From contig FLMG01004145.1 of assembly GCA_900088475.1 (NCBI GenBank), positions 1 through 38,771 on the forward strand: a stretch of DNA of 38,771 nucleotides, given 5' to 3'. Of this stretch, positions 1-38,771 are shown one piece after another (the first letter of the stretch is position 1; every line of letters begins with the position of its first letter). The notes beneath the pieces are model-generated. The model made no database searches and had not been told where the DNA came from. It saw only the letters and a program-made list of their open reading frames with translations. The stretch comes from Hyphochytrium catenoides. Its lineage: Eukaryota > Protista > Hyphochytriomycota. Both the position numbers and the translations under genes were made by a program.

Positions 1-287
1 CAGGTAAAGTGTGACCATGAAAGAGTTCGAGGGCCAGAGGGACCAGGTTCTGTCTGAAAACCAAGCTCCAGGAAGCCATCGCGTAGGAAATTGAGAGAAG
101 AGACATAGCCCAGGGTCTGGGACATTCACCAACGGGGAGAGGGAAAGATCTAAGGGTAGAGAGAGGAAGAGAGAGAGACAGAGAGAGAAAGAGAGTAAAG
201 AGGTCTACCAGGGGCCCACCGTGGTGTCAAGCTGTCTTATCATCTGGTATAATGCTCTTGAACTTTACTATTTTTGGATTAACGCAG

Positions 288-559
288 GGCGTCCTGCTAC
301 TAAACACGGTGCTGACGGTGCGGAGAGGCGAGCCGAACTCCCATAAGAACCAAGGCTGGGAGGAGTTCACCGCGGCGGTGCTCAGGGCCATTAACAAGCA
401 AAAGGAAGGAGTAGTTTTTTTGCTGTGGGGCAAGCCTGCACAGGTTTGACGGCTGCTTTCTGAACTATATAATGGCTGTCAAAGGAAACGGTTGGAAGAA
501 GCAAGAGAAGGACGAGGAGCAGACCTCATAGGGCACTCATCCGAAGCCAATTGGGCAAG

Positions 560-634
<75 letters not shown>

Positions 635-912
635 CAGGGAGAGAATCGGGTAGAGAGAGTGAGCATGTCATTCCTTCTGTTTTTAGTGCTCTCTTTCGAG
701 GTCTAATATCCGATGCTTTCTTGTGGTGCTCTGGGCAGGCTCGGGGAGCGGTATTAGACCGGAAGAAGCATCACATCATTACCTCCTCGCACCCGAGTCC
801 TCTAGGCGCCATGCAGACTAATGAGCCTTTCCTAGGTTCTCGGTGCTTCTCCAGAGTCAACGAGTATCTCAGCAACAAGGGTCTTGAGCCGGTTGACTGG
901 AACTTAGACTAG
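288..912 (+). CDS. UNG: Uracil-DNA glycosylase family 1, last two exons (288-443, 739-912); 5' part lies upstream of the window
   Basis: [11 protein letters not shown]...[12 protein letters not shown]...[11 protein letters not shown] | [23 protein letters not shown]...[14 protein letters not shown]...VDW. Contains the canonical HPSPL motif. GT-AG introns 4-287 and 444-738; the second is phase 0. Confidence 0.96.
567..630. repeat. (GA)n microsatellite in UNG intron
   Basis: Perfect GA dinucleotide run of ~64 nt. Confidence 0.95.
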
Positions 913-1214
913 AGCCACAGCGCAGCTTTCTACTTGGTGTTCGGAAGGCTGATGATGATAACGGGAACAGGATGGTCTCCTGGGTCTACGCACTCGTGGG
1001 CCAACAGGTCACCGCTTCTCTACGTCGGTCTCTACCATCAGCCCTGACAAGGAACCAGGGAAACGCATTTATTCGCTCTTCCCTTTGGTGTGTGCATCAC
1101 ACTGCTGGCGACACATCAATGAAGACAAGGCAGGGGGGACGGTTGTCATGGACGATGACTTGCCCCTTGCCCCTCATGCTCTCACTTCCATCTTCGCTCC
1201 ACTCCTTTTACTTT

Positions 1215-1267
<53 letters not shown>

Positions 1268-2039
1268 TGTCTCTTCTCAGCTTGTCCAGGAACTCTTCTG
1301 AGCAATGACCTTTCGTCTTTATGGTCAATTTAAGCGACAATATCAGGCTAATGGTAACATCTCAAAACCTAACATAACCATTACGACAAAGAGTTTGTAC
1401 GCAAGAGAAACCCATGTACTCTACAGTAAGTAATCATAGAACTGAGGAACAGATTTGCGACAAGGTTAGGCTCATAGCCTCTCCCTCTGTGCCAATACCT
1501 TCGCCGGGGGCTGAGGGTTATTCATTGGCTCCTCGGGCCGCTAGGGCCAAAGAACTGTTTATAGTCGACGTTATTCTTTGCGTGGGTTTGTACCCTTTCC
1601 TACGTCCGATAATATTCCTCCCCCGGGGGTAGCTACGGTCCCAGGGGTAGGTCGAGGTTTTGCTTCTGTCTTTTTCCGTTGTGCGGCGGCCCCGGCGGCG
1701 GGTTCGGAGGTCATCCCTCTCGGTGTTGAGCCCAGTGCTAAGCGAGCAAGGAAAGAGGAGAGAGAGAGCAGAAAGAGACAGACAGACAGAGAGACACAGA
1801 GACAGAGAAAGGCAGAGATATATATAGAGAGAAAGAGAAATAGATAAAACAAGACACAAGCGAAAAAGAGAGTGAGAAAGGAGAGAGACAGAGACAGAGA
1901 GAGAGAGTGAGAGAGAAAGACAAAAGGAACGACTAGACAGAGGGACAGATAGACTGCCTAATAACCCCATTCAGAGACGAGACAGAGGAGAAAGAAGAAG
2001 AGGCGGCTCTAAGGAGGTGTGCAAGAGTTGATAAAAGAA

Positions 2040-2085
<46 letters not shown>

Positions 2086-2388
2086 CACAACCCGGCGGCA
2101 AGGAGGCGCACTGCTCGGTCCCCACGGCACACCAGCACCGCCGCTCCGCCGCAGGGAAAGGATGTTGAGGACGTTGCCGCATGACTTTCTGTCCTTGACT
2201 TCCGCGCTGTGACGGAACAGAGAGAGAAGAGAGACAGAGACATAGAAAGAGAGAGTGACAGAGAGACAGACCAGAGAAAGAAGACAGTAGTAATCCCAGG
2301 TTTATCGTCGCGCTAGGCAAGAAGACAAGTAGAGGTCGCTGCCGCCTCTGGATGCGGGAAGAGAAGGTTCTATAAGAGGCGCGGAGCG

Positions 2389-5300
2389 ATGGGTCGGAAG
2401 CAGTAAGTAAAGAGCTTCAACTAGCTCAGCTCCTCTTCCCATTCGCACCGACTTTGTTCCTTCTAGCCCACCAGCTCTCGCCCTCCGTCCCCAGCTTTTG
2501 CTCGTCCGTATCAGTTTGTTCTTCTTACGCTCTATTTTTCTCTCTCCCTTCACTCTCTCTCTCTTCTTCTCCTCTCTTTCTCTCTCTCTCTCTCTCTTCC
2601 CTGCCTCTGCCACTCTTTCGCGAAGACGCACAAGTGTCAACGGTCCGTCCACGGCCCCCGCACGCCTGGTGACGCGCTCTATTGCGGTGGACACTGTGTC
2701 AATCAGTCCTGCAGCCGTGAAGCCCAATCAGGTCGAGTGCTCACCACAGAATGACTGCGATGCCACGCAGATGGACCTCTTACGGCAGGTACTGGCAGCC
2801 CAAGGGCCTCTATTGCCCTCCTCGCTCATCCTCGCGGTGGCTAGCCCGCTCCGGGCGATTGCTCTCCTTCCCATTTCCTCTGTGTCTCTTCATTTTATAA
2901 TGTTATTCTGGCTGTAGGTGCAGGAGATCCACGCCCGCAGCGAGCAGCAGGGCAAGTACATTGACTCGCGGCAGTGTGAGCAGCTGGCGCAGCTGCTGAG
3001 CAGGTACAACGAGCAGGAGCATGAGTTCAGAAACAAGGAGCTGCACACGGAGTTCTATAACACGGTTAACAAGCTTATGAAGGTTCATCAGACCATTGTC
3101 GTTCGCTCTGACTCTCTCGCCTTATCTCCATCGCTTATGTCCCTCTCTCTCTCTTTCTCACTCTCTCTCTTCCTCCTTCTTTCTCCTCTCTTTTTCTCTA
3201 TCCCTCTCTCTCTTTCATTCATCTTCATTCCTTCCTCTCTACGTGTCTCGTCCCTTCCTGTCGCGATATGGCACTTAACTTTCTTCGGACTGCTTGCTCT
3301 TTCGACAGGCCCCGAACTCTAAGAGAGAGAGGCGGTTGTCTGAGTTGAAGGGTCAGATCGAGGATATTTTACGCCGCTGGATGAAGCACATCTATGACCC
3401 GTAAGGCAATGACACTCTATCGCATCAGAGAGCAACGTCTTCTTCTCGCTCCTCTCACTCTAAGTGCGCTCTGTCTCCAGCCTTTATCTCTCTGACTTGA
3501 TAGATCGAATGTCTCTTTCATCGTCGCTTAAGCTTATGCATCTTTCGTCCTTGGCCTTGCTAACAGGCATACTATGGACTATATGGCAACCAAGGAGATG
3601 AGCAAGTTTCAAAAGCAGGACAAAGAGGTTCGCAGCCTAATTGGAGAGTACGAATCTCTGGTGAGATAACGAAAAAGGAAGAAAAAGAGAGAGAGAGAGA
3701 GAGACGGCAAACACGGGCCATCCTTGCAGTTACGACGTTCTATTTCCCTTGGTAGAGACTAAGCTAAGTCCTTTCCTCTAGGTCCGCCGCGACTGGGAGC
3801 GCAAGCTCCTCCAGAATATGAAGCTCAATATCGCCTTCTATCACCTCTGCCTCTTGGAGTATCTATACCTGGCCGACGGCTATCTGACGAAAGAGAACGA
3901 CAGCCTCTTTCAGAGGCTGCTCAGAGGTAGGACAAGCACCACTGTTCTCCGGCCTACCGTCCAGCATATCTTCGCATTCGTGTCTCTGCTCCTTCCGCCT
4001 CGCTTATCTTCCCCAATTCCCTTCGGATGGCTCTCTATCACACTGTACGCGCATTCTCCCTCGGCCTTTCCCCCAGGGTTTGACCGCTTCTGTCTTTATT
4101 AATAACCCTAAACCTCCTAGAGCTGCAGCAGAACAAGCCTCGGAACAATGGGACGGCTATCTGGGTAGAGGAGACTGGGCTGATGCATAAGCCAGAGCTC
4201 CAAGCGTCCACAATCGCGACGGCGATCAAGAGGTGGAAACAGGTGACGTACTGATAGGGTGGCAGTACTCTTTTCGCTACATCCTATCCCCTTTGCGATT
4301 GACCTTATGGACTGATTTCTCCTTTGTTCTCCGTTATTACAGCTCGCAGACGGATTTGCGGATGCTCGTGAGCGCAAGTATAACAGTAAGGACGCTGTCA
4401 CGTCGCCGCGGACGTTTGCCATCAGCCTGTTTGCGGGCATGCCCTTCTTCTTCCTGGTGCGTGCAAATGAAGAGAACGGAGCGATCAGGAGAGACATTAT
4501 AGAAACGGAAGTGGGCTTTTGGCAGGCTGTCCTTATATCTCGGCTTCTTTCCGTCCGTCATTCTCCATCTTGCTGGTTTCCTCATCTTGGTGTCTCTAAC
4601 TGACATGATCGATCCTTTGTCTTCACCTCCAGCTCTTTGCTGAATCTGCGGGTCTGCATCCGTCTCCAGACGAGCTGTTTAGCTCTCAGAGCCTTTTCAA
4701 TCGCCTCTCTGTCTGGTGGCTAGTACTCTCAGCGATTGGCGTGCTAATCTTGATGGTCATATGCTGCGGGATATTTTTGGCCTGGGACCAGGGAGACCCC
4801 TCAGAGAGCTGTAAGCTGGATGCTTCTCAGTATTTAGTAGTGTTGGTCTGACAAACAGCGGCCTTGCCATGCTTACTCTGTTTATCGCTTCATCGTGCTA
4901 TCTATCGTTCGCGCCCTGTTGCATGGCTAAGTTTCATCTCTGCTCGTCCACTTCATCTCTCTTGTCCGTCAGTGGGTGTGAAAGGATCGCTTACAAGCTT
5001 TCTGTGGTCGGAGACACGCAGTGCGCGCGTGAGCTCAGCAGAGCTGAGCACTGAATATAACAAAGGCGCCAGCTTTGATGATCTGATCCTCCTTGCCAGC
5101 CAGTACGTACCTGTCCTCCGTTCTCTGCTCTTAGAGCCATCCACTGGTTACTTTTGGCAGCGCTATCTATCTACATGGTATCTACATGCTGTCCACCTTG
5201 GCACGCTCTCATCCATCGGCTCCCTCTACGACGTAGAAATTGGAAGCATTCCTTTGGCAAATTGCGGTGCTGTGTCCAACGGGTCTACACAAAGCCTCAC

Positions 5301-5395
5301 CCCCAGTATATCCTGACACTTAAGGTATGACGGAGGATGAAGGCGTTGAAGAGTTAGGGAGAATGGGTGTTCACTCGTGACTACAAAGTTGCATG

Positions 5396-5431
<36 letters not shown>

Positions 5432-7242
5432 AAGAGAGAAGAGAGAAGAGAGAGAGGGTAAGGGAGCTGCTATGTGCAGCTGCTGGTTCATATCACCTGC
5501 GGTGCCTGACTCTCATACTATCATCATCAAATATGCTAGACGGAGGATGGCAGCTTCTTGAATTTGCTGGCCGCCACGAAGGAGTCAGGAAATCGCTTCG
5601 GCATCCGCTTTGTAGGCCGCAAAGCCGACGAACTCTTTGACTCTAAGTCTGCAAAGCACGAGGGACAGGAAGGAGAGGACGAAGGATCAAAGAGTCAGGA
5701 AGAGGAAAGTCTTCTTTCGGAGTTGGCATCAGCTTGGACGTCGTACCAGCCTTTTGCCTCTTTGCAGTTGGTTGAAGGGTAAGCCCATCACTAGTTACGG
5801 GGCGCTCGAAGCTTGAGCTGAGAGATTGATCAATTTAGTTGACACCTACATCTCTCTCTCTTTCTTTCTCCCTTTCTGTACCGATGAATATTGGTCTATT
5901 GGCGGCCATGTCTGCGATTGTGGCCATTTCTCGATAGTGGTTTTATCCTCCTCGATCAAGGCGCTGCTACTGGTGCAGGAGAAGCTTCGTGTGAGCACTG
6001 TCAGGAGTGTGGCGTCGCTTGCTTAGAGCCGTTAGCTTTTATAAACTTCGTAAGACACAAAGCATATGCCCTCCCACTAGGCGTCAAAGTTGTCGCTAAC
6101 CATCCTAACCCCTCTACGTCTGCCAATGCATGCCCCTGTGTGCCTCCTCCGTGTCCTTTCAAAGGACAAGGCTGTGCATGCTGAGACTCGGGCCGTCCCT
6201 CGAGAGCTTAATGTGAGATTGCTTTTGATTAGCTGATCTAAGCAGGTTGCTGAGCGAGAACCTCTTCTCTGTCCTTGCCTCTCTTCGTGCTTGGTACGGT
6301 AGGTCTGGGTCCCTCCCGCATCCAGCACCTCAAAGAGGCGAAAGGTATCAAGCGGGTCATGTTTCTTTGAAAGGTGAGCCAAGGGCCCTCGTCTATCTCT
6401 CTTTCTTCGCCTTCTTTCGCCCTCTGTGAACTCCTTCTACAATGTCTAGACCGCCACTCTCCAGCCTCATCTTGTCTCAAGCCCCGAAGCCCTAAGAATG
6501 TACCTCTGCCTAGGACTAAGTCTCAGAGAAGCCGGCCAGAATTCTACGCGCTTGTGAGCAAGAATCCTATTTGGAATGAACGTAATACTTTGTCTAGAGC
6601 TCCCCTACGCTGTCCTCTTAGTCTTTTCTGTCACACAGCCTCACTACTGCTCTATACTTCTTATCCTGCTCTCTCTATTGTCAGACTCCTCCCCATAAAA
6701 AATGCATTTGTTCCTGACTAGTGCTATTCCTCTTGCTGTCATCATAGAGATCGGCGCCTACGTGCTTGACTTTGATGGGCGCGTGACCATGGCTTCCGCT
6801 AAGAATTTCCAGCTGATCCGGCCCCAAGAGAGTAAGAGACCAGAGAGGAATAGCCGTCTTAACTCTTCATTAATGTTCTTTCTTTGTGTATCAGATGATA
6901 ACGTGGCAAATGTGGCGTTGCAGTTCGGGAAAGTGGCTCAAAACAACTTCACTCTGGACTTTGACTGTCCCATCTCCCCACTGCAAGGTAGTTGATGCCT
7001 TCTATGAAAAGCTCTACCATCTCTCTGTCGCTGCACTAGCAGCATCGTACATATCTCCTCCAATACCCAGATTGCTGTTCGTAGGCCGCTGGGTGCTGCT
7101 ATCCAAAGCTCTGGCCATCGTCTCCTACTGCCCTACCGATTGTTCTAAAGCACAGTCTTTCCCTTTCTTTTGCTCTCTTCGCACCACAGCGTTTGCCGTG
7201 AGCCTGAGCATCTTTCATCACAAGCTTGTGCTGAACAACTAG
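2389..7242 (+). CDS. Tubby-domain protein with a helical N-terminal region and two transmembrane helices (~690 aa, 19 exons)
   Basis: Phase-consistent GT-AG exon chain: 2389-2402, 2626-2788, 2918-3082, 3309-3400, 3567-3660, 3782-3926, 4121-4242, 4343-4456, 4633-4810, 4973-5102, 5237-5324, 5540-5778, 5938-6049, 6165-6212, 6303-6373, 6514-6581, 6748-6831, 6895-6987, 7190-7242 (2073 nt). The C-terminus [33 protein letters not shown]...[37 protein letters not shown] matches the Tubby C-terminal signature. The domain start GKLRCCVQR...PQYILTLKTEDGSFLNLLAATK also aligns with Tubby. Confidence 0.85.
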
Positions 7243-7439
7243 CTGCTTGGGCTTCTCGATGGAGCTCTGCTGCCCGCCATTCAATGTCTTCATTCCAATT
7301 GCTAGGGCCGAGAGATTTCCTTCAACCTTTGAGAGTTAGGTTATGGAGAGATGAAGATGTGCAAGCCAGCAGGAGAGAATATACCCAGCTAACTCTAATG
7401 AAGGGGGCTCTAGCCCAGGCACATGACTCTTTCCCATGC

Positions 7440-8219
7440 TTAAAGATTGATCACCTCCGGCATCACTGTCTCTTCGTCTCTATCTTGGTCTCTCTCTAGC
7501 AATCTAGAGTCCAAAGAAGAGAAAATGCGTTCCGCCGTGGTGGCCGCAGACGTAGCTGGAGAAGGCCCGTACGAGCTTCTTGCCTTCTTGCTGGCCTTCT
7601 CATCCACAGCGGTGTCAGCCATCATGTTGGGGAAGTGGCGCCGTAGAAAGGATCGCTGCCATGACTTTGAAAAGGCTTTCTTCTGCTCTGAAGAGCGGTT
7701 GCCCATCTGCAATAACCTAGCGGCGCACTCAGACATCATCTTCTCGGTGATGATCTCTCGCCGGCTCCGTCTGTCTGTCACCCACCACACTAGAAATTTC
7801 TCTTCATCCTCTGTAAGCCTAGTGGCAGGCCCAGAACGCTTGATCTCTTCAACGCCCCTCTTCTTGATGATCTGCGCTTGTCTGAAGATCGTGGTCTTGG
7901 GGATACTATAAGCAGAGTACAGCTCAGCCGCTCTCGATGCCGTGAGCTCGCCTCTAGCGACTTGCGAGGCCGCTTCGAGGAGCTTCTCAGGAGGATAGGA
8001 CTTCAGCTTCTTCCCTCTGTTGTTGTTGTGCGTGTTGAGATCGCGGTCTCCAGTCCTTTCTCTTCTTCCCCTTTCGGTGCTAGGCTGGGCGACCGCAAGC
8101 GTGTCGTCTAAACCATGGTGTCCATGCACGACAAGTTGAAGCGACCTGTGTGCTGCTAATGGAGAAGAGCTGCGGTGGCCCCGAAGAGCCTCCTCCAATG
8201 ACTGGCCTCTCAGCATCAT
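7440..8219 (-). CDS. HTH-psq + CENP-B/Tc5-type HTH DNA-binding protein (pogo/Tigger transposase-derived, no DDE domain)
   Basis: Single 259-aa ORF. KSYPPEKLLEAASQVARGELTASRAAELYSAYSIPKTTI is psq-like. GPATRLTEDEEKFLVWWV...IITEKMMSECAARLL...FSKSWQRSFLRRH is a CENP-B HTH. The ORF ends ~60 aa later with no catalytic domain. Confidence 0.8.
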   Translation of the reverse strand: MMLRGQSLEEALRGHRSSSPLAAHRSLQLVVHGHHGLDDTLAVAQPSTERGRRERTGDRDLNTHNNNRGKKLKSYPPEKLLEAASQVARGELTASRAAELYSAYSIPKTTIFRQAQIIKKRGVEEIKRSGPATRLTEDEEKFLVWWVTDRRSRREIITEKMMSECAARLLQMGNRSSEQKKAFSKSWQRSFLRRHFPNMMADTAVDEKASKKARSSYGPSPATSAATTAERIFSSLDSRLLERDQDRDEETVMPEVINL

Positions 8220-9592
8220 TTGAGACAGAAGCTGAGACGGAGATCAGCTTACGAAGCTAGCCATGGCCTCATCATGGCCCGGCGTAAAGGAGTGGGCTCA
8301 CCGCCTCCAATGAGAACAGACATAATCCATTCGGACAAAGTTGATGAAGGCGTTCTATCGTTTCTAATCCACCGACTAACATCTTCATTCAAATGCTCTG
8401 CGCATCAATCTGCATATTAGCGGTGCGAGATATCGCCCACCCTGCAGCAAGGGCTTCATACAATTCCAATCACAGCGCTCAACGCGCTCTCTGTGCAGCG
8501 CCTGACCTGCCGTAGAGCTCAGCGCGCCGCGCCTTGGAAGAGGTTTGCGGAGGTGTTGCCGATGAGAAGTGGTCAACGCTCTGGAAGCGGGCAAGCAAAA
8601 GAGAGAGAAACGGAGTAGGGTCAGACAGAGAAATACAGGGTGGAGACAGAGAGACATGAGAAGAGAGAAATTACAGAGTTCCGGGAGGCTGAGGAGGAGA
8701 CAGGGTGCTAGAGAGATATCTAGGAGCAGAGACAGAGAGACAGAGAGATACGTAGGAGCAAAGACAGAGAGATAGAGACTACAGATTGAGAGAGAACAAG
8801 AGAATTGAAACCTTTCACCCTACCATCTCCTGGAGGAGTACTGGCTGGGTGACCGGTAAAATGGCAGATTCAGAACCACCATTCACGAATCTAAAGCGTC
8901 ACATATCTTTATGATACAATTCCCAATGCTTCGTCTGGAAAATAGATTTCAGAGACTCTGTGAAGGCTTACTTATGTTTGCTTTTTTGATTCCTTCCTAC
9001 TGGAATAAAGGAAACATTGGGTGAAGAAACAAGAAGCGAGACGTGGCACAGAGGGGGAGAGAGAGNNNNNNNNNNNNNNNNNNNNNNNNNNNNNNNNNNN
9101 NNNNNNNNNNNNNNNNNNNNNNNNNNNNNNNNNNNNNNNNNNNGAGAGAGAGAGAGAGAGAGAAGAGTGAGCTAGCTGTAGGGCAGGGTGGCAGCTCCAC
9201 AGCCCCAGACGAGACTGAACTGGATTGCGGTGATGTGATGAGCGTGTTGGTCCTCTCTGAGTCTCTCTCTCTCTCTTGCTCTCTCTCCTCTTGCTCTCCC
9301 CTCCGTCCCCGTCACTCTCCTCCCACTCCCGCTCGCTTGTTGTCCCCTCTCCTCTGTCCCTGCTGCTCATCACCATAGCTCCACTCTGGCTCTCACTTCC
9401 TAACAGCTGCGTCTGACAGCGCAAACCAGTCTTTCCAAGCTTTCTAAAGGCCCCAACTAATCCTCAGGTGAGATTCTTGGCTGTCTTCAGAGTCGTCCGC
9501 AGACTTGCGCATTGTCCTTAGCCTTCCTTTCCCTCATCGCTGCAGAGAGAGCAGCGTCCCTACCCGGTGGCTGCTGCTGAGATATATCCCAA

Positions 9593-10881
9593 ATGGCGAC
9601 GAAGGCTCGGTCCGCGGCCGCGGTGGTGGCAGCGGGGAAACCGCGGCCTATTGCTGGCTCCTCCAACTCCTCAGACGCTGTGGCCAAGGCAGAGAGGATG
9701 CTCTCCGACATGAAGCAGGAGCTAGAAGTACTGCAGGTTAGGAGAAGGGCTACGACTGTCCAAGCACCGGGGACAAAGCCACCAAGAGATAGACTCTGAG
9801 TGAGAGAGAGAGAGATAGAGCCAAACAAGGGAAAGGCTAATGCAGAGTATGATGAGAGATAGACGACTAAGAGATCCTCCGGAGTACATAGCTTTGGCAG
9901 CTTTTCTCCACCTTTACTGATCTCTCTCTCTTTCTCTCTCTCTCTCTTGTTCTCTCCCTTTCGCTGTTTTTCTGTTCTTCTCTCTCTTGTCGCACAACTT
10001 AAAGGCTGAGCGTAAGAGGCTGGATGAGAAGGTTCGCCTAGGCAATGCTGCTGCTCCGAAGAAGCCGATGCTGAGCGATGAGAAGATTGACCAAGAGATC
10101 GAGCGTATGGAGTATAAGCGCACCACGACGTCTCTCTCACTGAACGACGAGAAGAAACTGGTCAAGGAGATAGAGAGCTTAAAGGCTGACAAGCTCCGGG
10201 TACGTGCGACGCAGACGAATGATAGCCCAGCATTCACTTCTTCGTCTCTCTCTCCCTCTCCAGCTTCTTCCTTTCCAGGCTAACAAATCGCGCGGGACTG
10301 CATGCGTTTCCCTATGTTAATTGTTAGCGCTTCTTTCTTCCGTCCTGATAGTTCGCTCTTTTGACATGGATACGTCCGTCGCGCAGAATAAGAAGTATGA
10401 GCAGCATATGGTTGGCGTTAATGCCCTGGCAGAGCAGCGCGCGGAGGTCATTGCAAAGATCAAAACCCGAGAAGAGGCGATCTCTGAGCTTCAGCGTCGG
10501 ATGAAGACGCTTGAGTTAGCAGCCAAAGCCGGAGTGAGTCTTGCCATCTTCTTGTGCGTGTCCTTTCTTGCGCTGCCCGCTTCCTCTGACATAGTCAGCG
10601 GCCTCTGAGGACCACCGCTGTCCTGTGGCTTTCCTGCTTGTCTCTTAGAGATCGCCGCTAACGCTTTACGCTTCCTTATGTGCCCGTCGTCCCTGTTAGG
10701 TGGCAGCTGAGGACTTGAAGACCATTGACGTGGAGGTGCCCACCCAGTTCTTAGGGGGCGTCATAGGGAAGAAGGGAGCCAACCTAACCCGGATAGAGCA
10801 GGAGTGCGGAGTATCCATCCAAGTTGTTGACACAGAGGAGGTGAGGATCATGAGTTGGCAATATAAGGAGAAATGGGGAGG

Positions 10882-10915
<34 letters not shown>

Positions 10916-13900
10916 GAATATACTTTGCAAACTAAAGCTGACAAACCGACCTCAACGCCCATCTCCCGCTCCTTTTCATCTCCTCCCTCACATCTAAATA
11001 TGGTGTCGGAGAGCAGAAAGTGCGCATCACAGGCTCGGAAACCGGCTGCGAGGCTGCCAAAGCTCAGATTCAGCTCACAACGCTTGCCTCCGAGGAGACT
11101 ATCGGGCTGCACCCCGACAAAATCAAAGTTATTCTTAGGTACAGGCCAGAGATAGAGGCACAGAGCGGTGCAAGGCTCATTATCAACAGAGAAGTAAGAT
11201 GTTGTCTCTCTCCTCTCTCTCTTGCTCCTGCGTCTTTACCTTTCTTCTCTCAAATAGTCTCGATCAGGCCTCTGGCTTCGGTCCCGACGTCTACTTCTCC
11301 TTTCCTATCTGCGCAGGTTCTCGCTCTTTTTCTCCCGCTCGTTCTGGGGCAGATATCCTGTCACTGAATTGTCATTTCGACCCGATGATGGACTCAGAGC
11401 GCATTCCCTCTGTATCTGATATAACGTATCATCCACTGACCCTGCGCATCTAGGGCATTTCTCCTGTTAATCTCTCTCTATCTCTCCGCTTTACCCTTTA
11501 ATCTCTTCTTATCACTTGTTGTTTGTCGCTCGTCGTTGCTGACTGCCCACCATATGGACTGGTTCTTGGTTCTGTTATGCAGCAAGGGACTCTCAAGCTT
11601 CTAGGCCTGAGTCCTCGAATTGCCCAAGCAAAGGAGTTGATAGGACAATATACGACGGGGCAAGTCATCGTGCCAGTGGAGCCGCGCCTAGTCGCAACGA
11701 TCATCGGCAAGGTGAGAAGGAGGCTCTCCTCTGCACTTTTCCTCTCTTGACTCGCTTGCTTCACCGCTCCATCCAAAGGTTGCTGCTGGACAACTCTCTC
11801 TTCACCGGCTCTAAGCTTTACCTAGTCCTCCTTTCTACTAGCTTCACACAGTCTAATTCTCAACTGCCTCCGCCTTCGATTTTTTGCAGAAAGGAGCTCG
11901 CATCAAGTCGATTGAGGAAGAGTCAGGCGCTGTGGTGGATGTTGGAGAGAAGGCCCTGGGGCAGGTCGTCCTGCACGGACGGGTGGAGGATGTAGCGAAA
12001 GCAAAGGTGCAGCAAGATAGTCTTCTCGCGCCGCGACCTTATTATAGACACGTTGAATACCTTTACGGCCGCTGACCCTTTCCATTGCTTGATTCACGGA
12101 TGAACTGCTCAGGCTCTCTCTGGTCCTGGTCTGGTTTGCCCTAATACTCTTTGGCTGCGTCCCCATGTCACGTAGGCCATTCTGGACGATATCATCAAGG
12201 AGAATGAGGAGCACACCTATGAGATCCCCGTACAGAGCTCCTTCATCAACTTTATGTTAGAGGATAAGGGCGCAGGAATGAAGCAGCTTAGAAGCCAGTG
12301 CCCAGGGTGCTTCATTGACGTCGACAAGGACCTTCTTCTCTTCAAGCTGTGAGTGCTATCTCCCTCTCACCTCATGCTCTTCTTTAGCTTTGCCTGGGCA
12401 ACGAAAGTTGGCCTCTTCTTAGTCACTTTCCCCTTGCGGCCTCGGCTGCACTGGCCTCACGTATAAGTCCTTGGTAGCTTGTCATGCTCTTCACAGCTCA
12501 AAGGCTAACGTGCTTGCCCTTTGCCCGACGTCATTGCTTGGCTCTTGGCCAGACGAGGCACCTCCGCCCAGCTTCAGACCGCGACGGCAGCCATCACTGC
12601 CGAGTTAGAGGCGTTTGAGAGCGGAGTGGAGCGGGTCAAAGCTGACCCGCACGCTGTGTCTCTTATTATCGGCAAGAGCGGAGCGAGAGTCAAGCACATT
12701 CAGGAGACAACTGGTTAGCAAAGAGGATGGAAACTTTGGATATGATAGAAGCGCGTTTTTATTTACTGCTTCCGTGTCTTCTACTGATCATTTAGGGGCC
12801 AAGATTGATGTGGACAAGGCTGCGTCAGTCATTCTAATCAGAGGCGAAGCGGAAGCGGTGGCCAAGGCGAAAGCTCTCGTGACGGAGACTATCAGGACAA
12901 ACCAAAGAGCCGTCGTCAAGATCCCGCATCAAGAGGTAAAGTGCAACCTCACCTTCTGACCCATCTCCAATATTTCCCTCTCTCTCATCCTCCTTTCTCT
13001 TTCTCTCTCTCTCTCTCTCTCTCTTCGGGGTGGGCTCTGTTGCGATTGGCCCTCTTTCTGCCATGCAACCTCCTTCATATTCATCTTGGGGATGGGATGT
13101 CTTGTATGCTTTCTGACCCATATATGCCCGCCTTAGGTGGCATACGCCCTGAGTGCGAATGATAAGGCTGAGCTGTTGAGGATCCAATACGAGTCCTTGG
13201 CGACCATAGTTGTCCTTAGAAGAGATATGGAGGTGAGACATGGGGTTAGCACAGAGCGGGCGATAGTGATCGACTAATATAAGAAGGGAGCACAAGAGGC
13301 ATAACGGCGTTAGGGTTTGCCGACTGAAGTATGCCCTAGAATGACGCGAAGAGGAGAGGAGGCAGCGGCAGGACTCTCACGCTGGCTAGCGCAGTCTTCT
13401 TCCCTATATCTGACATCGAGAGGACCACCGCTGTCACTCTTTGACCCTTTCTCTCCCTCCGTCGGACTGCGTAGATTGTTATAACAGGCACGACAGAGCA
13501 CATTGAACTAGCAAAACAAGGCATTGCCCGCGTGATAGATGAAAACCAGGTTGAGACAGTAGAGATTGATGAGGAGGACGTGCACCTTCTCATCGGGCCA
13601 GGAGGCAGCGTTATCAAAAAGGTAGGCGGCACCGATTAGCCCCTAAGCCTCAGAAGAACTGGGAAGCCCTAAACAGAGCTCAATATCTTGCAGTTAAGGG
13701 AGGAGACAGGCGCCAACATTCGGGTTGAGAAGGACAATAAAACCATTCAAATTGTTGGCAACAGGGACAAGATTAAAGCGGCGAAGAAGGCGATCATACA
13801 AATAACCGAAGGAAGCGGCAATGGCGATAACATCTTGCTCGAGGTCTGTCTCGGGGATCCTCTTCTCCATCTTTCCCATTGCTCCTTCTTTGTCGTTGTC

Positions 13901-16900
13901 TCCTTTGCTGCTCACGTGCTGCCCCATATGATTGTGATGATCGTTCTTAACATGGTTGAGAAATTTGTGCTGTCACGAGCCCAGAGTCTCATGTACTGGC
14001 CCGTCTTCTGTCTGCGCTTAGGTCCAGCCTGAGGCCATTGGGACCATTGTCGGCAAAAGTGGGGCAACCGTTAAGAAGTTCCAGGAAGAGTTCGGAGTGA
14101 CCATTGACGTTAGAAAGAGGTAAAAGACAAGTACGAGAGTGTCTCACATGAACGGATGTGCTAGGAAGGAGTGAGATAGTCAGTGTGAAGGATAAGGCGT
14201 GACGTACTTCTGTACATGTCGCTTGTATGCATTTTGATTTCTCTGCGTTGGGGGAGTGCTATGCTAGGGGCAGACGTAGCCGTTTGTCCTGTGGTCTGCT
14301 TCTCCTAAGGCTTCGCGACTAACGTGGCGTCTCATCATCACGTTGTACACAGTGGAAAGTCTGTTCGGATCAAGGGCGAGCCTGAGAATGTTTCCAAGTG
14401 CCGCGCAGCTATCCTCAAGATTATCAATGACACGATCATCACCGCCACAGTGGACATCCCTGCCGAGAAGTGAGTGTGAAATAATAAAAATGATGAAGGA
14501 AGTGACCTTAGAGAGAAAGGTGGAACTGAAACAAGAGCCAGAGATCTCCTGTCAGCCTAACGTCATCCAACCGTGGATCAGCCCCCAGGCCTTACTCACA
14601 GCGAAGTACAAGCTCCCTCGTTATACTTACAGGCTCTTGTTTGTTCTAGGGCTGGGCGGGTGCAGCAGTTCAGTTCCCTGCTGAAGGATCTGGAAGCCGA
14701 TGGCGGCGTCACGGTGAACTTCACGCCAGATAAGAAGGCTGTGAAGGTATGTGCCCTTCGTCACCTCTTTTTTCTCCGTCTTCTTGCTCTCTAGCTGCTA
14801 TAGTAGATGCGATAGTCTCACCAAGTAGAGTCTAGTAGTCTCATAGCTCTCCTCTTTTTGCCAATAGCAGCTTTCTAACCTCCACTCTGACTCGCAGATT
14901 CGGGGCAATGGCAACGTTGTTGGCGCAGCCAGGCGTCGAGTACAAATGCTTGTTAAAGACTGGCTAGAGGAGCCTCTCCCCGTCCTCACGGAGCACCTCA
15001 CCGCTCTACCAGCCAAGAATATCCAGCAGATAAAAGAGAAGCATGGAGTTAACCTCACGCCAGTTAGTACAAGCTCTCATTTCTTTTGAGCTTATCTTCC
15101 TTGGGTCAATCGATCGAACACTCTCTCGTCTTCGTTCCTTGCTAAGAGTGTCCCCTGAAATGCTGATTGTTTTGGCAGGACAAGGAGCTCGGGGCTTTGG
15201 TGCTTGCAGGGCCTGTGGAGAATGTCTTAGCTGCAAGAGGAGAAGTCGAGCAGCTGCTTAGGTTTTTCTTCCAGTCACATTATAAAGACGTGGTGGTGCC
15301 TAAGGGCGCTATCGGTATGTGCGACGATGTGGGCCCTTCCCTCTTTGTCTTCCTGAGCGTTGGGATTCTCCTACTTGTCGTTGCTTTTGCCGCAGCTAGT
15401 TCCATTTATATCCACACGATGCAGCTCCTTGCGATGTCTGGCTCTTCTCACATGTCTCTCCTTTGGCAGCCCTCCTTATGAGAAAGCGCAGAGAGATAGA
15501 GCAGGCTACTGGGGCTCTGCTGAGCCCTGACGCCCGCCAAGGTCGCGTGACGCTCATCGGAAGGACAGACGAGGATATTGTTAAGGCGAGAGAGGAAGTG
15601 CAGAACGCGGTAGAGGAGCACCGGCGGACGCATCAAGAAGTGGACGTGAAGGATCCTTACCTCGCCTCCTTCCTGGTTGGAAAGAAGGGCGCGACTATCA
15701 CAAAGGTATGACCCTTGCCTTCTAATTCTCTTTGCACCTTTCTGGCTGCCCTCAGTTAGCTCGGCTGACGACGTCGTCCCACAATGCCGCTCTTCCTCCG
15801 CTCTCTCTCTACTGGCAGCTTGCAAAGGAGACCGGCGCAAAGCTAGACTTGAACCGTGACGCCAAAGTCCTCATCATCACAGGTGAGGGAGAGGCGGTAG
15901 CGGCTGCAAAGGAAGCCGTAGAATCGCTGATAGAGAAGTATCACAAGGAGAATGCAGGTATGCAAGACCGAACCTTGACTGATTGGACACCTTAGTTCCC
16001 CTTCTCTTAAGAGCTTACAATGCTCTGCCTACATCTTCCACCTTGCGCTAATGTCCGGCCTTATGCACCTAGTGCTGGAGGTGGATGAGGATGAGGTCCC
16101 ATCACTCATTGGAAAGGGCGGCAGCGGCATTAAGCGGCTGCGTGAGGAGACGGGCTGCAACATCAACATCTCAGACCGCGGAGGAGTCATCCACCTGCAA
16201 GGCTCCGAAGAAGCCATTGCTCAAGCGAAGGAGGAAATAAAGAGAATTATCGGCGACAAAATGAAGGTAATCAATAGTCACCTCTCTTACTCTGCTATCT
16301 CTTTCTCCCTCCTTTTTTTATGTAGTTGCTCTTCCTGTCCTTCTCTCTCTCTTTCTCGTTCTCGCTCACTCTCGGTCTTGCGTTCTGTCTGTCTCTCTCT
16401 CTGTGCTCTTCCCCTCTCTCTGTCTCTCTCCTTCTTCTCCCCATTCTCTTCAAGGCGTCTCATGCCTGCTCATTTACCGGCTGCCTCACCCCTTTCCCCT
16501 CTGCCAGTGATACCTCACCTCATAAGATTGAAATCCATTCCTTGACTGCTCCTTGATGCGCTCATTTATGCGGCTGTTGCGCCCTTGTCCCTCTCATTCT
16601 TTTCCCAGGTTACCCTCTCCTGCTCCTCGTATGCAGCCGGACAGGTCATTGGCAAAGGTGGAGCCACGGTGAAGGAGATTCAGAGCAGCACGGGAGCTAA
16701 GATCGACGTGAATCGTGAGAGTAGGACTGTAGTGATCAAGGGCTCGGAGGAAGAGGTCGAAGAGGCCAAGCAGAGAGTGGAGAAGATCATTGAGGAGGCC
16801 AACAAGAGCGCCCCACCGCCGCCACCTCCTGCGCCTGTGAAGAGCAAGCAGGAGAACGAAGAGGAGGAGAAACCTGCTGATGCTCCTAGGTAACTGCAGT

Positions 16901-17649
16901 GGAATATCTGTTCAACGTCGTCAACGACAATCTCCTCTATCTTTGACTGCCATCTTTGTATGGATATCTGTCTCATTCTCTCTCTTGCCCAAAAGTACTC
17001 TTCTGTTTATTGGCGTGATCTCCTTGGTCTGTTCCCGATTTTGCCCTGCCCATCTTTGTCTCTTGTCTTGCAAGCTACGCGGGTGTGGTCGCTTAGCCTA
17101 GGGCCAACTAAATCTCTTTCTTTCTCTCTCTCTCTAATTATCTCTCTCTCTCCCTCTTTCCTTCTCTCTCTCTCTCTCTTTCTTTTCTCTCTCTTCCTGG
17201 TTGCCTGTCTAACCGTCCTTTCGCATTGATTTAGTTCGGAGGCTCCTAAGACTGCTCCAGGTTTCATTCCTGGACTTCATACGAGGCAGCAACAGCCTGT
17301 CCTTGCAGCGAAGCTGTCGAAGAGCGCAGCAAAGCGGCAGAGGAAGAAGATGGCCAAGGGAGGGGAGGATGCAGATGTGAACATTGTGAACCTTCTCGTA
17401 GGTGCAGAGGAAGAGAAGCTCCCTGTCCCTCCTTCGGCAGCAACTTCTCGGCCACCGCCTGCTGTCTCTGCCTCTCTCTCCTCTCCCGCCGTCTCCCAAC
17501 CAGTCAGCAAGTCCAAACCCAAGGCGGCTGCTAACGCTGTGTCTAGCTTTCTAGTGGACGAAGACAGTGATAACGTCCAGCCAAAGGGAGCGAAGGCCAA
17601 CGGTGAGAGCTACTATCGCTCCACCGCTGGCTACTCTATCCGCCTATAA
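9593..17649 (+). CDS. Vigilin/Scp160-like multi-KH RNA-binding protein (14 KH repeats) with N-terminal Bfr1/PPI-like coiled coil; multi-exon
   Basis: Exons give repeated KH motifs with intact GxxG loops: VIGKKGAN, IIGK|KGAR, IIGKSGAR, LIGPGGSV, IVGKSGAT, LVGKKGAT, LIGKGGSG, VIGKGGAT. Six further repeats have degenerate loops. The N-terminus contains SDEKIDQEIERMEYKRTTTSLSLNDEKKLVKEIESLK. A Pro/Ala/Ser-rich tail ends YYRSTAGYSIRL*. Confidence 0.9.
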
Positions 17650-17899
17650 AGAGTGGTCCTAGAAGAGAGAAGCCCTTTATATAAGAAACTCGAGGACGCG
17701 AGGCAAGAGATGCCGTAGCAAAGCAGTACAGCCTCTCGCTGTGCCCATGGAATAGCCTAAAGAAGAGAGAGGCAGAGAGAGAGAGAGAAAAAGAGAGAGA
17801 GAGGACCAGAGAGGAGAGACAGCCGAATCCTTGCTCTCTCTCTCTATCAGCAGCGGTTAGTAGCCTTATCAGTACAGAAGGTTCAGGTGTGGTTAAGTG

Positions 17900-18509
17900 T
17901 TAACAAAGAGCTTTCTTCTTCAAAGTCAGACTAGGTCTCCGAGGCTTTGAAAGAGGAGAGAGAGATCCCTTTAGTCCTCTCTCTTCCTCTTCTCTGTCCT
18001 CTGGAATGTCATCTTTCTTCTTCTGATGGCTGGGCAGATCCTCTTCTTCCTCCACCACCTCAGCATCTTCGGCCTTGTCCTCTCTCTCTCTGTTATTGTT
18101 GGCAACAGGCCGCTTTCTCTCCATTTCTTTCCGGCTCTTGCTGGTCGGTTTTCCTCTTTGTTCCTCTTCCTCGTTCACTTCAAGATCTTCATCGCAGATG
18201 GGCTTGGACAGCCTCAGGGAGAGAGCCGGGATGCCCACAAGCTCGTGCAGTTTCTATGGGATTTACAGATGCAGGTGGGGCAGAAGAGAGAGAGAGATCA
18301 GATAGAAAGAAGACAATGGAGTCAAGCCACAGCAAGAGAGAGGAAGAGAATGAGAGAGGAAGAGAAAGGGATAGGCAAAACCAAAAACCGGAAAGAGAGA
18401 GAGACGTATAGATACGGAGAGAGAGAGAGGTAGGGGTAGGAAGAAAGATAGAGAGGGACGCAGAAAGAGAGACAGAGAGAAACACACAGGGAGAGACACA
18501 CACACACAG

Positions 18510-18542
<33 letters not shown>

Positions 18543-18809
18543 NNNNNNNNNNNNNNNNNNNNNNNNNNNNNNNNNNNNNNNNNNNAGAGAGAGAGAGAGA
18601 GAGAGATAAGAAAAATAGGGGGAGGACAGGGCCAGGAGCTGTTATAATACGTCTAGAAGGTCTTATGGAGGGTCATGCACCTTAAGCGCGTCATAGTCCT
18701 GTCTGCTCAGGATAATCTCTTCCGTGCCTCCGTCTCCCTCCCGACTTGCCTCTTCCTCTTCCTCCTCTCGGCCGCGCTCTGACAAGTCAGCAATGTGCTC
18801 CGCCTCCAT
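17900..18809 (-). CDS. Hypothetical highly charged, probably disordered protein (~160 aa, exons 18809-18681 and 18253-17900)
   Basis: MEAEHIADLSERGREEEEEE...SRQDYDALK | KLHELVGIPALSLRLSKPICDEDLE...KPRRPSLTLKKKALC*. Phase-0 GT-AG intron with a CT-rich tract. No recognisable domain. Confidence 0.55.
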
Positions 18810-19678
18810 TGTTCCCTTTCTCTGCACCTGACACACACACGCTCTCTCTCTTCCTTTCCCTCTCTCTCTTTCTGTCTTTCTTTGCGCTCGCTCACCGAAG
18901 TTAGGCTCCAGCTTCGCGATACTGCTCCACACACAGGTTAGCGCCGGCGGAGACGTGGGTTGGGCCTCGATGACGTAAGGAGGCGGCGAAAGGAGGGAGA
19001 GAAGAAATCAATCTGCGGGGAAGAGCGTGGGAAGTGGAGCTGGAGAGATAGTGAAGAGAGAGAGAGACAAGAACAGATGCCCAAGGAGAGAGGTGGACTG
19101 CGGAGAGAGGAGAGAGGGAGCGATAAATAAAGAGGGAGAGACAAGAACGGGCAGACAAAGAGAGGAAGAAGCGTAGGGAAAGCGAGAGAGGAGTGTGGAG
19201 AGAAAGAGAGAGTAAGAGAGACAGAGAGACAGAGGAGGAGCGAGAGAGAGAGAGGAAGAGAGAGAGAGAGAGAGAGAGAAGAGAGAGAGAGGAGAAGAAA
19301 CGAAGCGACACAGTCAAGGCCATTTCATCCCTCCACTCCTATAACTGAGTGAGAAAGACTTGATAGCCCTCGCTCTGGCAGTTATTTATTATTAGTTATC
19401 ACTGATGTCTTGTAACAGCTCTTTGTAAAGCGATGATGGTTTAGGAATGCAGCCAGAGACAGAGCCTCTCACGGCCCAGAGAAAGAGCCAGAAAAGAGCT
19501 TGTGCCGACATCTACAGAGATTCTGGGCTGAGGACACAGCCAGGAGAGGACTTTGGACTATTGACATGGTTATCTCCTCTCTAAAGATAAATAAATAGTG
19601 TCCCCCGAGGTAAGGTAGATCTGGGGTGGGAGGGGGAGGATTGTAAGGTGTCCAGAAGTGAGGGGAAGTGGGCGTCGA

Positions 19679-22600
19679 CTAGCAATCAAAGGTCCGAATG
19701 ACCCTGACCCATGTCGCTCTGCAAACCGGGCACTGCGGAGCGCTCGACGCTCTGCTGAGAATAGTGCAACAGCTCAAACAGACACAGCGATGGCCACATG
19801 GCTCCAGGACTGTGTCGATGGAACAGTCCTCACAGACCTAAACAGTGGAGACGGCCAGTAAGTAACCATGAGACGGCCAGTAATGACTATGAGACGGACC
19901 AACGCCATGATAAAGACATACGTAGTATAATGGAATGTGAAAAATATTCACAAAGAGCACTAAGATGAGCTCGCTTCACCTTGCAGAGATTCGCGTCCAT
20001 GAGCTGCTTTAGCTGCCGGCGGAGTCTCCTCACCTCCTCCTCAAGCTCCAAGCTTGGTACCTCTTCACTTGCTGCTCCGACTCGTCCATTCGAATGCGAA
20101 TTCTGGTGATCAAGCCTAAAACTCTTGGACAAGGTCTCCTTCAAGTCTTGACAAGAAGCCATAATCTGAGCCAATAATTGACGGTCAACACATGTCCAAT
20201 CTGTGGTCCAAGAGAGCTGGCCAGGGTCTATAATAACTAACCTTTCGCCTGTGACCCAAGGGAACGCCCAGCTCTCTGAGGTCAAGATCGGAGAGGAGCA
20301 ACAAGGAGTCCACATCAATCCTCTCGGCCTCGAACCTGCGCAAAGGCGTGACCAAAGGAAGAGGCATAAAAAAGTAAGGACACGCCTCGCCCCGCACCAG
20401 AGAATGAGAACAATCCCCAATGCCTGAGGAGGCATCTTACATGTCCACGTACTGCGCCATTGAGAGCGCTTCCAGGAAGTCAGAGACACCGGAGGGAAAC
20501 GACGCTGGCTTCTTGCCCTCAAGCGCCTCAAAATGATTGAATGAAGCTGAAATCGGTCCCAATCCCGCTGCATCAGCTCCGTTCCTCTGTCCGCCGCTTT
20601 GTCGATGCACGTCAGCTCTTCTACCTGCTCTGGTACCCTCGTCTATTGCACAGCTCTGAACTCTACTGACCATCATCTCTTCCATCGCGGCCTTAACAGC
20701 AGGTTCTATCTTCACACTTCTTAGGTCATTGTAGAAAGCGCCGTCAAATCCTCCAAAGATAAACAGCCTGTCTTCAAAGACGACTGCGCCGTGCCGTCGT
20801 CGTGGAGAAGGAGCAAGACCAAAATCGGTTATCTGCGGAGTGCTCCAGCGAGCTCTCACCGGGACACCATTGTGGTAGGACTCTACAGCGCCGATGGAAG
20901 CCCAAGTTAATGGGCCAAAGCAGGAGAGACGAGACAGAGGATATGCCCCAAATGGGCAAAGAGAAACACGGGGCAATCATCAGATAGAGTAGATCTCATG
21001 CAACATGATCATACTCGAGGTAACTCCTTCAAGACGTCGTTGGTCCTGAGCAATCGACGTGATAGAGAGTTTCATGTGCAGGCAAAACTAATGCACTCCG
21101 AGTAGCACACAGAAGGAACGTTCGAAGATTAGGGGAAAGAGTGCGCGGAAGATGAGCTTCCTTGGGAAGAGACATACCGATTGTGAGAATATGACAGTCG
21201 TTGAAGTCCATTCCGGCCCTGCCACCAAACAACACGAAGCTCTCTCCAACACAAGTCATACTATGGCCCCACCGCGCTGCCGGTGGGGTGCCAGAGAGAG
21301 CGGGCTGGGACCACCGCGCCTTTCCGCTTCGCCCCTCAAAGGAGAGAAAGTGCAGGTCATCATGACAAGAGTAGTCCCTACCGGTTGTGCCACCAAAGAG
21401 TAAGGCTGAACCGGAGGAGGGATGAGAAGTAAGAGAATGAAAGCGACGAGGGGAGGGAACACTGCCTTCCGCATGCACCTTCAGCCACCGGACAGACCCT
21501 ACATTTGTGGTATGAAGTCGGATGACAGAGAAGTTAAACGATTCGGGTTGGAGAGACAATTGACGGAAAGCAAAGGAGAGAGGTCGTGGAGAAAGAGGTG
21601 AGAGCGTAGATCAGGAGGGGAGATTCACCGAGGAGACTTGCCCATACCATCCTGCAACTCGGTGAGGTCGAGAACGAGGAGATCGTTCAAGTCAAGCCCA
21701 GAACCGGAAACGAAGCCGCCAAAAAACGCTAAATAATCTACAGTCAGGCGTCGAGGATCAGATCAAAGTGATCGCAAAAGAAGAGGAAGAACGGCATGCA
21801 ATGTAAGGGCAAAGAAAAGAAAAGGTCTGAACACATCTAGCATAGTTTTGAGCCATAGTTGACAAGCAACCTGTCTGCATCTTATCACCGACCACAGCTG
21901 CAGCTTGAGAGGAACGAGCTGGGGGAGCTAGTCCGCCTACTCGAGGATGCCACCAGATCCAAGGCTCCATGGCTACGAAGGTGAGACAACAAAGCCCGCA
22001 TGAGGACGGAGTAACTTTTCCATAGCTGAGTGGCACCGAAAAAAGCTAAGGAAGGAGGACAGAAAAGCATATTTGTCGAAGACGCTCTCGCTGCGAAGTA
22101 AAGACAGTAGACGATTCCTGAGAGGAGACCGCAGATCCAAGAGCCATGCGAGCACAGAGTCAGCTATCCTCAGAAGACCCGACACTCGAAACCGCCTCTC
22201 CCCCGCATAATAGCCTTCCTACCAATGTCTAGGACGACGACATCTTGGAAGTCACAGAACCCAACACCCCCGAAGAGAACAAGGGATGTCCCCATGAGGG
22301 TGCATGTGTGGTTTGACCGTGAAGCCGGGACAGTCCCGTGCACCAAAGGCTTGAGCCACTCCATCTCATCTGCAAAAGTGAAGGCATCAGTACAGCACGT
22401 CAAGCAACAGACCCCAACGCAGAGGCAAGGGAGCTCATCGCGTCAGCGCACAGCTCCCGACAGAGAAGAATGCGGGAGAAGTGGATAGAAGGTAAGAACC
22501 ATGCGAGGAGCGTCTTACTCACCAAAGTCGAGCACGTACAAATCTGCCAGATATCCTGCGTACGAGCAAGAAGAAGCTGAGGACTTCCACTAGATGGGTT

Positions 22601-22850
22601 ACCACTTGGGCCTTTTAAGCACTTACTGCCATCATAGCCGCCGAAGACGATCATCTTCCCGTCAACGACGTTGCAGCTATGGCCCCATCTCTGTAGATGG
22701 ACAGACACATGAGAAGGACGACAAAGAGGACGATACTTTGCCTTGCTATACCCGAGAGGGAGGTCCTGGGAGAAGAAGATGAGTGGGCGATTCTTTCTTC
22801 CAGACTGTTTGCTCCGTCGCTTGACCATCAAGCTCATGTTGAGTTGCCAT
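19679..22850 (-). CDS. Kelch-repeat (6 blades) - SAM - coiled coil - RING (C3HC4) putative E3 ubiquitin ligase; multi-exon
   Basis: Kelch blades: RWGH..FGGYDG, RSNH..FGGVG, RSSQ..FGGF, RRFH..FGGTTG, RWGH..FGGRAG, RRRH..FGGFDG. SAM: VSDFLEALSMAQYVD|FEAERIDVDSLLLLSDLDLRELGVPLGHRRK|LL. RING: LCK|VCEDCSIDTVLEPCGHRCVCLSCC...CPVCR, stop at 19679. Confidence 0.88.
19848..19910. repeat. Degenerate ~21-bp tandem repeat (3 copies) in last intron of Kelch-SAM-RING gene
   Basis: gagacggccagtaagtaaccat / gagacggccagtaatgactat / gagacggaccaacgccat. Confidence 0.75.
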
Positions 22851-23189
22851 TCTGCGTAAGGGCAGCGGAGGGCAATCAAAGCCCGCTAGCCCTGCCATAA
22901 ACTCCTCTCGCCAAAAATTGTACTAGCCTAGAAGACTAGTTGCATCACACTGCTCTCTTGGCTTAGGTAGAGTTCACATGGGAACTGCCTAGATTCGCCC
23001 TCTTCCCGTTCTACCCAGGGACATCATCTCCAATAAGTTGGTAATTACCGAGCCTCACAGAAGCTTCTCCAAGCGCTGTTCATTCCCTCCTAGGTGGACT
23101 ACGGTACTGTCTCGACACAAAGGCCTGAGACATTTAGAAGCGGTCTCAGCTCCAGCGCGGACGGGCCTTCAGAAGAAAGTGATGGACAG

Positions 23190-23240
23190 AAGATGATGAA
23201 GATTGAAGATGAAGATGAAGATGAAGACGAAGACGAAGAT
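23190..23240. repeat. (GAAGAY)n hexanucleotide repeat, intergenic
   Basis: gaagatgaagatgaagatgaagacgaagacgaagat. Confidence 0.8.
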
Positions 23241-24376
23241 TCATCGCCTCCCTTGTAAGATCGTGACTATTGATTACTAATAACTGATTCTTGAGGGCTG
23301 CAAAGAGTTTTCTTGTGATGCAGATTTTGCTGCACAGAACATGTCGACCAGCAGATCGGCTGATCTTCAGGTTACAGGGTGGTAACAGAGCGAATCTGAG
23401 GGAGGAGGGCGGAGTATGATTTGGGTATGGGAGTCCTGCTACAGTTTATGTCCCTCTTTTCTCTCTCTCTCTCTCTCTTTCTCTCTTTCTCTCTCTCGAA
23501 CTCTTCCTTATTCCTTCTCTTTCTTTGTCTCTCTCTCGTCTCTCTCTGTCTCTCTCTGTCTCGATTGAGTGATCGCTCTCACTGTAGCTGTCTCTTTATC
23601 TCTCCCTCCTGGCCTTTCTTGTCTTTGTCTCCCCCTTTCTATGGAGGTGCTTGCTCCCTTCGTCCCAGTTCTCCAGGTGCCCATCATCTTTCTCTCTCTT
23701 TCNNNNNNNNNNNNNNNNNNNNNNNNNNNNNNNNNNNNNNNNNNNNNNNNNNNNNNNNNNNNNNNNNNNNNNNNNNNTCTCTCTTCTCTCTCTCTCTCTG
23801 TGGGTTCACACCCATCTCTCCCTGCCGATCCGCCCCTCAGCTTTGAATTGTAGGGAGATGGAAACAGGACGAAGAGAAAGAGGTCAGACAAAGGGCAAGA
23901 ACAGTGGAGAGAAAGGAGAGAGAAAGAGAGATAAAGCAGGTTCATCTTATCTCCTGATCGATTGACTGACAGGAGGACGAGCCGTTCTGCCTTCTGCTAC
24001 CTTTACTCTTCTGCTGTGTTGAAGTCGGGAGAGGAAGAGAAGGGAGAGACTCAGAGTAGACAAAAGAGAGTTCACAGTGCATCGCAGATCGATCTCTCAG
24101 TCTTATATCAGGCAAAGGAGAGCGGTACAACCTGGAGAGAGAGAGAGAGAGCTCTAGGCGTTGTTGCCCTTCGAAGGGCACTTCTGCTGCTCTTCTCTCC
24201 TGCTTCATAAAAGCTGGTCAAGAAAGAGAGAACAGGCGCACCAAGCAAAGTGAACAGAAGCTGTGATGAGTGAGACGGAGGCACGGAGACAGACAGAGAC
24301 AAAAAGCAAGANNNNNNNNNNNNNNNNNNNNNNNNNNNNNNNNNNNNNNNNNNNNNNNNNNNNNNNNNNNNNNNNN

Positions 24377-27300
24377 CTCCAACGGGAGGACAGCCCGCAG
24401 CTCATCTGGCAGTTCCCAGGCTTCTGTGACGTGCTGGAGGAGAGAGAAAGGGACTCCACTGGCCTAGCAGGTGAGAGACAGGAGAGAATGGAAGCGACAG
24501 CCCGGCATGGGAGAAAAGAGAAGGAGAAAGAGAGATGAAATGTCTCAGTGAAAATGAAGGTCATGAGATAAGCACTTTTTCTCTTGACGCTTTTTCCTAA
24601 AGCTATCTCTCTCCCTTCTCTCTCTCTCCCTCTTTCTCTCTCTCTTTCAAAGGAACTATGGAGAGTCCCGGCAAGGCAGAGCAGAAGCTGAAAGACAGAA
24701 ACGGCGTCAATGAGACGCAGCAGCTCCTACATAAGGAAGGACAGCTAGTCCGCACGTCGTCGCGGATGATGGCCAGGAATACGCTTACAAGATCAGCACC
24801 CAAGCTAATACTCGTCACCGTAAGGCTGCAGAGGTGTTAACGTCGTCAGAGAAAGCATTAGAGGCTAGAGACAATGCCAGACGAGAGAGAAAATGAGAGG
24901 GGAGAGAGAGAGGGAAGGAGGAAGAGAAAGAGAGAGAGACGAAAGAGTTATCAACGTGGATCTCCCTTTCCTTCCCCACCACATCTACCTCTTACCTCTC
25001 TTTCTTAACGAATAGGTCGGGCTGCCAGCGCGTGGAAAGTCTTTCATCTCCAAGAAAATCCAACGCTTTCTCTCTTGGCGAGGAGAGAAGGTTGAGGTCT
25101 TTAACGTGGGGAACTACCGTCGGCAGTCGGTGACAGGGCGCCAGGACGCCAACTGGTTCAATAACACGCAGGATAGGGACAAGCTCGCCCAGGGTGTTAT
25201 GGAGCATATGATAGAGTAAGAGATTGCATCTAATCTGACGTCGAGAGTTCTTTCTCTCTCCTCTTACTCCTCACTCTCTAGGTCTATATCCCCTATCTCT
25301 CTCTTTGCTCTGCTCTCTCTCTCTCTCTCTCTCTGCCTCTCTCTTTCTCGCTGGCTCGCTACCCGTCTTATTGCTAAGTCTTTGCTTTCTACCATGCGTT
25401 TTCGTCTGCTCTACTCCCTCAGCAAAGGCGGATATTTAGTATCAGATCGTCTCTCCATAGTTCTTTTGTTGCCCTGCTGGCACTGCATACTCCGCATTCT
25501 ACTGCTCCACTGTCTGTCCTCTTCATCTCTGACCTTCCGCGGTTCTCTTCTTGCTCCAGCTGGCTTCACAAAGGCGGGGACGTTGCCATCTTTGATGCTA
25601 CTAATACCACTAGAGCGCGGCGGGAACTCCTCCAGGTAGTCAGAGACACGATCGGGAAGAGAGGGAGAGACTGGAGGATGTCCAGCAAACAACTGTCCAA
25701 GTGGAAGACAGATGCCCTAACCTGCTACTCTTCTCCTTCTTTGACTGCGCCATCTTTAGGAAAGAGTTACAAAGTTCTCAGTAGACGTTGGTCTCCGCAT
25801 TGCCGTGGTCTTTCTGGAGAGTATTTGCACAGACAACCGCGTCCTCTCCCGGAACTATCATCAGAAGGTCCTCACCTCTCCTGACTTCAAGGGTGTGAGC
25901 TATGATGACGCTGTTGGAGACTTGAAGAACCGGATCGAGAACTATAAGAAAGTGTATGAGACTATTACGGATGATGAGCACTGTAGCTACGTCAAGCTCT
26001 TCAACCTCCAATCCAAAGTCCATGCCAACCACATGTAAGATAGCTCTCTTCTCTCGCTTTCTCCCTCTCTCTCTCTCGTGTCTGTCTGTCTACTAGGGCC
26101 TAACTGGGGGTCCCCCTCGTTCTACTGCAGTCCTCCGCATGCCCTTGCTTCGAACGTGTCTGCCCTGCCCTACCCTGCCCCTTAAAAATAGTGATTGATG
26201 ATGAGCTCTTTCACTTTCCAGCCTCCTAACTCGAGATCCACTAAGGGTTATCTCGTTACGCTGTGATCGTCTCTATCGTGCATACGTGTATATACATAAC
26301 TTACCCACACCTTCTCCTTTGCTACTTCCTCAGCTATGGACGACTCGCCAAGTCGCTTCTTCCCTACCTTATGAGCATCCACATAGGGAATCGACCGATC
26401 TGGCTTACTCGTGCGGGGCATTGCGAAGAGGTGAAATCTTCGTATTACGTTATGGACAATGTGCCTTGCATAGCTTCACGGAGCGCCAAGCTCAGCGTCG
26501 AGGGTAAGCTGCGAGCATAGCGAGAAAGGACACGTGAGAGAAGGTGTTCTGCTTCGTAGCCTTCTCCTGATAACGTTTATTCTATCTNNNNNNNNNNNNN
26601 NNNNNNNNNNNNNNNNNNNNNNNNNNNNNNNNNNNNNNNNNNNNNNNNNNNNNNNNNNCACTCAACCCATTAGACAAGGGCGAAGCGTACGGGATCACAG
26701 TTGATGAGATGAAGGAGAAGATGCCGGTAAGGGAAAAGACGGAGAGATATAGGGACAACAAAGATGAGCATCTGACTCACCCACCATTCTCTTAGGAGGC
26801 TTGGGCGGAGTGGGAGAGAGATCCTCTGCACACTCGCTTCCCTGGCGGAGAGAGTTACCATGACTTGATGATCCGGTTAGAGGCCATAGTGACAGACATT
26901 GAGCAGCAAACTGATCCTGTCCTTATCGTCTCACATATATCGGCACTACAGGTGAGCCTAGAAGCGAATATCGGCACGGCCTAGGACAGCTTTCTTTCTC
27001 TCTCTCTCTCTCCCCCTGGTTCTCCCTCGCACAACCACGCGCACACTTACACACGCCCTTTCTGGTTTCTTGTCCTCGTCGCCCCAACTTTTGCCTCCGT
27101 GTCTCTCTCGTGTTGTTTGTCCGCTTGGCAGCTCTGAGTTAGACTTCCTAGCTATCTTCTCAATCTCTCTTCATATGTCATCTTCCTTTCCTCGCTTTGA
27201 TTCACATTGCTCCCTCTGTTGCCCTTGGTAATCACTTTATCATCGTCCCTCTTGGGCCCACGCCTATGCCGCTCCCTGCTGACGATGCTCTCCCTTAGGT

Positions 27301-27517
27301 GCTTTACTGTTACTTCCTTGGCGTTCCTATCCAGGAGTGCCACAAGCTTTCCATCCCCTTTCACTCTGTGCTAGAGCTGACGCCACAGGGCGCGGGGTGG
27401 GATACCAAGATCATTGACCTTAGGAATGAGCATCAGAAGCTGCAAAAGGCTAACTCCATGACAGCTAGAAGGGATAGCGTCTCCGCCCTCCCATTGTCTC
27501 CTATAGACTGCAAGTGA
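24377..27517 (+). CDS. PFKFB: 6-phosphofructo-2-kinase/fructose-2,6-bisphosphatase family protein (kinase intact, phosphatase motif degenerate); 5' end uncertain, internal N-gap
   Basis: Walker [16 protein letters not shown], then [31 protein letters not shown] and [10 protein letters not shown]. The phosphatase domain has [19 protein letters not shown] and VLIVSH. An in-frame upstream exon (24377-24470) splices to 24653, ahead of the ATG at 24658. Confidence 0.93.
26588..26658. other. Assembly gap inside PFKFB (other gaps: 9066-9143, 18543-18585, 23703-23777, 24312-24376, 35241-35288)
   Basis: Runs of N, several of them next to GA/CT microsatellites. Confidence 0.99.
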
Positions 27518-28169
27518 AGGGCTTGGAGCTCCTTTACCTCTAATTTATTAGCCAAAGCGCCGGAGAGAAGAAGGCCACAACGAGACACAGCAAGCTAACT
27601 TATAGCTGCCTTTTGCCATCTCTTTGACGGACTGAGACCTAGCTCTATGATGTGCTAGACCTATTGCGGCGGGTGGCGGCTTGGACTTTAGATTTTCTCT
27701 TCTTGTCAAAGATATGCTGCCGTCGCCTCTCTCTCTCTTGTCTGCTACTATCCCAGTGAACGCTTTCTGTTACCATCTACTTGTACGCCCCACGGCAACT
27801 ATCCTGCTCCTTGTAGAGACAGTCTATCATTGGAGGAAAGCGAAATATGAGAGGGGTAGAAGGCAAGGATAGCAGCGTAGAGTGGCTGGGATGGAAGACA
27901 GAGAAGATGATGAGGGTGGACAAGAAGGTATGGCTCTTCCTTGAGGAGGAGACTGCTGCTCTTCCTCTCTTCCGTGTCGGTTGACCAAAGAGTTGAAGAA
28001 GTGACGAGCGCTTTGCCTTTGTCGCCCCGCCGACAAACTGCATCACCCCTTGATATATTCTGAATAAGAAAGGTATTGAGTGATACTTTCATGTTAAATA
28101 ACAAAGTCTATCCGAAATCCGCCGATGGGAGGGAGGATGATACACTTCATAATTATTTGATCCTCTGCC

Positions 28170-28174
<5 letters not shown>

Positions 28175-28240
<66 letters not shown>

Positions 28241-28362
28241 CTCTCTCACACTCTCTCTCTGCGTCTATCTTTTTCTCTCTTTCGCTATCTCTCACTATCT
28301 CTTTCTCTCTCTTTTTCCTCCCCCTTCTCCCTCATTCTTTCTCTCTCATTCTTTCTCTCTCT
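28175..28362. repeat. (CT)n microsatellite / polypyrimidine tract
   Basis: Perfect CT run ~28175-28237, followed by degenerate CT. Confidence 0.9.
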
Positions 28363-28600
28363 CTTTTATGGGATAGACTCTGCCTGTTCAAGGACTGCGA
28401 TGTGCAGTTTACGGGATGATGGTCACTTTCGGAGATCAGACATCATCATCAAGCATCGCAGACAATCGGTCTGCACCAGCGGCAGGGCCTCACTGCCCTG
28501 CCTGGCCTCAGTCTGCAGCCGTCCCCGCGTCAAGCTGCAGACACCGAGCCGCGAGGGAGGGGAAGAGACAGAGCAAGACCCCGAGCGCGTAGGGAGCAGG

Positions 28601-28796
28601 ATGGGACAGGAAAAGCTACGGATTCTCTGTCTGCACGGACTCTATCAGAACTCCAAGTCTTTTGCAGAGAAAGTGAGACCGATCAGGTGAGAAGATGGCG
28701 GCGCCTCCTAGAGCCTTGGGATCTCTTGTCCTCTTAACCGTCTTCACTTCCCCTTCGTTCTCTCCCGCCCTTGGGGTGGTCTTCCCTCTTTTCTGA

Positions 28797-28843
<47 letters not shown>

Positions 28844-29763
28844 CTCTGTGTCTCTGTCTCTCTCACCCTCTCTCTCTCTCTCTGTCTCTCTCTCTTTCTT
28901 TCTCTCTCTCTCTCTTTCTGTCTCTCTCTCCCCCTTCTCTCTCTCTTCGAATACTCATCTCTGCTTTTTATATAGCGATGCCTGCCAAGACTTGGCCGAA
29001 TTCCTCTTCCTAGATGGTCCTTACCTTGTAACGCCGAAGATACTCAGCCGACCGCCTCGGTCCTCGAGGATCAGACCTAAGGCTCATGGAGCACTAGATG
29101 CGCAACAGGGCGCCCGAGGGCTCTCTTCCTCTTCAGTTCATCCCTTCCGTGCCTGGTGGGTCCCACCTGGCGTGGTAGGAGAGGTTGGAGAGGGAGAGAG
29201 GGACAATGCAATGGCCCCAGAGATGCACACTTGCACTGCCTTCCACATCAAGCGCTTTCTAGCTTCAGCGGAGCCTGTTGACGGCATTCTTGGGTTCTCG
29301 CAGGGCGCCGCCCTTGCTTCACTGCTGTGCACCAATGAGGTCAGACCGCCAGCTATCAATTATCTACCGCCTTCTTCTATTCTGTCTCTCACGTTCCTAG
29401 GCTTGAAGTGACCAGGGACATCCACTTATCTCTCTCCCTCTCTCTGTCCTATCTCTCTCACAGGCTGCAAGGCATATGGAGTGGACTCCCAGTCGAGCCA
29501 TTTATATCAGCGGATATGTGTCAGACGACAGCCGAGGAATGCACGCAGAGATGTTTAAGTCTAACGTGATCCCTCATCTACAAACGTTACACGTCTACGG
29601 AGAGCAAGACAGAGTAGTGCTGCCAGAGAAGAGCAGAGAGATGGCTCTGTTCTTCCGTCATCAGAAGGAACATCGAGCGCTTGTGCACCGCCATGCTGAC
29701 GGCCACATTGTGCCGAAAACTGCAGAATTTGTCGACCTCGTGCGGAGATTTCTCTCTGCCTAG
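28601..29763 (+). CDS. OVCA2: FSH1/OVCA2-type serine hydrolase (alpha/beta hydrolase), 3 exons
   Basis: LRILCLHGLYQN, FLFLDGP, RAWW, nucleophile elbow DGILGFSQGA, LHVYGEQDRVV (Asp), HADGHIVP (His). An upstream in-frame ATG at 28400 could extend the N-terminus. Confidence 0.9.
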
Positions 29764-30332
29764 CTCGACCGCTGGCACGTCTAGCTGCCAGGCCGAGGAC
29801 CAGCAGCGAAGCTGCTCTTGGGCTCTGCATTTTTGGGAAAGGCATCTATAAGTTGGTGAGGCTCTGATTGATGGCCAACTAAACACAACGACTAATAAAT
29901 TAGATTGGACATCCTTCAAGGACTGCGGCTGATGTTCCTTCTCACTTTCAAATCTTGGGCACGAGAGCCTTGCGCTGTCTCTTATGCATGGAGACATTAT
30001 TGAACCAGCAGTGAGTCAAGGAGGTGACGAGAGGTACAGCGAATACCTTGGACACGGCTTATAGCCTACATTTTCGAGAGTTGACAGAGCTTACAGTTCG
30101 TGATAGAATTGACTACGGTGGTGCTATATATATGAGAAAAGATAGGAGATGAAGGACCAAGAGAGCTTTCCAAGGCATTTCCAAGGCAATAATATGAGAA
30201 GGTACAGCTTCGGGTCTGTGGTTCTACACCACGGATCCAGTGCCCTTCCAAACTGCGCAGAGTCCAAAGAGAGAGTGTGAAAGCTGTCTTAAGAAAAGCG
30301 GAGAGAGAAGGAAAGGGAAACTGGAGCTAGCT

Positions 30333-31589
30333 TTAGCGGAGCCTTCCCACTCTGGGAATGGCACTTGTAGCTCTCTTCCTGGGCGCTGTGTCAGTCGTAT
30401 CTCTACTCGCGCTTGGTCGCCGGTTCAGAGGCCTTCATAAAAGTTTAGTTTAGAGATATGCATCATACCATCCTCCCCTCTTCCGCTCACATCCGTCCAT
30501 CTCGAATCCCTATCCCGCATGCTTAGTCACCATTTGCCAGTTTCCTTACCTCTGTAGTCTGGTGTCCGTATACCGCCTGGCGCCAAGACCAGCACGTAGA
30601 GTGCTGGACGAGGGTTGAAAGCGCGCGGCCAGCGGCTCGGGGTTTGTCTGTGGCACCATCTCAAGAAGCTCCTCATCCTCCTAAAGAATAAGTGCAAGGT
30701 AGAGAGAGAATTTGATGAGGAACTGGTGGGGTCTTACCCGAAGTAGAAGGCATTGGCACAGTTAGCGTGAAGCTCTAAGTGAAACGAAGTAGGAAAGGCG
30801 AGGGAGACGAGGGGAATAAGGCTAAATTCTAAGAGAAAATCAAAGGTAGGGTCTTAATAGCAAATGGTAGACCTGGACCGGAGGAACAGCCGGATAAGCC
30901 ATCTCTGTGTATCTTGGAGGTTGGGACACTGCCAAACGGAGAGGTAAATGTGGTTAGAGAAAGTTCGAAGGAAGCAGTAAACCGAACAGACTCAAGGCCT
31001 AAGAGACAGAAAGAGGGGCAAGGGAAGTTCACTTGATAGAGAAGAAGATAGTGAAAAGGGAGAAATAGCTCACTAGCATTTGCAGACCTTTATTCTGTGC
31101 TTGCAGTTGGACTGTCACTCTCTCCCAGACCTGCAGCCAAGTGTCCATGAGGCCACTCGTGTTCTCAACCGTTGTAATTAACGTGTTGAGGTTCTGACTG
31201 GCTGACTTTAAGTTGCTGTTGACCTAACGGTTTACAGCAGCACACAAGTGCATTAGACAAAGCTGGGTAAGAGGAGGATCCAAGAGCTCAGCTTCTCCAG
31301 CTGTCAATAGAAGACCGTTGATCGTAAAGAAAGGACCGACGAGGAAATGGTTGAGTAAGACGGCTAACTCAAGAGAAAAAAGAGAAGATGTCAAGAAGAG
31401 TGAGAGGGTTGGTGCGGAGACTCGTACATCTTTCAATATGGCCGCACACTTCTCGAACATGATGGCCTCTGCTAGGGCCTGTGAGTTCATTCCAGACACC
31501 TCTGGGTCCACTTCGGAAGTCACACTCTCGTTCACTGCGCTGCAGTCCATGTCCATGCCGCTCTCGTCCATTGCACTGCTGGTGTCCAT
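30333..31589 (-). CDS. DUO1: Duo1-like DASH/Dam1 kinetochore complex subunit (~180 aa; exons 31589-31428, 31223-31074, 30680-30550, 30432-30333)
   Basis: Phase-consistent exons. The core ALAEAIMFEKCAAILKDVNSNLKSASQNLNTLITTVENTSGLMDTWLQVW resembles the Duo1 helix (TV.NAS.LL.TW.RIL pattern). The basic tail ends KRATSAIPRVGRLR* and carries an SxIP motif. Confidence 0.62.
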
Positions 31590-32617
31590 AAGACCGTCTA
31601 GTCGCCTTCGAAAGCTTGTTGTGCGCAGGCAAAGGTTCACGTCTTCACTTCCTTGCTGAATTGCTTCTAAAGTAAGCAAGTATGCCACCCCAAGAGCCAG
31701 TTAGGCAATCTAATCCCGGCGAACTGTTCTCAGCAGTGAAAGCGTTGGCAAAGCGTTATTATCAAATGAGCTTCGAGATAAATGTCTACGGGGTCGCCCT
31801 GTCAATCGCCTTCTGTTGTAGGAACACCGCCAGCACTTCTTGCCTGCCCTCTGCCACTTGTTCAATCCTTCTGTAACTATCCTCAAGGATGCATTCGGGC
31901 CTATCTGCCGCCTCCAGACCTTAAGCTACACGGCTCATCATCTCTCTATCAGCTCATCAGTCTGCGGCAGTGCCTCCAGCCTCCAGACGAGCTCCAGCAG
32001 CGCGGCGGATTGCCCGCTGCCATCGTCACAGCAGCAGAAAAAATTTGAAAGCTTTCAATTTCCCTCGTCTCCAACCTTGCCGCTAACGGCTAGTATGCCC
32101 TCTTGCACACGAGATTAGCGCTAGCTTGATGCATTTTCGGGCAAGGCTTACCTGTTCAACCCCTAAACCTTATTTTCTGAAGGTCTTAATTCTGTGCTAG
32201 ACGGAAGATAATAACGCCCAAATAGCTATTATCTAGGTCTTTACTGGTTTCTCAAATTCGGTAACCCCGTTCATGGCACGGGTCCCGCATTGAGAAGTTT
32301 GAAGCAGAGCTGTGACAGATCTTCAGAAGGCAATTCTTTCTGAAGCTTCAGGCTCTTCCTCCGACGAGCTCGGTAAGGGCAGAAGGACGGGAAAGGCGGA
32401 GATTGTCCAACTACTCGGCAGGAAGGAGCACCCCGGTGACAGCGCTTGTCGGTGGTTGGGGTGCATCTTGGCTCTGAAGAGGACTGCTGACGTGCGATTG
32501 CTTGACTGAGAGTAACGGAAACAACCCTAAGTTGCGCCTTTCAAAAGCTGGTAGTTCTTGGCCACTAGCTGATGTTATTGGCTTTTTGCTACTAAGCAAT
32601 CCTAGACACCAGAAACT

Positions 32618-34216
32618 ATGGCTCTCCAGTCAGAGGTTCTTCCACTTTCCCATCATCCACTCGGTGAGCCTTTACCGGGTGAGTTCCATGCTTGTTCCGT
32701 CTCCATGCCTCAGTGGGCCGATGTTGTCGGGTACGAGGAAGGTGACCAGAGAGTTCATTCACAGCTAAAGTGCGGATATCCGCGATTTGTCTATCATCCC
32801 GAAGTAAAGAGGCTCAATGAGCTTTGCACCAGAGAACTGGCTGGCGAGAGAGAAAGAGCCCTCGTCTTTCCTTCGCAGATGGTTGCCTTCCGATGCCGCT
32901 CTTTCCTCTTGAAGAACTCTCTTTCCTCTGTGAAAGTTGTGCCTCTTGGTGTTGATGCCTGTGCGGCCCTGATAACCTCTGAGGAGAACATGGGCATCTG
33001 CAAGCTCTATTGGCAACACACGGGAGAGCTTCTCTCCTCCCGCTACGCCTCCTACATCCTTAGGACTCTTGAGGAGAGAGCCAACGCATCTGGAGGAAGG
33101 TTCTTTATCTCGCCCGCTGCACTTCTGCTGCCATATCCTGCTAGTGATCAAACGTCCGAGCCTGTAGAGCACTTACGACAGAGGTTAGGGAAACTGTATG
33201 GGCAGAGGGTCGAAGATGTGTTCCTCTTTCCTACTGGGATGAGCGCCATCTACACCGCCTATCGTCTCCTCTCTAACATTTTTCCCTATCGCAAAGCAGT
33301 TATCTTTGGCTTTCCCTATCTGGATACACTGAAGATGATGCAGCGGACAGAGTGGGGACGAGGCGTGCATTTTTTCCCGAGAGGAGACGCCGAAGACTTC
33401 GCTCGCTTGGAGAAGATTCTCTCCGAGGAGAAGATCATGGGCATCTTCTTGGAGTTTCCCTGCAACCCCCTTCTCTCATGCATTGACCTTCCTCGTCTGG
33501 CTCTCCTCTCACGCCAGTATGCGTTTCCTTTAGTGGTGGACGACACAATCTTAGGCCCTTGCACCATAGATTTATTTAAGCGAAACGAGGTGGACATCGT
33601 GGTCTCCAGTCTTACAAAGATCTTTAGTGGCAAAGGAAACACCATGGGCGGCTCCCTCGTGCTCAATGGCCAGAGCGAACTCTACCAGAAACTGCGCTTG
33701 AGAGAGCTGCTACACGAGGATTGGGAGAATCTTCTCTTTCAAGAGGATGCTGAGGTTCTTCTAACTAACTCTGTGGACCTGGAGGCCAGAGCGAGGCAGA
33801 TCAATAAGACAGCAGTGGAGCTAGTGAGGAGACTTAGAGCAGAGCCAGCGGTAAAGACAGTCTTTTATACCGACACCGACGAGAACTGGACGTTCTTGCA
33901 GCAATACCTGAGAGCCCCTGAGGAAGAGGGCGAAGAAGATGGCAAACGAGGACGAGGAGGACTCTTCTCTTTAGTCTTTGAAGGAGGTCAAGAGGCTTCG
34001 AAGAAGTTCTATGACGCTCTACAGGTGGCAAAGGGCCCGAGCTTGGGGACGAACTTCACTCTCTGCTGCCCTTACACGCTGCTGGCACACTATCATGAGC
34101 TTCCTTTCGCTCAGAGTTGTGGCGTAGATGCCTCTCTGGTCAGGATCTGGGTCGGTCTTGAGCCACTAGAAGAAGTCTGGGCGGTCTTCAAGATAGCCTT
34201 GGACAGCCTCCGCTGA
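32618..34216 (+). CDS. STR2: Cystathionine gamma-synthase, STR2/Met-7 long type (PLP-dependent Cys/Met metabolism enzyme), intronless
   Basis: 532-aa ORF: LGEPLP..HACSVSMPQWADVVGYEEG, GYPRF, WQHTGE, FPTGMSAI, FGFPYLDTLK, EFPCNPLL, VVDDT, PLP lysine SSLTKIFSG, KGPSLGTNFTLCCPY.LLAHY.EL, VRIWVGLE. Confidence 0.92.
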   Translation: MALQSEVLPLSHHPLGEPLPGEFHACSVSMPQWADVVGYEEGDQRVHSQLKCGYPRFVYHPEVKRLNELCTRELAGERERALVFPSQMVAFRCRSFLLKNSLSSVKVVPLGVDACAALITSEENMGICKLYWQHTGELLSSRYASYILRTLEERANASGGRFFISPAALLLPYPASDQTSEPVEHLRQRLGKLYGQRVEDVFLFPTGMSAIYTAYRLLSNIFPYRKAVIFGFPYLDTLKMMQRTEWGRGVHFFPRGDAEDFARLEKILSEEKIMGIFLEFPCNPLLSCIDLPRLALLSRQYAFPLVVDDTILGPCTIDLFKRNEVDIVVSSLTKIFSGKGNTMGGSLVLNGQSELYQKLRLRELLHEDWENLLFQEDAEVLLTNSVDLEARARQINKTAVELVRRLRAEPAVKTVFYTDTDENWTFLQQYLRAPEEEGEEDGKRGRGGLFSLVFEGGQEASKKFYDALQVAKGPSLGTNFTLCCPYTLLAHYHELPFAQSCGVDASLVRIWVGLEPLEEVWAVFKIALDSLR

Positions 34217-34818
34217 ATGCTTTTCCTATCCTTACTCGTTCTCCTCCCAATAAAGTCGCCAGTCCAGGTCCAGGCAAGAGCAGGTGTAGAATGGAACCAG
34301 GTAGAACTTGCGTGGAGGCTAACTCTCGCCTGACTTCCTTAACTTGAGTTCGCTCTTTTACGGAGTAAACGGCAGAGAGACAGCTTAAGCCGTCTCCCTT
34401 TCCACAGAACCGTGTCACTGCTCTTCTAGCCCTCTGCTGTCGTACCTCTAACGCCTGTCATCTAGCAGCAGTCATGTACGACGGTGTCCCTTTCTACTCC
34501 GCCTCCTATCATTGCTGCCGTTTGCATAGCCCTGTCTTTGCCCGCTCCTCTTTTTCTCTCTCTCCCACTTCCTATCTCTCTCACACACACACCAATGACA
34601 TAGGCAGAACGTTCAGTTCCTTTTATCTTATGAGCGATTGAGCTGCATCCTCCAAACGGGTCACAGAAGTCATTCTTGCCCTTTTGTTGGCGCTATCCCT
34701 AATGATTAACTACCTGTGAAAATTGGCGAGCCCTTTCGTTGCTCTTCGCATGCTTAGTTCTGATCTAGTAGTGGTTCTCTGTTCGCCTTTTCTCTCTCTC
34801 TCTCTCTCACTCCCCGAT

Positions 34819-36227
34819 TTACAGCTTGCCCTGCTCCTTGAAGGCTTCCAGCATGGTCACGCCTAAGCGGCTAGGTGACTCTGAAACACGCACGCCGGCT
34901 GCTCGCAGTGCCTCGATCTTCTGGTTTGCGCCTCCTTTGCCGCCAGAGATAATGGCGCCGGCGTGACCTAATACCAAACAAGAGAAAGAGAGAGAGAGAT
35001 TCTGTTACGGCCCACTCAGGCAGAGTAATAGGACTGAGAAGAGATAGGAAAAGAAGCACCACGCGGAAGCAAGGAAGTGCGCCTCACCCATCCTCCTGCC
35101 GGGAGGAGCCGTGAGTCCTGCGATGAAGCTGACGACTGGCTTGTCGGGGTCACCGTGCTCCTTCAACCATGCCGCTGCCTCCTCCTCAGCAGTGCCTCCA
35201 ATCTCGCCGATCATGATAATACCTGCACACATCCAACGTCNNNNNNNNNNNNNNNNNNNNNNNNNNNNNNNNNNNNNNNNNNNNNNNNGCCAAGTGGTTA
35301 CCCCTTCTGTCTCTGTTCTACTTCTAAACTTCGTAGGGAAGAGCTCTCCTGCCTCTATTTGCCTTCGACCCAGGACTTGCTTCTCTTGTCTCAGTATCTC
35401 TCACAAGCCCTCCAATTCATTAAGCGTCCAGCTTCAACGCCTGGAGCCCCGGCTCCCTCACCTTCAGTCTGAGGATCCTTAGTGAACCTCTCCAAGCAGT
35501 CAATGAAGTTTGTCCCGTTGAAGGGATCGCCTCCAATGCCGACACAAGTAGACTGTCCTAGACCCACTGCGGTCGTTTGACCAACTGCCTCATACGTCAA
35601 AGTGCCTGAACGGGATACAATGCCAACTCTTCCCTTCTTGTGGATGGCGCCAGGCATGATACCAATCTTGCACTCTCCAGGCTTGATGATGCCGGGACAG
35701 TTTGGCCCAATGAGGCGGCTCTTGGACTGACGGGAGAGGTGGTACTTGACCTGATTGTACAATAGCCGCACAAAGAGAGAGAGAGAGAAAGAGAAAGAGA
35801 TGGAAGTAAGCGGGAGAACAAGGGAAGAGAAATGGCATTCGGTAAGAGGCGAGTGGAAGAGAAAAGACAGATGGAATCACGTGGAAAGGATTCGCCAGGC
35901 GTTCATGATAGATGGGAGGCGGAGCAAGACCGACGCGTCGCTAGCTGTGGCCATTGAGTCATCAGACGAAAGGGGGAGAAGAGAAAGAAGCGTTAGAGTT
36001 CTGGCCGCCCCTACCTTGACCATATCTTGCACAGGAATGCCCTCAGTGATGGCCACAATGAGCGGGATCTCATTCTCTATAGCGTCCAGGATGGCAGCAG
36101 CGCAGAAAGGAGGAGGAACGTAAATGACGGTGGCGTCAGGCTTGACCTCCTTGACAGCCTAAGAGTGATACCGGCAGGTCAGGTACCAGCCATGAAATAG
36201 GGAAAAAGGGAGACCTTCAGAGAGAGA

Positions 36228-36268
<41 letters not shown>

Positions 36269-36910
36269 GCGCAGGACCAAGGAGGAAAGCAAAGCTGTGC
36301 AGAAGAGAAGGCAACGGTCTTCCCTATGCCATTAAGCTGAAGAGAGTGAGCAAGCAATGAAGAGACTTTTGATTGTGACACGAGAGAGAGAGAGAGAAAA
36401 AAAGAGGGGCAGATCAAACCTCTTCAACAGTGTTGAACACTGGCAGTCCGAGGTGAGTCTGTCCTCCCTTCTTCGGCGTAACACCGCCGACCATCTTGGT
36501 GCCATAGTCAATGGCTTGCTTCGAGTGGAAGGTTCCCTGCCGCAACAAGGGAGATGTCAGTATGAAGAATGAGAGAGAGAGAGGGACAGCGAGAGAGACA
36601 GTACGCTGTAGTGGCTGACCAAAGAGAGAGAGAGAAAAGCTGCATATCAAGCTCTGCTCGCCAGTCCCGCACACCCACAGAGGGAGAGAGAGAATGAAAG
36701 GGAGAGAGACCAGCAAAATGAGCGAGAGAGAGTGAGGAGCGATCCCCGCGCTTCCTATTGGCCTTACGTTACCTGTTTGCCGGTAAAACCTTGGCAGAGG
36801 ACGCGAGTATTTTTATCAATCCAGACACGGGCGGTCTGAGACATGTGCCGCGCCTGCACTGGCGCCTTTGGCAGGACAGCGAGCGTTCTGAGAGAGAGTG
36901 AAGAGTTCAT
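34819..36910 (-). CDS. SUCLG1: Succinyl-CoA ligase alpha subunit, mitochondrial; multi-exon
   Basis: Presequence-like [24 protein letters not shown], then [12 protein letters not shown]|[64 protein letters not shown]|GHAGA (phospho-His). Ends EQGKL*. Confidence 0.97.
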
Positions 36911-37072
36911 AGTGCCTAACCCTAGTAGATACAAAGCTCTGCGGCAGTCTGGGGCATGCAATGGCTGTGGGAGAGAGTAGACACTTCAGCGTCCACGATA
37001 GACAATGCTTGACAAGGCTCGCTAAGATGAAGCTTATCGGGAGGAAATCTTCACTCCAAACTCTCCTGACTG

Positions 37073-37094
37073 AAGAGAAAAAGGAGAGAGAGAC

Positions 37095-37139
<45 letters not shown>

Positions 37140-37155
37140 AAGAGAGGAGAGCAAG

Positions 37156-37193
<38 letters not shown>

Positions 37194-37322
37194 AGAGAGC
37201 GAGAGAAAAAGAGAGAGAGAGAGAAAAAGAGAGAGAGCGAGAAAAAGAGAGAGAGAGAAGCTGAGAGAGAGAGAGAGAGGAAAAGGAGAGAGAGAGAGAG
37301 AAAGAGAGAAAGAGAGAGAGGG
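37073..37322. repeat. Long degenerate (GA)n polypurine tract
   Basis: ~250 nt almost entirely A/G. Confidence 0.92.
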
Positions 37323-37904
37323 GGAGGATGAAGAGGTTGAGGTGCCTGGCAGTCATCTCTCCATTGCTCAAAGGCACCAGACACACGAGGCCCAGTGGGT
37401 AACCATAGGAAGAGGAGTGCGAACGGAATGGAGACAGGATTGCACTAGACAGAGGAGAGAGACGCAAATTGAGCCTGAGTTTATTTGTATAATGGAGAGA
37501 CAGAAGATAGTGAGATAGTCAAGCGAAGAGACAGAGTGCGATAGAGAGATGACAGACACCCGTAATACCCCTAATGCGAATCCCAGATGCAATAAGTCCG
37601 CTATAGCGATATTTGCGGTCTTACCCCATCAGCGAGTCCCCAACAGATTCCCTCAGTAAACCGTATATCTTCCTGTTAATAACTGGCATTCAGGCACACA
37701 GAGCAAGAGTGGGAAGCTTGTCAACAGTACCGCCCTTGATATGGCGGAAGGAATAACAGCACGATTCCGGAGATACTGTCAAATCTGTACTAGGAAGAGA
37801 GAAGCACGTTAGCGGCTACTCGGTGAAGGAAGCCTCTGACATCTTTCTGATCCGTTTTCCCCTCTTTCTTTCTGCTGTCCTCCTCCTGTGACGATGACGG
37901 CAGG

Positions 37905-37981
<77 letters not shown>

Positions 37982-37982
37982 T
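37905..37982. repeat. (CT)n microsatellite
   Basis: Near-perfect CT run. Confidence 0.92.
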
Positions 37983-38113
37983 GTGTGTCTCTCGAGAGTT
38001 TGTTCCTCGTTTGCTCTCCCATTGTCATTCCCCTGTAACTCTTGCCCGCTTCCTTCCCTTCCCCTTCCACTATCCGTTCCATCTCCATGCGTCTCTTCAG
38101 CTTCGTCTCTTAC

Positions 38114-38288
38114 CGGACGCTAGATATCCGAGACAGTCATTTTCCAACAGCTGCTCTAGGGGTAACTGGTTGCAGGAGACTGAGCCAGAGGCCATCAGGG
38201 AGGTGTCCCTCTTCCGACCAGATGTGCTATAAAAGCCAACGCACGCTCGGAGGAAGACGCTCTTCCCACTTCCATGTGGTCCGATCAC
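38114..38288 (-). CDS. Exon with Walker A motif, resembling the start of an ABC (ABCG-like) nucleotide-binding domain; gene incomplete or truncated
   Basis: AG|VIGPHGSGKSVFLRACVGF...SGSVSCN...CLGYLAS|GT. No convincing downstream exon with an ABC signature or Walker B motif before SUCLG1. Confidence 0.38.
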
Positions 38289-38302
38289 CTAGAACGCGGG
38301 AG

Positions 38303-38391
38303 CGAGAGAAAGAGAGAGAGAGGAGAGAGAGAAGAGGTGCAAAGGGGAGGGGAGAGAGACAGAGAGAGAGAGTAGAGAGAGTAGAGAGAGA

Positions 38392-38445
<54 letters not shown>

Positions 38446-38482
38446 GAGACAGAGAAAGAAAGAGGGAGAGAAAGAGAAGGAG
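38303..38482. repeat. Degenerate (GA)n tract
   Basis: ~180 nt GA-rich run, CT on the sense strand of the intron upstream of the P-loop exon. Confidence 0.88.
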
Positions 38483-38688
38483 TGTAACGGATCGCTGAGG
38501 AAGAGTGTAAAGCAGCGCTAAGCAGAGCATGAGAATGTAAGAGAGATATGAGGACAATAGGAAGAGTATAGGACCAAGAAGAGGTAATGCAGAAGTATCG
38601 GATAGGCTGGGCTGAGCCGAGCAATAACGATATATACATATAGAGAGAATAGAAGAGTGGGAAAGAGGGAACAGGGAACAGAAAGAGA

Positions 38689-38719
<31 letters not shown>

Positions 38720-38771
38720 CAGAGACAGAGAGAGAACAAAGGAGAGAGAGCAGAGGAGAGAGGCACCAATT

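What the first reader, a model, noticed from the sequence alone, without database searches (positions are those of the whole stretch)
2389..7242. Integral-membrane Tubby protein: helical N-terminus + 2 TM helices + Tubby domain
Seen: an unbroken phase-consistent exon chain links two hydrophobic segments (TFAISLFAGMPFFFLLFA; LSVWWLVLSAIGVLILMVICCGIFLAW, separated by a short loop) to a complete Tubby domain. The key junction is 5102^5237 (..LAS-Q-NWKHSFGKLRCCVQR), which is invisible in the ORF track. Known: animal TUB/TULPs and plant F-box TLPs are soluble proteins recruited peripherally to membranes. Inference: a TM hairpin would leave both the N-terminal helical region and the Tubby barrel in the cytosol, giving a permanently anchored trafficking or ciliary adaptor. 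I do not recognise this architecture.
Basis: partly seen in the sequence, partly recalled or inferred. Interest (0 to 1): 0.85.

Follow-up and report, generated by a model that had tools for sequence, protein, structure and literature searches.

The report
Membrane-anchored Tubby protein gene model
A 19-exon gene in an unidentified, poorly sampled protist most likely encodes a Tubby-domain protein joined to two membrane-spanning segments and lacking the usual lipid-binding residues, an arrangement I found in no other Tubby protein, but it rests on a gene model with no transcript or orthologue to confirm it.

Summary
Window 2389-7242 (+) contains a stop-free chain of 19 exons, all with GT..AG introns. 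It runs from ATG 2389 to TAG 7240-7242 and gives 686 aa, or 691 aa with a better-scoring exon-16 acceptor.

The product has four parts:
- about 285 aa of charged, unassigned N-terminus;
- two hydrophobic segments (aa 289-306 and 328-354, the second being the most hydrophobic 19-mer in all six frames of the window);
- a 52-aa linker;
- a complete but divergent Tubby domain (Pfam Tub, 69 bits on the C-terminal piece alone).

The weak point is exon 10 (4973-5102), which links the membrane part to the Tubby part. Homology cannot settle it, because a stand-alone Tubby gene starting at ATG 5175 fits the Tubby profile equally well. Codon statistics do support it. Exon 10 scores like the other exons and above every intron window. 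Its frame has no ATG and an upstream stop, and skipping it creates a stop.

I put about 0.8 on the fusion. The cytosolic hairpin topology and the adaptor role are inference only.

One new point: the PI(4,5)P2-binding K330/R332 pair and the RKRKK patch are both absent, which fits an anchor that replaces lipid binding.

No orthologue, transcript or other membrane-spanning Tubby protein was found. This is a new variant of a known kind.

The parts
2389..2402 (+). Exon 1: ATG plus 11 nt (MGRK + 2 nt of Q), followed by donor GTAAGT
   Evidence: donor PWM 5.1. Joins exon 2 in phase.
2626..2788 (+). Exon 2 (aa 5-59), Ser/Thr/Pro/Val-rich N-terminus
   Evidence: Codon score +18 in frame. The acceptor follows a long CT tract.
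2918..3082 (+). Exon 3 (aa 60-114), start of the charged, probably helical region
   Evidence: +31.6 against -13.2 and -1.3 in the other frames. Only sub-threshold Pfam GAT (17.8 bits, cut-off 31) and repeat-summed armadillo hits.
3309..3400 (+). Exon 4 (aa 115-145)
3567..3660 (+). Exon 5 (aa 145-176)
3782..3926 (+). Exon 6 (aa 177-225)
4121..4242 (+). Exon 7 (aa 225-265)
4343..4456 (+). Exon 8 (aa 266-303). Ends with the first 15 residues of hydrophobic segment 1.
4412..4641 (+). Hydrophobic segment 1 (TM1), aa 289-306, TFAISLFAGMPFFFLLFA. Encoded by 4412-4456 plus 4633-4641, so intron 8 lies inside this span.
   Evidence: Kyte-Doolittle 19-mer mean 1.74. The 15 residues before it have net charge +3. 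It contains G-M-P, so it is marginal as a membrane span.
4633..4810 (+). Exon 9 (aa 304-363): end of TM1, 21-aa loop, TM2, start of linker
   Evidence: +1.1 against -12.8 and -9.9 in the other frames
4705..4785 (+). Hydrophobic segment 2 (TM2), aa 328-354, LSVWWLVLSAIGVLILMVICCGIFLAW
   Evidence: Kyte-Doolittle 2.93. Top-ranked hydrophobic 19-mer of the whole six-frame window.
4973..5102 (+). Exon 10 (aa 363-406): Ser/Thr-rich linker. This is the exon that ties the membrane part to the Tubby part.
   Evidence: Codon score +5.0, against 5.9+-3.7 for exons and -5.6+-4.4 for 233 stop-free intron windows, none of which reaches it. Frame contrast 21.6 exceeds all 544 intron windows. No in-frame ATG, and a stop at 4849-4851 upstream. 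Skipping it gives TAA.
5237..5324 (+). Exon 11 (aa 406-435): first recognisable Tubby strands (HSFGKLRCCVQR..PQYILTLK)
   Evidence: Local Tubby HMM, N-terminal half 6.9 bits; MAFFT alignment
5540..5778 (+). Exon 12 (aa 436-515): FLNLLAATKESGNRFGIRF plus an acidic insertion of about 31 aa. The positions of the PI(4,5)P2-binding residues fall here.
5938..6049 (+). Exon 13 (aa 515-552), GFILLDQG..CEHCQECGVAC..LAFINF
6165..6212 (+). Exon 14 (aa 553-568)
6303..6344 (+). Exon 15 (aa 569-582)
6482..6581 (+). Exon 16. Acceptor 6481 is preferred (PWM 3.8) and gives a 691-aa product. The alternative start 6497 (PWM -1.7) gives 686 aa.
6748..6831 (+). Exon 17: [27 protein letters not shown]
   Evidence: Pfam Tub 69.4 bits, E=5e-19, on 6750-6986
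6895..6987 (+). Exon 18: [30 protein letters not shown]
7190..7242 (+). Exon 19: central C-terminal helix [17 protein letters not shown], then stop TAG 7240-7242
4849..4851 (+). TGA reached if intron 9 is retained. This would give a helical, two-segment protein without the Tubby domain.
5314..5316 (+).
   Evidence: The read-through part has an intron-like codon score.
5175..5177 (+). ATG inside intron 10, in frame with exon 11. This is the start of the rival stand-alone 301-aa Tubby model.
   Evidence: fits the Tubby HMM equally well. Codon score of 5175-5237 is -11.4.
5135..5136 (+). Alternative AG acceptor. It is in frame with the exon 9 donor and would replace exon 10 by 33 aa that include a third hydrophobic stretch.
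   Evidence: Acceptor PWM 7.1, but codon score -7.9 and HMM score 4.2 bits.

Best explanation
One gene (2389-7242, + strand, 19 exons) encodes a protein of about 686-691 aa. Its parts are:
- a charged, probably helical N-terminal region of about 285 aa, of no recognised family and with no signal peptide;
- a hairpin of two hydrophobic helices separated by a 21-aa acidic loop;
- a 52-aa Ser/Thr-rich acidic linker;
- a complete Tubby beta-barrel domain.

Proposed mechanism (inferred, not shown): the hairpin inserts with both ends on the cytosolic side. The Tubby barrel is then held permanently at one membrane, instead of being recruited reversibly by PI(4,5)P2 as in TUB/TULP3 and plant TLPs. In line with this, the lipid-binding K-x-R pair and the neighbouring basic patch have been lost, while the conserved C-terminal half of the barrel is retained. 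The barrel would then serve as a protein- or cargo-binding module, and the N-terminal region as the partner-binding end of a resident membrane adaptor.

Shown here: the exon chain, the coding status of the linking exon, the hydrophobic segments, the Tubby homology and the missing basic residues. Inferred: the splicing in vivo, the topology, the loss of lipid binding and the adaptor role.
For: Exon chain:
- It is stop-free, GT..AG throughout and in phase.
- For exons 3-11, which were not used for training, the model frame is the best of three in 9 of 9.

Exon 10:
- Codon score +5.0, in the middle of the exon distribution (5.9+-3.7) and above all 233 stop-free intron windows (-5.6+-4.4). Frame contrast 21.6 is above all 544 intron windows.
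- Its frame has no ATG between the stop at 4849-4851 and 5102, so it must be spliced to an upstream exon.
- Exon 9 ends in phase 1 and exon 10 (130 nt) delivers the phase 2 that exon 11 needs. Skipping exon 10 gives TAA (sequence).

Flanking spacers:
- They are 162 and 134 nt and pyrimidine-rich like the other introns (purine 0.36 and 0.35, against 0.53 for exon 10).
- The only clear same-strand intergenic gap nearby, from the UDG gene to ATG 2389, is about 1.5 kb.
- Leave-one-out splice scores for the four critical sites are low but within the range of the homology-supported Tubby introns.

Hydrophobic segments:
- TM2 has Kyte-Doolittle 2.93 and ranks first in the six-frame window. TM1 has 1.74 and is preceded by net charge +3. 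The loop has net charge -2.

Tubby domain:
- Pfam Tub 69.4 bits. Local HMM 148.7 bits for the C-terminal half and 6.9 bits for the N-terminal half.

Lipid-binding residues:
- K330/R332 map to the GKLRS motif of mouse tubby (their role is from PMC10445746). The window protein has no K or R there in the MAFFT alignment or in two manual registers.
- RKRKK (residues 301-305) corresponds to ATKES.
Against: - No transcript, orthologue or sister-species copy of this gene could be retrieved, so the splicing is only predicted.
- Homology does not discriminate between models. A stand-alone 301-aa model from ATG 5175 scores 158.8 bits against 158.1 for the fused model. Exon 10 adds only about 1-3 bits.
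- Stand-alone Tubby proteins of about 300 aa are common in marine protist metatranscriptomes.
- The splice sites around exon 10 are among the weakest in the gene (donors 2.0 and 3.1, acceptor 5236 at 0.4).
- A stronger in-frame alternative acceptor exists at 5136.
- TM1 is marginal, with a central Pro and Gly.
- The residues just after TM2 are acidic (-2), which does not favour a cytosolic C-terminus by the positive-inside rule.
- The alignment across the acidic insertion in exon 12 is uncertain, so the loss of lipid binding is an inference.
- No DeepTMHMM or AlphaFold run on the spliced product was possible here.
Confidence: 0.6

Rival explanations
1. There are two transcription units. An upstream gene encodes the helical, two-segment membrane protein and ends by read-through at 4849-4851 or 5314-5316. 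A separate ordinary soluble Tubby gene of about 300 aa starts at ATG 5175. On this view the 'fusion' is an artefact of chaining open exons.
For: - The stand-alone model fits the Tubby HMM as well as the fused one.
- Soluble Tubby ORFs of about 300 aa are the norm in the marine metatranscriptome relatives.
- The splice sites flanking exon 10 are weak.
- The genome can be compact: only about 200 nt lie between the Tubby stop and the stop of the next ORF, on the opposite strand.
Against: - Exon 10 is clearly coding, in a frame with no ATG and an upstream stop, so it belongs to the upstream exons.
- If it ran on to 5316, it would overlap the proposed Tubby first exon in another frame.
- The stretches 5104-5313 (frame 1) and 5175-5237 (frame 0) score like introns: -9.4 and -11.4 against the intron background, and -2.5 and -7.9 (for 5139-5237) against the window background.
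- The 3' end, intergenic region, promoter and 5'UTR would have to fit into about 320 nt or less.
- No AATAAA or ATTAAA occurs in 4600-7600. This is weak evidence, because the organism's polyadenylation signal is unknown.
Confidence: 0.15
2. The gene is fused as proposed, but only the strongly hydrophobic second segment spans the membrane. The protein is then single-pass (N-terminus in, C-terminus out) and the Tubby barrel faces the lumen or the cell exterior.
For: - TM1 is marginal (Kyte-Doolittle 1.74, central G-M-P).
- The flank after TM2 is acidic (-2 over 15 aa, -4 over the 52-aa linker).
- The PI(4,5)P2 residues are lost, and that lipid is not expected on the non-cytosolic face (established knowledge).
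- The Tubby part has 7 Cys, including a CxxCxxC cluster, and one N-x-T sequon.
Against: - The 17-residue core of TM1 is strongly hydrophobic and is preceded by net charge +3, as expected for an N-in first helix.
- A 21-aa loop followed by a strong second helix is a typical hairpin.
- All characterised Tubby domains act in the cytosol or nucleus (PMC5350516, PMC11114105; abstracts seen).
Confidence: 0.15
3. The gene is fused, but through the alternative acceptor at 5136. Exon 9 joins a longer exon 5137-5324, replacing exon 10 by 33 residues (IHWLLLAALSIYMVSTCC...). This would add a third hydrophobic stretch and change the topology.
For: - The acceptor PWM at 5136 is 7.1, against 1.4 on the same matrix (0.4 leave-one-out) for 5236.
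- The join is in frame with no stop.
Against: - The codon score of 5139-5237 is -7.9, and the stretch is pyrimidine-rich like an intron.
- This model would leave the clearly coding exon 10 unused.
- It has the lowest N-terminal HMM score of the three models, 4.2 bits.
Confidence: 0.05
4. The locus is a decaying or mis-assembled gene, and the membrane part is meaningless.
For: The assembly is a draft with N gaps elsewhere in the window. The N-terminal half of the Tubby domain is divergent.
Against: - There is no N and no frame break in 2389-7242.
- All 19 exons are open.
- The C-terminal Tubby motifs are well conserved.
- The codon signal is exon-like throughout.
Confidence: 0.05

Closest known systems
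Animal TUB / TULP1-3 (Pfam Tub, PF01167; structures 1C8Z, 1I7E, 2FIM, 8FH3)
   Same: A C-terminal Tubby barrel of about 260 aa, about 30% identical over the whole domain. It keeps the conserved FxLNFxGRVTxASxKNFQL, LQFGKV..FTxDF and PLSPLQAFAxxLSxF motifs and a non-conserved N-terminal partner-binding region.
   Different: The animal proteins are soluble and bind the membrane peripherally through PI(4,5)P2, using K330/R332 and the RKRKK patch. Here both are missing, two hydrophobic segments lie 52 aa upstream of the domain, and an acidic loop of about 31 aa is inserted in the barrel.
Plant F-box Tubby-like proteins (TLPs)
   Same: A Tubby domain at the C-terminus and a different functional module at the N-terminus.
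   Different: No F-box was detected in any N-terminal exon. Plant TLPs are soluble and bind PI(4,5)P2 (PMC11114105, abstract).
Stand-alone protist Tubby proteins of about 300 aa from marine metatranscriptomes (loci L003-L013)
   Same: Protist origin, the ..DF.GR.(T/S)MASAKNFQL.. motif, and by eye a Cys-x-x-Cys cluster in the middle of the barrel.
   Different: They are complete soluble ORFs of 270-340 aa without any hydrophobic segment. They are only 34-42% identical in the C-terminal piece, which is less than the roughly 60% seen with canonical TULPs.
Phospholipid scramblases (PLSCR) and DUF567/LURP1, members of the Tubby-like superfamily
   Same: The idea of a Tubby-like barrel that is permanently tethered to a membrane (Bateman et al. 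2009, PMC2639001).
   Different: They belong to a different family. Their 'TM helix' is the C-terminal core helix of the fold, and tethering is thought to be by palmitoylation. Here the domain is a true Tub-family domain and the hydrophobic segments lie outside it, on the N-terminal side.
Hairpin-anchored membrane-tethered factors (SREBP type). A functional analogy only, recalled from general knowledge.
   Same: Two membrane spans with a short luminal loop, separating two cytosolic domains.
   Different: There is no sequence relationship, and no evidence for proteolytic release here.

Membership tests
Tubby family (Pfam Tub, PF01167) | Match to the family profile above the curated cut-off | tested here: met
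   69.4 bits against a cut-off of 27, E=5.2e-19, on window 6750-6986 alone. The spliced model scores 158 bits against a local HMM built from 65 library Tubby proteins.
Tubby family (Pfam Tub, PF01167) | Complete domain: N-terminal strands (G.vqCyI.R, yP.Y.L.L, FLLAakK) as well as the C-terminal half and the central C-terminal helix | tested here: met
   The C-terminal half scores 148.7 bits and the helix [13 protein letters not shown] is present. The N-terminal half is recognisable but weak (6.9 bits, conditional E 2e-4), with an acidic insertion of about 31 aa. The fold itself was not modelled.
Tubby family as PI(4,5)P2 sensors (TUB, TULP3, plant TLPs) | Canonical lipid-binding pair K330/R332 (GKLRS motif) | tested here: not met
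   The motif position was fixed on 1I7E and its role taken from PMC10445746. The window has SELAS, ASLQ or F.S at these positions, depending on the register. The alignment is uncertain because of the nearby insertion.
Tubby family as PI(4,5)P2 sensors (TUB, TULP3, plant TLPs) | Second basic site, residues 301-305 (RKRKK) | tested here: not met
   LLAGRKRKKSKTSNY corresponds to LLAATKESGNRF. One Lys remains.
Tubby family as soluble, peripherally recruited proteins | No membrane-spanning segment | tested here: not met
   Two hydrophobic segments, Kyte-Doolittle 1.74 and 2.93. None occurs N-terminal to a complete Tub domain in the 150 best representatives, the 12 metatranscriptome ORFs or P0271.
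TULP3-type ciliary IFT-A adaptors | N-terminal IFT-A-binding helix; ciliated organism | not testable with these tools
   The N-terminal exons have no significant family or PDB match. The organism is unidentified.
Plant F-box TLPs | N-terminal F-box | tested here: not met
   No F-box hit at E<=1 in any N-terminal exon. The exons were searched separately, which lowers sensitivity.
Integral membrane protein with a helical hairpin | Two segments long and hydrophobic enough to span a bilayer, a short loop, and flanking charges that fit the orientation | tested here: inconclusive
   TM2 clearly qualifies. TM1 is marginal. Charges are +3 before TM1, -2 in the loop and -2 after TM2. No dedicated topology predictor could be run on the spliced product.

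The most novel reading that the evidence does not exclude
Only the second hydrophobic segment spans the membrane, so the Tubby barrel sits on the luminal or extracellular side. That would be the first non-cytosolic Tubby domain. It would have given up phosphoinositide binding and might be stabilised by its extra cysteines. A related reading, also not excluded, is a hairpin-tethered Tubby factor that is released by regulated proteolysis instead of by PI(4,5)P2 hydrolysis.
Probability: 0.15. Interest if true: 0.8.

Novelty: new variant of a known kind. Interest (0 to 1): 0.55.

Why it matters
All studied Tubby proteins work by reversible binding to PI(4,5)P2. That reversibility underlies both the model of a transcription factor released from the membrane and the ciliary-adaptor model.

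A natural Tubby protein that is built into the membrane and has lost the lipid-binding residues would separate the barrel's membrane-recruitment job from its other jobs, such as cargo, partner or nucleic-acid binding. It would therefore show what the barrel does when lipid sensing is dispensable. It would also add a new architecture to a family whose protist members are almost unstudied.

The practical limits are real. The organism is unknown, and the claim rests on one predicted gene model.

Tried and rejected
Searches for relatives:
- An exhaustive representative search with the C-terminal Tubby piece gave 507 hits. The best were about 60% identical generic TULPs. None of the top 150 matches the N-terminal or membrane region.
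- Word-indexed homologue searches with exon 12 and with exon 10 inside a longer stop-free reference found no candidates. That tool's length window also keeps exon-sized queries from reaching full-length proteins.
- The metagenome scan gave 14 loci. Twelve are complete soluble Tubby ORFs from metatranscriptomes, none with a membrane segment or the N-terminal region.
- An exact look-up of the window's intronless PLP-enzyme ORF found nothing on record. A homologue search with it found one Logan contig (ERR11593399, 74% aa identity, syntenic), which shows that a sister species has been sequenced. Everything else was 48% identical or less: oomycetes, chytrids, bacteria. The sister's Tubby locus could not be reached.

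Family and structure searches:
- Pfam and PDB searches on the separate N-terminal exons gave only sub-threshold GAT and repeat-summed designed-armadillo hits, which I treat as helical-composition noise.
- Rfam found nothing in the window.

Tests that did not discriminate:
- I hoped the Tubby HMM would favour exon 10 over the stand-alone and alternative-acceptor models. It does not, with a difference of only 1-3 bits.
- P0036, the one library hit with several hydrophobic stretches before a Tub fragment, has only the last 90 aa of the domain and looks like a chimeric gene call.

Literature:
- Searches found no integral-membrane Tub-family protein. The 2011 Genome Biology review was not held.

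Not done:
- DeepTMHMM, InterProScan and AlphaFold on the whole product.

Full report
**What the window is.** The window is intron-rich eukaryotic DNA with about 51% G+C. It has GT..AG introns full of (CT)n/(GA)n microsatellites and a few N gaps. The organism is not identified. Its intronless PLP-enzyme gene (32618-34216) has one 74%-identical, syntenic match on a Logan contig from run ERR11593399. Every other match is 48% identical or less, to oomycetes, chytrids and bacteria. The lineage is therefore barely sampled, and this limits every comparison below.

**The observation.** I rebuilt the exon chain from the sequence.
- Exon 1 is 2389-2402 (ATG..GCA|GTAAGT) and joins exon 2 (2626-2788).
- Seventeen further exons follow, ending at TAG 7240-7242.
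- There are 19 exons and 18 GT..AG introns of 63-226 nt. All phases are compatible and there is no internal stop.
- The product is 686 aa, or 691 aa with the better-scoring exon-16 acceptor at 6481.

A codon model trained only on the PLP-enzyme ORF and Tubby exons 12-19 puts the model frame first in all nine untrained exons 3-11. TM2 is the most hydrophobic 19-mer in all six frames of the window.

**The Tubby domain is real.**
- The stop-free piece 6750-6986 scores 69.4 bits (E=5e-19) on Pfam Tub.
- The spliced product scores 158 bits against an HMM I built from 65 library Tubby proteins. The C-terminal half is strong (148.7 bits). The N-terminal half is weak but recognisable (6.9 bits). An acidic insertion of about 31 aa lies between them.
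- Identity to ordinary TULPs is about 30% over the whole domain and about 60% in the C-terminal motifs.

**Is it one gene?** This is the crux, and homology does not answer it. Recognisable Tubby similarity starts in exon 11. A stand-alone 301-aa model from ATG 5175, which lies inside 'intron 10', fits the Tubby HMM as well as the fused model does (158.8 against 158.1 bits). Stand-alone Tubby ORFs of about 300 aa are also what marine metatranscriptomes contain.

The decision rests on exon 10 (4973-5102):
- Its codon score of +5.0 sits in the middle of the exon distribution (5.9+-3.7). It is above all 233 stop-free intron windows (-5.6+-4.4).
- Its frame contrast of 21.6 exceeds all 544 intron windows.
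- Its frame has a stop at 4849-4851 and no ATG up to 5102. It therefore cannot open a gene and must be spliced to an upstream exon.
- Exon 9 ends in phase 1. Exon 10 is 130 nt and so delivers the phase 2 that exon 11 needs. Skipping exon 10 makes TAA.
- The sequence after 5102 in the exon-10 frame, and the sequence from ATG 5175 to 5236, both score like introns. Both spacers are pyrimidine-rich like the other introns.
- If exon 10 instead ran on to the stop at 5316, it would overlap the supposed first Tubby exon in another frame.

Caveats:
- The four splice sites around exon 10 are among the weakest in the gene, although they fall within the range of the homology-supported Tubby introns.
- An in-frame alternative acceptor at 5136 scores better as a site, but the exon it creates scores as non-coding.

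I put about 0.8 on a fused transcript of some form.

**Topology.**
- There is no signal peptide at the modelled N-terminus.
- TM1 (aa 289-306) has a strongly hydrophobic 17-residue core but contains G-M-P. It scores only 1.74 over 19 residues. The 15 residues before it carry net charge +3.
- The 21-aa loop has net charge -2.
- TM2 (aa 328-354) is unambiguous.
- The 15 residues after TM2 have net charge -2.

A hairpin with both ends cytosolic is the most economical reading. A single-span form with an external Tubby domain is not excluded.

**A new point.** Using the 1I7E chain (last residue 265 = E505), K330 and R332 are the K and R of the GKLRS motif. Residues 301-305 are RKRKK. Their role in PI(4,5)P2 binding is described in PMC10445746. 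In the window protein neither site is basic. RKRKK corresponds to ATKES. The K-x-R positions carry E/A, S/Q or F/S, depending on the alignment register. The register is uncertain because of the nearby insertion, but no register restores the pair. The loss of the lipid-binding residues, together with the gain of a membrane anchor, is the main argument for the proposed mechanism. It is an inference from the alignment, not a measurement.

**Comparison with what is known.** The protein is a member of the Tub family by profile and motifs. It fails three features that characterise the studied members: solubility, the K/R pair and the basic patch. The N-terminal exons have no F-box and no other recognised family.

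I found no other Tubby protein with a membrane segment N-terminal to a complete domain. I checked the 150 best library representatives, 12 metatranscriptome ORFs and the 712-aa Phaeomonas parva protein, and the literature searches found none either. This sampling is limited. Only 150 of the 507 hits could be inspected, and no database of architectures could be queried.

The nearest concept in the literature is the 'membrane-tethered' Tubby-like superfamily, which includes the scramblases (PMC2639001). In those proteins the hydrophobic helix is part of the fold itself.

**Verdict.** The topology and function are plausible but untested. The architecture is a new variant of a known family, of moderate interest. 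It is worth a cDNA check and a look in the sister species before anything else.

Noticed in passing
window 6832-6894: Intron 17 is 63 nt, in frame and free of stops. If it were retained, it would insert 21 aa between the two most conserved Tubby motifs rather than truncate the protein. This is why 6750-6986 could be searched as one piece.
   Followed up: partly
window 32618-34216 (+): A 532-aa intronless ORF for a Cys/Met-metabolism PLP enzyme (cystathionine gamma-synthase-like) sits in an otherwise intron-rich region. Apart from one 74% Logan hit, its best relatives are 38-48% identical oomycete, chytrid, glomeromycete, Nannochloropsis and bacterial proteins. It could be a horizontally acquired gene.
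   Followed up: partly
L001 (Logan ERR11593399 contig, 3175 nt) against window 31090-34182: A sister-species genomic contig is syntenic with the window. The PLP-enzyme gene is 69% identical at nucleotide level, and an upstream exon (window 31090-31226) is 79% identical. The run comes from a very large assembly, perhaps a host-plus-symbiont or environmental sample.
   Followed up: partly
window 7440-8219 (-): A 259-aa ORF with Tc5-transposase (HTH_Tnp_Tc5, E=2e-10) and Psq helix-turn-helix domains. It looks like a pogo/CENP-B-like element or a domesticated copy. It lies tail-to-tail only about 200 nt from the Tubby stop codon.
   Followed up: no
window 261-909 (+): Exons of a uracil-DNA glycosylase gene lie upstream (..[24 protein letters not shown].. 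and ..HPSPLGA..; Pfam UDG is sub-threshold on one exon). The gap of about 1.5 kb to ATG 2389 is GA/CT-microsatellite-rich.
   Followed up: partly
window 5980-6010 (exon 13) and loci L003-L013: The window's Tubby domain carries a Cys cluster (SCEHCQECGVAC). By eye it lies at roughly the same place as a conserved RCExCExxGxRxCG motif in the marine metatranscriptome Tubby subfamily. Canonical TULPs have no such cluster. It may be a metal site. The HMM did not align it.
   Followed up: no
window 16051-16260 (+); 20437-22879 (-); 28500-29411 (+): Other genes in the window: a KH-domain exon (E=5e-15), a multi-exon Kelch-repeat gene (Kelch_KLHDC2_KLHL20_DRC7, E=2e-21) and an FSH1-type serine hydrolase (E=1e-10).
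   Followed up: no
window about 9100-9200, 23700-23780, 35240-35290: Runs of N (assembly gaps) appear as X stretches in the ORF translations. All of them lie next to CT/GA microsatellites. None lies inside the Tubby gene.
   Followed up: no
window 4760-4768 (aa 346-348, ..VICCGIF..): A Cys-Cys pair lies near the C-terminal end of TM2. In a hairpin topology this would be the cytosolic membrane boundary, a typical position for S-palmitoylation.
   Followed up: no

What the first reader, a model, noticed from the sequence alone, without database searches (positions are those of the whole stretch)
9593..16890. Rosetta-stone fusion: Bfr1/PPI-like coiled coil joined to a 14-KH vigilin/Scp160-like array
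Seen: exon 10005-10199 encodes IDQEIERMEYKRTTTSLSLNDEKKLVKEIESLK, followed by 14 KH repeats. Known: this 'I..LE....T.SLSL.EEK..IKEI' pattern typifies yeast Bfr1 and plant proton-pump interactors, and yeast Bfr1 and Scp160 (14 KH) are separate proteins in the same ER-polysome mRNP. Inference: here the two partners occur in one polypeptide, implying an ancient or convergent Bfr1-vigilin module for ER-localised translation.
Basis: partly seen in the sequence, partly recalled or inferred. Interest (0 to 1): 0.8.

Follow-up and report, generated by a model that had tools for sequence, protein, structure and literature searches.

The report
Bfr1-like module fused to 14-KH protein
This is a real 23-exon eukaryotic gene for a 1264-residue RNA-binding protein in which a short helical module carrying the signature motif of Bfr1-type proteins sits in front of 14 KH domains. 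The same arrangement occurs, unannotated, in oomycetes and other protists, and it fits the Bfr1-Scp160 partnership known from yeast.

Summary
Exon 10005-10199 encodes the quoted peptide and 14 KH units follow. The gene does not stop at 16890: that stop codon lies inside a GTAACT donor, and a 23rd exon (17235-17649) supplies a C-terminal tail conserved in homologues. The corrected model is 9593-17649, 23 exons, 1264 aa.

The N-terminal ~165 aa is significantly related to stand-alone 480-580 aa coiled-coil proteins, some of which UniRef names "Nuclear segregation protein Bfr1". hhalign gives 98.7% probability and E = 4.6e-16 over 128 columns. The window's own N-terminus scores 47 bits against their profile, versus at most 8.5 bits for 2000 shuffles. 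The signal sits almost entirely in a ~33-residue motif (TTS[LM]SL-x-[DE]EK-x-L[LIV]KEI) plus a weak colinear C-terminal flank, so only about a quarter of a Bfr1 protein is present. An archaeal DUF7121 protein carries the same motif.

The fusion is real. Phytophthora nicotianae encodes it in one intronless ORF; Albugo, Pythium, Pinguiococcus and environmental eukaryotes also have it.

The KH array matches vigilin/Scp160 in architecture, but orthology is not shown. The proposed function is inferred, not tested.

The parts
9593..17649 (+). Whole coding region: 23 exons, 1264 aa. Exons: 9593-9736, 10005-10199, 10387-10533, 10700-10840, 11017-11193, 11583-11711, 11890-12006, 12176-12348, 12553-12713, 12796-12935, 13137-13232, 13475-13621, 13694-13843, 14022-14119, 14353-14469, 14650-14746, 14898-15062, 15179-15314, 15470-15705, 15819-15957, 16073-16266, 16609-16889, 17235-17649 (stop codon included).
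   Evidence: All introns are GT-AG and the reading frame stays open. The model aligns end to end with the 1240-1316 aa homologues P0018, P0008, P0011 and P0005. Family-profile hits lie on the + strand and are mostly in profile order.
9593..9736 (+). Exon 1: start codon and the first part of helix 1 of the N-terminal module (aa 1-48).
   Evidence: First ATG after an in-frame stop. Aligns with the N-termini of homologues.
10005..10199 (+). Exon 2: end of helix 1, the APKKP loop, helix 2, the signature motif and the start of helix 3 (aa 49-113).
   Evidence: A phmmer search of 1.84 billion representatives gave 18 hits at E <= 0.001; every long one is motif plus KH domains. Scores E = 1.8e-13 against the Bfr1-like profile.
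10098..10184 (+). Signature motif IERMEYKRTTTSLSLNDEKKLVKEIESLK (aa 80-108), the core shared with Bfr1-like proteins and archaeal DUF7121.
   Evidence: The motif columns alone give hhalign 98.3% and E = 2.4e-14. Masking the motif drops the window's score from 47 to 1.2 bits. In the AF2 model of the Phytophthora homologue, TSMS is the turn between helix 2 and helix 3.
10387..10533 (+). Exon 3: rest of long helix 3 (aa 114-162), ending just before KH1.
   Evidence: Aligns without a gap after exon 2 in the family alignment, which supports the 10199 -> 10387 splice. E = 5e-12 against the N-terminal profile A3.
10700..16889 (+). Exons 4-22: array of 14 KH-type units (aa 174-231, 254-292, 299-358, 368-424, 437-495, 515-562, 570-628, 639-697, 719-763, 782-826, 838-892, 905-961, 971-1028, 1037-1095), then a Pro/Glu-rich linker.
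   Evidence: Iterated family KH profile. Pfam KH_1 on the exons, best 63 bits. P0018 and P0008 have the same count of 14.
16890..17234 (+). Intron 22 (345 nt).
   Evidence: donor AG|GTAACT, CT-rich tract, acceptor TTTAG|T. The junction is in frame.
17235..17649 (+). Exon 23: low-complexity tail with a basic patch (KLSKSAAKRQRKKMAK) and the conserved extreme C-terminus (17605-17646, ESYYRSTAGYSIRL), then TAA.
   Evidence: Aligns with the C-termini of P0011 (…GYYHSSSGYSLRL), P0018 and P0008. Family profile positions 1165-1264, E = 6.7e-4 among 1203 six-frame segments. No Pfam match.

Best explanation
The locus is one spliced gene for a cytoplasmic multi-KH RNA-binding protein with vigilin-like architecture: 14 KH units, 8 with GXXG and 6 diverged. 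In front of the KH array sits a ~160-residue three-helix module (long helix, basic Pro loop, short helix, TTS-x-S turn, very long helix). This module is homologous to the central signature segment of stand-alone Bfr1-family proteins. Those anatomy points are shown here. What follows is inferred. The KH array binds mRNAs. The Bfr1-type module supplies in cis what Bfr1 supplies in trans in yeast, where Bfr1 is needed for Scp160 to associate with polysomes and both sit in overlapping polysome- and ER-associated mRNPs. The basic patch and the conserved C-terminal tail are further parts of unknown role. The module most likely arose by partial duplication of a Bfr1-type gene onto a multi-KH gene in an ancestor of stramenopiles and the window's lineage. 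This last step is inference from few data. The confidence given is for the whole statement: the anatomy and the homology of the module alone I would put near 0.9, the functional mechanism near 0.4.
For: Gene model and colinearity with homologues. Fourteen KH units. Exon 2 finds only motif-plus-KH proteins among 1.84 billion representatives. The fusion lies in uninterrupted ORFs: Phytophthora nicotianae XP_008900569.1 is 3951 nt with no intron; a metagenome eukaryote has the module and KH1 in one ORF; 4-kb environmental contigs carry a complete 1260-aa ORF. Albugo, Pythium and Pinguiococcus members. N-terminal profile versus stand-alone proteins: P0020 E = 3.4e-8 for a database of 5.8 billion. 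Their relatives are named Nuclear segregation protein Bfr1 by UniRef. hhalign 98.65%, E = 4.6e-16, 128 columns. The window's N-terminus scores 47.1 bits versus at most 8.5 for 2000 shuffles. The C-terminal flank alone picks the exactly colinear position (P = 0.004). The Bfr1-like profile gets at most 18.6 bits against PDB coiled coils. AF2 model: pLDDT 95, three helices. Yeast biology of Bfr1, Scp160 and Asc1: PMC6859859, PMC10939154, PMC13659451. Bfr1 RNA cross-link sites, including K138: PMC6859859.
Against: The flanks of the motif carry little independent signal. With the motif masked, the score is 1.2 bits. The N-terminal flank's best match is not colinear. The rest of Bfr1 is absent: its N-terminal region, its second coiled coil and its C-terminal block. 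An archaeal DUF7121 protein shares the same motif, so the module could come from a wider, older family and not from Bfr1 itself. Vigilin orthology of the KH array is unproven. There are no expression, localisation or binding data for any member. The organism of the window is unknown, and I could not check whether it also has a stand-alone Bfr1.
Confidence: 0.7

Rival explanations
1. The N-terminal module is Bfr1-type, but the KH array is an independent, lineage-specific multi-KH expansion and not an orthologue of vigilin/Scp160. The fusion would then say nothing specific about the Bfr1-Scp160 pair. It would only show that this module works with KH arrays.
For: Against PDB sequences, the family profile scores FBP, IMP1-3, Nova-1, hnRNP K and PCBP above vigilin; the single-domain vigilin entries score 23-28 bits. 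phmmer with P0018 finds PCBP2, Nova-1 and IMP1 but no vigilin. The positions of GXXG and diverged units (GXXG in 1, 3, 5, 7, 8, 12, 13, 14) differ from Scp160 (2, 8-12, 14; PMC1994781). One Phytophthora member is named Far upstream element-binding protein 1.
Against: Fourteen KH units filling a ~1260-aa protein is the defining and otherwise unusual vigilin architecture (PMC10939154). The positions of diverged units are not conserved even between Scp160 and animal vigilins, so that mismatch is uninformative. Pfam KH_Vigilin is passed above its cut-off in P0008 (45.6 bits), P0018 (41 bits) and the window's exon 22 (30.5 bits against a cut-off of 27), although KH_1 scores higher on the same stretches. 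PDB holds only a few single vigilin domains.
Confidence: 0.4
2. The module derives from, or is best classed with, the archaeal-type DUF7121 coiled-coil family, and the resemblance to Bfr1 is only through a shared ancient motif.
For: A Thermoplasmata MAG encodes a 292-aa DUF7121 protein (70.8 bits, cut-off 29) containing ...EIARMEIKQETTSMSLEDENELLEKI. It matches the N-terminal profile at 93.6% with E = 2.1e-7, and the Bfr1-like profile at 94.9% with E = 4.5e-8; both matches cover the motif only. Exon 2 and P0015 give sub-threshold DUF7121 hits at the same profile positions. P0001 carries a precomputed hit marked 'weak'.
Against: The match to eukaryotic Bfr1-like proteins is longer and stronger (128 columns, E = 4.6e-16). 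The window's score for DUF7121 is 17 bits, below the cut-off of 29. Only one archaeal locus was recovered, and with a very strict pattern; contamination or horizontal transfer is not excluded.
Confidence: 0.15
3. The similarity is a chance or convergent feature of charged coiled coils, or the gene model wrongly joins two neighbouring genes.
For: Coiled coils inflate profile scores. The signal is short (~33 residues). There are no RNA data for this genome.
Against: 2000 composition-matched shuffles reach at most 8.5 bits, against 47.1 observed. Only one place in the Bfr1-like profile is hit. PDB coiled coils reach at most 18.6 bits. The motif includes non-coiled-coil residues (TTS-x-S-L) that form a turn. 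The same junction lies inside single ORFs in Phytophthora and other organisms. The intron between exon 3 and exon 4 is only 166 nt.
Confidence: 0.04

Closest known systems
Bfr1 family (yeast Bfr1p; proteins that UniRef names 'Nuclear segregation protein Bfr1')
   Same: Both share the signature segment: a helix, then TTS[ML]SL-x-[DE]EK-x-L[LIV]KE[IM], then a following helix. hhalign gives 98.7% over 128 columns. In yeast, Bfr1 associates with polysome and ER mRNPs together with the 14-KH protein Scp160.
   Different: Only about a quarter of a Bfr1-like protein is present. The N-terminal region, the second coiled coil and the conserved C-terminal block of the 480-580 aa stand-alone proteins are missing. 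Here the segment is covalently followed by KH domains.
Vigilin / Scp160 / HDLBP family
   Same: Fourteen KH units fill most of a ~1260-aa protein, as a mixture of GXXG-bearing and diverged units.
   Different: Vigilins are not described with a Bfr1-type N-terminal module. No specific sequence affinity to vigilin KH domains was seen. This family has its own conserved C-terminal tail (YY-x-S-x-x-G-x-x-[IVL]R[LV]).
Pfam DUF7121 (PF23435), archaeal ~300-aa coiled-coil proteins
   Same: The same ETTSMSL-x-[DE]E motif occurs at profile positions ~127-166.
   Different: The window's module is below the family cut-off (17 bits against 29). Similarity is confined to the motif. There are no KH domains in the archaeal protein.
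Plant proton pump interactor (PPI1)
   Same: A Coleochaete scutata (streptophyte alga) stand-alone homologue belongs to the Bfr1-like set.
   Different: This was not tested with a tool-supplied land-plant sequence. PPI1 is a stand-alone protein without KH domains.

Membership tests
Bfr1 family | Central signature segment (motif plus flanking helices) homologous to family members | tested here: met
   hhalign A3 versus A4: 98.65%, E = 4.6e-16, 128 columns. Window N-terminus 47.1 bits versus at most 8.5 in shuffles. P0020 E = 3.4e-8 in a database of 5.8 billion.
Bfr1 family | Full-length architecture: ~470-580 aa stand-alone protein with N-terminal region, further coiled coils and conserved C-terminal block | tested here: not met
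   Only columns 124-255 of the 581-column profile are matched. KH1 begins directly after the module. The conserved blocks of the stand-alone proteins are seen.
Bfr1 family | Relationship to S. cerevisiae Bfr1p itself | tested here: inconclusive
   No tool-supplied yeast sequence was available. Its K138 agrees with the numbering in PMC6859859, and my recalled full sequence also places R38 and H79 correctly. That fragment aligns at the motif: 22.4 bits against A3 and 14.8 against A4, with shuffles reaching at most 11.2.
Bfr1 family | Polysome/ER association and RNA binding | not testable with these tools
   Needs experiments. Yeast data are in PMC6859859.
Vigilin/Scp160 | [quoted passage not shown] | tested here: met
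   14 units between aa 174 and 1095 of 1264. Definition from PMC10939154.
Vigilin/Scp160 | Mixture of conserved (GXXG) and diverged KH domains | tested here: met
   GXXG in units 1, 3, 5, 7, 8, 12, 13 and 14; diverged in 2, 4, 6, 9, 10 and 11 (sequence). Compare PMC1994781.
Vigilin/Scp160 | Specific sequence relationship (orthology) to vigilin KH domains | tested here: inconclusive
   PDB searches rank FBP, IMP, Nova and hnRNP K above vigilin single domains. Pfam KH_Vigilin is passed above its cut-off in P0008, P0018 and exon 22, but below KH_1 on the same stretches. No full-length vigilin was available for a tree.
Vigilin/Scp160 | Binding of the last two KH domains to Asc1/RACK1 on the 40S subunit | not testable with these tools
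   Feature taken from PMC10939154.
Pfam DUF7121 (PF23435) | Score at or above the gathering cut-off (29 bits) | tested here: not met
   Exon 2: 17 bits, E = 0.0041, profile positions 128-161. The archaeal control scores 70.8 bits.
Rosetta-stone fusion (Bfr1 + Scp160) | Components separate in some genomes and fused in others | tested here: inconclusive
   Stand-alone Bfr1-like proteins occur in diatoms and Coleochaete. Fusions occur in oomycetes, Pinguiococcus and environmental eukaryotes. However, only part of Bfr1 is fused, and orthology of the KH part to Scp160 is unproven.

The most novel reading that the evidence does not exclude
The ~80-residue TTS[ML]SL helical-corner module is an ancient element with archaeal relatives (DUF7121). 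It is the working part of Bfr1 that couples vigilin-type KH scaffolds to translating ribosomes or mRNA. In stramenopiles and the window's lineage it has been hard-wired onto the vigilin orthologue. On this reading, Bfr1 and vigilin form one ancestral machine for ER and polysome mRNPs, and the fusion pinpoints the interface.
Probability: 0.3. Interest if true: 0.7.

Novelty: new variant of a known kind. Interest (0 to 1): 0.55.

Why it matters
Bfr1 has no recognised domain. Its link to Scp160/vigilin rests on co-purification and shared phenotypes in yeast.

A conserved natural fusion of its signature segment to a 14-KH protein gives independent, evolutionary support for that partnership. It also narrows the relevant part of Bfr1 to about 80 residues around the conserved motif. 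By my recollection of the yeast sequence, this motif includes the RNA cross-link site K138.

The fusion gives a name to the unannotated N-terminus of "KH domain-containing" or "hypothetical" proteins in oomycetes and other protists. It also ties DUF7121 to a eukaryotic RNA-biology context. All of this is directly testable in yeast and in oomycetes.

Tried and rejected
- A phmmer search with P0010 residues 45-215 against Bfr1-sized candidates found only P0010 itself. Single-sequence sensitivity was too low for a 5.8-billion database.
- Pfam has no model for the module. Exon 2 gives only a sub-threshold DUF7121 hit. None of 14 stand-alone Bfr1-like proteins matches DUF7121 at E <= 1 in this Pfam copy, although precomputed lists show PF23435.3 on many of them. 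I therefore do not use DUF7121 as the family name.
- PDB sequence searches with exon 2 and with the Bfr1-like profile gave only insignificant coiled-coil hits.
- A Foldseek search of the AF2 model against PDB gave no match with E < 0.1, only generic helical hairpins.
- Alternative splices were rejected because homologues show no insertion or deletion there and the KH C-terminal helix would be lost: 10203 -> 10352, 14746 -> 14868 and 15882 -> 16073.
- An out-of-frame peptide at 16844-16891 resembles homologues' basic/LLGN region. It was rejected as the coding frame, because a stop precedes it and exon 23 supplies the true counterpart.
- Identifying the organism failed. The 532-aa single-exon ORF is not on record, and Rfam found nothing.
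- Literature searches for Bfr1+PPI, vigilin+Toxoplasma, DUF7121 and fusion reports found nothing relevant.
- Jackson & Kepes 1994 and Kramer 2014 are not held. The Bfr1 paper has no supplement held.
Full report
**1. What is in the sequence**

The window is eukaryotic nuclear DNA of about 51% G+C. It contains six runs of N and many (CT)n tracts. On the + strand between 9593 and 17649, short open segments are joined by GT-AG introns.

I anchored 22 peptide cores and enumerated every frame-preserving GT..AG pair between them. That gave a first model. I then corrected it against full-length homologues.

The final model has 23 exons and 1264 codons; coordinates are in the parts list.

Two corrections were needed:
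- **The 3' end.** The stop at 16891-16893 lies inside the donor AG|GTAACT. Splicing 16889 -> 17235 keeps the frame and adds 138 residues.
  - The added residues carry a basic patch and the terminus ...YYRSTAGYSIRL.
  - These align with the C-termini of P0011, P0018 and P0008.
  - They match family-profile positions 1165-1264 (E = 6.7e-4 among 1203 six-frame segments).
- **Exon 17.** It most likely starts at 14898, because homologues have no counterpart for the ten residues that 14868 would add.

**2. The KH array**

Pfam KH_1 matches many exons, up to 63 bits. A KH profile seeded on the GXXG-bearing units of five family members and iterated finds 14 units in the window's protein. P0018 and P0008 also have 14.

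Eight of the window's units keep GXXG (1, 3, 5, 7, 8, 12, 13, 14) and six are diverged. The weaker units rest on a profile trained on this family, but their regular ~70-residue spacing supports them.

**3. The N-terminal module is not a generic coiled coil**

- Exon 2 alone, searched with phmmer against 1.84 billion representatives, gave 18 hits at E <= 0.001. All the long ones carry the same motif followed by KH domains.
- A profile of these N-termini (A1) then retrieved stand-alone proteins of 478-579 aa without KH domains. P0020 scored E = 3.4e-8 for a database of 5.8 billion.
- These stand-alone proteins align with each other over their whole length.
- A profile of the stand-alone proteins retrieves hundreds of diatom proteins.
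  - UniRef names several of them "Nuclear segregation protein Bfr1" or "Nuclear segregation protein".
  - JGI names others "coiled-coil DUF342 family protein".
  - One member, P0022, is from the streptophyte alga Coleochaete scutata.
- Profile-profile comparison of the fusion N-termini (A3) with the stand-alone set (A4) gives 98.65% probability, E = 4.6e-16 and 128 aligned columns, at a single place in the 581-column profile.
- The window's own spliced N-terminal 170 residues score 47.1 bits against the A4 profile. The best of 2000 shuffles scores 8.5 bits.
- In the six-frame translation of the whole window, only the exon-2 segment matches.
- As a control for coiled-coil bias, the A4 profile scores at most 18.6 bits against all PDB chains.

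**4. How far the homology reaches**

With the 29-residue motif masked, the window's score falls to 1.2 bits. Split profiles gave the following:

| Part of the module | Result against the Bfr1-like profile |
|---|---|
| Motif columns alone | 98.3%, E = 2.4e-14 |
| C-terminal flank alone | Picks the exactly colinear position, weakly (P = 0.004) |
| N-terminal flank alone | Best match is not colinear |

The demonstrable relationship is therefore a module of about 80 residues: the motif plus the following helix. This is embedded in a three-helix unit.

AlphaFold2 on the Phytophthora homologue gives pLDDT 95, with helices 6-43, 53-69 and 74-141. The TSMS residues form the turn between the last two helices. 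Foldseek finds only generic hairpins.

The rest of a Bfr1-like protein is absent from the fusion: its N-terminal region, its later coiled coils and its conserved C-terminal block.

**5. The fusion is real and conserved**

- P0011 is Phytophthora nicotianae XP_008900569.1. It is encoded by a single 3951-nt ORF without introns.
- P0005 is Albugo candida CCI49913.1. P0019 is from Pythium insidiosum. P0015 is from Pinguiococcus pyrenoidosus.
- P0001, the closest relative of exon 2 (57% identity), has the module and KH1 in one ORF on a 39-kb metagenome eukaryotic contig, with more KH ORFs directly downstream.
- P0018 is a complete 1260-aa ORF on ~4-kb contigs from several JGI samples.
- Public names are "hypothetical protein", "K Homology domain-containing protein" and, once, "Far upstream element-binding protein 1". 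The module is nowhere annotated.
- In the window, the exon 3/4 junction is supported by uninterrupted alignment to these single-ORF homologues and by a 166-nt intron. There is no RNA evidence.

**6. Relation to yeast Bfr1, plant PPI and archaea**

I had no tool-supplied yeast or land-plant sequence.

- **Yeast Bfr1 fragment.** Its K138 matches the numbering in PMC6859859, and my recalled full sequence also places R38 and H79 correctly.
  - It aligns at the motif in both profiles: 22.4 and 14.8 bits, with shuffles at most 11.2.
  - K138, a reported in-vivo RNA cross-link site, falls on the conserved Lys of L[LIV]KE[IM].
- **PPI1 fragment.** It aligns at the same place with 27.5 and 33.2 bits.
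- **Archaea.** A scan of prokaryotic genomes found one Thermoplasmata MAG with a 292-aa protein.
  - It is a clear DUF7121 member (70.8 bits) and contains ...KQETTSMSLEDE....
  - It matches both eukaryotic profiles at the motif only.
  - This explains the sub-threshold DUF7121 hits of exon 2 and P0015 and shows that the motif is older than eukaryotes. Transfer or contamination is not excluded.

**7. Is the KH part a vigilin?**

Sequence searches against the PDB, however, rank FBP, IMP, Nova, hnRNP K and PCBP domains above the vigilin single domains. Pfam KH_Vigilin hits exceed the cut-off but lie under stronger KH_1 hits.

Orthology therefore remains open, and I put it at roughly even odds.

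**8. Mechanism**

Shown here:
- one polypeptide consisting of a Bfr1-type module, 14 KH units, a basic patch and a conserved tail;
- conservation of this arrangement across stramenopiles and unidentified eukaryotes.

Inferred:
- The protein is an mRNA-binding scaffold on polysomes, possibly ER-bound.
- The module provides in cis the function by which Bfr1 enables Scp160 to join polysomes in yeast. PMC6859859 cites Lang et al. 2001 for this, and PMC13659451 describes the overlapping mRNPs.

**9. Surroundings**

Nothing nearby suggests a functional link:
- a Tc5/psq-type HTH ORF (7440-8219, minus strand);
- Kelch-repeat exons (20.4-21.6 kb, minus strand);
- FSH1 hydrolase exons (28.6-29.4 kb, plus strand);
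- a 532-aa Cys/Met PLP-enzyme ORF (32618-34216, plus strand).

No Rfam family was found.

**10. Verdict**

The fusion appears undescribed in the literature I could search, although the proteins themselves are already in public databases. I class it as a new variant of a known kind, of moderate interest.

Noticed in passing
window 17605-17646; also the C-termini of P0011, P0018 and P0008: The family has a conserved extreme C-terminus, YY-x-S-x-x-G-[YFI]-x-[IVL]-R-[LV]. It is preceded by a basic patch (window KLSKSAAKRQRKKMAK; Phytophthora KLTKNQRRRMRKRAE). There is no Pfam match and no explanation.
   Followed up: partly
L008 429-1307 (Thermoplasmata archaeon MAG JAZGAR010000047.1): An archaeal 292-aa DUF7121 protein carries an almost identical ETTSMSL-EDE motif. 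It sits next to an NTP-transferase gene. This suggests the Bfr1 signature motif has archaeal relatives. Only one locus was recovered, with a strict pattern.
   Followed up: partly
window 16844-16891, frame +2: An out-of-frame peptide, SRRTKRRRNLLMLLGN, overlaps the end of exon 22. It resembles the basic/LLGNG region of homologues' tails. A stop precedes it, and exon 23 holds the in-frame counterpart. It is probably a coincidence of GA-rich sequence.
   Followed up: partly
L001 10001-13751: In the closest relative (a metagenome eukaryotic contig), the gene is called as four consecutive ORFs of 253, 413, 287 and 259 aa separated by 3-74 nt. This is presumably very short introns split by a prokaryote-style gene caller. 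EF-1alpha-like fragments lie upstream.
   Followed up: no
P0144 (KUF83631.1, Phytophthora nicotianae): One cluster member of the fusion family is named 'Far upstream element-binding protein 1' (1360 aa). This is likely a transfer from a best KH hit and not a true FUBP.
   Followed up: no
window 9066-9143, 18543-18585, 23703-23777, 24312-24376, 26588-26658, 35241-35288: Six runs of N (43-78 bases) show a draft scaffold. (CT)n/(GA)n microsatellites fill many introns and intergenic stretches.
   Followed up: no
window 7440-8219 (-), 20437-21559 (-), 28076-29411 (+), 32618-34216 (+): Neighbouring coding pieces are a Tc5/psq HTH protein (possibly transposon-derived), a Kelch-repeat gene, an FSH1 serine hydrolase, and a single-ORF 532-aa Cys/Met-metabolism PLP enzyme. 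The exact PLP-enzyme protein is not on record in the public gene index.
   Followed up: partly
P0020-P0141 (stand-alone Bfr1-like proteins): Precomputed Pfam lists put PF23435.3 (DUF7121) on many of these proteins. hmmscan with the PF23435.1 copy reports no such hit at E <= 1 for 14 of them. This is a version or filter discrepancy.
   Followed up: partly
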